DNA from: an uncultured Pseudomonadota bacterium
Lineage (GTDB): Bacteria > Pseudomonadota > Alphaproteobacteria > RF32 > CAG-239
Direction: 5' to 3'
Assembly (NCBI GenBank): GCA_949292335.1
Contig: CASEYY010000016.1
Span: forward strand, 16,922-80,921
DNA length: 64,000 nt
The notes under the pieces are model-generated. The model searched no databases. It saw nothing but the letters and a program-made list of their open reading frames with translations, and was not told the DNA's origin. The position numbers and the translations under genes are program-made. This document shows, one piece after another, positions 1 through 64,000 of this stretch. Each line of letters opens with the position of its first letter. The stretch's first letter is position 1.

Positions 1-578
1 TCAAATTTGTCAAGGTGAAATAAAAATGCCATAATCACAATAAACAATAGCAAAGGAACAATTTTGATAATCGTGCCGATACTGTTGACGATACTGGCTT
101 GCTTAACGCCCTTTAATACCAAAAAGTTAAAACACCAGATAATTATCGAACCGCCGATGATTGAGGGAAGGTTGTTGCCGCCGGCAAAATGCGGCGGGAA
201 AAAATAATTGAGGGCATCCATGGTTATAACCGCATAACCGACATTACCGCAAACCTGACATAGCCAATATGACCAACCAATGGTAAAACCGCTGTATTGT
301 CCGAATCCGGCACGGCTGTATGAGTAAATTCCCGTGGTCAAATCCGGTCTGGCCATGGATAAAATTGAAAATGTGCGGGCAATGAAGTATATGCCTATAC
401 CGGTTATTACCCATGCTAAAAGAACTGCTCCGGCAGAGGCTCCGGAAGCCATATTTTGCGGTAATGAGTATATTCCTCCGCCTATCATTGAGCTGATAAC
501 GATGGCGGCTAGAGCCAATACTCCGAGTCCTCCCTGGTTCCTGCCCGTTGTTGAAGTTTTTGATTTTGTTTCTTTCAT
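1..578 (-). CDS. APC-family arginine/agmatine-type antiporter (AaxC/ArcD-like), N-terminal ~192 codons; gene continues beyond window start
   Basis: Absent from the ORF track because it runs off the window edge. My minus-strand translation from the ATG (complement of 576-578) reads [65 protein letters not shown]..., a polytopic APC-type N-terminus. It lies directly downstream of the arginine decarboxylase gene. Confidence 0.75.
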
Positions 579-600
579 CTTTGTATCCTTTTAATGAATT

Positions 601-630
601 TTGCGGAGCAATTTAGCTATTGCTCCGCAA
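601..630. promoter_or_regulatory. Perfect 12-bp stem / 6-nt loop hairpin between decarboxylase and antiporter genes
   Basis: ttgcggagcaat-ttagct-attgctccgcaa. It is not followed by a T-run on the coding (minus) strand, so it is more likely an intercistronic stability or processing element than a terminator. Confidence 0.4.
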
Positions 631-645
631 ATCTAATATTGCCGA

Positions 646-1230
646 CTATAATTTTACGGCCGGGGCATGTTCAAAGTTTAAGAATCCCATGGCTGTCAGA
701 CTGTAACCAAATTGTTGGGTAATGTTGACATAATTGTGCCACATTTGAAATTCTGAGTGCTTCTCAACACCGCGAATTTCAAGCTCATGCTTTAATGATT
801 TGTTTAGCCACATTTCCGCATGACCTTTGGCAATTTCGTCATCAATGAAAGTATCAAAATATTCTACATATTCGGCAGCCCAGCCTCCGATTAATTCTCC
901 TTTTTTATTTTTGCCCCAGCATACGCCTAATCCGGTGGCAACAGCCTTGTGGTCATCACGGCTGGCTCCGTTGGCGGCCATAATTACTTCTAAAACAGCT
1001 CCATGTTTGAATTGTTTTACAATCTTATCATTTAACGGAACAATTTTGCCGAATAATTCTTTGGGAAGAACCGAGGTATAGGGGATAACATTAAAGTTTT
1101 CTATCTTGGCCTGCATTAATGCAGAGTCGTAGCAGAATGTTTCAAAGGGTTGCGGCGGAATTCCGTCATCGGCTTGTCCGGCTCCTCCGGTAATAAATGC
1201 AAAAGTTGGGTAACGTACACCTTCGGTCAT
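646..1230 (-). CDS. aaxB: Pyruvoyl-dependent arginine decarboxylase (PdaD/AaxB family)
   Basis: 194 aa. The [34 protein letters not shown] block includes the T|S self-cleavage site, and there is a GGWAAEYVE block. It closely resembles my recollection of Chlamydia AaxB. Confidence 0.85.
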
Positions 1231-1252
1231 TTTTATTTCTCCTTTTTCTAAA

Positions 1253-1290
1253 TTAAAAAAAATAAGCAGCTTTTCACAAAGCTACTTATT
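1253..1290 (-). terminator. Rho-independent terminator after pfk
   Basis: aataagcagctt/aagctacttatt stem (11 of 12 pairs), followed on the minus strand by a T-run (A-run 1253-1260 on plus). Confidence 0.55.
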
Positions 1291-1352
1291 TAAGTATAAT
1301 CGAAAACGGGGTTTTCAATAAAAAGTTGAAAATTTTTTATCGTGAATTATTG

Positions 1353-2432
1353 TTAAATTTCTCCGATATAGATGCCTAAGTCTTTGGCGGCTTTTACATA
1401 CTTGCCTTTAGGATCAACCAAAGTAGTACCGGCTTTTACAACATCATTTAATTCAACGGCAGAAACTTCTCCGTTTTTCCAGACAACCATTTTATTATCT
1501 TCGCCTTGAGCAAGCAATTCGACTGCTTTGGCACCAAAAAGCGAAGCTAAAAGACGGTCAAAGGCTACCGGAACACCTGATCTTTGTAAGTGACCGAGAG
1601 TGGTGACGCGGAATTGGAAGTCGTTGTAAACTTTGCTTATTTCGCCGCATAAATATTGGCCGATACCACCGTAAATCATTTCTCCGACCATATTTTTACG
1701 ATTGGTAACCGGAGTACCGTCTTCGGTCTTTAGACCTTCGGACACAACAATAACGGCGTGGTTGCGACCGCGAGCTTTGATTTCTTTTAACTTATTGATA
1801 ATTCCGTTGATGGTATAAGGAATTTCGGGAATTAAGCAAACATCGGCATTACCTGCTAAAGCTGAGTGTAATGCCAAGTGGCCGGCATCGCGTCCCATAA
1901 CCTCGGTAATCATGGCTCGGTTGTGCGAACGTGCGGTTAGTTCCAGACTGTCAATGGCTGTGGTGCAGTACTGTACGGCAGTTTGGAAACCTACCGAAAA
2001 TTCCGTAATCGGAGTGTCGTTATCAATAGTCTTGGGAATGCCGATAATTCGTACCATGGAGCCACGGCACATATTGGAGACAATATTCATACTGCCGTCG
2101 CCGCCGACAACAACAATCGCATCAAGACCAAGTTCTTTAACGCCGGTGGCAAATCTCTTGGAAACTTCTTCCAGTGATTCTATACGCATTCCTTTGTTTA
2201 GAGAGCCTAAATATGAGCCGCTCAGACGAGGCCAGGGCGAGTCGCTAAAATTTTTAACCGTTAAAACTTCATAACGGTGCGGCTTTTCGGTAATGCCTTC
2301 GGTGCCGTCGTTTATCCCATAAACTTCCCAACCTTTCTTTTCGGCTGCTTCAACAACCGAACTGATTACGGCATTAAGGCCGGCACAATCGCCGCCTGAG
2401 GTAAGAACTCCTATTCTTTTAATTTCACTCAT
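1353..2432 (-). CDS. 6-phosphofructokinase (phosphoryl donor ambiguous)
   Basis: 359 aa with GVLTSGGDCAGLNAV, VVGGDGS and PKTIDND motifs of the PFK family. Confidence 0.9.
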   Translation of the reverse strand: MSEIKRIGVLTSGGDCAGLNAVISSVVEAAEKKGWEVYGINDGTEGITEKPHRYEVLTVKNFSDSPWPRLSGSYLGSLNKGMRIESLEEVSKRFATGVKELGLDAIVVVGGDGSMNIVSNMCRGSMVRIIGIPKTIDNDTPITEFSVGFQTAVQYCTTAIDSLELTARSHNRAMITEVMGRDAGHLALHSALAGNADVCLIPEIPYTINGIINKLKEIKARGRNHAVIVVSEGLKTEDGTPVTNRKNMVGEMIYGGIGQYLCGEISKVYNDFQFRVTTLGHLQRSGVPVAFDRLLASLFGAKAVELLAQGEDNKMVVWKNGEVSAVELNDVVKAGTTLVDPKGKYVKAAKDLGIYIGEI

Positions 2433-2543
2433 AGCTTAAAAGACTCCTTTTTAAATTGTTGCATTATTTGTCATTTTGGTGTATACTAATACAGATTTAA
2501 GAGATATTTTCCAGAAAAAAATGTGATTTAATAAGATTTTTTA

Positions 2544-2774
2544 TTGAAAGGGCTTTTTTTTATGTTGAACCAGAATCAAAATGCTCGCTTGTTGCAACAA
2601 CTTTGTGAGCTGAAACTGGAAGAAAGACGCGTCAGATCCGATATTCACCACTTGGTTAAGGATAACAGAACGATCGATTTCTTTAAGGCTAAACAACTTA
2701 ATATCCTTAAAACCGGTGTGAAACAGAAGATTAAGACGGTCGAGTCTAAAATGACACCAAATATTATTGCCTAG
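2544..2774 (+). CDS. Small hypothetical protein (start more likely ATG at 2562)
   Basis: 76-aa ORF, charged and helical, followed by a strong terminator. No motif recognised. Confidence 0.35.
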   Translation: MKGLFFMLNQNQNARLLQQLCELKLEERRVRSDIHHLVKDNRTIDFFKAKQLNILKTGVKQKIKTVESKMTPNIIA

Positions 2775-2788
2775 CTTTTCACTTTTAT

Positions 2789-2820
2789 AAAAAGTCCGGA
2801 CGCTGAGTCCGGACTTTTTT
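2789..2820. terminator. Bidirectional rho-independent terminator
   Basis: aaaaagtccgg-acgctgagt-ccggactttttt, with an A-run and T-run on either side. It lies between convergent genes. Confidence 0.75.
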
Positions 2821-2823
2821 GGT

Positions 2824-4704
2824 TTAGTTCTCCAAGCCTAACAACTTGTATTTAATTCTGACATCCATTTCTTTGGCGTAGTCATCTATCAACTCAGACG
2901 CCAGATTGTCTTCTAACGCTTTCTGCATCTCAAAATTAATACTTTCAAGTTGCTGCTCACTACCAGACTTGGCTTTAATAACCTTAACTGGGGAAACGAT
3001 ATTGGTAACTCCGCCGCCGGAGATAAGGCGATATTCGTTCAATGGGGTTTGGAATACCTCGTTGAGTTGTAAAGAATTTAGTTTGGCAAAAGCTTCGCCT
3101 TTTTTCAAAGGTTGAGTTTGGTTAAGCTTAAGGTTGAATCTTGAAGCTATATCCGATAAGGAATCTCCTTCATCCAAGTTGGCGACAATGTCATTAACAA
3201 TTTCTTGGGCAATCGCCGATTTTTCATTCTCAGCCCAAATCTTGACAATTTCGGGACGAACCTGTTCTAACTCTTTGATTCTGGCTTCATCAATCTTGTT
3301 TACGGAGGCCAAAACAAAACTGTCCTCGGTTTCTATGGTTTGGGTAATCTCATTTTCGTTGTATGAAAATGCCGTATCAATGAAATCGGAAGATGATACC
3401 AACTCGGAGTATTCTTTATTGCTTAATGATTTGTAGCTGCCGTCTTCTCTTAAACCTTTTATGGAGATAATTTTAGTATCATATTTGTCGGATATGTCAT
3501 CTAGAGAAGATCCGCTGCCTATCATATCATCAATTTCGTGCATGACCTCAAGGGCTTTTTCGTAAGCGTATTCTTGTTGCAGAATGTGCCTAATTCTGTT
3601 TTTAACTTCGGAAAGCGGTGTTTCTTTTTTGGGAGTTATTTTGGTAACTCTAATGAGGTGCCAGCCAAAATCTGATTGGATCGGACCGACAATCTCGTTT
3701 ACTTTGGCGTCAAAAACATCTTGTGAAAGTTCCGGTAATAAAGAATCGGCCGTAACATCACCTAATTCCGTGGTTTGTTTGTCCTGATTGGCTTTTTGCA
3801 GGGCAACATCGTAGAAATCTTTGCCGCCTTTTAGCAAGTTAACAGCTTCTACGGCAGCTTCTTCGCTGTCAAATACCATCTGTAATGCCTGACGGGTTTC
3901 CGGAACTACATAATCAGCAAGGTTATCTTGATAGTAGGAGGATATGTCGTCATCCGATATTTGCATCTTTTCGGCCAAGTCGGCAATTTTTAGATTGATA
4001 AAACTAACATCGCGATTTTCGGCTTCTTCAAATTGCGGAGCAAAATCTTCGTAATATTGCTCAATTTCTTCTTCCGTAATGTCACGGTCGATTTTCATGG
4101 TCGAAGGATCAATACTTATATAAGCAAAAACTTTCTCCTGATTGGCAATTTGAGAATAATATTTATTCATAAACTGCGGAAAAGCTATGTTTTCGACCGG
4201 AGAATACACCAAGTGGCGGCTTAAAATATTTTGTTTTAAGTTGTTGATGTACTCTTTCTCGCTCATGTCAAAATAAGAAAGTTGGCGACGCAAAAGTTCG
4301 GGGCTGAAGCGACCGGAGGCGTCCATAAACTCAGGTTGCGAGGCTATAATCTGTTGTATCAATTCATCGGATATGCTGGCATCTTCTTTTTGTGCCTCCC
4401 GCATGATAATCATATCGGTGAGGTTTTGTTTGACCAGTGAGCTTAAGATATCTTTTCTGGTATCATCGTTTAATTCCAGCTCGTAACCCAAGACTTTTTG
4501 CGATTTACGGATGCTGTCTTGCAACTTGGCGTTCATCTCATCTTGCAGAATTTCCATGTTATCCACTTTCAAAACGGCACGATTCTTGCCGGCAGAATTT
4601 ACATAGCCCGAAATTCCGAACAAAGACATGAAACTTAATGCCGTGAGTGCCAAAATCAGTTTGGTTAACCACGAGTCTTGATATTTTCTTATTTTACTTA
4701 TCAT
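2824..4704 (-). CDS. ppiD: Periplasmic chaperone / peptidyl-prolyl isomerase PpiD
   Basis: The N-terminus MISKIRKYQDSWLTKLILALTALSFMSLFG is a signal anchor. A long SurA-like region and a parvulin block (GPIQSDFGWHLIRV) follow. Start chosen at internal Met14 of the ORF, which has an aaggaa RBS. Confidence 0.8.
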   Translation of the reverse strand: MISKIRKYQDSWLTKLILALTALSFMSLFGISGYVNSAGKNRAVLKVDNMEILQDEMNAKLQDSIRKSQKVLGYELELNDDTRKDILSSLVKQNLTDMIIMREAQKEDASISDELIQQIIASQPEFMDASGRFSPELLRRQLSYFDMSEKEYINNLKQNILSRHLVYSPVENIAFPQFMNKYYSQIANQEKVFAYISIDPSTMKIDRDITEEEIEQYYEDFAPQFEEAENRDVSFINLKIADLAEKMQISDDDISSYYQDNLADYVVPETRQALQMVFDSEEAAVEAVNLLKGGKDFYDVALQKANQDKQTTELGDVTADSLLPELSQDVFDAKVNEIVGPIQSDFGWHLIRVTKITPKKETPLSEVKNRIRHILQQEYAYEKALEVMHEIDDMIGSGSSLDDISDKYDTKIISIKGLREDGSYKSLSNKEYSELVSSSDFIDTAFSYNENEITQTIETEDSFVLASVNKIDEARIKELEQVRPEIVKIWAENEKSAIAQEIVNDIVANLDEGDSLSDIASRFNLKLNQTQPLKKGEAFAKLNSLQLNEVFQTPLNEYRLISGGGVTNIVSPVKVIKAKSGSEQQLESINFEMQKALEDNLASELIDDYAKEMDVRIKYKLLGLEN

Positions 4705-4868
4705 TGTTATCCGTTCCTTGAAAAATATATCCACATATATCAAAATCTTTGCCGATTATAATACCTTTATTATTTTATACAACTACTCAAATATTGGTGT
4801 TGAAAAGTTTTTCTTACTATGCTAGAAGGTAGGTTAATTTGATAATTTTGATAAATGAGGAGTTTGTT

Positions 4869-5627
4869 ATGGCACGCAAAATGATGATTGCCGGAAACTG
4901 GAAAATGAACGGTTTGTCCACCGACGGAGTAAATTTGGCTAAGGAAGTGGCCGCCGCTGTTAAAGCTAAAAAAAGAGATTGCGAATTTGTAGTTTGCCCG
5001 CCGTTTACCATTTTGGCTTTGGTTAAAAAAGCTTTGCGTGGAGCTAAAGTGGCTCTGGGTGGGCAGGATTGTCATTTTGAGGAAAAAGGTGCTCACACCG
5101 GAGATATTAGCCCTTTGATGCTTACCGATTTGGGTTGCTCTTATGTCATTTTGGGGCACTCCGAAAGAAGAGCCGATCATGGCGAATCCGATGAGTTGGT
5201 GTGCAAGAAGGCTGTCGCCGCTCATAAAAGCGGTTTGAAAACAATTATTTGTATCGGAGAGACTTTGCAACAACGCGACGAGGGTAAAACCATTGATGTT
5301 TGCTCAAAGCAAATTTTGGGTTCGGTACCGGAGTGTGCTGACGCCAAAAATACGGTCATCGCTTATGAACCGGTTTGGGCCATCGGTACCGGTAAAACTC
5401 CGACAGCTCAAGATGTCGAGGATGTTCATGCCGCCGTTCGTAAGGTCTTGGCTAAAAAATTGGGAAGAGCCCAAGCTAATAAAATGCGAATCCTCTACGG
5501 TGGTTCGGTTAAACCGAATAATGCCAAAGAATTACTCGCTTTGCCTGATGTCGACGGAGCTCTTATCGGTGGGGCTAGCTTGAAATCAGCCGATTTTATG
5601 GCTATTGCCGATAATGCCGGTTGTTAA
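4869..5627 (+). CDS. tpiA: Triosephosphate isomerase
   Basis: MIAGNWKMNG, ILGHSERR and AYEPVWAIGTG motifs. A gaggag RBS lies upstream of the ATG at 4869. Confidence 0.95.
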   Translation: MARKMMIAGNWKMNGLSTDGVNLAKEVAAAVKAKKRDCEFVVCPPFTILALVKKALRGAKVALGGQDCHFEEKGAHTGDISPLMLTDLGCSYVILGHSERRADHGESDELVCKKAVAAHKSGLKTIICIGETLQQRDEGKTIDVCSKQILGSVPECADAKNTVIAYEPVWAIGTGKTPTAQDVEDVHAAVRKVLAKKLGRAQANKMRILYGGSVKPNNAKELLALPDVDGALIGGASLKSADFMAIADNAGC

Positions 5628-5652
5628 TTTGAATTAGATAAGGAAAATTAAA

Positions 5653-5988
5653 ATGGGAACAGTTTTATTGGTTATTCATTTGTTGGTTTGCATTTTCTTG
5701 GTGGCTTGTATATTAATGCAAAGATCCACCGGCGGTGCGTTGGACGGCTTGGGCGGCGGTTCGGGAGCATCGAGCTTTTTGAGTGTCAGAGGTACCGGAA
5801 ATTTGCTCACCAGAACTACGGCAATATTAGCTACTTTGTTGTTTGTTACCAGTATTTCTTTGGCTTTGTATTATCGCGGACAAGCCAGACCGGCCGAGTC
5901 TTTATTGGATAAGGCGGCTGCCGAACAAACCGTGCCGGCCAATAATCCGGCTAATGATATTCCGCAGGCTCCGGTGGCAGAAAAATAA
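5653..5988 (+). CDS. secG: Preprotein translocase subunit SecG
   Basis: 111 aa with two TM helices and an LLQRS-type motif (ILMQRSTGG). It sits in the classic tpiA-secG position. Confidence 0.85.
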   Translation: MGTVLLVIHLLVCIFLVACILMQRSTGGALDGLGGGSGASSFLSVRGTGNLLTRTTAILATLLFVTSISLALYYRGQARPAESLLDKAAAEQTVPANNPANDIPQAPVAEK

Positions 5989-6011
5989 GGAACAACATTA
6001 TGATAGATAAC

Positions 6012-6052
6012 TTAAGGGCATCTTTCCAATAAATTAGGGAAGGTGCCCTTAA
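6012..6052 (+). terminator. Long hairpin after secG
   Basis: ttaagggca ... tgcccttaa outer stem with inner tttcc/gggaa pairing, followed by ctcttt. Confidence 0.4.
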
Positions 6053-6086
6053 CTCTTTGAAATATTTATATAACGGGAATTTGAAA

Positions 6087-7724
6087 ATGTCTGAAAATAC
6101 CAAATTTATATTTATTACCGGCGGTGTGGTCTCTTCTTTGGGAAAAGGGTTGGCTTCGGCTTCGTTGTCTTCTATTCTGCAGTCCAGAGGGTTTAAGGTT
6201 AGGATGAGAAAACTCGATCCGTATCTTAATGTTGATCCGGGAACAATGAGCCCTTATCAACATGGCGAGGTGTTTGTTACCGACGACGGTGCCGAAACTG
6301 ATTTGGATTTGGGACATTATGAAAGATTTTCCGGTGTGCCTTGCCATAAAACCGATAGTGTTACAACCGGAAAAATTTATCAACGCGTAATTGACAAAGA
6401 AAGGCACGGAGATTATCTCGGAGCTACAATTCAGGTCATTCCTCATGTTACCAATGAAATTAAAGATTTTATTCTTTCGGATATTACAGACGAGGACTTT
6501 GTGCTTTGTGAAATCGGCGGTACCGTCGGTGATATTGAAGGCCAGCCGTATTTGGAAGCCATTCGTCAGGTAGCATATGAATTGGGCAGGGAAAGAGCCA
6601 TGTTTATTCATGTAACCTTATTGCCGTATATTCCAACCGCCGGTGAGCTTAAAACCAAACCAACGCAACACTCGGTTAAAAAACTGCAAGAATACGGAAT
6701 TCAACCGGATATGCTATTGTGTCGTTCGCAAATGCCAATTCCGCAAAACGAAAAACGCAAGATTGCATTGTTCTGCAATATCAGAGAAGAAAATGTTATT
6801 GCGGCTTTGGATGTGTCGAGCATTTATGAAGTCCCGATTGCTTATTCTCGTGAGGGTATGGATAAAGCAGTGTGCAGACATTTCGGAATTGCTTGTGACA
6901 GTGAACCGGATTTAAGCAAGTGGGAAAGAATTTTGGAAAATATTAGGCATCCCGAAGGCGAGGTCAGAATTGCCGTGGTGGGCAAATATGTTAAGTTGCT
7001 GGAAGCTTATAAATCTCTTAATGAAGCTTTAACTCACGGCGGTATTGCCAATAAATATAAGGTGAAAGTAAAGTGGATAGATTCTGAAATTTTAGAAACG
7101 GAGTCGCCGGATGAGCATTTGAATGATGTCAGTGCCATACTGGTTCCGGGAGGATTCGGACAACGCGGTACCGAAGGAAAAATTAATGCCATAAAATATG
7201 CCAGAGAACATAAAATTCCGTTCTTAGGTATTTGTTTCGGTATGCAAATGGCCGTAATCGAAACCATGAGAAATGTGGCAGGAATAAAAAATGCAGGAAC
7301 TACCGAATTTAGTGCTGATTGTGAGCCGGTTGTGGGTTTGATGACCGAATGGGATAAAGAGGGAGCCAAGCAAATCAGGCATAAGGACGGTGATCTCGGC
7401 GGCACCATGCGATTGGGTGCTTACGATTGTGTATTGGCTCCTAATTCCTTAACCGCTAAAATTTATGGTAGGGAAAAGATATCGGAAAGACATCGCCACA
7501 GATATGAAGTGAATATGAAATACGAAGATACTTTAAGACGTTCGGGGATGGATATCGTCGGAAAGTCCCCCGACGGTAAATTGCCGGAAATCGTGGAGAT
7601 AAAAGATCATCCGTGGTTTGTTGCCGTGCAGTTCCATCCGGAATTAAAATCAAAGCCGTTTGATCCGGCTCCTTTATTTGTCTCTTTTGTAAAGGCAGCT
7701 ATTGACAAAAGCAGGTTGATTTAA
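6087..7724 (+). CDS. pyrG: CTP synthase
   Basis: [17 protein letters not shown]-terminus and a GICFGMQ glutamine amidotransferase motif. Start taken at the ATG at 6087. Confidence 0.95.
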
Positions 7725-7767
7725 TACATACATCTCGTCAAAATTTAGTTTTACGGATTTTATAATA

Positions 7768-8319
7768 ATGAAAAGTTTAAAAATATGGACTTTTTTATGT
7801 GTTGTACTTTTGTCTTATGAAGCCAGAGCAGATTGGCTCGATGATTGGATAAAAGATGTCTCCGATGCTTCCGAGTCAATTATAAGTTTGGGGCATTATG
7901 ATGCCTATATTCCATTTTATGCCTGGCATAATCGTTTTGCTTATGATGATGAGCATATTGCAAAATATAACGAAAATGCTTTTGGTTTTGGAATTGGTAA
8001 ATCTTTGTATGATGAGAAGGGTGATTGGTACGGATTGTATGCGTTTGCTTTTGAGGATTCAAACAGCAAATTGGAAACCGTGGCCGGTTTTGCTTATCAA
8101 AAAAACTGGAATCTTACCAGTAACGGCGATTGGAAGGCCGGAATAGGTTATACCATCGGAATGACACAACGCGAGGAATACTATTACATTCCAATTCCAA
8201 TGCCTTTGCCGATTGCCGGAATAGAATATAAAGAAACAGCTTTGCAAATGGCATATGTGCCGGGACTTGAAAATTTTGGTAATGTCGCATTGTTTTGGTT
8301 CAGAATAAGAATAAATTAA
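7768..8319 (+). CDS. pagP: Lipid A palmitoyltransferase PagP-like outer-membrane protein
   Basis: 183 aa with a signal peptide. The blocks YIPFYAWHNRFAYDDEHIAKYNENAFGFGIGKS and DWYGLYAFAFEDSNSK match the PagP pattern as I remember it. Confidence 0.7.
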   Translation: MKSLKIWTFLCVVLLSYEARADWLDDWIKDVSDASESIISLGHYDAYIPFYAWHNRFAYDDEHIAKYNENAFGFGIGKSLYDEKGDWYGLYAFAFEDSNSKLETVAGFAYQKNWNLTSNGDWKAGIGYTIGMTQREEYYYIPIPMPLPIAGIEYKETALQMAYVPGLENFGNVALFWFRIRIN

Positions 8320-8400
8320 TTAAATTTTAGAATAGGTACAAAAAAATACTTGATTATTTTTGTTTTGTGCTTTATCTCTAGGGACAGCTTTATCGATAAA

Positions 8401-8487
8401 GCGGCCATGGCGGAATTGGTAGACGCGCAACCTTGAGGTGGTTGTGGGAGAACTCCCGTGAAGGTTCAAGTCCTTTTGGCCGCACCA
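8401..8487 (+). tRNA. tRNA-Leu(GAG), CCA encoded
   Basis: Folded by hand. Acceptor GCGGCCA/TGGCCGC, anticodon stem caacc/ggttg with loop ttGAGgt, long variable arm, T-loop ggttcaagtcc. Confidence 0.9.
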
Positions 8488-8571
8488 AAATAAAGCTTTT
8501 TTTATGCCAAACGGAGACGCCATAGATTTATTTCTTCTATTTCACGCGATTACGAGAGGAGGTTAAAGCTC

Positions 8572-9525
8572 ATGTTTAAGGTTTGCAGAACTGATGCTAA
8601 CGGAAAACTCGTCAAACTTAAAAAAAATCGCTTGTATCCGGGATCGTGGATTAATCTTATAAACCCAAGCAGTGAAGATTTGGAAAAAATTGCCTCATGG
8701 ATCGATTGGGATGTCGATACCATAAAGACTTCTTTGGATATTGATGAAAGATCGCGTATCGAACACGAGGGAAATAATTTTATGGTAATTGTTAATTTAC
8801 CATTGCTTGATGATGACGGATATTTTGATACTTTGCCGTGCTCCATGATATTTACTCCTAAAAATTTTATTACCATCTGCTCTAGAGAAAATCGTATTAT
8901 CGGTGCTTTTACCAGAGCTACGGCCAATACTTTCAGTACCCAAAATAAACCGGGAATGATGTTGACTATTTTGTATAAGGCAACACAATTCTACTTGCGT
9001 TATTTGAAAATTATCAACCGCAAAACCGAATCTATTGAATACAGCCTCCGAAATACCACCAGTAATAAAGAGTTGTTTCAACTGATGGAAATTCAAAAAT
9101 CATTGGTCTATTTTACTACCGCTTTGCGTGATAACCAGATGGTCTTGCAAAAGCTGCTGAGAATAGTCCGCAGTAAAATGACTTTTACCAATACCACTTT
9201 TACCGAAGATGATATTGATTTTCTTGAAGATATTATGATCGAAAATAAACAGGCTATCGAGATGGTCGATATGCACAGAACCATTCTTGAGAGTATGATG
9301 GACGGTTTTGCTTCGGTAATTAATAATAATGTCAATCAAGTTATGAAGTTTTTGGCAACAATCACCATTATACTTTCAATTCCTACCATGCTGGCCAGCT
9401 TTTGGGGAATGAATTTGACTTTGCCTCTGTTGGATAGTAAATATGGATTTTGGTATGTCTTGGCAACTTCGGTTCTGTTGACCATCCTAGCTATTTTATT
9501 CTTACGCAAGAAGAAAATGTTCTGA
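8572..9525 (+). CDS. corA: CorA-family magnesium/cobalt transporter
   Basis: 317 aa with a C-terminal FWGMN motif between two TM helices. Confidence 0.85.
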   Translation: MFKVCRTDANGKLVKLKKNRLYPGSWINLINPSSEDLEKIASWIDWDVDTIKTSLDIDERSRIEHEGNNFMVIVNLPLLDDDGYFDTLPCSMIFTPKNFITICSRENRIIGAFTRATANTFSTQNKPGMMLTILYKATQFYLRYLKIINRKTESIEYSLRNTTSNKELFQLMEIQKSLVYFTTALRDNQMVLQKLLRIVRSKMTFTNTTFTEDDIDFLEDIMIENKQAIEMVDMHRTILESMMDGFASVINNNVNQVMKFLATITIILSIPTMLASFWGMNLTLPLLDSKYGFWYVLATSVLLTILAILFLRKKKMF

Positions 9526-9638
9526 TCTTATAGTGCTTTGTTGTTAGTATCTTGGTAAGTATTCTTGTGATGAATGCTTTTTTGTCTTAGTATGGGGACT
9601 GTTTTTGTTTTATTTTTGCAAATAAAAGGATTTGGAAA

Positions 9639-10109
9639 GTGATATTGGGAATCTCCGTGGCTTTAATCGCCGTAGTTGTTGATCAGTTAACCAAATTTTG
9701 GATTTTGGGCTTTTTGGGGGTCAATGCCTATGAACCTTTCGGTAATTATTTTAATATCGTTAGAACTTGGAACACCGGGGTCAGTTTTTCGATGCTAAAT
9801 AATTACGGTAACGCAGGGGCTTGGATATTGTCGGCATTGGCCGTTATAATCGTTATTATGCTCTTGATGTGGTTGAGAAAAGAAGAAAATCGATTGACGC
9901 AAATTGCCTTGGGCTTAATCATGGGCGGAGCAGTCGGAAATGTTATTGACCGTGTGCGTTTCGGTGCCGTATTTGATTTTTTGGATTTCCATGTCGGTGA
10001 ATGGCATTGGCCGGCTTTTAATGCCGCGGACAGTTGCATTTGTATCGGTGCGGCAATTATTATTGCTCAGGCTATATTTGACAGAGTGTATAAAAAGGGG
10101 GAAAAATGA
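9639..10109 (+). CDS. lspA: Lipoprotein signal peptidase II
   Basis: 156 aa, four TM segments, VDQLTK, NTGVSFS and GGAVGNVIDR motifs. GTG start. Confidence 0.9.
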   Translation: MILGISVALIAVVVDQLTKFWILGFLGVNAYEPFGNYFNIVRTWNTGVSFSMLNNYGNAGAWILSALAVIIVIMLLMWLRKEENRLTQIALGLIMGGAVGNVIDRVRFGAVFDFLDFHVGEWHWPAFNAADSCICIGAAIIIAQAIFDRVYKKGEK

Positions 10110-10288
10110 AAAAAATATTGTTGGTGGCCGTACTGGTTTGTTTGTCGGCTTGTTCGTATTTTAATAAGGAAAATTTAGGTCTTGCTAAAAAGGCTCCCGA
10201 CGAAACCGTGGTCGAAGAGAAAAAACCTTTGTCTTTGCCGCCGGAGTTTGATGTGCGTCCGCAAATCTCCGCCAAATCTGCCGAATAG
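10106..10288 (+). CDS. Small lipoprotein, DUF3035/BamF-like
   Basis: The lipobox LSAC and a PLSLPPEFDVRP motif match what I recall for the alphaproteobacterial DUF3035 family. It overlaps the lspA stop. Confidence 0.6.
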   Translation: MKKILLVAVLVCLSACSYFNKENLGLAKKAPDETVVEEKKPLSLPPEFDVRPQISAKSAE

Positions 10289-10295
10289 GTGAATA

Positions 10296-11624
10296 ATGCA
10301 GAAATATTTTGCAATTTTAACGGCTCTGTTCGGGGCTCTTTTTTCGTTTGAGGTAAAAGCTCAAAACTTTGCTATGGAAGATTTTTATCTTGATAACGGT
10401 TTGCAAGTTATCGTGATTGAAAATCATAAAGCTCCGATTGTCAAACAAATGCTGTTTTATAAAGTGGGTGCCGCCGATGAAAAGGCTGGACAAAAAGGTA
10501 TTGCTCATTTGTTGGAACATATGATGTTTCGCGGTACCGACAAGGTTGAAAAACAAACCTTAAATAAAGTCTTGGAAGAAAACGGGGCCGAAAGTAACGC
10601 TTTTACCGCTCAGGATGTTACCGCTTACCATCAATTCTTAGATGTCAGCAGACTTGAGTTGGCGATGTTTTTAGAGGCCGACAGAATGCGGGGTTTGGCC
10701 TTTGATGAAGACACATTCGTAACCGAGAGAGATATCGTTTTTCAAGAAAGAAAACAGGTGATAGAAAATAATCCGGCAGCAAAGTTTTTTGAGAATTTGA
10801 ACAAAATTTTGTGGCAGGAACATCCCTACGGAACTCCGATAACCGGTTATGACAGCGATATTGCCGGTTTAAGTGTTGATGATGCCAAAGAATTTTATAA
10901 CAAATATTATGCTCCGAATAATGCGGTGTTGGTACTTTCGGGCGATATTGATGTTAAAACGGCGAAAGAGTTGGCCGAGAAATATTACGGCAATATAAAG
11001 GCAACGCAGACGGAAAAAGCAGACTATCCTCAAATAGCTGAAAATTATAAGGCTCGCTTGGAAATGTCGTTGCCGGATGTTAAACTCAAACGATTTGTGA
11101 AAATATTCGTAGCTCCCTCACTTAATCATGATGCGGACAAAGTTTATGCCTTGGAATTGTTGAGCCAATATCTGTGCGGGGATGAAAATGCCCCTTTATA
11201 TCAGGATATGGTTGTTAAGGATAAGGCGGCCTTGAGTATTGATACGGGGTATGACGGGGTTGTCAAAAGCTATGGCTCTTTTGTCATAAGTGCGGTTCCG
11301 GCAGATATCAATACCGATGAATTTGAGGCTAAGCTGTTAAAATCGTGGCAGAGGGCTTTGAAAAACCTGACGGAAGAAAAACTGAATCTGGTTAAAAGAA
11401 AATTGTTGGCCGATATGGTTTATCTGAAAGATAATCCCGAAACTTTAGCTCAGATAACCGGCAGAGTGGCTGCGGTCGGAGGGAGCTTGGAGTATGTTGA
11501 TATGTATGCCGAAAAAATAAATGAGGTTTCGTTTGATGAGGTAAGGCAGGTGGCAGAAGATTTATGGCAAAAAGCTCCGCAAGTTACCGGAATTTTATAT
11601 CCTGAGGAGACCGTAAATGAGTAA
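10296..11624 (+). CDS. M16-family zinc peptidase (catalytic subunit)
   Basis: Signal peptide and the inverted zinc motif HLLEH (GIAHLLEHMMFRGT). Confidence 0.85.
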   Translation: MQKYFAILTALFGALFSFEVKAQNFAMEDFYLDNGLQVIVIENHKAPIVKQMLFYKVGAADEKAGQKGIAHLLEHMMFRGTDKVEKQTLNKVLEENGAESNAFTAQDVTAYHQFLDVSRLELAMFLEADRMRGLAFDEDTFVTERDIVFQERKQVIENNPAAKFFENLNKILWQEHPYGTPITGYDSDIAGLSVDDAKEFYNKYYAPNNAVLVLSGDIDVKTAKELAEKYYGNIKATQTEKADYPQIAENYKARLEMSLPDVKLKRFVKIFVAPSLNHDADKVYALELLSQYLCGDENAPLYQDMVVKDKAALSIDTGYDGVVKSYGSFVISAVPADINTDEFEAKLLKSWQRALKNLTEEKLNLVKRKLLADMVYLKDNPETLAQITGRVAAVGGSLEYVDMYAEKINEVSFDEVRQVAEDLWQKAPQVTGILYPEETVNE

Positions 11625-13023
11625 AAAACCGGCTTATCTTAAAACCAAAAGCAGTTCATATTGGGTGATATGTGCTTTGCTGGCCGCAATCGCTTGGTTC
11701 GTTTACGGAGCAGGTAATGATTTTGAATTGAAATATTTGGTGGAAAATTCCGTACTTAAAAATCGCAGCTTCCAAGGTAATGTCGAAGAAATATTCGTAC
11801 CATCTCTAAAAACCAAGGCTTATTTTATGGAAGAAAATACCAATCCGTTGGTAGCGGTGAGCTTCTTGTTTGATGAGGCCGGAACCGCCTATGAGGAAAA
11901 CGGAAAAGAAGGTTTGGTTGCTTTGAGTGCGGCAACAATTAAGGACGGGGCCGGTGAATATTCGGCCAAAGATTTGAAAGAGCAAATGGCGGTTAACGGT
12001 ATTAAAATTGCCTTTTCGGCTAATAAAGACTGGTTTGCCGGCACCTTGGTTACACCTAAAGAAAATTTACCCCAAGCCGTCGATATTTTGAAAAATATCT
12101 TGCTTAAACCTAATTTCGAAAATGAATATTTCAAGTTGGCTAAGGCTCAAACCATTAAGGTCTTAAAAACCGAAAAAGAAAATCCGCAAAAAGAATTACA
12201 GCTTGAATTTAATAAGAAAATTTATCAAGACCATCCCTATGCCAAGAATCCGTTGGGTACGGAAGAATCCGTGAACGCATTAAAAAGACGGGATTTGAAA
12301 AATTTTGTTAAAAATAATTTGGCAAAAGAAAATTTACATTTGGGAATTGCCGGTGATTTGAATAAAGAAGAAGCAGCTCATTTGATTGCCGGTATTTTTT
12401 CCGAGCTACCGGATAAGCCGCAGGCTAAAAACTTGCCTCCTTTGCATATTAATTGGCAACAAGAACCTTTGCAAATAAACAGAAAAAGCGGACAGACCAT
12501 AGTGACTTTTGCCGGAATGGGAACTTGCCGCAAATGCGAAGATTTTTACTCCTTATATATAGCTAATTATATTTTCGGGGGCTCCGGGCTAAATTCAAAA
12601 ATTAATATGAGTTTGCGTGAAAAAGAAGGTCTCACTTACGGGGCTTATTCGGCTTTAGTGATAACAAATAAAGCCAATTTGTTGGTAGCCGGATTTTCAA
12701 CCACTCCCGATAATTATGTCAGGGCTCAAAATATGTTCTATGATGAGTGGTTGAATGTTGCTAAAGAAGGATTTAGCGAAGATGAACTTACGGCCGCCAA
12801 AAATTATTTAACTTCATCGTATAATTTGCGTTTTGCTTCAATCGACGGAATTGCCGATATGTTGGTTATGATGCAGAAATATGATTTGGGATTGGATTTT
12901 TTACAAAAACGCAACGACTATGTAAATGCCGTAACTTTACAACAGTTGAACGATGCCGCAGCTAAGTATTTTACCAAAGAAATTTTGCGGGCGGAAATCG
13001 GAAATTTTAAGGAAGGAAATTAA
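11617..13023 (+). CDS. M16-family peptidase, non-catalytic partner
   Basis: M16-like length and blocks (LREKEGLTYGAYS) but no HxxEH motif. It overlaps the upstream M16 gene by 8 nt (ATGAGTAA). Confidence 0.75.
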   Translation: MSKKPAYLKTKSSSYWVICALLAAIAWFVYGAGNDFELKYLVENSVLKNRSFQGNVEEIFVPSLKTKAYFMEENTNPLVAVSFLFDEAGTAYEENGKEGLVALSAATIKDGAGEYSAKDLKEQMAVNGIKIAFSANKDWFAGTLVTPKENLPQAVDILKNILLKPNFENEYFKLAKAQTIKVLKTEKENPQKELQLEFNKKIYQDHPYAKNPLGTEESVNALKRRDLKNFVKNNLAKENLHLGIAGDLNKEEAAHLIAGIFSELPDKPQAKNLPPLHINWQQEPLQINRKSGQTIVTFAGMGTCRKCEDFYSLYIANYIFGGSGLNSKINMSLREKEGLTYGAYSALVITNKANLLVAGFSTTPDNYVRAQNMFYDEWLNVAKEGFSEDELTAAKNYLTSSYNLRFASIDGIADMLVMMQKYDLGLDFLQKRNDYVNAVTLQQLNDAAAKYFTKEILRAEIGNFKEGN

Positions 13024-13025
13024 TA

Positions 13026-14678
13026 ATGTTCGGAAGATCTAAGGAAATTAATAAATCATCTGCTTGGAAAAAACTTGTAAGCCAAGCCAAAAAAATGCGT
13101 AAAATTCAGATGCGTGATATGTTTGCCAAAGATCCGAAAAGAGCCGAAAAGTTTACTTTGAAGCTTGATAATATGGTACTCGATTTTTCCAAAAATATTA
13201 TTGACGACAAAACTTTTGAATATTTGTTAAGATTGGCCAAACAAGCAAAAGTTAAGCAGAAAATCGAACAAATGTTTGCCGGTGATAAAATAAATATTAC
13301 CGAAAACAGAGCGGTTTTGCACACTGCTTTACGCAACATTGATAATACCCCTATTTATGTCGACGGTAAAAATGTGATGCCGGAAATTAACGCTGTCTTA
13401 GCTAAAATTAAAAGTTTTTCCGAGGCGGTTCGTCTGGGCAAGTTTAAAGGTCATACCGGTAAAAAACTTACCAATATTGTTAATATCGGTATCGGAGGTT
13501 CGGATTTGGGACCGAAAATGGCGGTTGAGGCCTTGAAAAAATATTGGGGAAAAGGTCTTAATTGCTACTTTATTTCCAATATTGACGGGACGGCTTGTGC
13601 CGAAGTCTTGAGTAAGTTAGATCCCGAAACTACCTTGTTTATTGTTTGCTCAAAGACATTTACCACTATCGAAACTTTGACCAATGCCAAAACTTGTCGT
13701 CATTGGCTGGTCGATGCTTTGGGGGAGCCTGCGGTGTCAAAACATTTTGTGGCCGTTTCGACTAACGCCGAAGAAGTGGCTAAATTCGGTATAGATACCG
13801 CAAATATGTTTGAATTTTGGGATTTCGTCGGCGGCAGATATTCGATGTGGTCGGCTATTGGCTTGATTATTGCCATTGCCGCCGGATATGAGAATTTTGA
13901 AAAAATGTTAGCCGGAGCTAACGAAATGGATAAGCATTTTTTTAATAGCGAAGCTGACAAAAATATTCCGCTTATCTTAGCTCTTTTAAGTGTTTGGTAC
14001 AATAACTTTTTCAATGTTCGCAATCATGCCGTAGTGGCTTATGATCAGTATTTGACTTATTTACCGGCTTATTTGCAACAGTTGGTAATGGAAAGCAACG
14101 GTAAGTTTGTTAATCTTGATAATAAATTCATCAATTACCAAACTTCTCCGGTGATTTTCGGTGGAGCGGGGACCGATGTGCAACACTCGTTTTTCCAAAT
14201 GATTCACCAGGGAACCGGCTTTGTGCCTTGCGATTTCATCGTACCGGCAATCTCACATAATGAGATTGGCGAGCATCACGAAATTTTGTTGGCTAATGTC
14301 TTGGCTCAGAGCGAAGCTTTGATGAAAGGAAAAACCGTGACCGAGGCTGCCAGTGAGTTGAAAGCTGCCGGAAAGTCGGCAGAGGAAATAAATAAGCTCA
14401 AAAAATATAAAAGCTTTAAGGGAAATCGTCCCTCAAATACCATAATATTCAAAAAAATTGATGCTTACGCTTTAGGTATGTTGGTGGCAATGTATGAGCA
14501 TAAAACTTTTGTCGAAGGAATTATTTGGAATATTGATTCATTTGACCAAATGGGAGTTGAACTCGGAAAGCAAATGGCTTTGAAAATTTTGCCGGAGTTG
14601 CAGGGCAGTCATGAAAGTAAAGAGCATGATTCCTCGACCAGAGCTTTAATCAAAATGATTAAAAAAATGAGAAAATAA
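13026..14678 (+). CDS. pgi: Glucose-6-phosphate isomerase
   Basis: 550 aa with GIGGSDLGP, VSTNAEEVAKFGI, FWDFVGGRYSMWSAIG and ESNGK motifs. Confidence 0.95.
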   Translation: MFGRSKEINKSSAWKKLVSQAKKMRKIQMRDMFAKDPKRAEKFTLKLDNMVLDFSKNIIDDKTFEYLLRLAKQAKVKQKIEQMFAGDKINITENRAVLHTALRNIDNTPIYVDGKNVMPEINAVLAKIKSFSEAVRLGKFKGHTGKKLTNIVNIGIGGSDLGPKMAVEALKKYWGKGLNCYFISNIDGTACAEVLSKLDPETTLFIVCSKTFTTIETLTNAKTCRHWLVDALGEPAVSKHFVAVSTNAEEVAKFGIDTANMFEFWDFVGGRYSMWSAIGLIIAIAAGYENFEKMLAGANEMDKHFFNSEADKNIPLILALLSVWYNNFFNVRNHAVVAYDQYLTYLPAYLQQLVMESNGKFVNLDNKFINYQTSPVIFGGAGTDVQHSFFQMIHQGTGFVPCDFIVPAISHNEIGEHHEILLANVLAQSEALMKGKTVTEAASELKAAGKSAEEINKLKKYKSFKGNRPSNTIIFKKIDAYALGMLVAMYEHKTFVEGIIWNIDSFDQMGVELGKQMALKILPELQGSHESKEHDSSTRALIKMIKKMRK

Positions 14679-16478
14679 ATGCCGATAAGAATCCTGCCTT
14701 CAAACCTTGTTAACCAAATTGCCGCCGGCGAGGTGGTCGAAAGGCCGGCTTCGGTGGTTAAAGAATTGGTCGAAAATGCCTTGGATGCCGGTGCAGCCAG
14801 TGTCGAGGTCAGCTTATCCGAGGGCGGAAAGACACTGATTGCCGTAACCGATAACGGCAAAGGTATGAATGCAGAAGAACTTAATTTGGCGGTTGAACGG
14901 CATGCAACTTCAAAATTACCTGATGATAACTTGTTTAATATCTGTTTCTTTGGTTTTCGCGGAGAAGCTTTGCCTTCTATTGCTTCGGTCTCCAGACTGA
15001 CTATCACAACCAGACAAAAAGGCGGTGATTTCGGTTGGAAAATTGAAGTAAACAGCGGTCAAAAATCAGCGGTCATACCGGCAGCCTGCAATAAGGGAAC
15101 CAGAATCGAGGTTAGGGATCTGTTTTATGCAACACCGGCCAGATTAAAATTTCTTAAAACCTCTGTGAGCGAGACCGCCGCGTGTGTCGATGTGTTGCAA
15201 AGAATTGCTTTGGCTAATCCAGATGTTAGTTTTTCTTTATATGCCGATGGAAAAAAGAAATTTTATTATCCTGCCGCCACCGGAGATTTGTTTGAGGCGA
15301 GAATCGAAAGACTTTCTGCCGTTATGGGCAAAGAATTTAGAGATAATGCAATATTAATCGATACAGAACGCGAAAATCTGAAAATCAGCGGTTATATTTC
15401 TTTGCCGACACTCAATAAAGCCAATTCTTTGTCGCAATTTTTGTTTGTAAATAATCGCCCGGTACGCGATAAACTGTTGCTCGGAGCTATTAAAGGTGCT
15501 TATCAGGATGTTTTGACTGCCGGTCGTTACCCAATGTGTGCGTTGTTTTTTGATTTGCCGCCGGAAGATGTTGATGTCAATGTGCATCCGACAAAAGCCG
15601 AGGTAAGATTTTATGACAATAATTTGGTCAGAGGCTTGTTGGTAACAGCTATCAGAAATGCTTTAGAAAGAGCTTCGGGAAAAACTTCTAATACATTGGA
15701 TTTAAATAAAATTGCGGCACCGGAATATTCGAGGCCGATGGAATTATCAGAGCCGCAACCATTTGTTTTTGCAACAGGTTCGAATATTTGGCAAAGTCGT
15801 CCGAATCATGCAAGTGCACAAGCTGTTTTACCGGAGTTGGAACGCAAATTTTCACTTAAGACAGAAATTCAACCTGAGGTCAATGATGTTGAAGAAATAG
15901 GTCCGTTGGGTTTGGCAAAGGCTCAATTTAACGACACTTATATCATATCGCAGACGCCGGAGAGTATTATAATCGTTGATCAGCATGCAGCTCATGAACG
16001 AATTGTGATGGAGAAGTTAAAAGAAGGTTTGCGTGAGCATAAACAGGCAACACAGATGCTCTTAATTCCGGAAATTGTTGAGCTCAATCCGGCTGAGAAA
16101 TCCAGAATTTTGGAAAATGCCGAACAGCTGCAGCAGTTAGGGCTTGAAATTGAGGAATTCGGAACCACCGCCGTTATCGTGCGTGAAATTCCGGCATTGC
16201 TCGGCAATATTGATGTCGCCGGGTTGGTGCGTGATATTGCCGAACAAATGGTTGAGTGGGGCGGGGCATTTGAACTAAAAGAAAAATTGCACTTGGTTTG
16301 TGCGACAATGGCGTGTCATGGATCGGTGAGGGCGGGCAGAAGACTTAATATTGAAGAAATGAACCGCTTGCTCCGAGATATGGAAAAAACTCCGCACTCC
16401 GGACAATGTAACCATGGTCGTCCGACTTATGTGGAACTGAAAATTAAAGATATTGCCCATTTATTTGATAGGAAATAA
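14679..16478 (+). CDS. mutL: DNA mismatch repair protein MutL
   Basis: IAAGEVVERPASVVKELVENALDAG GHKL ATPase N-terminus and the C-terminal DQHAAHERI endonuclease motif. Confidence 0.95.
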   Translation: MPIRILPSNLVNQIAAGEVVERPASVVKELVENALDAGAASVEVSLSEGGKTLIAVTDNGKGMNAEELNLAVERHATSKLPDDNLFNICFFGFRGEALPSIASVSRLTITTRQKGGDFGWKIEVNSGQKSAVIPAACNKGTRIEVRDLFYATPARLKFLKTSVSETAACVDVLQRIALANPDVSFSLYADGKKKFYYPAATGDLFEARIERLSAVMGKEFRDNAILIDTERENLKISGYISLPTLNKANSLSQFLFVNNRPVRDKLLLGAIKGAYQDVLTAGRYPMCALFFDLPPEDVDVNVHPTKAEVRFYDNNLVRGLLVTAIRNALERASGKTSNTLDLNKIAAPEYSRPMELSEPQPFVFATGSNIWQSRPNHASAQAVLPELERKFSLKTEIQPEVNDVEEIGPLGLAKAQFNDTYIISQTPESIIIVDQHAAHERIVMEKLKEGLREHKQATQMLLIPEIVELNPAEKSRILENAEQLQQLGLEIEEFGTTAVIVREIPALLGNIDVAGLVRDIAEQMVEWGGAFELKEKLHLVCATMACHGSVRAGRRLNIEEMNRLLRDMEKTPHSGQCNHGRPTYVELKIKDIAHLFDRK

Positions 16479-16480
16479 AA

Positions 16481-17257
16481 ATGAGTGTGTTTATGCATGG
16501 ATTGTTGGCGGCATTGGCTGCCGGAATGTTTACCGGTTTGGGCGGGTTATGTATATTTATAAAAAAACGATACTCAAAATCGGAAATTAACCAGCTGCTT
16601 AATTTGGCGGCCGGAGTGATGTTGGCGGCATCGTTCTTTTCGCTATTAGTGCCTTCAATGAATGATATCATCAAATATGATGAACAAAATTTGTATCAAG
16701 ATGCTTTGACTTATGTATTGTCGATTTTTGCCGGCGTGTTGTTGGTGTGGATATTAAATCTGGTGTTGCCACATGAACATAACGCCATGGGACGGCATGG
16801 ACCAAATTTTGATGTGAAAAAAGCTTGGCTGTTTATTATTGCCATAACTTTGCACAAACTTCCCGAAGGATTAGCCGTGGGAGTGGCATATGGTGCGGAG
16901 GCAATAATAAATCCGTTGTCTTTGGTAATAGGTATTGCCGTTCATAATATTCCCGAAGGTCTGACAATCGCGATATCCTTAATCGGGGCAGGGTATTCCA
17001 AACTTAAAGCATCTTTCGTGGCTTTTATTATCGGTTTTATACAACCGGTGGGAGCTTTGGTTGGGTTGTTGTTGATGGATATCAGCTTTAATATCATTCC
17101 TTATGGAATGGCTTTAGCCGGAGGTACCATGTTGTTTGTGGTCATCAACGAGATTTTGCCGGAAACCTACGGGATGAAAAACAGCAATAAATCAGCCGCG
17201 GCCGTGTTTTTAGGCTTTATTGTCATGACTTTTATTTCAATAGTTTTTCATGAATAA
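16481..17257 (+). CDS. zupT: ZIP-family zinc transporter
   Basis: 258 aa, polytopic, with HKLPEGLAVG and HNIPEGL motifs. Confidence 0.85.
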   Translation: MSVFMHGLLAALAAGMFTGLGGLCIFIKKRYSKSEINQLLNLAAGVMLAASFFSLLVPSMNDIIKYDEQNLYQDALTYVLSIFAGVLLVWILNLVLPHEHNAMGRHGPNFDVKKAWLFIIAITLHKLPEGLAVGVAYGAEAIINPLSLVIGIAVHNIPEGLTIAISLIGAGYSKLKASFVAFIIGFIQPVGALVGLLLMDISFNIIPYGMALAGGTMLFVVINEILPETYGMKNSNKSAAAVFLGFIVMTFISIVFHE

Positions 17258-17273
17258 AAAAACAAAAAAACTG

Positions 17274-17302
17274 TTGACGGAAAAATAAACTTAAGTTAAA
17301 TA
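17274..17302 (+). promoter_or_regulatory. Sigma-70-type promoter for tRNA-Ser(GCU)
   Basis: TTGACG-17 nt-TAAATA, ending about 15 nt upstream of the tRNA 5' end. Confidence 0.55.
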
Positions 17303-17317
17303 TAAGCCCAGTGCCAA

Positions 17318-17405
17318 GGAGAGTTGGCAGAGTGGTAATGCAGCGGATTGCTAATCCGTCATCGGGAATACCGATGCACAGGTTCGAGTCCTGTACTCTC
17401 CGCCA
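17318..17405 (+). tRNA. tRNA-Ser(GCU), CCA encoded
   Basis: Acceptor GGAGAGT/ACTCTCC, anticodon loop ttGCTaa, long variable arm, T-loop ggttcgagtcc. Confidence 0.9.
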
Positions 17406-17412
17406 CTAAAAA

Positions 17413-17445
17413 ACAGCTGTTTGCTTTTGCAAGCAGCTGTTTTTT
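17413..17445 (+). terminator. Rho-independent terminator after tRNA-Ser(GCU)
   Basis: 12-bp stem acagctgtttgc/gcaagcagctgt, tttt loop, T-run. Confidence 0.8.
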
Positions 17446-17543
17446 GTATTTCTTTGTTTGCAAAATATAACTTGTTTTTGACACTTGTGTAAATGTGGTG
17501 TAGGACTCGTTTCGGTTAAGTAAATTAATGGAGAGTTTATACT

Positions 17544-18518
17544 ATGTGGGAAAAAATTGAATACATATTTACGCATCATGCCGTATTATCACAAGAGGCT
17601 ATGTGGAGCATTTTCGGCATCGTGGTATTGGCTTTGTTGTTTTTTGATTTATTCCTGTTTAATCGCAAAAATGAAGTACCTGATTTTACGCATACATTAA
17701 TCCTTTGCATACTATATATCGCCGCGGCTTGTGTTTTCGGAATATTTGTGATTTACGAAGAGGGAATCGCCAAAGGTATGGACTTTTTTACCGGGTTTTT
17801 GGTCGAAAAAAGTTTGTCTTTGGATAATATTTTTATTATGTCTTTGGTCTTTGCCTCAATCGGAGTGCCGCGTCAATATCAACACCGTGTCTTGTTCTGG
17901 GGAATCTTGGGCGCTATTGTTATGCGGGCGTTACTTATTTATGTCGGTGAAACGTTGATTGTTCATTTCCATTGGGTGCTCTATGTGTTTTCTGCTATTT
18001 TGGTTTGTACCGGCGTCAAAATGCTGTGGGCGAAAAATGAACATAATTCCGATTTTAAGGATTCAAAAGTCTATGCCCTCATTGCAAAAACATTTCGGGT
18101 TACCAAAAAAATTCATGGCCCGCATTTTGTAGTTAAGAAAAACAAAAAATATTATATAACTCCGCTTTTGTTTGCTCTGTTGGTGATTGAAACCATGGAT
18201 GTTATTTTTGCCTTAGACAGCATTCCCGCGATATTTTTGATTACGCAGGATGTGTTTATTGTTTATACCAGTAACATATTTGCAATCTTAGGATTGCGAG
18301 CTTTATATTTCTTGTTGGAAGCCGTAGTACATAAATTCAAATATTTAAAACCGGCTTTGGCAATTATTTTAATTTTTATCGGGCTTAAGATATTTGTACC
18401 GAAGTTGTTTGGTTTTGAGTTGGAGGCTTGGCATTCTTTGTCGGTTACCTTTGGGCTTTTATTTGGTGGAATTGTGTTTTCTATGTATAAAACCAGAGAA
18501 ATTAAGTCGGCTGAATAA
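17544..18518 (+). CDS. TerC/Alx-family integral membrane protein
   Basis: 324 aa, polytopic, with the EKSLSLDNIF and FALDSIPAIF paired TerC motifs. Confidence 0.8.
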   Translation: MWEKIEYIFTHHAVLSQEAMWSIFGIVVLALLFFDLFLFNRKNEVPDFTHTLILCILYIAAACVFGIFVIYEEGIAKGMDFFTGFLVEKSLSLDNIFIMSLVFASIGVPRQYQHRVLFWGILGAIVMRALLIYVGETLIVHFHWVLYVFSAILVCTGVKMLWAKNEHNSDFKDSKVYALIAKTFRVTKKIHGPHFVVKKNKKYYITPLLFALLVIETMDVIFALDSIPAIFLITQDVFIVYTSNIFAILGLRALYFLLEAVVHKFKYLKPALAIILIFIGLKIFVPKLFGFELEAWHSLSVTFGLLFGGIVFSMYKTREIKSAE

Positions 18519-18533
18519 AACTTAAAAAAACTC

Positions 18534-18562
18534 TTGCCAAAAAAATAAATGCGTATTATAGT
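18534..18562 (+). promoter_or_regulatory. Sigma-70-type promoter for tRNA-Lys
   Basis: TTGCCA-17 nt-TATAGT, about 20 nt upstream of the tRNA 5' end. Confidence 0.5.
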
Positions 18563-18582
18563 CCGCACTGTCGTTGATTGAT

Positions 18583-18658
18583 GGGTGCGTAGCTCAGTTG
18601 GTAGAGCAACTGACTCTTAATCAGTGGGTCTGGGGTTCGAACCCCCACGCGCCTACCA
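18583..18658 (+). tRNA. tRNA-Lys(CUU), CCA encoded
   Basis: 76-nt cloverleaf folded by hand: GGGTGCG acceptor, GCTC/GAGC D-stem, ACTGA-ctCTTaa-TCAGT anticodon arm, TGGGG-ttcgaac-CCCCA T-arm. Confidence 0.9.
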
Positions 18659-18733
18659 ATAAAAAAGGTCTCTTTAGGAGACCTTTTTTTATTGGGTAGG
18701 TAATGTTGGGTTTGAACCACAGACACTGGGGTT
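18641..18733 (+). repeat. Direct repeat copy 1 (tRNA-Lys T-loop/acceptor 3' end + terminator + ~45-nt tail)
   Basis: acccccacgcgcctaccaataaaaaaggtctctttaggagacc...ggtaggtaatgttgggtttgaaccacagacactggggtt recurs at 18827-18917 with a few substitutions and a 1-nt indel. Confidence 0.9.
18661..18690 (+). terminator. Rho-independent terminator after tRNA-Lys
   Basis: aaaaaaggtctc-tttag-gagaccttttttt. Confidence 0.8.
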
Positions 18734-18826
18734 CGACTACCAGCGAAAGCGATACGGGGGTATCGCGGTGAGCGTAAGCGAATGAGTGCCAGTGCAACTC
18801 GAGCCTTTGATAGAAGGCGAAGAGTA
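18734..18826 (+). other. Unassigned GC-rich 93-nt segment with three predicted hairpins, sitting inside the T-loop of the duplicated tRNA-Lys 3' fragment
   Basis: gcgatac-gggg-gtatcgc, gagtgc-cagt-gcaactc and gcctt-tgatag-aaggc stems. It is visibly more GC-rich than its surroundings and is flanked by ctggggttcga on the left and acccccacgcgcctacca on the right. Confidence 0.3.
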
Positions 18827-18917
18827 ACCCCCACGCGCCTACCAATAAAAAAGGTCTCTTTAGGAGACCTTTTTTATTGGTAGGTAATGTCGGGTTTGAA
18901 CCCCAGAGACTGGGGTT
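18827..18917 (+). repeat. Direct repeat copy 2 (pseudo tRNA-Lys 3' end + terminator copy + tail)
   Basis: See copy 1. It includes a second CCA-ending acceptor strand and a second terminator hairpin (18847-18875). Confidence 0.9.
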
Positions 18918-19042
18918 ACCTGTATTGCAAGGTTCAAAAATTTTTTATGATTATTTTGTTTCATATTCAATAAATGCTTGCTTTCATATCTTTTTTATCT
19001 ATAAAATAAATGCGAAAGTTTTTTAACAAGGAGATATTATCA

Positions 19043-19831
19043 ATGAAATTTGTCAAATATACTTTGCTCTCATTACTGGCAGTTATCGTAATCGCTATTA
19101 TTGCCGCTTGGGTCTATTTAGAGCCTTTGGTTAAAGGTGTCGTTCATAAATTCGGTACTCAAGTTGTTGGCACCGAAGTTACTTTGGATGGTTTCAAATT
19201 GCATCCTATTGACGGCGAATTGGAAATTACCGGTCTTAAGGTTGCCAATCCGCAAGGTTATAAAGAACCCAATTTGCTGAGCTTGGGTAGAGTTTTTGTA
19301 AAAGTAGATGTTAAGAGCTTATATTCTGATACCATAGTCGTCGAAAATATCAGAGTTACAGCTCCGGAAATTACCTATGAAATGCCGAATTTTACGACCA
19401 GCAATATTCAGCAAATTCAAGAAAATGTTTCTAAAAATACCGCTTCAACCAAAAACAAACAGCCGGTTAAGGAAGAAAAAACCGAGGCTAAATCAGAGCC
19501 GGCCAAGAGTGTGGTTATTCGCAATGTCTTGGTTGAAGATGGTAAACTTTCTGCCTTGACTCCGTTGCAGAAAAATGGAGAAGCTTTAGTTCTGGATTTG
19601 CCGGCTGTCGAAATTACGGGTATCGGGGATGGTCGCAAAAATATGACTATCGACGAATCCTTAACAGTGGTCTTCAACAGAATTCTCTTTAATGCTACTT
19701 CCGTTGCCACCAAAGCTTTGGGTAATGTTTCCGAAGCAGCTCAGAAAATTGCTAATCAGGCTGCAGAGCAAGCCAAAGGAAAAGTTAAAGAAGAAGCCGA
19801 AGGTTTGTTGGATAAAGTTAAATTCTGGTAG
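19043..19831 (+). CDS. Hypothetical membrane-anchored protein
   Basis: N-terminal TM (LLSLLAVIVIAIIAAWVYL), a beta-rich middle region, a K/E-rich linker and an amphipathic C-terminus. Start at the ATG at 19043, which has an aaggag RBS. No family recognised with confidence. Confidence 0.6.
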   Translation: MKFVKYTLLSLLAVIVIAIIAAWVYLEPLVKGVVHKFGTQVVGTEVTLDGFKLHPIDGELEITGLKVANPQGYKEPNLLSLGRVFVKVDVKSLYSDTIVVENIRVTAPEITYEMPNFTTSNIQQIQENVSKNTASTKNKQPVKEEKTEAKSEPAKSVVIRNVLVEDGKLSALTPLQKNGEALVLDLPAVEITGIGDGRKNMTIDESLTVVFNRILFNATSVATKALGNVSEAAQKIANQAAEQAKGKVKEEAEGLLDKVKFW

Positions 19832-19850
19832 TATTTATTTTCAGGCCACA

Positions 19851-19880
19851 AAAAAGCATCCGATTTCGGATGCTTTCTTT
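19851..19880. terminator. Hairpin terminator (bidirectional position)
   Basis: aaaaagcatccg-attt-cggatgctttcttt. A near-copy lies at 20003-20035 with the loop reverse-complemented (aaat). Confidence 0.7.
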
Positions 19881-19882
19881 GT

Positions 19883-19972
19883 TGGCGGAGAGGCAGAGAT
19901 TCGAACTCTGGGTGGGCTCGCGCCCACGACGGTTTGGGCCTTTGGCCATCTGCGATTCCAAGACCGCTGCAT
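19883..19972 (-). pseudogene. tRNA-Ser 3' fragment (acceptor 3' strand+CCA, T-arm, variable arm, anticodon arm with ~22-nt insertion, end of D-arm)
   Basis: Identical to the intact tRNA-Ser(UGA) at 20038-20127 over the 3' half apart from one variable-loop substitution. It carries the extra gaatcgcagatggccaaaggccc in the anticodon loop, and homology stops inside the D-arm. Confidence 0.8.
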
Positions 19973-20002
19973 CAAGTAGCTTGTAATGTAATATTTAAGC
20001 AC

Positions 20003-20035
20003 AAAAAAAGCATCCGAAATCGGATGCTTTTTTTT
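20003..20035 (-). terminator. Rho-independent terminator after tRNA-Ser(UGA)
   Basis: gcatccg-aaat-cggatgc stem flanked by an A-run and a T-run, immediately 3' of the tRNA on the minus strand. Confidence 0.75.
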
Positions 20036-20037
20036 AT

Positions 20038-20127
20038 TGGCGGAGAGGCAGAGATTCGAACTCTGGGTGGGCTCGCACCCACGACGGTTTTCAAGACCGC
20101 TGCATTAAACCACTCTGCCACCTCTCC
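20038..20127 (-). tRNA. tRNA-Ser(UGA), CCA encoded
   Basis: The reverse complement folds as GGAGAGG acceptor, GCA/TGC D-stem, GCGGT-ctTGAaa-ACCGT anticodon arm, GTGGG..CCCAC variable arm, CAGAG-ttcgaat-CTCTG T-arm, then G-CCA. Confidence 0.9.
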
Positions 20128-20190
20128 ATTAGGTGTCAAATAAAAATAATATCCTTTTGTGAAAACCGTCAAGAAACTTCGTTTCTTATC

Positions 20191-20258
20191 CGACGGTTTG
20201 GGCCTTCGGCCATCTGCGATTCCAAGACCGCTGCATTAAACCACTCTGCCACCTCTCC
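20191..20258 (-). pseudogene. tRNA-Ser 5' fragment (acceptor 5' strand, D-arm, anticodon arm with the same ~22-nt insertion)
   Basis: Matches the 5' half of the intact gene, carries gaatcgcagatggccgaaggccc in the anticodon loop, and ends after ccgtcg. It shares a 46-nt direct repeat (1 mismatch) with 19927-19972. Confidence 0.8.
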
Positions 20259-20415
20259 ATTGGACGCAGCTTAAGAAGTTCGCTTTGCTTTTTATATGAA
20301 ACTTTTATAAAGGTCAAGATTTATTTTATGATACTTTATAAAAAATTATTTTTTATGCCGTTAAATCTTTTTTTAATCAAAGGGATTTATTATCACTGTA
20401 AAAAGGGGAATAATC

Positions 20416-21690
20416 GTGAAAAAAAATATCTTGGTGTGGGTTTTAAGTTTGCAAATTTGCTCGTTCGCAACTTGGGCTCAGGCAGATAATAATCCACCTA
20501 AAGAATATTTGGATTGGCTGGATAACTTAAAGAAAGAAATGCTTGAAAAAGGTATTTCTCAAAAAACTATTGATAAAGTCTATGGTAATAATACTTTTTA
20601 TCATGCCACGCCAAATGCCGTTAAAAGTGATCGTAAACAACTCGAATTCGTCTTAACATCCGCCGATTATCTCAATCGAGTGGTCAATAAAAAACGAGTG
20701 GAAAAAGGGCAAGAATATTATACTAATTTACAGCCTTTTTTACAAAAATTAGAAAGCAAATATAATGTACAAGGTGAGTACATTATCGCATTTTGGGGAA
20801 TAGAAACCAATTTCGGTACTAACTTCGGCGGACATAATGTAATTGATGCCTTGACCGAAATGAGTTACGATACAAGACGTCCGCAATTTTTTAAAAAAGA
20901 ATTATATCAAGCTTTGAAAATTGTTGATGATTGGAATGTCGATTTTAATAAAATGCAAGGCTCTTGGGCCGGAGCAATGGGACATTTTCAGTTTATGCCT
21001 TCGACATTTAATGCTTACGCCGTGGATTATAATGATGACGGGGAAATTGATATTTGGGCAACCTTTGAAGATGCCGCAGCTTCCGCCGCAAATTATTTAA
21101 CCGAAATCGGTTGGAAAAAAGATATGCCTTGGGGACAAGAAGTAATTTTACCGTGGAATTTTGACTATTCTATGACCGGAAGAAATAAACCTCAATCTCC
21201 GCAAAAATGGCAAAAAATGGGTGTGAAATCAATAAATAATAAAAAATTGTCAGTGCCAGATACCTGTCAGGCCTCTATTATTACGCCGGAAGGAAAAAAA
21301 GGCAGGGTTTATCTTATTTGCGATAACTTTTATCGTATAATGCAATGGAATCGTTCCGAAAATTATGCTTTGGCGGTCGGGATTTTGGCCGATTACATTA
21401 AAACCGGTAAAAAATGGAAGAAAATAAATCCGAATTCAGCACCAAAAATAAAAACCGAAGATGTCATGAAAATTCAGTCTTTTATCAACAAATTAGGGTG
21501 GTTTGAGCTTGAAGAAGACGGTATGCTCGGCTCAAAAACTCGCGAAGCCATCAAAAAAGTTCAGAAAAAAGCTTTAATGCAACAAGACGGATATCCCGAT
21601 TACCTGCTGTTGCATAAAATAAATAATTATAATTCCGATATCGGATTTAGTGTGCCGGTGCCAGAAAGAAAATTACACAAGGCAAAATAA
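20416..21690 (+). CDS. Lytic murein transglycosylase (MltB/SLT_2 family) with C-terminal peptidoglycan-binding domain
   Basis: Signal peptide, GIETNFG catalytic-Glu block, GAMGHFQFMPSTF block and a C-terminal PG_binding_1-like LGWFELEEDGMLGSKTREAIKKVQ segment. GTG start. Confidence 0.85.
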   Translation: MKKNILVWVLSLQICSFATWAQADNNPPKEYLDWLDNLKKEMLEKGISQKTIDKVYGNNTFYHATPNAVKSDRKQLEFVLTSADYLNRVVNKKRVEKGQEYYTNLQPFLQKLESKYNVQGEYIIAFWGIETNFGTNFGGHNVIDALTEMSYDTRRPQFFKKELYQALKIVDDWNVDFNKMQGSWAGAMGHFQFMPSTFNAYAVDYNDDGEIDIWATFEDAAASAANYLTEIGWKKDMPWGQEVILPWNFDYSMTGRNKPQSPQKWQKMGVKSINNKKLSVPDTCQASIITPEGKKGRVYLICDNFYRIMQWNRSENYALAVGILADYIKTGKKWKKINPNSAPKIKTEDVMKIQSFINKLGWFELEEDGMLGSKTREAIKKVQKKALMQQDGYPDYLLLHKINNYNSDIGFSVPVPERKLHKAK

Positions 21691-21747
21691 GTGCTTTACC
21701 TGAGTCAAAAAAAATTGTAAATTATAGGCGATTTTTTTTTGAAATGA

Positions 21748-22584
21748 ATGATGTCAGGCAGATTAATGATTAGAACTAAATATACTTTTTTACTTCTGTT
21801 ATTGTTTTTGGGAGCTTGTACTTACGGCAGAACAGACCTGGGAGACGGAAAATATACTCAGGCTTCGGTAATCGCCGGGCAGGGCGGAACCTATAAAGTA
21901 GGTAATCCGTATAAAATTATGGGAAAATGGTATTATCCAAAAGAAGATTACCATTATTCCGAGGTGGGAATGGCTTCTTGGTATGGATCTGATTTTCACG
22001 CCAAAACTACGGCCAATGGTGAAAAATATGATATGTATTCTCTAACCGCTGCCCATCGTACTTTACCTTTACCCTCAATCGTAAAAGTTACAAATCTGGA
22101 AAACGGTCGTTCTTTGGTGTTGAGAGTTAACGATCGCGGGCCTTATGCCAAAGGGCGGATTATCGATGTTTCTAAAAGAGCTTCACAACTCTTAGGATTC
22201 CACACTCAAGGAACAACAAAAGTAAGAGTCGAGATTATGCCCGAAGAAAGTAAGGCCTTGAAAGCGGCTTTGCTCGGGGAAAAATATTCTCCGGGAGTTA
22301 AAGAGGTCGAACAGACTCCTTTGCCGCAGAAAACACAAAAACAGGTATATCCCAAAGGAAGCTATTTTGTTCAGGCCGGATCTTACAGTTATCAATCCGG
22401 AGCTCAGGATGTGGCCGCCAGATTACAGGATGTCGGAAGCACCAATATCTATTATGTTAATCTTGACGGGCGGAATTATTATCGGGTCAGAGTCGGACCT
22501 TTCAGCAATCAGAATGAGGCAGAGGTTGCTTTAGCTAAGGTCAAAGATGTCGGAATTTTTGATGCAAAAGTTGTATCGGATTAG
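21748..22584 (+). CDS. rlpA: Septal ring lytic transglycosylase RlpA (DPBB + SPOR)
   Basis: Lipobox LGAC, ASWYGSDFHAKTTANGEKYD and VTNLENGRSLVLRVNDRGPY DPBB blocks, and a C-terminal SPOR-like YYRVRVGPF block. The exact start is uncertain. Confidence 0.85.
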   Translation: MMSGRLMIRTKYTFLLLLLFLGACTYGRTDLGDGKYTQASVIAGQGGTYKVGNPYKIMGKWYYPKEDYHYSEVGMASWYGSDFHAKTTANGEKYDMYSLTAAHRTLPLPSIVKVTNLENGRSLVLRVNDRGPYAKGRIIDVSKRASQLLGFHTQGTTKVRVEIMPEESKALKAALLGEKYSPGVKEVEQTPLPQKTQKQVYPKGSYFVQAGSYSYQSGAQDVAARLQDVGSTNIYYVNLDGRNYYRVRVGPFSNQNEAEVALAKVKDVGIFDAKVVSD

Positions 22585-22596
22585 GAGAGATAAAAA

Positions 22597-23745
22597 ATGA
22601 AAATGCATAAATTTTATTTGACTTGTTGCAGTGCCGCTGTTTTGTTGGCGTCCGCTAGTGCTTGGGCTATTGATACCAAAGCTAAAAATATGGTGTTGAT
22701 GGATTATGATACCGGTGAGTATTTGTATGAGAAAAATATCTCCGATCCGATTCCTCCGGCATCAATGAGTAAGTTAATGACCATATACATGATTTTTGAT
22801 AAGCTCAGAAACGGCAGCCTTTCTCTTGATGATACTTTTAAAGTGAGTGAAAATGCTTGGCGTAAAGGCGGGGCTCCAAGCGGCGGTTCGACAATGTTTT
22901 TGGCAATCGGGGATGAAGTAAAAGTCGATGAACTGCTCAAAGGAATAATTATTCAATCGGGTAATGATGCCTGTATTGTGGCTGCCGAAAATATTGCCGG
23001 TGACGAAGATAGTTTTGTTGATGCCATGAATGCCAAAGCTCAGGAGTTGGGACTTACAAATTCTCATTTTGCCAATGTTACCGGATTGCCGCACCCAGAT
23101 CACAGAATGTCGGTTGAAGATTTGGCAAAATTGGCCAGACACATAATCAAAGAATTTCCTCAGTTTTATCATTTGTTCTCGCAGAAAGAATTTGTTTATA
23201 ACAACATTCGTCAAGGAAATCGAAATCCGTTGTTATATTCAATGCCATATGCCGACGGACTTAAAACCGGTCATACCGAAGAAGCCGGTTTTTGCTTGAC
23301 GGCTTCGGCTAAAAAAGGAGATAGAAGAATTATCGGGGTCATGACCGGACTAAGCTCTAATAAAGAACGTTCGGAAGAGGCAGAAAAAATGATGTCTTGG
23401 GGCTTTAGGGAATATGATAATTACAATTTGGCCGAAAAAGGCAAAAAAGTTGCCGATATTCCGGTATGGTACGGAACTGCTCAAACCGTGCCCTTGGTGA
23501 TTTCTCAGGATGTGGTCAAAACCATCAAGAAAAGTGCTCGTAATCAGGTTAAAATGATTGCTTCATATGATAAACCCGTGAAAGCTCCGATACAAATGGG
23601 ACAACAGTTGGGTGTGTTGAAAATTGAAGCTCCCGATATGCCGACAACCGAAATTCCGCTGGTGGCCGGACAGACCATAAATAAAGTCGGCTTATGGGGC
23701 AAAATGGTGGCTAATTTTAAATATCTATTGACCGGAGATATGTAG
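22597..23745 (+). CDS. D-alanyl-D-alanine carboxypeptidase (PBP5/6 class)
   Basis: Signal peptide, SMSK (SxxK), SGND (SxN) and KTGHT (KTG) motifs. Confidence 0.9.
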   Translation: MKMHKFYLTCCSAAVLLASASAWAIDTKAKNMVLMDYDTGEYLYEKNISDPIPPASMSKLMTIYMIFDKLRNGSLSLDDTFKVSENAWRKGGAPSGGSTMFLAIGDEVKVDELLKGIIIQSGNDACIVAAENIAGDEDSFVDAMNAKAQELGLTNSHFANVTGLPHPDHRMSVEDLAKLARHIIKEFPQFYHLFSQKEFVYNNIRQGNRNPLLYSMPYADGLKTGHTEEAGFCLTASAKKGDRRIIGVMTGLSSNKERSEEAEKMMSWGFREYDNYNLAEKGKKVADIPVWYGTAQTVPLVISQDVVKTIKKSARNQVKMIASYDKPVKAPIQMGQQLGVLKIEAPDMPTTEIPLVAGQTINKVGLWGKMVANFKYLLTGDM

Positions 23746-23747
23746 TA

Positions 23748-24392
23748 ATGACGGGAAAGTTTATTACTTTTGAAGGCGGTGAAGGTTGCGGGAAATCAAC
23801 TCAAATCAAACTGTTGGCAGAACACCTTAAACAAAAAGGTTATGATATCATAACCACCAAAGAACCCGGCGGTACCGAAGTGGGACAGGAAATCAGAAAG
23901 CTTTTGGTGTGCGGTGATAAAGATAAGTTTGATGATGTAGCCGAAATGCTTCTCTATTATGCCGACAGAAGAATTCACTTAACCAAAAAAATTTGGCCGG
24001 CCATGCAAAAAGGTTGTATCGTCTTAAGTGACCGATATGCCGATTCAACAGTTGCCTACCAATACTACGGATATAATAAAAAAATTCAAAAAGATAAGCT
24101 CGACGAAATGTATAAAATCGTAGCCGGTGATTTTAAACCCGATTTGACGATAATTTTGGATATTGATGTCAAAAAAGGTTTGGCTCGCTCCTTTGCCAAA
24201 GCCAAAACCATGGAAGTCAAGGAACTGCGTTTTGAAGGTCGTGAGATTGAATTTCATGAAAATCTGCGTCGAGGTTTTTTGGAAATCGCTAAAGAAAATC
24301 CGGAAAGATACGTAGTGTTAAATGCCGATAAGACGATTGATGAACTGCATCAAGAGGTGGTAAAAACAGTGGAAGATAAATTGGGGTTGTAA
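23748..24392 (+). CDS. tmk: Thymidylate kinase
   Basis: FITFEGGEGCGKST P-loop and a DRYADS motif. Confidence 0.9.
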   Translation: MTGKFITFEGGEGCGKSTQIKLLAEHLKQKGYDIITTKEPGGTEVGQEIRKLLVCGDKDKFDDVAEMLLYYADRRIHLTKKIWPAMQKGCIVLSDRYADSTVAYQYYGYNKKIQKDKLDEMYKIVAGDFKPDLTIILDIDVKKGLARSFAKAKTMEVKELRFEGREIEFHENLRRGFLEIAKENPERYVVLNADKTIDELHQEVVKTVEDKLGL

Positions 24393-24394
24393 AT

Positions 24395-25453
24395 TTGCCA
24401 ACGGAAGAAAACACATCATTTGCTCCAAAAGATAATGCCTTTTTGCTGGGACACGAAACCGCAGAAAAAAGGTTTTTGGTGGCATGGAAAAATAATTCTT
24501 TGCATCAATCTTGGTTGATATCGGGGCTAAAAGGTGTAGGTAAGGCAACTTTTGCTTATAAAATTGCCAGATTTATCTTAAATGCCGATGAAAATAATCG
24601 TCAAAATTATAATTCCATTGATGTGCCTCAAGATAATGAAATATTCAAACAAATAGCTCAGGGATCTTGTCCGGATTTTAAATTGCTTGAACGAAGCTAT
24701 ATCAAAACCGAAAAACAGAAAATCATTAAGGCTATAAAAGACGGAAATTATATGTCGGATGATGAGCTTAAAGATTTGAAAAAATCTGCGGTTATTGCCG
24801 TTGATGATGTGCGTACGGTTAACGAATTCTTAGCTAAAAAATCGGCTAACGGCAAATGGCGGGTGGTGATTATTGACAGCGTTGATGATATGAATGCCTC
24901 TTCGGCAAATGCCATATTAAAAATTTTGGAAGAGCCGCCGGCCAGAACTTTAATGCTGTTAATCTCACATAATCCGGCAAAGTTGTTGCCAACGATTAAA
25001 TCGCGTTGCATAAAAATTGAGCTAAAGCCGCTACAAGATAATCAAGTAGCAAGTTTGTTGCGACGATATAGGCCGAATTTGAGTGAAGCCGTTATTAAAA
25101 AAACTGCCGCCTTGGCCGGCGGAAGTATCGGAAAAGCAATAGCTTACGCCGATGGTGAGGCAACCCAGTTTTATGACAATATTTATGCTTTGGCTTCCCA
25201 AGGAACAAATTTTAAGACTTCCGAAATGCTGGAATTTTGTGATGAGGTCAGTAAATCAGAAGAAAATTACGACTTATTCAAAGAGCTTATTTTAAAATTT
25301 TTGAGTGAACAAGCCAAGGCCTTAAATAAGGTAGCAGAAACTACTGATATGTTTGATCAAACAACGAAAATATTTGTTGAGACCGAAAGCCTTAACCTTG
25401 ATAAAAGGTTGGCGGTGATGAATATAATGACTAACATCTGTAAGATATATTAG
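24395..25453 (+). CDS. holB: DNA polymerase III delta' subunit
   Basis: GLKGVGKATFAYKIARF Walker-like block, SANAILKILEEPP and TIKSRC motifs. TTG start. Canonical tmk-holB order. Confidence 0.85.
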   Translation: MPTEENTSFAPKDNAFLLGHETAEKRFLVAWKNNSLHQSWLISGLKGVGKATFAYKIARFILNADENNRQNYNSIDVPQDNEIFKQIAQGSCPDFKLLERSYIKTEKQKIIKAIKDGNYMSDDELKDLKKSAVIAVDDVRTVNEFLAKKSANGKWRVVIIDSVDDMNASSANAILKILEEPPARTLMLLISHNPAKLLPTIKSRCIKIELKPLQDNQVASLLRRYRPNLSEAVIKKTAALAGGSIGKAIAYADGEATQFYDNIYALASQGTNFKTSEMLEFCDEVSKSEENYDLFKELILKFLSEQAKALNKVAETTDMFDQTTKIFVETESLNLDKRLAVMNIMTNICKIY

Positions 25454-25464
25454 AGAGAAGATAA

Positions 25465-26223
25465 ATGTTGGCAGATAGTCATTGTCATTTGGAAAATAAC
25501 GATAATCTTCCTGAAATTATGCAAAGAGCTGTGGATAACGGTGTGGGATTAATTCTTGATGCCGGAAGTAATATTGACCATATTGAAGAGCATTTGGATA
25601 TAACCAAAAAGTATGAAAATGTGTATACCGCAGCCGGTGTACATCCGCATAATGCCAAAGAATTTGCCCAAGTTACGGCTGAGGATATTCTGCGACATAC
25701 CAAAAATCCAAAAGTAATTGCCATAGGTGAGGCCGGATTGGATTATTTTTATGATTTTGCTCCCAAAGATTTGCAAATAAAAGTTTTGGAGCAAAATATC
25801 AAGGCCGCACAAATCAGCGGATTACCTTTGATTATTCATAATCGGGATTCCGATGATGATATGATTGAATTATTGCAAGAAAGCTACGGACAACAAAAAT
25901 TTAAGGCAATAATTCATTGTTATTCATCGTCTTGGAAGTTGGCGGAAGCGGCTCTTGGTATGGGATTTTATATCTCGGCGTCGGGGATTATAACTTTTAA
26001 TTCGGCGGCGGAGATACGAGAAAATTTTACTAAAATTCCGCTTGATAGACTATTGGTGGAAACTGATTCTCCGTATCTTGCTCCGGTGCCTAAACGGGGA
26101 CAGGAAAATGAACCGGCGAATGTCAAGTTTACGGCTCAAAAGTTGGCAGAAATTAAAAATGTGAGCTTTGATGAAATTGCAAAAGTAACGACGGATAATT
26201 TTAAGAGGTTGTTTGAATTATGA
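25465..26223 (+). CDS. tatD: TatD-family metal-dependent DNase/hydrolase
   Basis: DSHCHL start, GEAGLDYFYD, IIHNRDS and ETDSPYLAPVP motifs. Confidence 0.9.
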   Translation: MLADSHCHLENNDNLPEIMQRAVDNGVGLILDAGSNIDHIEEHLDITKKYENVYTAAGVHPHNAKEFAQVTAEDILRHTKNPKVIAIGEAGLDYFYDFAPKDLQIKVLEQNIKAAQISGLPLIIHNRDSDDDMIELLQESYGQQKFKAIIHCYSSSWKLAEAALGMGFYISASGIITFNSAAEIRENFTKIPLDRLLVETDSPYLAPVPKRGQENEPANVKFTAQKLAEIKNVSFDEIAKVTTDNFKRLFEL

Positions 26224-27008
26224 GCGGTAGTGCATTGTTTTTGGGAGCAGGGGCATCTCCGGGGGTACCTTCACTTAGTTGCGGTTGGGGAGCTTGCAAT
26301 CCCAATAATCCGAAAAATTTACGAAGACGGACTTCAACACTCTATGAAATCAACGGGGTGAAAGTATTGATTGATACTTCGCCGGATTTGCGAATCCAGT
26401 TGATTGATAACCACATAACTTATTTGGATGGTATTTGCTATACTCATGCACATTCCGACCACTTGTACGGAATTGATGAGTTACGCGAAATTAATCGCAT
26501 AACCTGTAAACCTTTGGATATTTTTGCTCCCGAAGTGGTGATGAAAGAAATAAAAAGAAGGTTTGAGTATTTGTTGTTGGATAAAAAAACTGATGATTTT
26601 TATTTATCAAAGCCGGGATTGTTGCCGCATATAATTAAACCAAATCATCCGTTTTATATAAAAGATGTGAAGATAATGCCGCTTAAATTGCTGGGGCATA
26701 ATATGCCGTCTTTCGGGTATATCTTGAATGATGAGGTGGTGCATATTGCCGATTTCAAAACTTTTTCCAATTCCGCCGTTAAACAAATTGCCGATATAAA
26801 ACCAAAATTGTTGGTTTTGCCGTTGACAATAATCGAATATCACCGTTATCATATCGGGTTAAGAGAGGCTTTGGATTATATTAAAAAAATTAATCCTGAA
26901 ATGGTGGTGCTAAACCATATGGCCAGTGAGTGTGATTATGATTTTGTTAATGAAAATACACCGAAAAATGTATTTCCGGCGTATGATAATATGAAAGTAG
27001 AGTGGTAA
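26220..27008 (+). CDS. MBL-fold metallo-hydrolase (PhnP/GPP-like)
   Basis: THAHSDHLYG (HxHxDH) motif. ATGA overlap with tatD. Confidence 0.8.
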   Translation: MSGSALFLGAGASPGVPSLSCGWGACNPNNPKNLRRRTSTLYEINGVKVLIDTSPDLRIQLIDNHITYLDGICYTHAHSDHLYGIDELREINRITCKPLDIFAPEVVMKEIKRRFEYLLLDKKTDDFYLSKPGLLPHIIKPNHPFYIKDVKIMPLKLLGHNMPSFGYILNDEVVHIADFKTFSNSAVKQIADIKPKLLVLPLTIIEYHRYHIGLREALDYIKKINPEMVVLNHMASECDYDFVNENTPKNVFPAYDNMKVEW

Positions 27009-27009
27009 A

Positions 27010-27879
27010 ATGTTGTGTATATATCATTTGGCCGATCATGACGGTAAGGGGTCGGCCGCGATTGTAAACAGAAAATTTAAGAATGTGGAGTTTTTGGGGC
27101 TTAATCATGATATGGAAGTTCCGCTTGAAGACATATTGAAACATGACAAAATCGTTATATGTGATATTTCTTTGCCGCTTGAGGTGATGTTTAGGCTTAA
27201 TGAAGAAAAAGATTTGACCTGGATTGATCATCATGCCTCGGTAATCGAAAGATATGAAGAAGCTGTCAAATCCGGTGGTAAAAGGGAAATCAAAGGCATT
27301 AGACGCAACGGAACCGCGGCGATTATGCTGACTTGGGAATATTTTTATCCTGATGAAGAAATGCCCGAAGGGATAAAATTATTAGCCTTAAATGATATAT
27401 TTGATTTGCGTGATAAAAGAGTGCGGCCGTTTGAGTATGCGTTTCAATCTTTGGGAGTTAATAAACCTAAAGACAATACTTGGAAGGATTTGTTTTTAGG
27501 AAAACTTAATGTCGATGAGATGGTGAAAAAAGGCGAGGCGATTTTATCTTATATCAAAAATCGCAATCACCGTTTGTGCAAAGCTATGTCTTTTGATACA
27601 GAGTATATGGGTTATAAAGGAATCTGTGCCAATATGCCGCAAGGATATTCCGAGTTTTATGACGGAGTTAAAAATATTAAAAATTATGATTTTATGTGCA
27701 ACTTTTTTATGAACGGAAAGAATAGTTGGAATTTATCTTTTTACACGGCAAAAGATGATGTTGATGTCTCAAAAATAGCCGAGACTTTCGGCGGCGGCGG
27801 ACATAAAAAAGCAGCCGGAGCTTCTGGCTTGAAAAAATTGCCGGATTTTTTGCTTAACGGAGTTCCGCATAAAGACTAA
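27010..27879 (+). CDS. DHH/DHHA1-family phosphoesterase (nanoRNase/pAp-phosphatase-like)
   Basis: YHLADHDGKGSAA (motif I), VICDIS (II), WIDHHAS (DHH, III) and GGGGHKKAAG (DHHA1). The start lies 1 nt after the MBL stop. Confidence 0.75.
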   Translation: MLCIYHLADHDGKGSAAIVNRKFKNVEFLGLNHDMEVPLEDILKHDKIVICDISLPLEVMFRLNEEKDLTWIDHHASVIERYEEAVKSGGKREIKGIRRNGTAAIMLTWEYFYPDEEMPEGIKLLALNDIFDLRDKRVRPFEYAFQSLGVNKPKDNTWKDLFLGKLNVDEMVKKGEAILSYIKNRNHRLCKAMSFDTEYMGYKGICANMPQGYSEFYDGVKNIKNYDFMCNFFMNGKNSWNLSFYTAKDDVDVSKIAETFGGGGHKKAAGASGLKKLPDFLLNGVPHKD

Positions 27880-27918
27880 AAAAAATAAAGCGTCATTTTA
27901 AATGACGCTTTATTTTTT
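27880..27918. terminator. Bidirectional rho-independent terminator
   Basis: aaaaaataaagcgtcatt-tta-aatgacgctttatttttt between convergent genes. Confidence 0.75.
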
Positions 27919-27927
27919 GCATTTTTA

Positions 27928-28281
27928 TCACTCATCATCTATGTCATTTAAGATGATAGGGCTGTTGAAAACACTTCCCGAGCGGATGGTGTTGTGGCGT
28001 CCGATATGGGACAGTGCTTCAATCGAGCAATCGTTACCAATAATGCTTTCGGCACTAATCACGGTATTGTCTCCGATTTTAGTGTAATGTCCGATAATTA
28101 CTCCGGAGCAGATTTTACAATTTTTACCGATGGAACCATTGTTTCCGATAATTACATTGGTAAAAATTACACTCCCTTTACCAATCTTGGTGTTTTTGCC
28201 GATGCTGGTTTTTGACATGTCATAAAACTCAACTCCTGTAAAACAGGTTTCGGCACTCGATGTTTTTGTCTTTTTTGCCAT
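27928..28281 (-). CDS. Short hexapeptide-repeat (left-handed beta-helix) protein
   Basis: About 13 consecutive [LIV]-G-x4 hexapeptides (IGKNTK IGKGSV ... IGRHNT) in 117 aa. No extra catalytic domain. Confidence 0.6.
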   Translation of the reverse strand: MAKKTKTSSAETCFTGVEFYDMSKTSIGKNTKIGKGSVIFTNVIIGNNGSIGKNCKICSGVIIGHYTKIGDNTVISAESIIGNDCSIEALSHIGRHNTIRSGSVFNSPIILNDIDDE

Positions 28282-28453
28282 AATAAAATAATTTTAAAGT
28301 TATACAATAGGTAGTTTGGTGTTAACTTATTATGTCGATTTTGTCAAGCGTAAGTTAAAAAGTAGTGACGACAGTGTTTTTTTTACTTGAGAATTATATC
28401 AAATGTTGTAAATTACAAAGGTTAAAAACAACAATAAAAACAGGAGTATTAAA

Positions 28454-30142
28454 ATGTCTAAAATCTTGGTTACATCAGCTTTACCGTATATAAACGGCGT
28501 TCCTCATTTGGGTCATATGGTCGGTTGCCTTTTGCCCTCAGATACTTATGCTCGTTTTATGCGAATGATGGGAAACGAGGTTTTGTACATTTGCGGTACC
28601 GATGAACACGGTACAACATCGGAAGTAGGGGCTTTGAAAGCCGGTATGGATGTGCAGGCTTATTGCGATATGAATCATAATCGCCATGCTCAAACTTATA
28701 AAGATTTTAATCTTTCTTTTGACTTTTTCGGTCGTACTTCAACCGAAGAAAACAAAGAAATGACCTACCATATTTTTGAACAACTTGATAAAAACGGTTT
28801 TATCGCCGAAAAAACGGTTAAACAAGTGTACTCGGTTGATGATAAAATGTTTTTGGCCGACAGATATATCGTCGGTACTTGCCCTTATTGCGGTTATGAC
28901 AAAGCTCGCGGCGATCAATGCGAAAATTGCACCAAAGTTTTGGAGCCGACCGAATTGATTGATGCCAGAAGTGCGGTTTCGGGATCTAAAAACTTGGAGG
29001 TTAGAGAAACCAAACATCTGTTCCTTAATTTGCCTAAAATTGAGGATAAGCTCGAAGCTTGGCTCAAAACCAAAGAACCGTTCTGGCCCGATGTCGCTTA
29101 TACAATAGCTAAAAAATGGCTTAAGGAAGGCTTGCAGGAAAGATGTATTACCCGCGATCTGAAATGGGGATTCCCGGTTAATAAAAAAGGTTATGAAGAT
29201 AAAGTGTTTTATGTTTGGTTCGATGCTCCAATCGGATATATCGGTATTACCAAACAGTGGGAAGAAGAAAAACCTCAAGAAAGAAACTGGAAGGATTGGT
29301 GGCTTAATCCGCAAAATGTCAGACATGTCGAGTTTATGGGAAAAGATAATGTGCCTTATCACTCAATTACTTTTCCGGCAACTTTGCTCGGCACCGGTGA
29401 GAATTGGACGCAGGTCGATTTCTTGAAAGGTATGAGCTATCTTACTTATGAAGGAGGAAAGTTCTCGAAGTCGGAAAAACGCGGGATATTCGCCGAAGAT
29501 GCCGTCAAAGAATTTCCGGCTGATTACTGGAGATATTGGTTGATGTCTAATGCTCCGGAATCTTCGGATTCGTCATTTTCGTGGGATTTGTTTGCCGGTG
29601 CAGTCAATAAGGACTTAAACGGGGTGCTGGGAAACTTCGTTTCCAGAGTGCTTAAAATGACAGCTTCCAAACTCGGAGATAAAGTCCCCGAGGGCGGAGA
29701 AAATTCAAAAGCCGAAAATGAACTGATTGATGTATTACAAAAAAGAGTAAATGATTATATCAAATATATGGAAGAAATGGAGTTTCGTAAGGCATTGGGT
29801 GAACTCCGAGCTATTTGGGTGGAAGGAAACAATTATATATCCGCCGAAGAGCCTTGGGCCGTCATCAAAACCGATGAACAAAGAGCAAAAGTCATATTAA
29901 GAAATTGCATAAACTTAATTCGTGTTTATGCCTTACTTTCGGCTCCGATTATGCCTGAAACTTCACAGAAAATATTAGATAAACTTTATACCCAACCGAC
30001 TCTCATCAAAGATTTTGATGTTAAAAAAGAAATGAATTTCTTTAAAGGCGGTGAGAGTTTTGAAGTCGGAGATATGCTGTTTGAAAGAATTACTCCGGAA
30101 AGAGTGGAGGAGCTTAAAACCAAATATGCGGGAGCTAAATAA
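28454..30142 (+). CDS. metG: Methionyl-tRNA synthetase (short form, no C-terminal dimerisation domain)
   Basis: PYINGVPHLGH (HIGH), the CPYCGYDKARGDQCENC zinc knuckle and KFSKS (KMSKS). Confidence 0.95.
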   Translation: MSKILVTSALPYINGVPHLGHMVGCLLPSDTYARFMRMMGNEVLYICGTDEHGTTSEVGALKAGMDVQAYCDMNHNRHAQTYKDFNLSFDFFGRTSTEENKEMTYHIFEQLDKNGFIAEKTVKQVYSVDDKMFLADRYIVGTCPYCGYDKARGDQCENCTKVLEPTELIDARSAVSGSKNLEVRETKHLFLNLPKIEDKLEAWLKTKEPFWPDVAYTIAKKWLKEGLQERCITRDLKWGFPVNKKGYEDKVFYVWFDAPIGYIGITKQWEEEKPQERNWKDWWLNPQNVRHVEFMGKDNVPYHSITFPATLLGTGENWTQVDFLKGMSYLTYEGGKFSKSEKRGIFAEDAVKEFPADYWRYWLMSNAPESSDSSFSWDLFAGAVNKDLNGVLGNFVSRVLKMTASKLGDKVPEGGENSKAENELIDVLQKRVNDYIKYMEEMEFRKALGELRAIWVEGNNYISAEEPWAVIKTDEQRAKVILRNCINLIRVYALLSAPIMPETSQKILDKLYTQPTLIKDFDVKKEMNFFKGGESFEVGDMLFERITPERVEELKTKYAGAK

Positions 30143-30948
30143 TGCTTGCTCACAAAAGAAAAAAAGAAAATGATGTTATCGGGCCAAGTACAGGATGGAT
30201 GAAGTGGATTAACAGGTTTTTTAGATTCATCTTATATCCCTTTATCCATCCGAAAACTTTTGTGCTTTTGCTGATATTGCTTGCGGCGGGGTTGCTGGCT
30301 TGGCCAATGTCACAAGGAATAAAGCATGAAAATCTAAAAGACTGGTATACGGAAAAAGCCGCTACATATTACGGCAAAGCAAAATTGCATATTGCAGACA
30401 GTTATTTGGGTGAGCTTTGGAACAAATTTAATATCGGTGCGACGCCGCCCAAAGCCGTCGTCACGGAACAGCCACAAGTGATTAAAACGCTCGAAGATAA
30501 GCCGACTTACTCCCCATCTCCTCGCAATTTGAAACGTCAAACATTTCAAAAAGTCGAAAAAAAATTACCTGAAACCGTTGCTCAATCAGATGACAAAATA
30601 AATCCTGATAATGAAGAGCCTTATTTCAAAAGAAACAACTCTTTGGAATTAAATTATTTGGAAAAGCCCAGAAAAATCAGCGGCGTGTTAGAAATCCTAA
30701 ATGCTAATGAAGTCATGCTCGGTGCAAGAAAACTTTTCTTATATGGAATATATGTTCCGCCTTCATCCGATAACGGCCTTAATGCCGAAATATTTTTAAG
30801 AAAAAATTATGCCGGTAAAAATGTCGATTGTTATATCGGAGCTTACGCAAAGTCAGGTGAGGGAACGGCAATCTGTATTTTCGGGGAGGAGAATATTAAC
30901 AGAAAATTGGTCGATGTCGGACTTTCGCAAAATGTGAGTCTGTTCTAA
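30142..30948 (+). CDS. Hypothetical membrane-anchored protein with possible C-terminal SNase/OB-like domain
   Basis: One TM (FVLLLILLAAGLLAW). The C-terminal ~90 aa (VLEILNANEVMLGARKLFLYGIYVP...INRKLVDVGL) is reminiscent of thermonuclease-fold proteins. TAATG coupling to metG. Confidence 0.45.
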   Translation: MLAHKRKKENDVIGPSTGWMKWINRFFRFILYPFIHPKTFVLLLILLAAGLLAWPMSQGIKHENLKDWYTEKAATYYGKAKLHIADSYLGELWNKFNIGATPPKAVVTEQPQVIKTLEDKPTYSPSPRNLKRQTFQKVEKKLPETVAQSDDKINPDNEEPYFKRNNSLELNYLEKPRKISGVLEILNANEVMLGARKLFLYGIYVPPSSDNGLNAEIFLRKNYAGKNVDCYIGAYAKSGEGTAICIFGEENINRKLVDVGLSQNVSLF

Positions 30949-30956
30949 AGGAGATA

Positions 30957-32396
30957 GTGCCTATGTGGCAACCGGTATGGATGATTTGCGGATATTTTGT
31001 CAGCTTGTTGGGAATCGCAATGCTGTTTCCGGCAGCGGTCGATATATATTATAATCATGCCAAATGGTCGATTTTTATAAGCTCGGCAATAGTTTCTTTA
31101 TTTATCGGGGTATCCTTATTTTTGGCAAATCGCGGAAAAATCAAAGATATCTCTATTCAACAGGCTTATTTAATAACCGTTATAAGTTGGGTCGCCGTGG
31201 CGGGGCTTGCGGCATTACCGTTTATGCTTTACGGGACATATTGGACTGATGCTTTGTTTGAGGCAGCTTCTGGAATTTCTACAACCGGAGCTTCTATATA
31301 TGCCGATGTCGAAAGTTTACCGAAATCAATTTTATTATGGCGGGCGTTGCTTAACGCTATGGGGGGCGTAGGAATAGTTATATTTGCAATCGCCATGCTT
31401 CCTTTTTTAGGTATCGGGGGTATGCAAATATTCCAACGCGAAAATTCCGATGTAAATGAAAAATTTATGCCGAAAATAAGCTATATTGCCAAACGAATTA
31501 TTTCGGTATATTTGTTGTTGATGATAGCTTGTATTTTGGCTCTTAAAATGGCAGGAATGGGCTGGTTTGATGCTGTTTGCCATTCTTTGTCAACCATATC
31601 GACCGGTGGACTGTCAACTAAAAACACCTCTATCGGATTTTTTAAGAGTGCTGATATTGAATGGATTATAACACTATTTATGTTTTTGGGAGCTTTGCCT
31701 TTGACTTGGTATCACAGCTTGATGTTTACCAAAAGTATTCATTCGTTGCGGTCATCTCAGGTGGTGGTGTTTGTTAAAATTTTGGCTTTTTATATAACAG
31801 TAATGACTGTTTGGTTGATATGGAATGATGTATATGTTTTTGGTGATGCCGTAAGATATGCTACATTTAATGTTGTATCAATCGTTACTTCTACTGGATT
31901 TAGTTCTACGGATTGGCTAAATTGGGGAGCATTTGCAGCAACGGCGTTTGTAATATTTGCTTTGACCGGAGGTTGTGCCGGTTCAACATCAGGTGGTATA
32001 AAGATGTTTCGTTGGCAGGTAGTGGCTGCTCAACTTAAAAAAGTTTTTGTTACTACAACTGAACCAAATCGTTTGATGCCGCTAAAAATAGGTAATGTCG
32101 TAATTAGTTCGGATGTTGCTAGTTCGGTGTTTGTGTTTTGTGCAGCTTATACTTTTTCGATTACCATAATCAGCTCATTAATTGCTCTAACAGGTGTTGA
32201 TTTCACGACGGCGTTTAGTGCTACAATAGCTTGTATTACCAATTCCGGTCCGGGAGTTTCTCAAAATATCGGACCGGCAGGAAATTATGGCGGGCTAAGT
32301 GATTCTGTAAAAGTATTGCTCGCTTTTACTATGGTATTGGGAAGATTGGAAGTCTTGACAATTTGGGTATTGTTTACTAAGAATTTCTGGCGTTAA
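30957..32396 (+). CDS. trkH: Trk-type potassium uptake membrane subunit TrkH
   Basis: 479 aa, polytopic, with repeated selectivity-filter-like TTGAS, STGGLST, STGFSS and NSGPG motifs. The start (30957 or the ATG at 30963) is uncertain. Confidence 0.85.
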   Translation: MPMWQPVWMICGYFVSLLGIAMLFPAAVDIYYNHAKWSIFISSAIVSLFIGVSLFLANRGKIKDISIQQAYLITVISWVAVAGLAALPFMLYGTYWTDALFEAASGISTTGASIYADVESLPKSILLWRALLNAMGGVGIVIFAIAMLPFLGIGGMQIFQRENSDVNEKFMPKISYIAKRIISVYLLLMIACILALKMAGMGWFDAVCHSLSTISTGGLSTKNTSIGFFKSADIEWIITLFMFLGALPLTWYHSLMFTKSIHSLRSSQVVVFVKILAFYITVMTVWLIWNDVYVFGDAVRYATFNVVSIVTSTGFSSTDWLNWGAFAATAFVIFALTGGCAGSTSGGIKMFRWQVVAAQLKKVFVTTTEPNRLMPLKIGNVVISSDVASSVFVFCAAYTFSITIISSLIALTGVDFTTAFSATIACITNSGPGVSQNIGPAGNYGGLSDSVKVLLAFTMVLGRLEVLTIWVLFTKNFWR

Positions 32397-32413
32397 TTTT
32401 TTATTTTGTAGCT

Positions 32414-33079
32414 CTACTCATTAATCGTATCAGGTAGCTCGACGGTTGCTTCCGTAATTGCTTGTATTTGTATGGAATCCGGAGCCAGCGGCAATTCATC
32501 TTCGGCAATGAAATCATCTTCCTCATAATCAACTGCTGCTGTTTCAACCGGTACTTCCGCAGGGTTTTCCGGCAGTGATGCTACCGTATCTTCAGCCTGA
32601 AGAGTTTGCATCTTTAAGACTTCTTTGCGGGGTTTCATCGGTATGGTGTCGCGTAAGGCCAGTTGTTCATCCGATAATATTTGACCGCGGTTTTGTGTGG
32701 TATTATAGCATTTGAGCAACCAAACATCATAAATCGGATGCTCAACCGCATTTAAGGCTGGCGTAGAGGAAAACATCCATCCCTTAAATATATTAACCGG
32801 ATTATCGGTTTTATAATTATCGACGACATCAACAAATGCCGTGTTTTCCGGAGTTTCTTCGGGAGATTTGGTAACACATTTGCGTACCAAAATTGAAAAA
32901 CTGCCAAAATTGGTAATGCCATTGACCGGAACATCAATTTCGCTTACGCGGCCGGTTATTTTATCCATGGCTTGCATGCGAGCCGTATTGGCCGATATAT
33001 CTTCGGCATATGATAAGTTGCTTATTGAAGATATTATGAGTGAAGAATAAATAAAATATTTTAGTCTACTGTTCATCAC
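32414..33079 (-). CDS. DUF2155-family periplasmic protein with acidic C-terminal tail
   Basis: Signal peptide, then AMDKITGRVSEIDVPVNGITNFGSFSILVRKC ... FKGWMFSSTPALNAVEHPIYDVWLLKC, which matches my memory of alphaproteobacterial DUF2155. Confidence 0.6.
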   Translation of the reverse strand: MMNSRLKYFIYSSLIISSISNLSYAEDISANTARMQAMDKITGRVSEIDVPVNGITNFGSFSILVRKCVTKSPEETPENTAFVDVVDNYKTDNPVNIFKGWMFSSTPALNAVEHPIYDVWLLKCYNTTQNRGQILSDEQLALRDTIPMKPRKEVLKMQTLQAEDTVASLPENPAEVPVETAAVDYEEDDFIAEDELPLAPDSIQIQAITEATVELPDTINE

Positions 33080-33539
33080 CGGTGACCATGAATATTACTT
33101 CACCGACCAAATCTTCTATGGTTTTGAAGTCTTTGGTGTTTGCCATAGAATCACCGTCTTGCAACAGAGTGGTTTCATGACCGGGGTCTATCTTTATGAA
33201 TTTGTTGCCTATTAATCCGTCGGCTACAATCGAAGCAACACTGTCTGTCGGGAGTTTTATTTCCGGAGATATGCTCATAACAACATTTGCGGTATAATCG
33301 GTGTCATCGAGTTTTTGGCTTACCACCGTACCGATTTTGATACCGTTGATGCGAACATCCGAACCGACATTCAATCCTCCGACTTTTAGAAATTTGGCAG
33401 TTATGTTATAGCCTTTGACAACTTGTAAATCCGATACATTATAGGCAAAATAACAAAATAAAGCCGCTACGGTCAAAACAAGTATACCCATAATTGTTTC
33501 AACAGGTCTTTTATACATAAAAAAGTCAGTCTTTGCCAT
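33066..33539 (-). CDS. mlaD: MlaD-like MCE-domain protein (paralogue 2)
   Basis: N-terminal TM plus an MCE fold block (GLNVGSDVRINGIKIGTV ... ADGLIGNKFIKIDPG). Confidence 0.75.
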   Translation of the reverse strand: MAKTDFFMYKRPVETIMGILVLTVAALFCYFAYNVSDLQVVKGYNITAKFLKVGGLNVGSDVRINGIKIGTVVSQKLDDTDYTANVVMSISPEIKLPTDSVASIVADGLIGNKFIKIDPGHETTLLQDGDSMANTKDFKTIEDLVGEVIFMVTGDEQ

Positions 33540-34077
33540 TGTTTAGTGTCTCCTTTTTACTTTGTCTTTTGGCTTTTCCTATACCGATAATCCGCTCTAT
33601 TAATTCCTCAATAATCATTGCATCTTGCGTGTATGAAAATTCTCCGCCGGGAGCAATCATATCTTCGGAACCGCCAGGTTCAATCTCTATATATTTGGCT
33701 CCCATCACGGCCGAACTGACAATAGCCGCAGAGCTGTCGTCGGGAAGTTGTATTTTATCGTTTATTTCAAGGGTCATTATAGCCTTAAAGTCGCCATCGA
33801 GTCTGGCCCCCACGACTCTGCCGATATCCATGCCGGCTAATCTCACGGCATCACCGACCATAAGACCGTCGGTACGATTGAATCTGGCATAAATCTGATA
33901 GTAACTGCCGCCGCCTTTGTGTGTAATCTCGTCACGCGAAAATAAAACGGCAAAAAATGCCACTAAAATTACCAAAAGTACGGAAAAACCGACTTTTAAG
34001 TTCTTGGCTTCTTCTTTGTTGTAGAGCTCTAGTACCTTCATCTTATTAATATTCCGTATTAATACAAATCTCGTCAA
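33526..34077 (-). CDS. mlaD: MlaD-like MCE-domain protein (paralogue 1)
   Basis: N-terminal TM plus GLMVGDAVRLAGMDIGRV ... SSAVMGAKYIEIEPG. It overlaps paralogue 2 by 14 nt. Confidence 0.75.
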   Translation of the reverse strand: MTRFVLIRNINKMKVLELYNKEEAKNLKVGFSVLLVILVAFFAVLFSRDEITHKGGGSYYQIYARFNRTDGLMVGDAVRLAGMDIGRVVGARLDGDFKAIMTLEINDKIQLPDDSSAAIVSSAVMGAKYIEIEPGGSEDMIAPGGEFSYTQDAMIIEELIERIIGIGKAKRQSKKETLNNGKD

Positions 34078-34192
34078 CTCTTATACAGTATTTTATTTAC
34101 TTTGTCATCAAAGATTTTGAAAAATGAAAATAATTGTTAAAATTTAAAATTTATCTGTTATGATTATGTGGGTTTTATAAGGAATTGCTGAA

Positions 34193-34903
34193 ATGTTAAA
34201 AGTGCGTGGTTTATATAAATCACTGGAAAACAATAAAATATTGCATGATATAACTTTTAGTCTGCAAAAAAATCAAATCACGGCCTTGCTTGGGGTTAAC
34301 GGTGCCGGAAAAACAACTTTGATGCGTTGTATAGCGGGTGTATACGAGCCAGATGCCGGTAGTGTATGTTTTGCCGGTACTTCTATCAAAAAAGACCGAA
34401 AAAAATATCTGCAAAATATTGCCTATGTGCCGGAGTGGGGTGGGTTATATCCGGATATGACCGTATTTGAATATTTAATATTTATTGCCAAACTTAACGG
34501 CGGTTGCGATAAAAAATTATTGGCTGAAACAATATCTGCTTTGGAATTGGAATCGGTTATTGATAAAAAATGTGCGGCACTTTCAAAAGGATATAAAAAA
34601 AGAACCGCTTTGGCGGCGGCTTTGCTTAAAAAACCAAAGCTCCTAATCTTGGACGAGCCTACCGAGGGTTTGGATCCTAAACAGAAAATCGTTTTGCGGA
34701 AATTGCTTAAAAAATATGCCGAAAATAACGCGATTCTGATATCGACTCATATAATGGAAGAAGTGTCAGCTTTGGCTTCACATATCCTGATAATAAATAA
34801 AGGACAAATTATTTGCGATGCTCCGTTGTCAGATGTCGAAAAGACCATTCCCGACGGAAATTTCGAGTTGTTGTTTTATAATCTTGACGGAGATAAACAT
34901 TGA
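34193..34903 (+). CDS. ABC transporter ATP-binding protein (ABC-2/GldA-like)
   Basis: GVNGAGKTT Walker A, LSKGYKKR signature-like motif, LLILDEPTEGLD Walker B. Confidence 0.85.
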   Translation: MLKVRGLYKSLENNKILHDITFSLQKNQITALLGVNGAGKTTLMRCIAGVYEPDAGSVCFAGTSIKKDRKKYLQNIAYVPEWGGLYPDMTVFEYLIFIAKLNGGCDKKLLAETISALELESVIDKKCAALSKGYKKRTALAAALLKKPKLLILDEPTEGLDPKQKIVLRKLLKKYAENNAILISTHIMEEVSALASHILIINKGQIICDAPLSDVEKTIPDGNFELLFYNLDGDKH

Positions 34904-35646
34904 GAGATTTTGTCGATAACTTAACAGTCTTTTTTTGCAAAGAATTTAAATCATTTTTTCAAAATAAAATGATTTATGTGTTGTTGCCGATATATCTGAT
35001 TATAAGTTTTGCTTTTACATTGTATTTTTCTACTTTTATGACGGTGGCAAATCCCGCTATGCAACAATTCTTTTTGCTGCAACCGAAAATTTTTCTGATT
35101 ATTGTACCGGCTCTGACTATGAGATTGTGGGTGGAAGAATATAAAAATAACACCTGGGAAATTTTATTGTCTCAGCCGATATCCTTAACTGCGGCTGTAA
35201 TCGGAAAATTTTTGGCCGTTTGGGCCATTACCGGTGTTATGTTATTGTCATCTTGCGGATTGTGGATAATTTCGGCTGGCTTTATCGGATGTGATAATAT
35301 CTTTGTGCTTGCGAATTATTTGATGACCTTTCTTATAATCGGAATTATGTGTGCGGTAAGTGCTTGGGCTGCTGCTTTGTGTTTTAACTATGTAGGAGCT
35401 TTTTTGTTGTCTTGGGCTTTTTTGGCCATATTGTTTGCCGTTAATTTCGATAATTACATTAATGATGTTTTGATGGTATTTGTTGATAACTTTAATGCAA
35501 AAACTTTTTCCGATTTTGCCGAAATATCGACAAGTTTGGTCAGCGGAGAGATAAAGGCTGCTTTCGTCTTTTATGCCTGTGCCGTTATGGCGGCGGCATT
35601 ATGGGCAAATGTTGAAGCCGTCGAATATAAAAGGAGCGAAAAATAA
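34900..35646 (+). CDS. ABC-2-type permease (GldF-like)
   Basis: 248 aa, six hydrophobic segments. TTG start overlapping the ATPase stop. Confidence 0.7.
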   Translation: MRDFVDNLTVFFCKEFKSFFQNKMIYVLLPIYLIISFAFTLYFSTFMTVANPAMQQFFLLQPKIFLIIVPALTMRLWVEEYKNNTWEILLSQPISLTAAVIGKFLAVWAITGVMLLSSCGLWIISAGFIGCDNIFVLANYLMTFLIIGIMCAVSAWAAALCFNYVGAFLLSWAFLAILFAVNFDNYINDVLMVFVDNFNAKTFSDFAEISTSLVSGEIKAAFVFYACAVMAAALWANVEAVEYKRSEK

Positions 35647-37520
35647 TGCTCAAATGGTCAGAAAAATTAATTATGCTCATGTTTATAATCGGGATTGTTA
35701 TCGTTTCGGTTACCGCAGGTGTAATCGGAAATTTGCTGTTTGACGCGAAAGGTATTGATGTTACTGCAGATAGGGTTTATTCTCTTTCTGAACAAACAAA
35801 AGAATTTCTGGATAAAAATACTCAAAATTTGTTTATAAGAATTTACGCCGCAGAAGATTTGGCGGTCAAAGATGTAAGATGGAAAATTTATCTGGCCAGG
35901 ATTATTAAATTGGCAGAGGACTATGAAAAAGAAGGACACGGCAAAGTTAAATTTTCTTTCGTTAAGATAAAGCCGTTTGCAGATACTCAGGCCGAGGCCG
36001 AAAAAGCAGGAATTAAAGAATTCTTGTATCCTAACGGAGAAAAGTATGCCTATTTCGGAATGGTGTTGGCTAATGAAAACGGAAAGTTGATTACAATCCC
36101 AAAGTTTAGGTTTGATGACTTCAATTATATTGAAAATTTAATTACCAGAAATTTATCGCAACTAACCGTAAACAATAATAAAAATATTGCCGTTATCTCT
36201 CCTTTTTTTGATGCGGTTACCAAATACACTTATTTCGGAATGTCCGGTGAGTGGCCTTTTGCCGACAGGCTCAGAAAAAGCGGATATAACCTGATTGCAC
36301 TTGATAATATATCAGGCGGAATAAATCCTAATTTTGATGCCGTAATCGTTTTTTATCCGTTATCATTGGATAGTTTGACTGTCTATGCTCTGGATCAATA
36401 TCTGATGCGTGGCGGAAAAATCATAGTACTTCTGGACGCTTTTTCCGAAAACAGATTTGCCGATGAAGATGAATTTGAATATATAAGTTATGTGAGCGGA
36501 ATGGATAAATTTTTAGAAAATTCGGGCATAAGGTATTCTTCAAATTTAGTGGTCGGGGATAATGAAAATAATCGAGATGCCGTACTTGACGGCAGAAAAA
36601 TTAAATATCCGCTGCGGGTCGTCGTGACGAAAGAAAATCTTACTTCTCATAAAATTACCGAAAATATTAAATCTCTGCGGCTTAATCACAGTGGTTTCTT
36701 TAAGTATGAGTCAAAGCCGGATCTGGATACAAAAGTACTGTTTACAACCTCTGAAAACAGCGGGGTTTTGCCGGCGGAAAAAATCAGCTCCATTGATTAT
36801 AACACATTGTTTGAACATTACAAACAAACTCAACAAAAATATCCGTTAGCCGTGTTGGTAGAAGGTAAATTTTCGTCAATGTTTGATGCCCCGATCATTG
36901 ATACTCCGGAAATAATTGCAAAAAATTTACCGTTTCTGAGCGTGCCGTTGAAAGAAGGAAAATTGTTGGTAGTTGCCGACAGTGATATGCTGGGTGAAAG
37001 TCTATGGAATGCAAATCATGCAAAAAATCATGATATATACGGAGATGTATTTGTCTCCGATAATTTGCAGCTTTTATTAAATGCTCTTGATTATATGACT
37101 TCGGCTGATTATGTGTCGGTACCGCTTAAACAAGCAGCCGGATATCAGGAAAATTGGCAAAATTTATTGCAGGAAAAAGCCGAGAAAAAATTTGCCGAGG
37201 CAAAAAATAATTACGGAAAAAAATTATTGTCGGCACAACGCAAATTATCAGCGTTAAACAATGAAATGAAATTTGCCGAATTAAGCTCGGTGAAAAGAAT
37301 TAAAGAAATCGAGCAACTGCAACGAGATATTGAACGATATAAAAATAATCTGGAAAAAATCAATTATGATATTGAAAAGGAATATAACAGATTATTTCTT
37401 CTCTTTGCCGTTGCGTTGATAGCGGTGACACCGGTTTTAATAACTCTGCTGTTGGCCGGAATGTTCGGATTGTATAATAAAAAATTACTTAAAAAAGCTA
37501 GGGAGTACGGTAATGAATAA
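35646..37520 (+). CDS. GldG-like ABC-transporter auxiliary protein
   Basis: 624 aa with N- and C-terminal TM anchors and a large periplasmic domain, placed after the ATPase and permease. This matches the GldG family architecture. TAATG coupling. Confidence 0.65.
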   Translation: MLKWSEKLIMLMFIIGIVIVSVTAGVIGNLLFDAKGIDVTADRVYSLSEQTKEFLDKNTQNLFIRIYAAEDLAVKDVRWKIYLARIIKLAEDYEKEGHGKVKFSFVKIKPFADTQAEAEKAGIKEFLYPNGEKYAYFGMVLANENGKLITIPKFRFDDFNYIENLITRNLSQLTVNNNKNIAVISPFFDAVTKYTYFGMSGEWPFADRLRKSGYNLIALDNISGGINPNFDAVIVFYPLSLDSLTVYALDQYLMRGGKIIVLLDAFSENRFADEDEFEYISYVSGMDKFLENSGIRYSSNLVVGDNENNRDAVLDGRKIKYPLRVVVTKENLTSHKITENIKSLRLNHSGFFKYESKPDLDTKVLFTTSENSGVLPAEKISSIDYNTLFEHYKQTQQKYPLAVLVEGKFSSMFDAPIIDTPEIIAKNLPFLSVPLKEGKLLVVADSDMLGESLWNANHAKNHDIYGDVFVSDNLQLLLNALDYMTSADYVSVPLKQAAGYQENWQNLLQEKAEKKFAEAKNNYGKKLLSAQRKLSALNNEMKFAELSSVKRIKEIEQLQRDIERYKNNLEKINYDIEKEYNRLFLLFAVALIAVTPVLITLLLAGMFGLYNKKLLKKAREYGNE

Positions 37521-38469
37521 AAAAAATTGGTGGGCTTTATCCGTAATAATACTTACTTTCTTGCTGACAGTCACAGCGGCAATATGGTATGAGCAAAAAG
37601 ACAGTGCCAATAATTTGCAAGGTAAATTGGTATTTGCCAAAACTTATAACGATGGTAGCAGAGTTAATAAAATTGTTATTTCATCAAAAGACGGATATGT
37701 TATTCTAAAGCAAGAAAACAGCTATTGGTTGTTGGAAAACGGCGGAATGTATTTTGCTGATTTTAGGTTGATACATTCTTTGTTATCAACAGTAAATCAG
37801 AGCATCTATATGATGAAAATTCCTTATGATGCACAAAAACTCAGTAAATATCTTTTACATAATCCCGAAAAGCAAAAAGAAAACAGTGGGGTACTGATTA
37901 AAACTTATGTCGATGAAAAAATATTGGATGAAATCATTATCGGCAGAGAGGCAGACACGAAAAAATATTTTTATGTTATGAATCCTAAAAATAAAGATAT
38001 TTGGCTGGCCGACGGTAATTTTAATTTGCCGCTTAAACCTGAGGAATGGTTGCTCAATCCGGTCTTGTCGGTGCCTAAAAACGCAGTTGAAAGTGTTACC
38101 ATTGCGAAAAGTTATGTGCAACGAGAAAAACAAGCTGCTTACTTTTTTAATGAAAAAGGAAACAGAGTTTTTGTTGAACCGCTTTTGAATATTTTATATG
38201 CTTTGAATATCGTCAGTGCCGAAAAACAAAAGCCCGAAGACGAGCCCGCACGAGTAATTGATGTGATAACTTTTTACGGTTTGGAGTATATTATAAAATT
38301 GTATAACAAAGACAATAAAATCTGGGCAAAGATTGATTTGACAACAACTTCTTTGCCGAAGTCTCAAGTAAAAGAATATATTAATGAAAACAGTTTTCTT
38401 TACGAGGGATGGTTGTTTGAAATTGCACCTGGGCAGGCTCATGTGCTGCGGGATTTTAAACTGGAATAA
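37513..38469 (+). CDS. DUF4340-like membrane-anchored protein
   Basis: 318 aa with an N-terminal TM. It overlaps the gldG-like gene by 8 nt, and the position after GldG matches the usual GldAFG-DUF4340 arrangement. Assignment is by context only. Confidence 0.5.
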   Translation: MNKKNWWALSVIILTFLLTVTAAIWYEQKDSANNLQGKLVFAKTYNDGSRVNKIVISSKDGYVILKQENSYWLLENGGMYFADFRLIHSLLSTVNQSIYMMKIPYDAQKLSKYLLHNPEKQKENSGVLIKTYVDEKILDEIIIGREADTKKYFYVMNPKNKDIWLADGNFNLPLKPEEWLLNPVLSVPKNAVESVTIAKSYVQREKQAAYFFNEKGNRVFVEPLLNILYALNIVSAEKQKPEDEPARVIDVITFYGLEYIIKLYNKDNKIWAKIDLTTTSLPKSQVKEYINENSFLYEGWLFEIAPGQAHVLRDFKLE

Positions 38470-38503
38470 TATTTTGTTAAAAAAAATTGCATTTATTTGT
38501 AAT

Positions 38504-38533
38504 TTGACTTAACCTGTAGAAGCTTTTGATAAT
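38504..38533 (+). promoter_or_regulatory. Candidate sigma-70 promoter for the MsbA-like gene
   Basis: TTGACT-18 nt-GATAAT. Confidence 0.35.
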
Positions 38534-38545
38534 ATATGGTGACAA

Positions 38546-40309
38546 ATGATAAGAAGATTTAAGAAAAAAATTAAAGAATCGCAAATGATACGCGATTATT
38601 CAAAAATGTGGAAATATGTAAAGCCATACTGGGGGCGAGCACTCTTGACTCTGGTAATAACAATTCCAATAGGTGCTATGGATGCGGTTATTGCTTGGGC
38701 ATTAAAACCATATATGGATGTGGTTATGGTGGAAAAAGGAACGCAGTATACCGCACTTATTCCGTTGGCAATTATTTTATTTACTTTGATCCAAAGTATT
38801 TTTAACTATGTGTCTACTTACCTAAATACTTGGGTGGGGCAGAAGGTTTCGATGGGGCTAAAGTTGGATTTGTTTAGAAAACTTTTGCACTATAACGCCG
38901 CTTTTTTTGATAAAAGAAATTCGGGAGAAATCATTTTTAGATTTAACAGTGATGTGGATACAAGTTGTAGTGGTTTGTTGGCTAATCTTAAATTATTTAC
39001 CACGAGATTGTTTTCGTCTTTAGCTCTTATTGCGGTTTTGTTTTATAATTCCTGGCAACTGGCTATCGTGGCTGTAATTGTTTTGGGTGCCGCTTTGTAT
39101 CCTTTGATGTTGGTAAAGAAAAAAATTAAGCCAATCGTTGATAAATCAGTATTTTCTGGTGCTGATGTGGTCACGCATTATAATGAAACATTTACTGGTA
39201 ATCGCACAATCGCATCATATAATTTGTATGATTATCAAGCCAGAAGATTTAAAGATGCTCTGCAAACTTGTTTCAAACTTGGTATTAAAATAATACAACG
39301 CACCGGTATCATGTCGCCGATGATGCATTTTATTGTGTCTTTAGGTGTGGCCGCGGTTATTTGGTTGGGAAGCTATTTAATCGTTACTCATGAAATAACT
39401 GCCGGTAACTTTGTTTCTTTTATTGCCGCATTGATAATGCTTTATACTCCGATTAAAAACATCGGAAACAACTACAACGCCGTGCAAATGGCTTTGTTGG
39501 CAATGGACAGAGTATTTGAGCTTTTGGAAGGAACTCCGGATATCATAAATTGTGATAATCCCGTTACCATGAGAGGACTTAAAAAAGGCGTCGAATACAG
39601 AGATGTTTGTTTTGAATATGAACAAGGCAAGCCAATATTGAAACATATAAATCTTAACATCAAAAAAGGCGAAACGATAGCTTTCGTCGGTAATTCCGGC
39701 GGAGGTAAGACAACAATGGTGAACTTGTTGCCCAGATTTTATGATGTTTCGTTTGGCTCTATCTTATTTGACGGGGTAGATGTGAGAGATATAGAGTTGG
39801 ACTCTTTGAGAAACAATATCGCAATAGTGTTCCAAGATAATTTCCTGTTTTCGGGAACTATTCGCGATAATATTATGCTCGGGAATGAAAAAGCGTCGGA
39901 AAAACAGGTAAAAGAAGCGGTAAAGAGTGCTTGTCTGGATGAATTTATTGCCGGTTTGGATAAGGGGCTGGATACCAATATCGGTGAGAGAGGAGTGTTG
40001 CTTTCCGGCGGGCAAAAACAAAGAATCGCCATCGCCAGGGCATTCTTAAAAAATGCTCCGATAGTTATTTTGGATGAGGCAACCTCGGCTCTGGATAATA
40101 AATCCGAAGCAGTGGTACAGCAGGCGGTTGAAAATTTGATGAAAGACCGGACGGTGTTTATTATTGCTCACCGCTTGTCTACCGTCAGAAATGCCGATAA
40201 AATTGCCGTTATTAATTATGGTGAGTTGGTGGAAATAGGAACCCATGATGAACTTTTACAGAAAGAAGATTCAATTTATGCTTCGCTGTATCATTCACAG
40301 CTGAAGTAA
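38546..40309 (+). CDS. ABC exporter, fused permease/ATPase (MsbA-like)
   Basis: Six-TM N-terminal half, GNSGGGKTT Walker A, LSGGQKQRIAIARA signature, IVILDEATSALD Walker B. Confidence 0.85.
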   Translation: MIRRFKKKIKESQMIRDYSKMWKYVKPYWGRALLTLVITIPIGAMDAVIAWALKPYMDVVMVEKGTQYTALIPLAIILFTLIQSIFNYVSTYLNTWVGQKVSMGLKLDLFRKLLHYNAAFFDKRNSGEIIFRFNSDVDTSCSGLLANLKLFTTRLFSSLALIAVLFYNSWQLAIVAVIVLGAALYPLMLVKKKIKPIVDKSVFSGADVVTHYNETFTGNRTIASYNLYDYQARRFKDALQTCFKLGIKIIQRTGIMSPMMHFIVSLGVAAVIWLGSYLIVTHEITAGNFVSFIAALIMLYTPIKNIGNNYNAVQMALLAMDRVFELLEGTPDIINCDNPVTMRGLKKGVEYRDVCFEYEQGKPILKHINLNIKKGETIAFVGNSGGGKTTMVNLLPRFYDVSFGSILFDGVDVRDIELDSLRNNIAIVFQDNFLFSGTIRDNIMLGNEKASEKQVKEAVKSACLDEFIAGLDKGLDTNIGERGVLLSGGQKQRIAIARAFLKNAPIVILDEATSALDNKSEAVVQQAVENLMKDRTVFIIAHRLSTVRNADKIAVINYGELVEIGTHDELLQKEDSIYASLYHSQLK

Positions 40310-40361
40310 ATATGCCTAAGGTTTGCCAATGGTGGTAAACCTTATTTTAATAATTGGACGG

Positions 40362-40367
40362 TATAAT
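40362..40367 (+). promoter_or_regulatory. Candidate -10 box (TATAAT) upstream of adhE
   Basis: Perfect TATAAT 45 nt upstream of the adhE ATG, but the -35 is weak. It is preceded by an aaggttt...aaacctt hairpin (40327-40355). Confidence 0.3.
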
Positions 40368-40411
40368 GCAAAATTGTGGTAATTTTTTATAAACAGGAAA
40401 GGTCTGTAGCA

Positions 40412-43006
40412 ATGACAAATAAATCAGTCAAAACAGCTAAAGATTTGGAAGCCTTGATTAAAAAAGTCAAAGAAGCTCAAAAGGTTTTTGCAACTTTTGA
40501 TCAAGAAACCGTAAATAAAATCTTTAAGGCTGCCGCAACCGCTGCCGATATGGCTCGTATTCCTTTGGCTAAAATGGCCGTTGAGGATACCGGTATGGGC
40601 GTAGTGGAAGATAAAATAATCAAAAACCATTTTGCCGCGGAATATATCTATAATAAATATAAAAATGAAAAAACCTGCGGAATTATTAAATCTGATAAGA
40701 CCAACGGTGTAAAAATCGTGGGCGAGCCTTTGGGCGTTATTGCCGGTGTGGTTCCTACAACCAATCCGACTTCTACAGCTATATTTAAGTCTTTAATCTG
40801 CTTAAAAACCAGAAATGCAATCATCTTTTCTCCGCATCCGAGAGCTAAAAAATCAACTATCGAAGCGGCTAAGGTAGTCTATGAAGCTGCTGTTAAAGCC
40901 GGTGCTCCGGAAAATATTATCGGATGGATTGATGAGCCTTCAATCGAATTGACCGATTTATTGATGACACATCCCGATATTCACGGTATCCTTGCTACCG
41001 GCGGTCCGGGAATGGTCAAAGCCGCATATTCTTCCGGCAAGCCGGCGTTGGGAGTCGGGGCAGGTAATGTACCGGCAATTATTGATGAGACCGCCGATGT
41101 CGAAATGGCCGTTTCTTATATTTTGATGTCAAAAACTTTTGATAACGGTATGATATGTGCCTCCGAACAGTCGGTCATTGCCTTGAAACCGGTATATGAA
41201 AAAGTTAAAAAAGAATTCGTATTCAGAGGAGCATATTTGCTTAATCAGAAAGAAGCCGAAAAATTATCTAAAATAATTTTGACACCCAAAGGTGTTAATC
41301 CGGAAATAGTTGGGCAGCCGGCGGTTAAAATCGCAAAAATGGCCGGAATTAATGTGCCGGATCATACTAAAATCCTTTTGGCCGAACAGACGGTTATTGA
41401 TGTGGCAAATCCGTATGCTCATGAAAAATTATCTCCTATTTTATCTTTGTATCAGGCAGATGATTTTGAAACGGCTGTCGAGAAAGCTTTGCACTTGGTC
41501 GAGTTGGGCGGTATGGGACATACTTCGGTGTTGTATACCGATACCAGAAAACAAGACAGAGTGGATTATTTTGCAAAAAAACTTCCGACCGGAAGATTGC
41601 TGATTAACTCTCCGTCTTCTCAAGGCGGTATCGGCGATTTGTTTAACTTTAGACTGGAACCTTCATTAACATTGGGTTGCGGCTCTTGGGGAGGAAACTC
41701 CGTGAGTGAAAATGTCGGAGTTAAACATTTGTTGAATTATAAAACCGTTGCCGAAAGGAGAGAAAATATGTTGTGGTTTAGAGTACCGCCAAAAATTTAT
41801 TTCAAACGCGGGGCAACGGATTTTGCCTTGCGTGAACTGGAAGGTAAAAAAAGAGCTTTCATCGTTACCGATCGTTATTTGTTTGATTCCGGTATGGTTA
41901 ATTCCATAACCAATGTGTTGGAAGAGATGAATATCGAGTATCAAATCTTCTTTGATGTTAAACCAGATCCGACAATCTCCACTATTGAAGAAGCCTTGGT
42001 TATGATCAATGTATTTAAACCGGATGTCTTCATTTCGTTCGGCGGCGGTTCGCCGATGGATGCCGCTAAAATCATGTGGCTTAAATATGAAAGACCGGAT
42101 ATTAAATTTGAAGATATTGCCATGCGGTTTATGGATATCAGAAAACGCATTTGTACAATCGGCGATTTGGGACAAAAAGCAATTATGGTTGCTATTCCCA
42201 CAACATCGGGTACCGGTTCGGAAGTTACTCCGTTTGCGGTTATTACCGATGATGAAAGTCATGTTAAATACGCAATCGCAGACTATGCATTAACTCCGAA
42301 TATGGCAATAGTTGATGCCAACTTTGTTGATAATATGCCTAAAGGTTTAACCTCCGCCGGCGGTATTGATGCTCTTGTGCATGCCATTGAGGCTTATGTT
42401 TCGGTGATGGCTACAAACTTTACCAATTCTGCCGCTTTGGAAGCTGCCAAACAAGTCGTGAGATATTTACCGCGAGCTTATAAAAATGGTGTTAATGACC
42501 CGGTGGCAAGAGAAAAAATGCATCATGCCGCAACTATTGCCGGTATGGCTTTTGCCAATGCTTTCTTAGGCTTATGTCACTCCATGGCTCACAAACTCGG
42601 TGCCGCATTTAATATCCCGCATGGCGTTGCCAATGCACTGCTGATTTGTCAGGTCATTAAATATAATGCCACGGATTGTCCGCGTAAACAGGCAATCTTT
42701 CCGCAATATAAAATGCCGGAGGCTAAAAAAAGATATGCTCAGATTGCCAGCAACTTAAAGCTTAAAGGTAAAACCGATGATGAAAAAGTTGCCGCGTTGA
42801 TTGATGCCATTGTTGAGTTGAAGAAGGAAATTGAAATTCCGGCTTCAATTAAAGAATGGGGCATTTCCAAAAAAGATTTTGAAGCCAAACTTGATTGGTT
42901 GGTGGAAAATGCTTTTGACGATCAATGCACGGGGGCAAATCCGGTATATCCGTTAATGGAAGATATCAGAAAAATTTATATGGATGCTTTTGAAGGTAAA
43001 ATATAA
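40412..43006 (+). CDS. adhE: Bifunctional acetaldehyde-CoA/alcohol dehydrogenase AdhE
   Basis: About 865 aa. The N-terminal ALDH domain has MICASEQS (catalytic Cys). The C-terminal iron-ADH domain has [10 protein letters not shown] and the [10 protein letters not shown] histidines. Start at the ATG at 40412, with an aggaaagg RBS. Confidence 0.95.
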
Positions 43007-43057
43007 ACTGATGTCAAAAAAATAACCCCGTCAATCTTTGCAGAGGAGGGTGAGTTT

Positions 43058-43300
43058 ATGACTAGCAAAATTCAAATTTGTATGGGAAGCTCTTGCTTCG
43101 CTCGCGGTAACAGCAAAAATTTGCAGATTATTACCCAATATCTAAAAGATCATAATTTTGATGCTAAAGTGGAATTATCGGGATTAAGATGCTGTAACCA
43201 GTGTGCCAAAGGTCCTAATCTTACGATTGACGGGGTTGAGTATCATAATGTTGATGCCGGAACTTTGGTTGATATTTTAGATAAAGCTTTTAAGGAGTAA
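43058..43300 (+). CDS. Thioredoxin-like [2Fe-2S] ferredoxin (NuoE/HndA-type fold; HfsA-like position)
   Basis: 80 aa. Cys pattern C-x4-C ... C-x3-C (CMGSSC ... CCNQC). Confidence 0.7.
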   Translation: MTSKIQICMGSSCFARGNSKNLQIITQYLKDHNFDAKVELSGLRCCNQCAKGPNLTIDGVEYHNVDAGTLVDILDKAFKE

Positions 43301-43306
43301 TGTCCG

Positions 43307-45064
43307 ATGTCTAGCCGTGAACATCCTCTTTTTACCATTAAAAATGATTGTCAGGACTGTTATAAGTGTGTGAGAGAATGTCCGGTGAAGGCAATTAAAA
43401 TCGAAGATAATTCCGCTCAAATCGTACCGGAATTGTGCGTGGCCTGCGGTAAATGTTATAAAGTTTGTCCGGTCAGAGCTAAGCAAGACCGCGATGATGT
43501 ACCGCGTGTTAAAAATATGATTACAGCCGGAGAAAAAGTTTATATATCTCTGGCTCCGTCTTGGATTGCCGAGTTTGACAATACCACCAAAGAACAACTT
43601 CTTACGGCAATAAAAAAACTCGGGTTTGCCGGTGTAAGCGAAACCGCTTTGGGAGCAGAGGAAGTATCGACTCATGTGGCCGACTTCTTATCAGATAAAA
43701 AAGAGGGCGTTTTTCTTTCAACTGCTTGTCCGGCATTTGTTGAATACATAAACAAATATATGCCGGATTTAACCGCTGATTTAACTCCGGTGCTTTCGCC
43801 CGTGCTTGCCCATTGTAAGCTGATGCGTGATAAATTGGGGCAAGATATTAAAATTGTTTTTGTCGGTCCCTGTATTGCCAAAAAATTTGAAGCCGATCGT
43901 AATGCCGATTTATTGAACTCAAGTATTTCGTTCAGAGATCTGCGGCGTTGGTTTAGAGAAGCCGGGATTAATTATCATACAATCGAGCCGGAAAAAGAAA
44001 TTGATTTTATATACAAAAGAGCCGAAGAGGGGAGATACTACCCGATAGAAGGCGGTATGATAGAAACAATTAAACCGTACGGTAAAACTAATCATGTTTA
44101 TATGATGCAGTTAACCGGATTGGAAAATATTCAACGGGAATTGTCTGATATTAAAGGTTCAAGACCGGATTATCCGATTTTTATCGAATGTCTGGCTTGT
44201 GAGGGCGGGTGTGTTAACGGACCTTGTACCAGAAGTCACAAATCCGGTTTTGAAAAAAGAGCCAGAGTGCTTAAAGATGCACAGAAGACCAGTATGGCCG
44301 GAAAAAGAACTCCCGAAGAGGACATATCAAAAGATTATCAAGAAAAGCCCGTTGAGAACCACAACTATACCGAAGATCAGATAAAGCGGGTTTTGGCTAT
44401 GCTCGGTAAGTATACGGTTGAAGACGAAATTAACTGTAATGCCTGCGGCTATGATAACTGCCGTAATTTTGCCAAAGCCATATTAGATGGTAAGGCCGAA
44501 ATCGATATGTGTGTATCGCATATTAAACAGCAAGCTCAACGCAAGGCTAATGCTTTGCTTAAATGTATTCCCTCGCCGATTGTTATTGTCAATTCAAAAC
44601 TCTCGATTATTGAGTATAATGATTATTTTGTCAGCGAATTTTGGAATGATGAAGAACATAGTGATATCTACGATAAAAACAACCTTATCGGAGCCAATTT
44701 ACGCGATTTTGTAAGCTTTACCAATTTATTCTCCGCATCGCTTGATTTAGGCGAGGATGTCAAAAGAGAAAATGCCCGCAACAAAAGTAAACTCTACGAT
44801 GTTATGGTGTTTAATATCGAACAAAAACAAGTGGTCGGCGGGGTGATTGAAGATGTTACCAAGGTAGAAATTAAACGCGAAAAAATTGCCGAAAAAGCTA
44901 AAGAAGTTATTGAAAAGAATTTGGCAACCGTTCAACAAATCGCCTGTACTTTGGGTGAGCATATGGCTGAGACCGAAGTATTATTGCGTTCGATTGCCAA
45001 AGATTATGCCGCCGATGATTATGATAAACCAAATGTAACCATTCGCAACAAAAGGGATGATTAA
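43307..45064 (+). CDS. Sensory-type [FeFe]-hydrogenase-like protein with PAS domain (HydS / HfsB-like)
   Basis: Two CxxCxxCxxxCP motifs, then an H-cluster domain with LSTACPAF (Ala in place of the first Cys of TSCCP), VGPCIAKKFE and ECLACEGGCVNGP. Next comes CNACGYDNC-x16-C (Cx2Cx4Cx16C), then a ~150-aa PAS-like C-terminus. Confidence 0.8.
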   Translation: MSSREHPLFTIKNDCQDCYKCVRECPVKAIKIEDNSAQIVPELCVACGKCYKVCPVRAKQDRDDVPRVKNMITAGEKVYISLAPSWIAEFDNTTKEQLLTAIKKLGFAGVSETALGAEEVSTHVADFLSDKKEGVFLSTACPAFVEYINKYMPDLTADLTPVLSPVLAHCKLMRDKLGQDIKIVFVGPCIAKKFEADRNADLLNSSISFRDLRRWFREAGINYHTIEPEKEIDFIYKRAEEGRYYPIEGGMIETIKPYGKTNHVYMMQLTGLENIQRELSDIKGSRPDYPIFIECLACEGGCVNGPCTRSHKSGFEKRARVLKDAQKTSMAGKRTPEEDISKDYQEKPVENHNYTEDQIKRVLAMLGKYTVEDEINCNACGYDNCRNFAKAILDGKAEIDMCVSHIKQQAQRKANALLKCIPSPIVIVNSKLSIIEYNDYFVSEFWNDEEHSDIYDKNNLIGANLRDFVSFTNLFSASLDLGEDVKRENARNKSKLYDVMVFNIEQKQVVGGVIEDVTKVEIKREKIAEKAKEVIEKNLATVQQIACTLGEHMAETEVLLRSIAKDYAADDYDKPNVTIRNKRDD

Positions 45065-45066
45065 AA

Positions 45067-46242
45067 TTGAGCGATTCACTCTTTATTGAAATAGGCTCTT
45101 ATCAGGAACATAAAGCCTCCGAAAGTTGTTTCGGTGATGCTATACTTTCGGAAAAACTACCTGAGGAGCAAAGAATCATCTCTGTGTTATCCGATGGTTT
45201 GGGCAGCGGGGTAAAAGCAAATATCCTTTCATCTATGACCACCAGGATGGCAATGAAATTTGTTGAAAGTGATTTGGATTTGGTGCGTTCGGCCGAGGTT
45301 ATGATGCAGGCTTTGCCGGTGTGCCAAATCAGAAAAATAAGCTATGCGACTTTTTCAATAATTGATGCGACTTTGGAAGGTAAAACCCGCATTTATGAAA
45401 TGGATAATCCGCAATGTTTCGTGGTACGGGATTTCCAACAATACCATCCGGCTCACCATGAAATTTCTTCGGAAAACTGGAAAGACCGCATTATTAATGT
45501 TTATCAGTTTGTAGCCAAAGAAGAGGACAGAATAATCATTATGTCGGACGGAGTGACGCAGGCCGGACTCGGTAATCCTAAATATCCTCTCGGTTGGCAG
45601 AGAGACGGGGTGTGGAAATTTATTGAAAATCAGGTGCGTAGGCATCCGCATATTTCGGCAAAAGATTTGGCCGAAGCTATAGTAAAAGAAGCACTGACTA
45701 AAGAAAAAGACGGTAAGGCCGGAGATGATATCAGTTGTGTGGTGGTATATTACAGAAAGCCTCGCAAATTACTCCTCTTGAGCGGGCCGCCGTTCGATGA
45801 AGAAAAAGACCACGAAATTGCCGAAATGATCGACTATTATGATGGTAAAACCGCAATATGCGGCGGTACAACCGCTAATATAATCGAAAGAGAGCTTTGT
45901 CTTAAATGCGAAATGGATAAAACAAGTTTTGATCCCAATATTCCCATGGCTTCAATAATGCCGGGAATTGACCTCGTCACCGAAGGTATTCTTACTTTGA
46001 CCGAAGTTTATCGTATGCTGAAAGAAGGAATCGACGAGGATAAAGATAATGCGGCAACCAGATTAGCTAAGTTGCTGCTTGATTCCGATAAAATCGATTT
46101 TGTTATCGGAACCAAAATAAATGAAGCCCATCAAGACCCAAATTTACCGATGGAGCTTGACATTCGCCGAAATATTGTTAAAAAGATTTTTAGAATTTTG
46201 CAGAGTAAGTTCTTAAAAGAAATTACGGTAAAATATGTTTAA
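45067..46242 (+). CDS. PP2C/SpoIIE-family serine phosphatase with uncharacterised C-terminal domain (HfsC-like)
   Basis: CFGDA...VLSDGLGSGVKANILS...IIMSDGV...GDDISCVVV are PP2C metal-binding Asp blocks. About 160 extra C-terminal residues are of unknown fold. TTG start 2 nt after the hydS-like stop. Confidence 0.7.
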   Translation: MSDSLFIEIGSYQEHKASESCFGDAILSEKLPEEQRIISVLSDGLGSGVKANILSSMTTRMAMKFVESDLDLVRSAEVMMQALPVCQIRKISYATFSIIDATLEGKTRIYEMDNPQCFVVRDFQQYHPAHHEISSENWKDRIINVYQFVAKEEDRIIIMSDGVTQAGLGNPKYPLGWQRDGVWKFIENQVRRHPHISAKDLAEAIVKEALTKEKDGKAGDDISCVVVYYRKPRKLLLLSGPPFDEEKDHEIAEMIDYYDGKTAICGGTTANIIERELCLKCEMDKTSFDPNIPMASIMPGIDLVTEGILTLTEVYRMLKEGIDEDKDNAATRLAKLLLDSDKIDFVIGTKINEAHQDPNLPMELDIRRNIVKKIFRILQSKFLKEITVKYV

Positions 46243-46265
46243 CCCTTAACAGAAGGATTTGTCCC

Positions 46266-46541
46266 ATGGAAAAAATACAGGTAAAAATCTGTGCCGGAAC
46301 TGCTTGCTTCGTAATGGGAGCTCCGCAAATACAGGCTTTGGAATTTTCTACTCCCGAGGATCTGGCCGATAAAATCGAAGTTACCGAAGTGAGATGTATG
46401 AATCACTGCTCGCAGGGTAAAGGGTATAATAAAGGACCTTTTGTCGAGGTTAACGGTGAGGTTATTGAAGAAGCCACCATGGAAAAAGTAATTACCAAAA
46501 TCAGAGATTTGATTGCCAAAGAGGAAGAAGAAAAGTGTTAA
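46266..46541 (+). CDS. Second thioredoxin-like [2Fe-2S] ferredoxin
   Basis: 91 aa. CAGTAC ... CMNHC (C-x4-C ... C-x3-C). Confidence 0.7.
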   Translation: MEKIQVKICAGTACFVMGAPQIQALEFSTPEDLADKIEVTEVRCMNHCSQGKGYNKGPFVEVNGEVIEEATMEKVITKIRDLIAKEEEEKC

Positions 46542-47986
46542 TACCTAAGAATTATGCCAACCAAATGCGTAGCCGCATCTTGGTTAAAGTTGTTGAAAGC
46601 TTTTATAAAGACAGATTTGAAAGTGCCGATGAGATTCCGATTGAAATGCGGCCGAAAGATTATGATTCAAGTCGTTGCTGTATCTATAAAGACAGAGCAA
46701 TCTTGAAATATCGTATGATGGCGGCAATGGGTTTTACTCCGCAAGAAGAAACCAATGAGGCTAAACAACTAAAGGATTATGGCAAAGAAGCCTTAAAAAG
46801 ACAAAACCATGCCAAGAGCTGTTTGGCGGTGATTGATATTGCTTGCTCGGCTTGCGTAAAATCTCAATATATGGTTACCGATGCTTGCCGCGGTTGTTTT
46901 GCTCGTCCTTGTGTTATGAACTGCCCTAAACAGGCTATTTCAATTATCAACGGTCGTTCGCACATAAATCCTGACCTGTGTGTGTCTTGCGGAAAATGTC
47001 TGGAAGTATGCCCTTATCATGCCGTGGTTAAGTTACCGGTACCTTGTGAAGAGGCTTGTCCGGTAGGAGCCATCCGTAAAGACGAACACGGTGTTGAGCA
47101 TATTAACGAAGAGACTTGTATCTCTTGCGGTAAATGCCTACAGTCTTGCCCGTTCGGAGCAATAGTCGAACGTTCACAACTGGTCGATGTTTTGAATTTA
47201 ATCCATAATACCGATAAAAAGGTTGTGGCCATGTTGGCTCCGGCTGTGGTTGGACAATTTCCGTTTGAAATTAATCAAGTGGTCGGGGCTTTGAAAAAAA
47301 TCGGTTTTGATGATGTGGTAGAAGTTGCCGCCGGTGCCGATGTTACTTCTAAAAATGAAGCCGCAGAGTTTATTGAAAGAATGAAAGAAGGGAAGAGCTT
47401 CATGACGACTTCTTGTTGTCCGGCTTATTACAGAGCTGCCGAAGTTCATATTCCGGAATTGAAACCTTTTGTCTCAAACACCAAAACACCGATGTATTAT
47501 GCCGCGGAAATGCTCAAGAAAGAGCAACCAGATTGCGTATCGGTATTCGTCGGTCCGTGTTTGGCCAAGAGATCGGAAGCCGAATACGATCCGAATGTGG
47601 ATTATGTTCTTACTTTTGAAGAAATCGGTGCAATGTTTGTTGGTGCAGGTGTTGAAATCGGTGATTGCGAACAGGCTCAGTTCGCTAAAGTTTCTTCGGC
47701 TCAAGGTCGTAATTATCCGCTGTCAGGCGGTGTGGCCGGTGCGGTTGGAAATTTGGTCGAAGGTGAAGTTGAATTCCGTCCGGAAAGGATTGACGGTTTG
47801 AGCAAAGAAAATATTAAATTGCTCAAAAAATATGCAACCAAAGGTTCGGAAAACAACATGATTGAAGTTATGTGTTGCGAGGGCGGATGTATTGCAGGCC
47901 CCGGTTGCATTGCCTTGGCTAAAAAAGCGGCTCGTCAGGTTGAAACCTATGTTGCTCAAGGTGTTAATCAAAAGGATATGAAGTAA
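46535..47986 (+). CDS. Catalytic [FeFe]-hydrogenase, group-B-like (HfsD/HydA2-like)
   Basis: Several Fe-S cluster motifs (CSAC..C, CVSCGKCLEVCP, CISCGKCLQSCP). All three H-cluster motifs are intact: TTSCCPAY, VGPCLAKRSE and EVMCCEGGCIAGPG. GTG start overlapping the ferredoxin stop. Confidence 0.85.
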   Translation: MLIPKNYANQMRSRILVKVVESFYKDRFESADEIPIEMRPKDYDSSRCCIYKDRAILKYRMMAAMGFTPQEETNEAKQLKDYGKEALKRQNHAKSCLAVIDIACSACVKSQYMVTDACRGCFARPCVMNCPKQAISIINGRSHINPDLCVSCGKCLEVCPYHAVVKLPVPCEEACPVGAIRKDEHGVEHINEETCISCGKCLQSCPFGAIVERSQLVDVLNLIHNTDKKVVAMLAPAVVGQFPFEINQVVGALKKIGFDDVVEVAAGADVTSKNEAAEFIERMKEGKSFMTTSCCPAYYRAAEVHIPELKPFVSNTKTPMYYAAEMLKKEQPDCVSVFVGPCLAKRSEAEYDPNVDYVLTFEEIGAMFVGAGVEIGDCEQAQFAKVSSAQGRNYPLSGGVAGAVGNLVEGEVEFRPERIDGLSKENIKLLKKYATKGSENNMIEVMCCEGGCIAGPGCIALAKKAARQVETYVAQGVNQKDMK

Positions 47987-48000
47987 GCCTCTTGAGAATC

Positions 48001-48034
48001 AAAAAACTCCTCGTGGAAAAACGAGGAGTTTTTT
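48001..48034. terminator. Bidirectional rho-independent terminator
   Basis: aaaaaactcctcgt-ggaaaa-acgaggagtttttt between the convergent hydA-like gene and proS. Confidence 0.8.
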
Positions 48035-48047
48035 GTCGGTTATAAAC

Positions 48048-49565
48048 CTAGTAACTTCTGGCGTAGATAACATCCATGGTTGCCGGTTTACCGGTCAAAA
48101 GACATTCTCCGGTAGTGCCGGATTGGTTGAAGGGAATGCAACGGATGGTAATCTTCATTTGCTTTAAGATTTCTTCCGTTTTGGGATCTCCGCACCATTT
48201 ACCGCGAACAAATGCAACCTTGCCTTGAGAGTCGTCTTCAATCCATTCGTTGGCATTGGCAAAATATTCGGCAAAGGCTTCTTTATCGGTAATGTCTTCG
48301 CGGATATTGCTCATCAACCTTTTTTGAGCTCTGGTGAACATTTCGTGTTGAATGTTTTCTAAGTATTGAGCAGCTTTGGCAATAAACTCGTCTTTAGACA
48401 CAACCTGTTTGCCTTCGGGAGTGTTGATATAAATTCTTTGACGCAACATCAAGTTGTTGCCTTCAACATCGCGTTTACCAATCTCCAAGATAATCGGAGC
48501 ACCTTTTCTGGTCCATTCCCAGAATTTGTCGATTGAAGATTTGTCTCTCTTGTCTAATTTTATTCTGATTTTTTCACCAAAAGGTGTTTGTTTGGCTAAA
48601 TCAGCTTGTAATTCTTTGATGTAGCTCATTACCAAGTCGCTGTCATCGGGGTTTTTGATTACCGGAACAATTACAATTTGGTAAGGTGCTATTTTGGGAG
48701 GAGTTACCATACCTTCATCATCGGCATGGGTCATAATGACACCTCCGATTAAGCGGGTGGAAACACCCCAAGAGGTCGTATAGGCGTATTCTTGCTTGTT
48801 TTCTTTATTTACAAAAGAAATATTGGCCGACTTGGCAAAATTTTGGCCTAAGAAATGTGAGGTTCCGGCTTGCAGGGCTTTACCGTCTTGCATCATAGCC
48901 TCAACACAATAGGTATCAACTGCTCCGGGGAATTTTTCATGCTCAGGTTTGCGGCCGGTTAATACGGGCATAGCCAAAGTTTGTTCGCACAACTCTTTGT
49001 AGGCATCGAGCATGGTTAAAGTTTCTTCTTCGGCTTCTTTAGCTGTTGAGTGAGCAGTATGTCCTTCTTGCCACAAAAATTCTCTGGTTCTTAAAAATAG
49101 GCGAGGTCTCATTTCCCAACGCACTACATTGGCCCACTGATTAATTAAAACCGGCAAATCGCGATAGGATTTTACCCATTTGGAAAAAGAATCGGCAATA
49201 ATGGCTTCGGAAGTAGGACGAACAATCAAAGGTTCTTCCAATTTGGAAGAGGGGACCAATTTACCGTCTTCCATGGCCAGACGCGAGTGCGTTACAACGG
49301 CCATTTCTTTGGCAAAACCGTCGACATGTTCGGCTTCTTTTTGGAAAAATGAAAGCGGAATAAACATCGGAAAATAGCAATTTTCGTGGTCGGTCGATTT
49401 GATTTTTTCGTCAAATACATCGCGAATTCTTTCCCAAATGCCATATCCCCATGGTTTGATTACCATACATCCCGGAGAAGATGAGTTTTCGGCCATGTCG
49501 GCTTCGGAAACTACATATTGATACCATTCGGGATAGTTGTCTTTTCTTAATTTTTTTAAACTCAT
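48048..49565 (-). CDS. proS: Prolyl-tRNA synthetase, archaeal/eukaryote-like type (no INS editing domain, C-terminal Zn-domain ending in Tyr)
   Basis: 505 aa with FLRTREFLWQEGHTAH and LQAGTSHFLGQNF class II motifs and a C-terminus ...DVIYARSY. Confidence 0.9.
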   Translation of the reverse strand: MSLKKLRKDNYPEWYQYVVSEADMAENSSSPGCMVIKPWGYGIWERIRDVFDEKIKSTDHENCYFPMFIPLSFFQKEAEHVDGFAKEMAVVTHSRLAMEDGKLVPSSKLEEPLIVRPTSEAIIADSFSKWVKSYRDLPVLINQWANVVRWEMRPRLFLRTREFLWQEGHTAHSTAKEAEEETLTMLDAYKELCEQTLAMPVLTGRKPEHEKFPGAVDTYCVEAMMQDGKALQAGTSHFLGQNFAKSANISFVNKENKQEYAYTTSWGVSTRLIGGVIMTHADDEGMVTPPKIAPYQIVIVPVIKNPDDSDLVMSYIKELQADLAKQTPFGEKIRIKLDKRDKSSIDKFWEWTRKGAPIILEIGKRDVEGNNLMLRQRIYINTPEGKQVVSKDEFIAKAAQYLENIQHEMFTRAQKRLMSNIREDITDKEAFAEYFANANEWIEDDSQGKVAFVRGKWCGDPKTEEILKQMKITIRCIPFNQSGTTGECLLTGKPATMDVIYARSY

Positions 49566-49631
49566 AATGTTTATTCCTTTTCATAACGTAATGAAATACT
49601 CACACCCCCATCGGTGCGGGCTCGCGGGCGG

Positions 49632-49659
49632 AGTATAACACAAGTTTTTATTTTGTGAA
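49632..49659 (-). promoter_or_regulatory. Candidate sigma-70 promoter for proS
   Basis: On the minus strand, TTCACA-16 nt-TATACT. This predicts a ~60-nt leader that begins in a GC-rich tract. Confidence 0.35.
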
Positions 49660-49830
49660 GCCTTTTTATTTATTGTAAATTTTTATGAGAAATAAATGTG
49701 AATTTAGGCGAATGTTTTTATAAAATTGTCTTGCCAAGCCCAAAATACTGTATTAGAGTCTTAGATATGACGGATAAGTCATGAGACATTTTGTCTCGGT
49801 TTTTAACCTGTTTTTTGAAGGATTTTTGAT

Positions 49831-50046
49831 ATGGCAACAGGAACTGTTAAATGGTTTAATAAGAAAAAAGGCTATGGTTTTATTACTCCCGATGAAGGCG
49901 GAAATGATGTATTTGTTCATATTACCGCCGTTAAGGCCGCGGGAATGTTTACTTTGCATGAAGGTGCAAAAGTAAGTTATGAGCTGAAAACAGAAAGAGA
50001 AAAAACTGTTGCCGGCGATTTGAAATTGCTTGAGGCTGCCGAATAA
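49831..50046 (+). CDS. cspA: Cold-shock protein (CspA family)
   Basis: GTVKWFNKKKGYGFITP (RNP1) and DVFVH (RNP2). Confidence 0.95.
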   Translation: MATGTVKWFNKKKGYGFITPDEGGNDVFVHITAVKAAGMFTLHEGAKVSYELKTEREKTVAGDLKLLEAAE

Positions 50047-50066
50047 CAGCTTTGATGCTTTATTAT

Positions 50067-50098
50067 AAACCCCCGTTCTAAATTAAGGACGGGGGTTT
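50067..50098. terminator. Bidirectional rho-independent terminator
   Basis: aaacccccgt-tctaaattaag-gacgggggttt between convergent cspA and the rubrerythrin gene. Confidence 0.75.
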
Positions 50099-50122
50099 AT
50101 TTTGAGCTTTGATTACAAACAA

Positions 50123-50662
50123 TTAGAATTGTTCTTGTAATTCAAAGAAGTAAGCTTGCGGGTGATCGCAAACCGGGCATTTGGCCGGTGCAGACGGGGA
50201 TTCTACACGATGTCCGCAGTTGGCACATTCCCAAATAACTTTGGTCGGACGTTCAAAGATTTTGCCTTCTTCCAAAGATTTTAATAATGCTTGATATCTT
50301 TCTTCGTGGCCTTTTTCGATTTTGGCTACTTGCTCAAACAAAAATGCAATCTTGTCAAAACCTTCTTCTTTGGCTTCTCTGGCCATACGAGCGTACATAT
50401 CGGTCCATTCGTAGTTTTCTCCGGCAGCAGCATCTTTTAAGTTGGTCAAGGTTGTGGGAACTTCACCGCCGTGCAACAATTTGAACCAAATTTTGGCGTG
50501 TTCTTTTTCGTTGTTGGCGGTTTGCTCAAATTTATCGGCTATTATGTTGTAGCCTTCTTTTTTGGCTTTGGAAGCATAGTAAGTGTATTTGTTGCGGGCT
50601 TGTGATTCGCCGGCAAAGGCTTCCATCAAGTTTTTTTCGGTCTTTGAACCTTTGAGTTCCAT
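50123..50662 (-). CDS. Rubrerythrin
   Basis: The N-terminus [23 protein letters not shown] belongs to a ferritin-like diiron domain. The C-terminus is a CANCGH...CPVCDHP rubredoxin-like domain. Confidence 0.9.
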
Positions 50663-50680
50663 AAGTTTTCTCCTTTAATG

Positions 50681-51073
50681 TTAGTTGTTTGAGTTTTTTA
50701 GACAGTCGGGGCAAAGTCCGGAAAATGATATTTCCATGTCCTCAACCGTCAAACCTTGTTGCTTTAGAATGCTTTGCTTTATTTCCGGTATGATATTGGT
50801 CTCAATATCGAAAATTTTTAAGCATTTTGAGCAGACAAAATGATAATGCTTTTCGGTGCAATAATCAAAATGCAACACATTATCTATATAATCAAGTTTT
50901 TTTATTATTCCATTTTCCGCTAACTGATTGAGATTGCGATATACGGTCGCAAGGCTTATGTCGGGCAGCTGCTCTTTTACCATGGCAAAAACTTGCTCTG
51001 CCGTTGGATGGCAGGGATTGTTTTGCAAGACCTCCAGTATTAAAGAACGTTGTTTGGAAAATTTCATCTTCAT
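50681..51073 (-). CDS. Fur-family regulator, PerR-like by context
   Basis: 130 aa with a winged-helix block (ISLATVYRNLNQL), HFVCSKC and CPDC zinc motifs. It lies directly upstream of rubrerythrin and divergent from the flavodiiron gene. Confidence 0.8.
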   Translation of the reverse strand: MKMKFSKQRSLILEVLQNNPCHPTAEQVFAMVKEQLPDISLATVYRNLNQLAENGIIKKLDYIDNVLHFDYCTEKHYHFVCSKCLKIFDIETNIIPEIKQSILKQQGLTVEDMEISFSGLCPDCLKNSNN

Positions 51074-51089
51074 TTCCTGTGTATAAAAA

Positions 51090-51104
51090 TGATAATGATT
51101 ATTA
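51090..51104. promoter_or_regulatory. Fur/PerR-type 7-1-7 operator
   Basis: TGATAAT-G-ATTATTA shows one mismatch from the TGATAATnATTATCA inverted repeat. It sits in the divergent perR-like / flavodiiron intergenic region. Confidence 0.55.
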
Positions 51105-51188
51105 GTTTTAGAAAAAATATTTTATCTTGTCAATCAAAATAAAAAGATTATCTTATCAGCAATGACTTAATTTTTGAGGAGAACACAG

Positions 51189-52370
51189 ATGAATGCCGTA
51201 GAAATAAAAAAAGATGTATATTGGGTCGGGGTTAAAGACTGGAATTTGAGAGAATTCCATGGTTATAACACTCCGGACGGTTCAACTTATAACAGCTATT
51301 TAATTATGGATGATAAGATTACTTTGGTCGACGGAGTCAAAGCTTATTTAACGCATGAGCAAATTGCCAGAGTAAAGTCTATGGTCGATTTTTCAAAAAT
51401 ATCTTATGTAGTGGTAAACCACGTTGAACAAGATCACTCAGGCAGTATTCCTGAGATTATGAAACTTGCTCCGCAAGCCGTTATTGTTACCAACTCGGCC
51501 GGTAAAATGGCTTTGGAGGCTCATTTTGATACAACGGGTTGGCAATATCACATTGTTAAAACCGGCGACAGCCTAAATATCGGGAAACGCAATTTGAGCT
51601 TTTTGACAACTCCGATGTTGCACTGGCCGGATTCAATGATGACTTATGTGGCCGAAGATAAATTGTTGTTGCCTAACGACGGGTTTGGTCAACATTTGTG
51701 CTGTGAAGCCTTGTTGGTCAAAGATTATCCGAATGATTTGGTTATGAAAGCGGCAAAAAGTTATTACGCCAATATTTTGCTGCCCTACGGACAACAAGCC
51801 GAAAAAGCTTTGTCAGCGGCCGGTGAAATGAAGCTTGATATTGATATGATTGCACCGTCTCACGGTTTGATTTGGTCCGGAAAAGAAGAAGTTAATCAGA
51901 TACTTGGAGCATATGCTTCTTGGGCTAAGAGTGAGACAACTCATAAGGCCGTTATTGTTTATGATACGATGTGGGGCGCTACCGCAAAATTGGCAGAAAC
52001 CGCTATGGCAGAATTCCAAGATGCCGGTATCAATGTGGTAAAATATAATTTGGGTATTAGCCACATTTCCGATGTTATTACCGATGTGTTGGATGCCGAA
52101 TATGTATTAATCGGTAATCCGACCCTTAATAACCAGATGTTCCCGCGAGTTGCCGCCTTTGTTACTTATATGAAAGGACTGGCTCCTAAGGGTAAGAAAG
52201 GTTTGGCTTTTGGTTCTTACGGATGGCGTCCGGGAGTGGTTAAAGAAATTAAACAAGTTATGGACGATTTGGGCTGGAAAACCGCAGATGTATTCGAAGA
52301 AAAATATACGCCGAAATCTGATGTGTTGAGCCAATTTGCTCAAAGAGTAAAAGAGTTTATCAGCCTTTGA
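51189..52370 (+). CDS. Flavodiiron protein (FprA-type O2/NO reductase)
   Basis: The MBL-like domain has the VVNHVEQDHSGS (HxExDH) diiron motif, and a C-terminal flavodoxin-like domain follows. Start at the ATG at 51189 after a gaggag RBS. Confidence 0.85.
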   Translation: MNAVEIKKDVYWVGVKDWNLREFHGYNTPDGSTYNSYLIMDDKITLVDGVKAYLTHEQIARVKSMVDFSKISYVVVNHVEQDHSGSIPEIMKLAPQAVIVTNSAGKMALEAHFDTTGWQYHIVKTGDSLNIGKRNLSFLTTPMLHWPDSMMTYVAEDKLLLPNDGFGQHLCCEALLVKDYPNDLVMKAAKSYYANILLPYGQQAEKALSAAGEMKLDIDMIAPSHGLIWSGKEEVNQILGAYASWAKSETTHKAVIVYDTMWGATAKLAETAMAEFQDAGINVVKYNLGISHISDVITDVLDAEYVLIGNPTLNNQMFPRVAAFVTYMKGLAPKGKKGLAFGSYGWRPGVVKEIKQVMDDLGWKTADVFEEKYTPKSDVLSQFAQRVKEFISL

Positions 52371-52454
52371 TAAATTGAATAATGTACTTGCAAAAATATG
52401 TCCGTGAGGTAAACTCGCCTCATGGATATATTTTTTTGTGAAGAGGTAAAAAAT

Positions 52455-53303
52455 ATGGAGCAAAAAACTGTTAAAATCGGCAATTTCGAAATCGGAAATC
52501 GGTTACCGTTTTCTTTGTTGTGCGGACCTTGCCAAATCGAAAGCAAGCAACACGCTATCGATATATGCGGTGCTATGTGCGAAATCACCAAAGAATTGGA
52601 GATAAACTACATTTTTAAGGCTTCTTTTGACAAGGCGAACCGGACTTCCATCAACGGAGCAAGGGGTGTGGGTTTGGACAAAGGAATGGAAACTTTTGAT
52701 GAAATCAAAAAAATCTATAACAATATTCCGATTGTTACCGATGTGCACGAAACCTGGCAGTGTGAAAAAGTGGCGGAGCATGTGGATATGCTCCAAATAC
52801 CGGCTTTCTTGTGCCGTCAAACTGATTTGGTGGTGGCCGCAGCAAAAACCCAAAAAGTAGTTAATATAAAAAAAGGTCAGTTTTTAGCTCCGTGGGATGT
52901 AAAAAATTTGATACAAAAAGTTACCGATTCCGGAAATAATCGAGTATGTATTACCGAACGCGGAACATCATTCGGATATAATACCTTGGTGGTGGATATG
53001 CGAGGATTTCCGCAGATGGCTAAAGATACCGGATTTCCGGTGATATTTGATGCTACACACTCGGTACAACAACCGGGAGGTAAAGGATCTTCCACCGGCG
53101 GACAGAGAGAGTTTGCTCCGGTATTGGCCAGAGCGGCCATCGCCGTAGGAGTGGGGGGATTGTTTATCGAAACTCACGAAAATCCGGACAAAGCATTGTC
53201 CGACGGTCCTAACACCATTGCATTGAAAGATATGAAACCAATGCTGGCATATCTAAAAGAATATGATGCCTTGACCAAAACTAAGGTAAGCGATTTTTAT
53301 TAA
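52455..53303 (+). CDS. kdsA: 3-deoxy-8-phosphooctulonate (KDO8P) synthase
   Basis: GPCQIES, FKASFDKANRTS, IPAFLCRQTDL and FDATHSVQ motifs. Confidence 0.9.
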   Translation: MEQKTVKIGNFEIGNRLPFSLLCGPCQIESKQHAIDICGAMCEITKELEINYIFKASFDKANRTSINGARGVGLDKGMETFDEIKKIYNNIPIVTDVHETWQCEKVAEHVDMLQIPAFLCRQTDLVVAAAKTQKVVNIKKGQFLAPWDVKNLIQKVTDSGNNRVCITERGTSFGYNTLVVDMRGFPQMAKDTGFPVIFDATHSVQQPGGKGSSTGGQREFAPVLARAAIAVGVGGLFIETHENPDKALSDGPNTIALKDMKPMLAYLKEYDALTKTKVSDFY

Positions 53304-53306
53304 AAA

Positions 53307-54026
53307 ATGCAGTTCGTCGACGAAGGATATATCATAAAGTGTCGCAAGCACGGTGAAAAATCTTTAATCATCACCGTTTTGTGCAAAAATTACGGTAAAG
53401 TGTGCGGTTATGTTAAAAACGCCATGACTAAAAAAAATATGGCGGTGTTTCAACCGGGGAATCTGGTAAAAATCGATGCTTGGTCCAGAGTTGATGACAA
53501 TATGTTGTTGCTCAAAGTTGAGCTAATTAAACCTTATGCGGTTAATTTTATCACAAGTGCCGATAAACTAAGGTCTTTATCTTGTTTTTGTGCGTTGTCG
53601 GATATTTGTTTGCCGGAGTTGCAACCTCTGGACAGGTTTTATTATTGGGTTGAGAGTTTTGTTAATTTAATACTTGAAGATAACTGGATAACTCATTATT
53701 GTTTCTTTGAATATAGCCTTCTGGAATTCCTTGGGGTGGGGCTAGATTTGTCGGAATGTGCCGCCACCGGAACAACCGAAAATCTAGAGTTTGTTTCGCC
53801 GAAAACCGGTAAAGCCGTGTGCTATGAAGCAGGACTGCCATATAGAGATAGATTGTTTAAATATCCGCATTTCATCGTGGAACAAAATTTTAGTCCGACA
53901 CCGTCGGAAATGGCTGATTTATTAAGGTTGACAGAGTTTTTCCTCAATAAAAACTTTTTTGCAATTCATAACTTGAAATTTCCGGAATGCCGTGATAATT
54001 TGGCAGAAATTGTAGAAAAATTATAG
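53307..54026 (+). CDS. recO: DNA repair protein RecO
   Basis: 239 aa with an N-terminal OB-fold-like region ([21 protein letters not shown]) and typical size and position. Moderate sequence recognition. Confidence 0.7.
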
Positions 54027-54034
54027 GATTAACA

Positions 54035-56257
54035 ATGCCGGAAATTGAAGAAAAAATAAAAACCGTATCCTTGGCCGAAGAACTTAGTAATCGCTACCTT
54101 TCTTATGCGATGTCTACCATTGTAGCTCGTTCATTGCCTGATGTGCGTGACGGCTTGAAGCCAGTGCATCGTCGTCTTTTGTATGCTATGCGTCAGTTAC
54201 ACCTTGATCCAAAATCAGGTTTTAAAAAGTGTGCCAGAGTGGTCGGTGATGTTATCGGTAAATATCACCCGCACGGTGATAGTGCCGTATATGGTGCCAT
54301 GTGTCGTTTGGCTCAAGACTTTTCGGTCAGATATCCTTTAGTCGACGGGCAGGGCAACTTTGGTAATATCGACGGGGACAGTCCGGCGGCAATGCGTTAT
54401 ACCGAAGCAAGACTTACCGAATTTGCCATTGCCTTGATGGAAGGTCTTAATGAAGATGCCGTTGATTTTATGGATACTTATGACGGCGAAGAGCAAGAGC
54501 CTGTCGTTATGCCCGGTGCCGTTCCTAATTTGCTTTGTAACGGTTCGAGCGGTATTGCCGTCGGTATGGCTACCAATATTCCTCCGCATAATCTGGCCGA
54601 AGTTTGTGACGCATTATTGCTGATGATTGAGAAGCCTGACTGCTCAATCGAGAGCTTGGTTCGCAAAATAAAAGGACCGGATTTTCCGACCGGAGGCATC
54701 ATCGTTGATAAATTTGCAACCATTCTTGATGCTTATACTACCGGAAAAGGAAACTTTAGAATCAGAGCAAAGTGGCAAAAAGAAGATTTGGGAATGGGAC
54801 AGTACCAAATTGTGGTTACCGAAATTCCGTATCAGGTCATAAAGTCAAAGCTGATTGAAAAAATAGCCATTTTGTTGCAAGAAAAGAAACTCCCGCTGCT
54901 CAATGACATCAGAGATGAATCGGCTCAAGATGTCAGAATCGTTTTGGAGCCCAAAAATCGCAATGTCGATGCTAATATGTTGATGGAGCTCTTGTTTAAG
55001 CAGACCGAACTGGAAGCCAAGTTTAACATGAATATGAATGTGCTTGATTCCGACGGCGTTCCCAGAGTAATGAGTATTGCCGAAGTATTAAGAGAATTCT
55101 TAAATCATCGCTTGGTGGTTTTGGAAAGACGTACCAAACATCGTTTGCAAAAGATTATCAATCGTTTGGAAATTCTTTCGGGATATTTGATTGCTTATCT
55201 TAATTTGGATGAGGTTATTCATATCATTCGTAACGAAGATGAGCCTAAGCCTAAACTGATGGAAAAATTCAAGCTTTCCGATGTGCAGGCAGAATCAATT
55301 CTTAATATGAAACTCAGAAACTTGCGTAAGCTTGAGGAAGCCGACATCAGAAAAGAGTTTGACGACTTAACGGCAGAAAAACAAGAGCTGGATGCTTTGT
55401 TGAGCGATGAAAATTTGCGTTGGCAAAAAGTGGCCGAAGAAATAAAAGCAATCAGAGAAAAATTTGGTAAGAAGACGGCTCTGGGACGTCGCAGAACCGA
55501 ATTTGCTGAAGTTGATGTCGAAAATATTGATATTTCAATCGAAGCTTTGGTTGAGAAAGAGCCCATCACCGTAATATTGTCGGAAAAGGGATGGATCAGA
55601 GCCATGAAAGGGCATATTGCCTTGAGTGAAGAATTCAAGTTCAAAGATGATGATTGCTTGCTCAAGGCTATCCATGCTCAGACTACCGACAAGATAATTT
55701 TGTTTGATACAGTGGGTAAGTTCTTTAATATCAATGCTTGTGATATTCCTTCCGGACGCGGTTTCGGGCAACCTTTGAGATTAATGGTAGATTTGGGTAA
55801 TAATGATAATATTACCGAGATGTTTGTATTTGAGCCGAAAGCTTCGTATCTTATCGCGTCTGACAAAGGGTATGGTTTTATTGTTGATGAAAATCATCTT
55901 GTTGCACAAACTCGCCAAGGACGCAAGATTATGAATGTTGCCGAAGGTGAAAAGACAATGTTCTGCAAAAAAGTTGTCGGTGATATGGTGGCTATGATTG
56001 GTGATAATCGGAAAATATTGGTATTCAAAATGGAAGAAATTCCGACTATTGCTCGCGGACGCGGTGTTTGCCTGCAAAAATACAAAGATGGCGGCTTGAG
56101 CGATATCCAAATCTTTAATCAAGAAGACGGTTTTAGTTATAATCGTGCCGGCGGCATTAGTGTCGAAAAGGATTTGCTGACTTGGCTCGGACACAGAGCT
56201 CAAGTCGGAAAGCTCGCTCCATTTGGTTTTTCTAAAGATAACAAGTTTTTGAAATAG
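54035..56257 (+). CDS. parC: DNA topoisomerase IV subunit A
   Basis: [26 protein letters not shown] and [10 protein letters not shown] (catalytic Tyr). 740 aa without a GyrA box. Confidence 0.9.
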
Positions 56258-56259
56258 CA

Positions 56260-56442
56260 ATGGAAGGTGTCCTGTTTGAATATGTGCGTTATGGTGCTTC
56301 AATGAAGGTTACGGCGATTGAACCGCAAACCAAAATCGAGGCTGTGGTTATCGTGCCGGCAGATATGCCAGAGGCACAAATGCAGGCTCAAGCTTTACAA
56401 AAACTGCTATATATTCTAAATAAAAAAATGGATGGAAATTGA
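56260..56442 (+). CDS. Small conserved hypothetical protein (DUF6898-like)
   Basis: 60 aa. VLFEYVRYGASMKVTAIEPQTKIEAVVIVPADMPEAQMQAQALQKLLYIL resembles a small alphaproteobacterial family I recall. It starts 2 nt after parC. Confidence 0.5.
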   Translation: MEGVLFEYVRYGASMKVTAIEPQTKIEAVVIVPADMPEAQMQAQALQKLLYILNKKMDGN

Positions 56443-56510
56443 AATCCCTGTGGATAAAAAACCATAAGCAGATGATTGTGTTTCCAATTTTAAAAAATTT
56501 TTTTATAATG

Positions 56511-56542
56511 CCCCCGAGAATGTGTTTCTCGGGGAATTTTTT
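56511..56542 (+). terminator. Hairpin + T-run (terminator of the parC operon, or leader attenuator of the giant gene)
   Basis: cccccgagaa-tgtg-tttctcgggg then aatttttt. A TATAAT at 56504-56509 sits just upstream, so the role is ambiguous. Confidence 0.55.
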
Positions 56543-56556
56543 ATGGGGAAAAACTA

Positions 56557-59500
56557 ATGTCGGACAAGACTACTGACAAGGCTGCAGCTTTGCCGCAGTT
56601 TATGAAAGAAAATACAACTTCTTTTGAAATCGAAGAAAAAGAATCTTGGCTTAATCACAATTTGCATAAGTTAATGATCGCAATCAGTGTTATTTGGTTT
56701 GCCGTCGTACTAATCTATGTCACCCAGTTTTTTGGTTGGTCAAATCTGTTTTTGATGATGCCGGATGAATTCGGAGGCTTTTTAGCCGGTGTAACACTGC
56801 CTTTGGCCATAATATGGGTGGTGATGGCTTATATTGATCGAGGTTCGGCCTTTAATAAAGAAGCTAAGTTCTTGCGTGCTTATATGAACCAATTAGTTTA
56901 TCCTGAAGACGGTGCTCCCCAAACCGCTAAGGCTATGGCTGATGCTATTCGTTCTCAAGTGGTAGAACTGCAACAAGTTTCAAAGTTGGCTCATGAACAA
57001 ACTTCCCAGATTAAAGATGCCATTAAAGAAAATGTTGACGATTTTGCCAAACTTGTCGCCAAGTTGGATAATTATTCCTCAAAAACAATCGTTGAACTTA
57101 GTGATGGCGTCAAATTCTTAACCGCGAACTTTGAAAATATTTTAAGCCGAGCTCAGACATCAACCCAAAATTTGGCACAGATAAATCGTGAATTCATTAA
57201 TGGAGGAAATGATATAGAAGAAGTCTTGGGACGGATGTTTGCCAAGATTGTTCCTTGCCTTAATGAAATTAAAGAAACTTCCGAATCCTTGAGAAATGTT
57301 ACCGATAACTCGGCCGAAGATATTGTAAAAGCTAATGAAAGTTTGCAAGTATTCGTTGAAAAAACAAATGCCTCAATGACTGCTATGCGAAATTTACTTG
57401 AGGCTCAAATCGGTGCCTTGAAACAAGTGGCTGATAAAACAAAATCTAACAGCGATGAAATGAAATCAACTTTGACTTCAGAAATAAACGAATTTGATGA
57501 AATTATTCAAAAACACGGGCAAAAGCTTAATCAAATACTTATTGAAGCTGAGAAAACCGCTAAAGAAAAAACAGATGATCTTGCAAAAGCCGCTTTGGCT
57601 AATATCGGAATCATCAATAATTCCATTAAAAACGGAATGGATGGAATAGGTGATGCCGTCGGTGTTCAGATCGGCAGAATGGATGAAGCCTTGGTCAAAA
57701 ATAACCGTGATATCGCGGCTTTTATTAAGTCTTTGGATGATAAAGCCGAAAATATCAATAAGAAATTTGCCGCTCACGGCGAATTAATGGCTCAAGAACT
57801 CGATAAACTTATGGTCAGAAGTGCTAACTTAGAAGAAGCTATTGCTGTTAGAGTAGCTAATCTCGGCGGCATTTCGGAAAAAGCAATAACGGCCATGAAA
57901 CAAGTCGATGACGCCCTAAATGCAAATTTGGCTAATTTGGATGAAAAGGTTTTGGCTGCAAATAACGACATCTTATCATACACTAGTACTTTACAAGAAA
58001 AAACTTCCGACTTCGAAAGAATTTCCGCTGATAGTGCCGATAAAGTTTTGGATTTGACCGAGGTATTGAATAAACGGTACGAATATTTGCAAAAAGTCAC
58101 GGCCGATGGTTTGAAACAGTTGCAAAACGCCGATAAGGAAATTAATTCGGCAACCGAAAATCTAATCGTACAGACAGCCCAATCGGTGGAAAATATAAAT
58201 AAAATATCAGAAGTTATGCAGAAAAATACCAATAACCTTAATGAGGCTTCGTCAGTGGTGGTGATGCAAAGTCAAGTCAGTGAGGCTTCTTTGTCTCAAC
58301 AGCAAAAGCTCATTACCGATACAGCTGCTCGGGTCGAAGGTATTAAAAATGAACTTAAACGACAAATAAACGACTTAACCTCAGCATCCGATGAATTGGA
58401 AAAAGATGCCGCCAAATTGCTCGATAATGTTAAGTCTAATATTGCTAAAATGTTAACCCAGTGTAATGACGCCATTAATAAGAGTAAAGCTATAAATGAT
58501 AATCTGTCTGAGCAGGCAAATATGTTTGATACTTCGGCAAATCGAACTATGGCAAAGGTTACACAATTTGAGAATACTCTGCTTAAACAATCTCAAAATA
58601 TGGAAACTCTGGCGAAAACCATTGCCGAAAAATCGGAAGAAATCGGAAAAACTTTGGATTCCCATACGACAAAACTATCAGATGCCTCTAACGAAACCGA
58701 AGCTATGTTGTCTAAATCAATATCAGAGTTTGAGACCAAAAGCGATAGTATTAACAATATATCGCAAAATGCCGCGTCTTTAATCCAAAATACCATAATC
58801 GGTTTGGATGATAAAATGGCCGCACTGACAATGTTGTTGAAACAACAGGAAGGGGATTTCTATGCGTATTGTGTCAAAGTACAAGAAAACACCGATAAAA
58901 TGGCCGATGTCTTGAAAAAACAAATGTCAAGTGTTGAAGACGGAGCCGATAAATTGTTTGCCAAGTTGGTAATCTTAGAAGATGATACCGGAAGAAGAGC
59001 TGATACGATAGCAGAAAATTCCCAAAAATCAGTGGAAAAATTAACCGAAATCGAAAAATCTCTGACCGAAAAGCACTCTTTGATTGAAAAAACAGTCGAT
59101 TTTGCATTGGATAAAATGAAAAATGCAAATGAACTTATCGAAAACGGATTGGAAAAATTCGGTGATACGGTAGACGGCATAAAAGCAACCACAACCAATA
59201 CACTAAAAGATCTTAGTGTTAATTCGGCTCAGTTGAAAACCATTCACGAAAAAGTTCTCCAAGAAGGTGAAACCTTGCAGCATAATCTGGAAAGTCAGAT
59301 TAAATATGCCGAAAATGCAGGCGTTAAGTTATCGTCGCAAAACAAAAATATTGCCGATATGTTGGAAATGCAGAAAAATACTATTACCGAGGTGGTTAAT
59401 ACTTTGGCTACACAGGCCAGACTCGGAGAAGCATCATTGGCTCAACAATATAAGTATCTCACCGATGCAACGGTTGAAGCCACTGCAAAATTGCAAGAAA

Positions 59501-60723
59501 TCAATGCCGTATTTAATGGTAATACCGGTGAGATTTTTGAAACTACAAATAAACTCTCGTATGAGTTTGAAGTATTGGGCGATAGGTTATTAAAAGCTTG
59601 TGACGCCATTAATAAGGCTTCAAAAGATTCGGTGAAAAATGTTGACCAGATAAGCCTAAGACTAAATCAATGCAGCGAGGAACTGGATACGACAATTTAT
59701 CACTCGGTGGAAAATATCGGTAGCGTGTTTAACGAATATGAAAAATATGTTGCCGGTTTTAACACAATAACCGCAGAAACATCTACCGGAGTGGTCGAAG
59801 TAAACAATCTTATTTCGGCTCAAAGTGATAAAATGCTTAAAATATCAAATGATGCCAAAAAGTTGGTCGATTGCTTCAACAATGTTTTGAGTGATATTGC
59901 CAATCAGTTATCTAACAAAGCCAACGAAGCTTACGACAAGGTTAACGGATTAGGGCAGGATCTTAAAAAACTCAGCCTTGAAATGGACGATGCGGCTAAG
60001 CTTAGTGCTACACATCTGGAAAAATCAGGTGATAAAATGCGGGCGGCAATAAATGAAATAGCCTCCAACGCCGAAAGAATTTCTAATACCATTCTGTCTT
60101 CCGGAGAGGTCTTTATTAAACAGTCTGGTGCCTTAACGGCTATTGCCGACGAAACGGCCGCTAAAGTTAATGATAGTATTGAAAATATGGTAAATGCCGG
60201 CAAAATTTTTGAAAAACAGGGCGAAGAAATTGTTAAAGGCAGTATCCGGTTTAATGATACCGTTAATACTCAAACCCAAATCTTAAGCGAATGCTCAGGT
60301 AAGGCCGAAAAAGCAATGAGAGCACTATCAAATACCTACAAAGATATTGATGTCGATACTTTCTTGAAAGATGCCGGAAAAATAATATCTGCTCTGGAAA
60401 GTATATCGGTCGATATTAATCGCTTGCTTAATCCCAAAGATGAAGAAGATTTATGGAAAAAGTTTTATAACGGTGATACCCAAATATTTGTCAGAACTAT
60501 TGCTAAAAATATGACTAATACTCAAGTGACAGCCTTACGCAAAGAATTAGAAAAAAATGCCGAATTGCGTCGTTTGGTCGGATTGTATCTGAGCGAATTC
60601 GAAGGATTGGTCGAAAAGTCAAAGAATCACGAATATTCGGCAGCTTTGATGGCGGTCATTTCCGGTGCAGATCTGGGAAAGTTGTACTATGTGCTGGCAA
60701 AAGCTCTTAATAAACTAAATTAA
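56557..60723 (+). CDS. Giant (1388 aa) membrane-anchored coiled-coil protein, function unknown
   Basis: Two N-terminal TM helices (LMIAISVIWFAVVLIYVTQFF, FLAGVTLPLAIIWVVMAYI) precede ~1100 aa of E/K/N/Q/S/L-rich helical sequence. A distinct ~170-aa C-terminal domain follows (DLWKKFYNGDTQIFVRTIAKNM...). Confidence 0.8.
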   Translation: MSDKTTDKAAALPQFMKENTTSFEIEEKESWLNHNLHKLMIAISVIWFAVVLIYVTQFFGWSNLFLMMPDEFGGFLAGVTLPLAIIWVVMAYIDRGSAFNKEAKFLRAYMNQLVYPEDGAPQTAKAMADAIRSQVVELQQVSKLAHEQTSQIKDAIKENVDDFAKLVAKLDNYSSKTIVELSDGVKFLTANFENILSRAQTSTQNLAQINREFINGGNDIEEVLGRMFAKIVPCLNEIKETSESLRNVTDNSAEDIVKANESLQVFVEKTNASMTAMRNLLEAQIGALKQVADKTKSNSDEMKSTLTSEINEFDEIIQKHGQKLNQILIEAEKTAKEKTDDLAKAALANIGIINNSIKNGMDGIGDAVGVQIGRMDEALVKNNRDIAAFIKSLDDKAENINKKFAAHGELMAQELDKLMVRSANLEEAIAVRVANLGGISEKAITAMKQVDDALNANLANLDEKVLAANNDILSYTSTLQEKTSDFERISADSADKVLDLTEVLNKRYEYLQKVTADGLKQLQNADKEINSATENLIVQTAQSVENINKISEVMQKNTNNLNEASSVVVMQSQVSEASLSQQQKLITDTAARVEGIKNELKRQINDLTSASDELEKDAAKLLDNVKSNIAKMLTQCNDAINKSKAINDNLSEQANMFDTSANRTMAKVTQFENTLLKQSQNMETLAKTIAEKSEEIGKTLDSHTTKLSDASNETEAMLSKSISEFETKSDSINNISQNAASLIQNTIIGLDDKMAALTMLLKQQEGDFYAYCVKVQENTDKMADVLKKQMSSVEDGADKLFAKLVILEDDTGRRADTIAENSQKSVEKLTEIEKSLTEKHSLIEKTVDFALDKMKNANELIENGLEKFGDTVDGIKATTTNTLKDLSVNSAQLKTIHEKVLQEGETLQHNLESQIKYAENAGVKLSSQNKNIADMLEMQKNTITEVVNTLATQARLGEASLAQQYKYLTDATVEATAKLQEINAVFNGNTGEIFETTNKLSYEFEVLGDRLLKACDAINKASKDSVKNVDQISLRLNQCSEELDTTIYHSVENIGSVFNEYEKYVAGFNTITAETSTGVVEVNNLISAQSDKMLKISNDAKKLVDCFNNVLSDIANQLSNKANEAYDKVNGLGQDLKKLSLEMDDAAKLSATHLEKSGDKMRAAINEIASNAERISNTILSSGEVFIKQSGALTAIADETAAKVNDSIENMVNAGKIFEKQGEEIVKGSIRFNDTVNTQTQILSECSGKAEKAMRALSNTYKDIDVDTFLKDAGKIISALESISVDINRLLNPKDEEDLWKKFYNGDTQIFVRTIAKNMTNTQVTALRKELEKNAELRRLVGLYLSEFEGLVEKSKNHEYSAALMAVISGADLGKLYYVLAKALNKLN

Positions 60724-60742
60724 TATGGGAAGTTGTTGAAAA

Positions 60743-61054
60743 TTGGCTTATTCAAAGATAGATAATTATGTTGCTTCTTTACAACGGCAGGTCGCAGATA
60801 TTGCCGGTAAAATCAAAAGAATGCAAAATCAAACAAGTTTTGAGACGCAACCGCAACAAAATTATCATTCCGGTGTGGAAAATAAACCATATAATCCGCT
60901 TAGATCCCAAACTCTTGGCATCGTAAAAATGGATAATCCTGATTGCGGATATGCTACCGAAACATATCAGTCAGTTGCGGCAACAAAAGAAAAATCGCCG
61001 GTAGTCGAAGGACTGGTTTTTGACAATAACAAAAAGTTTGATTTCAGAGTATAA
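60743..61054 (+). CDS. Hypothetical protein (TTG start)
   Basis: 103-aa ORF, Q/N-rich, with no recognised motif. It fills the gap between the giant gene and dusB. Confidence 0.3.
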   Translation: MAYSKIDNYVASLQRQVADIAGKIKRMQNQTSFETQPQQNYHSGVENKPYNPLRSQTLGIVKMDNPDCGYATETYQSVAATKEKSPVVEGLVFDNNKKFDFRV

Positions 61055-61058
61055 TGTA

Positions 61059-62042
61059 ATGATTAAAGGCTTTGACAGTAATGTGTTTTTGGCTCCGATG
61101 GCCGGTATTACCGATAAGCCAATGCGAAAATTGGTCAGTTCGTTCGGAAAGGGAAATATAGTTTCGGAAATGGTTGCCATTAATGCCTTATCACGAAAAA
61201 ACCCGAAAACATACCGAATTGCAGATGTCAGAGATGAAAATTATCCGGTTGTCGTGCAACTGGTGGGCAGCGATCCTCAAATATTTGTACCTGCCGTCGA
61301 ATTGATTGAAGAACTCGGAGCTCATTCCATTGATATAAATATGGGATGTCCGGTAAAAAAAATTGTGGCTAACAAATCCGGATCATACCTTATGAAGGAT
61401 GTGGATTTGGCTTCAAAAATAATAAAAACCGTTAAAAAAACTACCAAATTACCGGTAAGTGTAAAATTTCGCAAGGGTTGGGATCACAACAGTGTGAATG
61501 CCGTAGATTTTGCAAAAATGTGCGAGGATTGCGGGGCTGATTATATTACGGTTCACGGTAGAACCCGTTCTGATTTTTATTCCGGCACGGCTGACTGGGA
61601 TATTATTGCCCAAGTTAAACAAGCCGTGAAAATCCCCGTAATAGGAAACGGTGATGTCGATACGCCGCAGAAAGCCAAGGAAATGCTCACTTATACCGGT
61701 GCAGACGGAGTGATGATCGGAAGAGCGGCACTCGGCAGACCATGGCTCATTGCACAGGTGCATCATTACTTGAATAATCAGCAAAATACTTTTATTGTTG
61801 ATGTAGACTTAATAAAAAGTACTTTGCTTAATCATATCAATGAATTGGCAAATTATTACGGCGAAAAATTGGCTTTAGCTTTATCCAGAAAATATGTGTG
61901 TTGGTATTCTAAAACCATGCGTGATGCTAAAAAATTCAGAGAAACTTATATGAAAATTGGAAATTTTGATGAGGCTATGGCCGAAATCGAAAATTTTTTT
62001 GTGGCTGATAATTTTGGTAACAGTGAGGAGGCCGACAGATGA
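61059..62042 (+). CDS. dusB: tRNA-dihydrouridine synthase B
   Basis: LAPMAGITDKPMR, DINMGCP and HGRTR motifs. Start at the ATG at 61059. Confidence 0.9.
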   Translation: MIKGFDSNVFLAPMAGITDKPMRKLVSSFGKGNIVSEMVAINALSRKNPKTYRIADVRDENYPVVVQLVGSDPQIFVPAVELIEELGAHSIDINMGCPVKKIVANKSGSYLMKDVDLASKIIKTVKKTTKLPVSVKFRKGWDHNSVNAVDFAKMCEDCGADYITVHGRTRSDFYSGTADWDIIAQVKQAVKIPVIGNGDVDTPQKAKEMLTYTGADGVMIGRAALGRPWLIAQVHHYLNNQQNTFIVDVDLIKSTLLNHINELANYYGEKLALALSRKYVCWYSKTMRDAKKFRETYMKIGNFDEAMAEIENFFVADNFGNSEEADR

Positions 62043-63394
62043 AAATAATTGTTTGCGGGGCCGGAAATCTCGGCAAAAGCGTAGTTAGTTACTTGGTAAA
62101 GGGAAACAATGACATTGTCGTAATTGATGATAATCAACGAAATTTGGATGAAATTTCTAAAGAATTTGATGTGTTGCCGATTGTCGGAAAACCATCGCAT
62201 CCCGATGTTTTGGAAAGAGCAGGGGCTAAGGATTGTGATATGATCTTTGCCGTTACCGATACCGATGAAGTGAATATGATAGTTTGTCAACTGGCCTATA
62301 CTCTTTTTACGATACCTAAAAAAATTGCCTCAATTAACAGCAAAACATTTTTAGATCCTCTTTGGGCCATGCTCTACAATGATAATCATTTGCCGGTCGA
62401 TTTGTTGATATCGCCCGATATTGATATTGCCGATAATATATTGAAAATATTGAAATATCCGGGATGTTCCGGTATTATTTCGGTCTTAAACGAAGACTAT
62501 TGCATTTTAACCGTTAATATTAAAGAAAATTGTCCGTTCTTAAATGTTGAGCTGATGCAGGTTACCAGGCAAGAAGGAATTAATCCGGGCTTTGTTAATA
62601 TTGTAAGAAACAATCAAAGCTTTTTGCCCGATATGTACGAGACCTTACAACTTAATGATGAAGTGAATATATTACTTAAAACTTCGGATATTTACAGTAC
62701 CATAAGTGCTTTCGGTTTGGAAAAACCAACAAACGAGCGGCTGGTTGTTTTCGGAGGTAACGAAATCGCCGAGTATATAGGCGGTAAAATTGAACATGAT
62801 GATACTATAACTTCGTGCCGTCTGATAGAAGAAGATATTGAAAAAGCAAGAAAATTAGCCAAAATTCTAAATCATGTGGTGGTTATCAACGGCGAAATGA
62901 TGAGTGATGTGATTTTGAAAGAAGCCGAAATAAATCGAGCCGATGCCGTTATTGCTTTAACCGATGATGATAAAGATAATTTGTTGGCTTCGCTTTTGGC
63001 ATCAAAAAACGGTGTCACAACCACAATTTCCGTTATTAATACTCCTTCTTATAATAATTTGATGTTCAGTATTACCGATAATATATTGGTCGACAGAAGT
63101 GCCGTTACCATATCAAAAATATTAAAAGAAATCAGAACCGCAAAGCTTAAAAAGGCCTATTCCGTATCCAGAGAACAGGGTGAAATTTGGGAAATTCGCC
63201 TTAATGAGAGAATGCTTTGTTGCTACAAAAAGATAGGTGAGCTTAATTTGGCTAAAAACTGTAGAGTCTTTGCCATACTGCGTGACGGCAATCTAATTTA
63301 TCCCGATCAAACCACAAAATTAGAAGACGGGGATTTGATACTGGTATATGTGGATTCAACGGCCGTAAAACAGTCAGAACAAATTTTTTCGTAA
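62039..63394 (+). CDS. trkA: Trk system potassium uptake NAD-binding subunit TrkA
   Basis: MKIIVCGAGNLG Rossmann motif and the duplicated RCK N/C architecture (451 aa). ATGA overlap with dusB. Confidence 0.85.
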   Translation: MKIIVCGAGNLGKSVVSYLVKGNNDIVVIDDNQRNLDEISKEFDVLPIVGKPSHPDVLERAGAKDCDMIFAVTDTDEVNMIVCQLAYTLFTIPKKIASINSKTFLDPLWAMLYNDNHLPVDLLISPDIDIADNILKILKYPGCSGIISVLNEDYCILTVNIKENCPFLNVELMQVTRQEGINPGFVNIVRNNQSFLPDMYETLQLNDEVNILLKTSDIYSTISAFGLEKPTNERLVVFGGNEIAEYIGGKIEHDDTITSCRLIEEDIEKARKLAKILNHVVVINGEMMSDVILKEAEINRADAVIALTDDDKDNLLASLLASKNGVTTTISVINTPSYNNLMFSITDNILVDRSAVTISKILKEIRTAKLKKAYSVSREQGEIWEIRLNERMLCCYKKIGELNLAKNCRVFAILRDGNLIYPDQTTKLEDGDLILVYVDSTAVKQSEQIFS

Positions 63395-63473
63395 AAAACT
63401 TTGACAGTGATATAAAAATAATATTAAATAAACAAGTGTTCAGATAAATAATAAATAAAAAAGGATTAAACCT

Positions 63474-63689
63474 ATGAGTACCAATCAAGAAATCGAAACA
63501 AAATTTTTGAACAAACTCAAAGTCGAGGAAGTATCGGTAACCGTATTCTTGGTAAACGGGGTTAAATTGCAGGGAATTATAACCTGGTTTGACGATGCTT
63601 CTTTGTTGTTGCGTCGTGACGGGCATACTCAACTGGTATATAAACATGCCATATCGACAATTATGCCCAGCGATCCGGTCGATCTTTAG
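63474..63689 (+). CDS. hfq: RNA chaperone Hfq
   Basis: [41 protein letters not shown] Sm1/Sm2 motifs. Confidence 0.95.
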
Positions 63690-63701
63690 GTTCTTTGCAG
63701 A

Positions 63702-64000
63702 GTGCCAAGTAGGGAAAATATAAAAGCTGCCGTCATTTTTCCCGATGTTGACGGGGTGAGGTTGTCTTTGTCACCGGAAAACCGGTTGCAAGAAGCCGTC
63801 GGTTTGGCTGTTGCCGTCGGTTTAGATGTCGTATACCAAGATATTGTCAGGCTTAAGACTATAAAACCGGCAACTTTTGTCGGGCAGGGCGTTATGGATC
63901 GTATTGCCGAACTTGTGAGTGAAGCAAGTATTGGGTTATTGATATTAGATACTACACTTTCTCCTATACAGCAAAGAAATTTAGAAAAAAGACTCAAAAT
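63702..64000 (+). CDS. hflX: GTPase HflX, N-terminal part (continues beyond window end)
   Basis: My translation from the GTG at 63702 reads VPSRENIKAAVIFPDV...RLQEAVGLAVAVGLDVV...IKPATFVGQGVMDRIAEL...LSPIQQRNLEKRLK, the HflX N-domain. Canonical hfq-hflX order. Confidence 0.8.
   Translation, partial: MPSRENIKAAVIFPDVDGVRLSLSPENRLQEAVGLAVAVGLDVVYQDIVRLKTIKPATFVGQGVMDRIAELVSEASIGLLILDTTLSPIQQRNLEKRLK

Follow-up and report, generated by a model that had tools for sequence, protein, structure and literature searches.

A putative sensory [FeFe]-hydrogenase of the phosphatase-linked type encoded next to adhE in an uncultured gut alphaproteobacterium

Introduction

Does the [FeFe]-hydrogenase-like gene hydS of an uncultured gut alphaproteobacterium encode an enzyme that turns H2 over, or a protein that would report on it? 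The question arose from the first-pass annotation of a 64,000-nucleotide stretch of DNA (64 kb, hereafter the window), in which an open reading frame was read as a putative sensor of H2 or redox state. The putative sensory hydrogenases of group C (M2f) combine two [4Fe-4S] motifs, an H-cluster domain, an additional Cx2Cx4Cx16C cluster site and a PAS domain (PMC8163306, PMC13104023). The definition of M2f and the residues A131, G177 and Y223 of the Thermotoga maritima protein TmHydS have been given previously (PMC8163306, PMC10055695), and HydDB recognizes a "phosphatase-linked" type, C3, which is transcribed with a Ser/Thr phosphatase (PMC5037454). We examined the sequence of HydS, its placement among [FeFe]-hydrogenases, its neighbouring genes and the distribution of the whole unit.

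Results

An H-cluster domain with an altered proton relay

The hydS gene (43,307–45,064, plus strand) starts with ATG and encodes a HydS-type [FeFe]-hydrogenase of 585 amino acids. Its N-terminal ferredoxin-like domain (residues 12–58; 43,340–43,480, plus strand; Fer4 family matches) carries two CxxCxxCxxxCP [4Fe-4S] motifs, all eight cysteines of which were kept in 96–98 of 98 family representatives. The H-cluster domain follows (residues 76–306; 43,532–44,224, plus strand; PF02906, 1.3e-47); it was modelled by AlphaFold2 with a pLDDT of about 90, and the top 50 Foldseek matches of the whole HydS model were [FeFe]-hydrogenases only.

The HMMER alignment to CpI placed C141, C189, C298 and C302 of HydS on the H-cluster ligands C300, C355, C499 and C503, and A140, G187, Y245 and L296 on the second-sphere residues C299, M353, F417 and M497. 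In the first-pass annotation, the motif LSTACPAF had been taken to mean that the proton-relay cysteine is replaced by alanine. This was borne out: residues 138–145 (STACPAFV) aligned without nearby gaps, with A140 on CpI Cys299 (codon at 43,724–43,726, plus strand), and the second-ranked PDB match of HydS was the CpI C299A mutant itself (6gly). The same annotation had described motifs 2 (VGPCIAKKFE) and 3 (ECLACEGGCVNGP) as retained, which is correct for the ligand cysteines C189, C298 and C302 but not for the methionines at the CpI M353 and M497 positions, now G187 and L296. Relative to group A enzymes, HydS thus has STACP, GPC and L296 in place of TSCCP, MPC and M497. The columns of the relay glutamates CpI E279 and E282 were occupied by V124 and F127 or by H123 and D126, varying with gap placement, and that of CpI S319 by T160; the four proton-transfer columns (CpI C299, E279, E282 and S319) were variable across the HydS family. 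All cysteines and motif residues of HydS were invariant in 30 close homologues, so these features are not due to chance. Judged from the alignment, every residue for the H-cluster and for three accessory [4Fe-4S] clusters is present. The canonical proton relay has been taken apart, with Ala for Cys299 and neither of the two relay glutamates kept, and Gly and Leu have taken the place of the two methionines that frame the [2Fe] site.

These residues bear on a reading in which the Fe-S clusters of HydS respond to O2 or to the redox state of the cell (its ferredoxin pool), and not to H2, the H-cluster domain holding only the [4Fe-4S] subcluster or acting as a redox-responsive module. Such a role would suit the four cluster sites of HydS and the dedicated 2Fe-2S partner encoded beside it, as well as the observation that the C-terminal cluster of TamHydS, a group D protein, was not reduced by H2 (PMC13104023); moreover, no hydEFG maturase genes were found within the 64-kb window. 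However, the four H-cluster cysteines are kept across the family together with K192 at the CpI K358 position (Lys in 89 of 98 representatives), so that the [2Fe] subsite would be hard to do without. Both TmHydS and TamHydS bind a functional H-cluster (PMC10055695, PMC8163306), and the maturases HydEFG have been reported for related gut alphaproteobacterial MAGs (PMC4967309). We therefore regard redox or O2 sensing in place of H2 sensing as quite unlikely.

The C-terminal cluster, PAS domain and terminal helix

The Cx2Cx4Cx16C site had been described with exactly 16 residues before its last cysteine, and this spacing was found at residues 377–402 (44,435–44,512, plus strand; PF04060, 4.7e-10). 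The motif reads CNACGYDNCRNFAKAILDGKAEIDMC, that is C377-x2-C380-x4-C385-x16-C402, and its four cysteines were present in 98 of 98 family representatives.

Beyond the last cluster cysteine, HydS extends for 183 amino acids, of which about 150 had been considered PAS-like. We recovered a PAS domain, but its core is shorter, about 105 amino acids (residues about 415–518; 44,549–44,860, plus strand), and is followed by a helix of about 40. The domain is divergent: searched against Pfam with the HydS sequence alone, the PAS match was not significant (PAS_9, E = 0.09–0.15). Among 19 aligned orthologues, PAS_8 was matched in 10 (best 1.3e-6) and PF00989 in 6, and among solved structures the HydS-family profile matched DcuS (2w0n, E = 0.0013) and CitA (0.005), in each case over the cytoplasmic PAS domain. 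AlphaFold2 predicted strands at residues 425–429 and 433–437, then helices, then strands at 485–492, 495–505 and 508–515, with pLDDT values of 65–84. These values come from a model based on 51 sequences including Firmicutes, in which the H-cluster domain reached about 90 and the terminal helix and N-terminal ferredoxin-like domain remained below 50; the model based on 30 alphaproteobacterial sequences had a mean pLDDT of 61 and an unusable C-terminal third. Taking the Pfam matches of the orthologues, the profile matches and the predicted topology together, the PAS assignment holds.

The terminal helix (residues 526–566; 44,882–45,004, plus strand; VQxIAxxLGE....T) is predicted with low pLDDT and has no family assignment. 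Its residues Q543, A546, L549, G550 and E551 were nevertheless kept in 93–98 of the 98 representatives, position 556 was Thr or Ser in 92 of them, and the segment was more conserved than the H-cluster domain (0.64 vs 0.49). This helix may be an output or partner-binding element.

Probable placement of HydS within group C

All four parts of the M2f/group C architecture were present in HydS, and it corresponds to the phosphatase-linked C3 type because a SpoIIE/PP2C gene adjoins hydS. An HMM classification, which the first-pass annotation had suggested, agreed with a position outside groups A and B: HydS scored 95.1 bits against NCBIfam TIGR02512 (group A; cut-off 405.95) and 199.9 bits against TIGR04105 (FeFe_hydrog_B1; cut-off 450), reaching neither cut-off. 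The neighbour-joining tree, drawn without group A, group D or TmHydS references, grouped HydS with its counterparts from Ruminococcus albus and M. pectinilyticus; the group B enzymes encoded in the same loci formed a separate clade.

What marks group D (M2e) proteins is a missing PAS domain together with Ser or Thr in the column of CpI M353 (PMC8163306); we rejected this placement because HydS has both a PAS domain and Gly187. The glycine was also considered as a marker of group C and rejected as such: Gly also occurs there in the group B enzymes encoded beside HydS, and it thus sets HydS apart only from groups A and D.

A census of the C-terminal module (E <= 1e-10) recovered 544 cluster representatives, in which it nearly always spanned residues 355–570 of a protein of 555–630 amino acids. 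The active-site signature A/G/Y/L of HydS was the commonest in the family (61 of 98 representatives). At the relay position, 82 of the 98 had Ala and 5 had Cys. Cys also stands there in HydS of R. albus and M. pectinilyticus, as well as in four of seven Bacteroidales orthologues of one alignment (A2). The first-pass annotation had defined group C by the loss of this cysteine, the extra cluster and the PAS domain. The domain order, including the last two, stood as a definition, whereas the loss of the relay cysteine is typical (84%) and not defining, since R. albus HydS keeps it.

HydS is thus an ordinary member of a widespread family, found in a host, an uncultured gut alphaproteobacterium, that is mildly new. 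Our literature search returned no paper describing HydS in Alphaproteobacteria, a result that holds for the literature searched and is not proof of novelty.

The hydS unit and its neighbours

The unit runs in the order 2Fe-2S protein, hydS, SpoIIE/PP2C phosphatase, 2Fe-2S protein and group B hydrogenase, with gaps of 2–23 nt or overlapping genes, and adhE lies directly upstream. The first gene (43,058–43,300, plus strand) encodes a small thioredoxin-like [2Fe-2S] protein of 80 amino acids (Cx4C...CCx2C; PF01257, 3.6e-9) and ends 6 nt upstream of hydS. A homologue was found directly 5' of hydS in 38 of 39 related loci, and small 2Fe-2S genes occupy the equivalent place in R. albus and M. pectinilyticus. 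The phosphatase gene (45,067–46,242, plus strand; 391 amino acids; PF07228, 1.8e-11; SpoIIE structure matches) begins 2 nt past hydS; its product has the metal-site motifs DGxGxG, SDG and DD and a C-terminal part of about 160 amino acids without domain assignment. The second small thioredoxin-like [2Fe-2S] protein (46,266–46,541, plus strand; 91 amino acids; PF01257, 3.5e-7) is kept in the alphaproteobacterial loci and also in part of the Bacteroidales loci; the last 7 nt of its gene overlap the beginning of hydB. The last gene, hydB (46,535–47,986, plus strand), encodes a monomeric [FeFe]-hydrogenase of group B (B1), with 541.8 bits against TIGR04105 for a cut-off of 450. In HydB, TSCCP is intact, Cys still stands at the C299 position, and the S319 and M497 columns have Ser and Met, respectively; HydB is likely the catalytic enzyme that is regulated.

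Upstream, adhE (40,376–43,006, plus strand; Pfam Aldedh, Fe-ADH and ADH_Fe_C) encodes a bifunctional aldehyde/alcohol dehydrogenase whose true start is likely the ATG at 40,412. It is probably co-transcribed with the downstream hydS genes; the 51 nt that separate adhE from the first 2Fe-2S gene showed no terminator. Promoter and terminator scans did not rise above the shuffled background, the only noteworthy signal being a terminator-like hairpin at 40,317–40,344, upstream of adhE. The Rfam scan of the window returned four tRNAs only.

Homologues of Rex and of the R. albus-type kinase were absent from the 64-kb window, so that the phosphatase has no visible partner or target there. Matches to the Rex operator TTGTGAAN6TTCACAA with at most three mismatches (6, for 7.4 expected by chance) included none upstream of adhE or hydS.

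Distribution of the unit and its evolutionary coherence

The closest relatives of HydS came from gut and rumen MAGs titled Alphaproteobacteria, followed by Bacteroidales (about 40% identity) and Firmicutes (about 31%). The alphaproteobacterial host follows from the titles given to near-identical MAG contigs. The latter two being the nearest relatives outside the clade, the comparison suggests that the operon has spread laterally. The five-gene unit was complete in every alphaproteobacterial MAG locus with a long enough contig. The Bacteroidales loci shared the 2Fe-2S–hydS–PP2C core, five of them also with a group B hydrogenase downstream, and adhE was linked again in two. The linkage of hydS with the PP2C gene was observed in 35 of 39 related loci, the contig ending at or within hydS in the other four.

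Lateral spread would also be expected if hydS were an inactive relic of an acquired operon, with no current function in its host. We consider this extremely improbable: across 27 MAG loci that diverge down to 58% identity, the reading frame was unbroken and strongly conserved, with all ligands invariant; the C-terminal output region was the most conserved part of the protein; and the G+C content of hydS equalled that of the surrounding sequence.

The coherence of the unit raises another alternative, in which HydS belongs, as a structural or catalytic subunit, to a multi-subunit "Hfs-type" H2-evolving hydrogenase made up with the 2Fe-2S proteins and HydB, and so adds to H2 production. Its PAS domain and the phosphatase would then only tune activity post-translationally and would not serve as an H2 sensor for gene expression. 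The genes are tightly spaced or overlapping and always inherited together, and the HydS and HydB trees had the same topology. In addition, the original description of hfsABCD made it the main hydrogenase of Thermoanaerobacterium saccharolyticum, its deletion lowering H2 production (PMC5707799, PMC11837493), and the activity of TmHydS is measurable (PMC10055695). On the other hand, deletion of hfsB alone raised hydrogenase activity and shifted adhE transcript levels (PMC5707799), so the phenotype is regulatory and not catalytic; HfsD alone restores the phenotype (PMC11837493), and the proton relay of HydS is dismantled. We thus judge a subunit role unlikely.

Discussion

Taking the family assignment jointly with the proposed H2-signalling mechanism, we think it probable that HydS is a regulatory ("sensory") [FeFe]-hydrogenase of M2f/group C3. 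By analogy with R. albus HydS, TmHydS and HfsB, its H-cluster would react slowly with H2, its redox state reporting ambient H2, and the small 2Fe-2S protein would probably exchange electrons with it. The state of HydS could then pass through the C-terminal cluster to the PAS domain, the terminal helix and the phosphatase, which would alter the phosphorylation of some target and so set the amount or activity of the group B hydrogenase and AdhE. In effect, the disposal of reducing equivalents would be switched between H2 and ethanol by the H2 pressure of the gut. As for the whole family, we infer the sensing function of HydS, and "sensor rather than enzyme" is best taken as a working hypothesis.

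In a more specific variant, the HydS–PP2C pair of these gut alphaproteobacteria would work without a dedicated kinase or Rex. The terminal helix would be the direct docking site or even the phospho-site for the phosphatase, and the pair a self-contained H2-gated partner switch exerting post-translational control over the co-transcribed HydB and AdhE. The operon would have been gained by lateral transfer and be held in common with Bacteroidales. This variant is speculative and, in our estimate, rather improbable.

What is new here is the host group only; the family, the architecture and the operon type were already known. The putative H2-responsive control module made up of HydS, a PP2C phosphatase and a group B hydrogenase had been known from Firmicutes of the rumen and of hot habitats; it is also intact and strongly conserved in uncultured gut and rumen Alphaproteobacteria, where it is physically joined to adhE. 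This supports the idea that gut fermenters of several phyla share one device for choosing between H2 and ethanol as electron sink, with relevance for gut H2 cycling and rumen methane. The route by which a signal would leave HydS and the substrate of the phosphatase are questions already posed for the family, and our analysis adds no new mechanistic question to them.

Comparison with known systems

One parallel is with the regulatory [NiFe]-hydrogenases HoxBC/HupUV and the PAS kinase HoxJ, in which a low-activity hydrogenase likewise feeds a PAS-linked phospho-signal that controls hydrogenase genes (PMC5707799, PMC8163306). The resemblance is by analogy only, as neither the metal site nor the fold is related and the output is a histidine kinase with a response regulator, not a PP2C phosphatase.

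TamHydS of Thermoanaerobacter mathranii (group D, M2e) resembles HydS of the window in its N-terminal clusters, the absence of the relay cysteine, the Cx2Cx4Cx16C motif and the Leu at the M497 position (PMC8163306), but proteins of its type have no PAS domain and carry either Ser or Thr where CpI has M353, whereas HydS has a PAS domain and Gly187. T. maritima HydS, the biochemically characterised protein of group C/M2f, belongs to the same architecture class. Its residues A131, G177 and Y223, as quoted in PMC10055695, are the same substitutions as those of our HydS at C299, M353 and F417; the M497 position differs, with Ser in TmHydS and Leu in the window. TmHydS still turns over H2 (PMC10055695).

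In T. saccharolyticum, the hfsABCD operon encodes a PAS-containing hydrogenase, HfsB, followed by the Ser phosphatase HfsC and the ferredoxin-linked HfsD, an arrangement like that of the window (likened by description; PMC11837493). Deletion of hfsB increased adhE expression and ethanol yield (PMC5707799), a link that fits the adjacency of adhE here. This bacterium is a thermophilic Firmicute with adhE outside the hfs operon, whereas adhE adjoins the unit in the window.

R. albus 7 offers a counterpart of the whole locus, its HydS (WP_013483411), encoded on pRUMAL01, having the same domain order through the PAS domain and terminal helix. The order on pRUMAL01 is rex, adhE, kinase, 2Fe-2S, 2Fe-2S, hydS, SpoIIE and hydA2. 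The R. albus unit thus has Rex and a "phosphotransferase" (kinase), both lacking in the window, and both of its 2Fe-2S genes lie upstream of hydS, whereas the window has one upstream and one between the PP2C gene and hydB. The two proteins also differ at the active site, R. albus HydS having Cys at the CpI C299 position, where its motif reads SCCH with Pro replaced by His, and Ser at M497; HydS of the window has Ala and Leu at these two positions. Nevertheless, the two units share adhE, a 2Fe-2S protein, hydS, the PP2C phosphatase and a monomeric hydrogenase in the same order, with identities of 32% for HydS and 30% for PP2C (both over the full length), 36% for HydB and HydA2 and 59% for adhE. 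In R. albus, the hydA2 transcript was 90-fold lower once a syntroph removed H2 (PMC10838669).

Domain Organization of HydS

The hydS ORF (43307-45064, + strand) starts with ATG and encodes a protein of 585 aa, in which Pfam recognized a ferredoxin domain with two clusters at residues 12-58, PF02906, the H-domain of [FeFe]-hydrogenases, at residues 76-306 (E = 1.3e-47), and the small "FeS" family PF04060 (residues 375-403). HMMER comparisons with solved structures aligned HydS to CpI, the Clostridium pasteurianum enzyme used for residue numbering, and to other [FeFe]-hydrogenases. Motif 1, STACPAFV (residues 138-145), was aligned on CpI TSCCPGWV free of gaps around the motif; this puts Ala140 where CpI has its proton-relay Cys299, with Cys141 matching the ligand Cys300, and bears out the Cys-to-Ala replacement reported in the first-pass annotation. 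The engineered C299A variant of CpI (6gly) was the second-best PDB match of HydS. Motifs 2 and 3 had been described as retained, which holds for the remaining H-cluster ligands (C189, C298, and C302) but not for the Met residues, CpI Met353 and Met497 being replaced by Gly187 and Leu296. The same alignments placed Tyr245 on Phe417 and Thr160 on Ser319. The relay glutamates E279/E282 corresponded to V124/F127 in the CpI alignments or to H123/D126 in the alignment with T. kivui HydA, where a one-residue gap was placed differently, and neither pair is kept across the HydS family. The additional Cx2Cx4Cx16C site was exactly as announced: CNACGYDNCRNFAKAILDGKAEIDMC, i.e., C377-x2-C380-x4-C385-x16-C402.

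Low-complexity insertions of 10-50 residues were observed just N-terminal of motif 1 in some alphaproteobacterial HydS proteins (P0066, P0072, P0104, and P0112; columns 130-180 of the alignment of close homologues). They are lacking in HydS of the window.

The C-Terminal Region

In the window HydS alone, the PAS_9 match was not significant (E = 0.09-0.15), though it spanned the whole Pfam model. Among 19 orthologues from three phyla, whose aligned C-terminal region was the only stretch without another domain assignment, 10 matched PAS_8 (best 1.3e-6), nine PAS_9 and six PF00989, and precomputed PF00989 or PF13426 matches exist in many R. albus-like relatives. When a profile built on 13 orthologues (C-terminal 180 aa) was searched against all PDB sequences, the top three matches were the cytoplasmic PAS domains of DcuS (2w0n, E = 0.0013) and CitA (5fq1 and 8bjp, E = 0.005), with the Aer2 PAS at 0.08; the PAS matches span profile positions 12-114, corresponding to HydS residues ~415-518. 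AlphaFold2, run with a 51-sequence alignment, modeled two strands, several helices and three long strands at residues 425-515 (pLDDT 65-84), followed by a long helix at 526-566. Among the best 50 Foldseek matches of the whole model we recovered only hydrogenases, a result uninformative on the PAS fold by itself. From the orthologue Pfam matches, the profile matches and the AlphaFold2 model, the region following the cluster is therefore predicted to be a PAS core of ~105 residues plus a helix. The PAS-like region of about 150 aa initially proposed was thus correct in kind but too long for the core. The terminal helix (44882-45004), with the motif VQxIAxxLGE....T, had no family match and low model confidence.

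Conservation and Distribution of the Family

A census with the C-terminal 226 aa of HydS against 1.84 billion cluster representatives retrieved 869 proteins at E <= 1e-3, of which 544 remained at E <= 1e-10 and 136 at E <= 1e-30. Nearly all the full-length ones, 555-630 aa long, matched at residues 355-570 and thus have the same architecture as HydS. The cluster Cys were all conserved among 98 full-length representatives. The CpI C299 column contained Ala in 82 of them, Cys in five and Ser in four; Gly was found at the M353 position in 83, Tyr at F417 in 79 and Leu at M497 in 83. The A/G/Y/L combination of the window HydS was the commonest (61/98). The C-terminal cluster motif and the terminal helix were the most conserved segments (0.68 and 0.64, versus 0.49 for the H-domain), which points to the C-terminal end as a functionally constrained output. 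In the helix, Q543, A546, L549, G550 and E551 were near-invariant, G550 being present in all 98 representatives, and position 556 was Thr or Ser in 92. This conservation speaks against HydS being a relic, which is very unlikely.

The closest relatives of HydS (58-96% identity) came from gut and rumen MAGs labeled "Alphaproteobacteria bacterium," "Azospirillum sp." or "Rhodospirillales," followed by Bacteroidales (37-47%) and by Firmicutes (~31-33%), including the R. albus 7 plasmid pRUMAL01 and Monoglobus pectinilyticus.

The hydS Operon and Its Surroundings

The genes from adhE to hydB are closely spaced and all on the + strand. A terminator-like hairpin (40317-40344) lies between msbA and adhE (40376-43006), and none was found in the 51-nt gap between adhE and the gene for a thioredoxin-like 2Fe-2S protein (43058-43300), itself followed by hydS. 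The SpoIIE/PP2C phosphatase gene (45067-46242) starts 2 nt past hydS, and the gene for a second 2Fe-2S protein (46266-46541) overlaps at its end the start of hydB (46535-47986), encoding an [FeFe]-hydrogenase that keeps TSCCP and, at 541.8 bits, exceeds the cut-off of 450 for NCBIfam group B1. The phosphatase matched SpoIIE structures, and its metal-site motifs DGxGxG, SDG and DD are visible. It also carries a C-terminal extension of ~160 aa (45751-46242, residues ~229-391) with no Pfam match, still conserved in the orthologue of R. albus (alignment covering residues 2-388); this extension may be the domain receiving the HydS signal.

The 2Fe2S-hydS-PP2C-2Fe2S-hydB unit was complete in all alphaproteobacterial loci whose contig reached far enough. 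In Bacteroidales we recovered the 2Fe2S-hydS-PP2C core, with the group B hydrogenase also downstream in five loci. adhE was directly upstream of the unit only in the subclade at at least 77% identity; in more distant alphaproteobacterial loci, the unit stood alone between divergent neighbors. In two Bacteroidales MAG loci, adhE lies within the operon, preceded by the PP2C/2Fe-2S genes and followed by that of the group B hydrogenase (L033:9461-12016 and L036:6663-9218), so that the adhE-hydS linkage extends to three phyla and takes three different forms. In a neighbor-joining tree built on the ferredoxin and H-domains, every HydS fell into a first clade and every co-encoded group B enzyme into a second, both with the same internal topology, Alphaproteobacteria grouping with Bacteroidales and Firmicutes outside. 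This fits an operon inherited and laterally spread as a unit.

The remainder of the window is ordinary chromosome of a Gram-negative anaerobe, with even G+C (~40%) and genes including msbA, a Gram-negative-type parC, and those for a SurA-like protein, PBP5, rubrerythrin, a flavodiiron protein, PGI, MutL and MetRS. The only Rfam matches were four tRNA genes, at 8401-8484 (+), 17318-17402 (+), 18583-18655 (+) and 20041-20127 (-). The largest gene (56557-60723, +; 1388 aa) matched no Pfam family at E <= 1e-4. An oxidative-stress cluster of anaerobe type (50123-52370) comprises genes for rubrerythrin (50123-50662, -) and a Fur-family regulator (50681-51073, -), and a divergent flavodiiron protein/flavorubredoxin-like gene (51174-52370, +). 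Downstream of the hydS operon and convergent to it, the prolyl-tRNA synthetase gene (48048-49565, -) passed NCBIfam proS_fam_I (477.5 bits, cut-off 437) and scored only ~100 bits against proS_fam_II and PRK12325. We take proS_fam_I to be the archaeal/eukaryote-like type, unexpected in an alphaproteobacterium; the gene may be another laterally acquired one or a hint on the true affiliation of the lineage.

Possible Role and Comparison With Known Systems

Whereas the ligand set of HydS, its dismantled relay, its fusion to a cluster, PAS domain and conserved helix, and its operon are established, the signaling steps are drawn from analogy with relatives. The H-cluster would react slowly with H2 and set a redox or conformational state, which the C-terminal module would relay to the PP2C phosphatase; the substrate of the latter would govern how far the group B hydrogenase and AdhE are expressed or active, shifting electron disposal between H2 and ethanol with H2 pressure. 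The C-terminal cluster of a group D enzyme was unresponsive to H2 (PMC13104023), which argues against such a relay, and the absence of kinase, Rex and hydEFG maturase genes from the 64-kb window is a weak point of the proposal. Less probable alternatives are that HydS is a redox or ferredoxin-pool sensor, or that it is one subunit of an H2-evolving enzyme made of several proteins. In Thermoanaerobacterium, hfsB deletion increased ethanol yield together with ADH activity and adhE transcripts, an effect that requires hfsC and hfsD (PMC5707799; PMC11837493); in R. albus, removal of H2 by a partner organism lowered hydA2 transcripts 90-fold and decreased ethanol (PMC10838669). Both data sets are genetic or physiological evidence for a regulatory role. 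The first reading of the sequence is confirmed in its observation, and its interpretation as a putative H2 sensor is supported.

Group C (M2f) enzymes combine N-terminal clusters, H-domain, Cx2Cx4Cx16C and PAS, conserve neither C299 nor the remainder of the proton pathway of group A, and are frequently co-located with other hydrogenase genes, while group D (M2e) enzymes have no PAS domain and carry Ser or Thr where CpI has Met353 (PMC8163306; PMC13104023). HydS has the M2f architecture and scored weakly against the NCBIfam group B1 (199.9 bits, cut-off 450) and group A (95 bits) models. Its features clearly assign it to group C/M2f, of the C3 kind, rather than to group A, B or D, in line with the sensory-type class first suggested. 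HydDB recognizes subtypes of group C linked to kinases, to chemotaxis or to phosphatases (PMC5037454). Of the second-sphere residues of TmHydS, A131, G177, S267 and Y223 (PMC10055695), three are common to HydS, the fourth, Ser267, being Leu. The gene order in the annotated locus of R. albus is rex, adhE, "phosphotransferase," 2Fe-2S, 2Fe-2S, hydS (558 aa), SpoIIE phosphatase and hydA2, and all but rex and the phosphotransferase have same-order homologues in the window. Motif 1 is SSCCHS in HydS of R. albus (L039:6977-8650) and M. pectinilyticus (L040:5974-7653), which keep the relay Cys and have His instead of Pro after the ligand Cys, whereas most of the family has Ala-Cys-Pro. An earlier paper on the [FeFe]-hydrogenases of gut alphaproteobacterial MAGs described maturases and enzymes of catalytic types and did not mention sensory ones (PMC4967309). 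HydS is typical of a kind of protein that already has many members, and is new only in its host lineage and in lacking a linked kinase.
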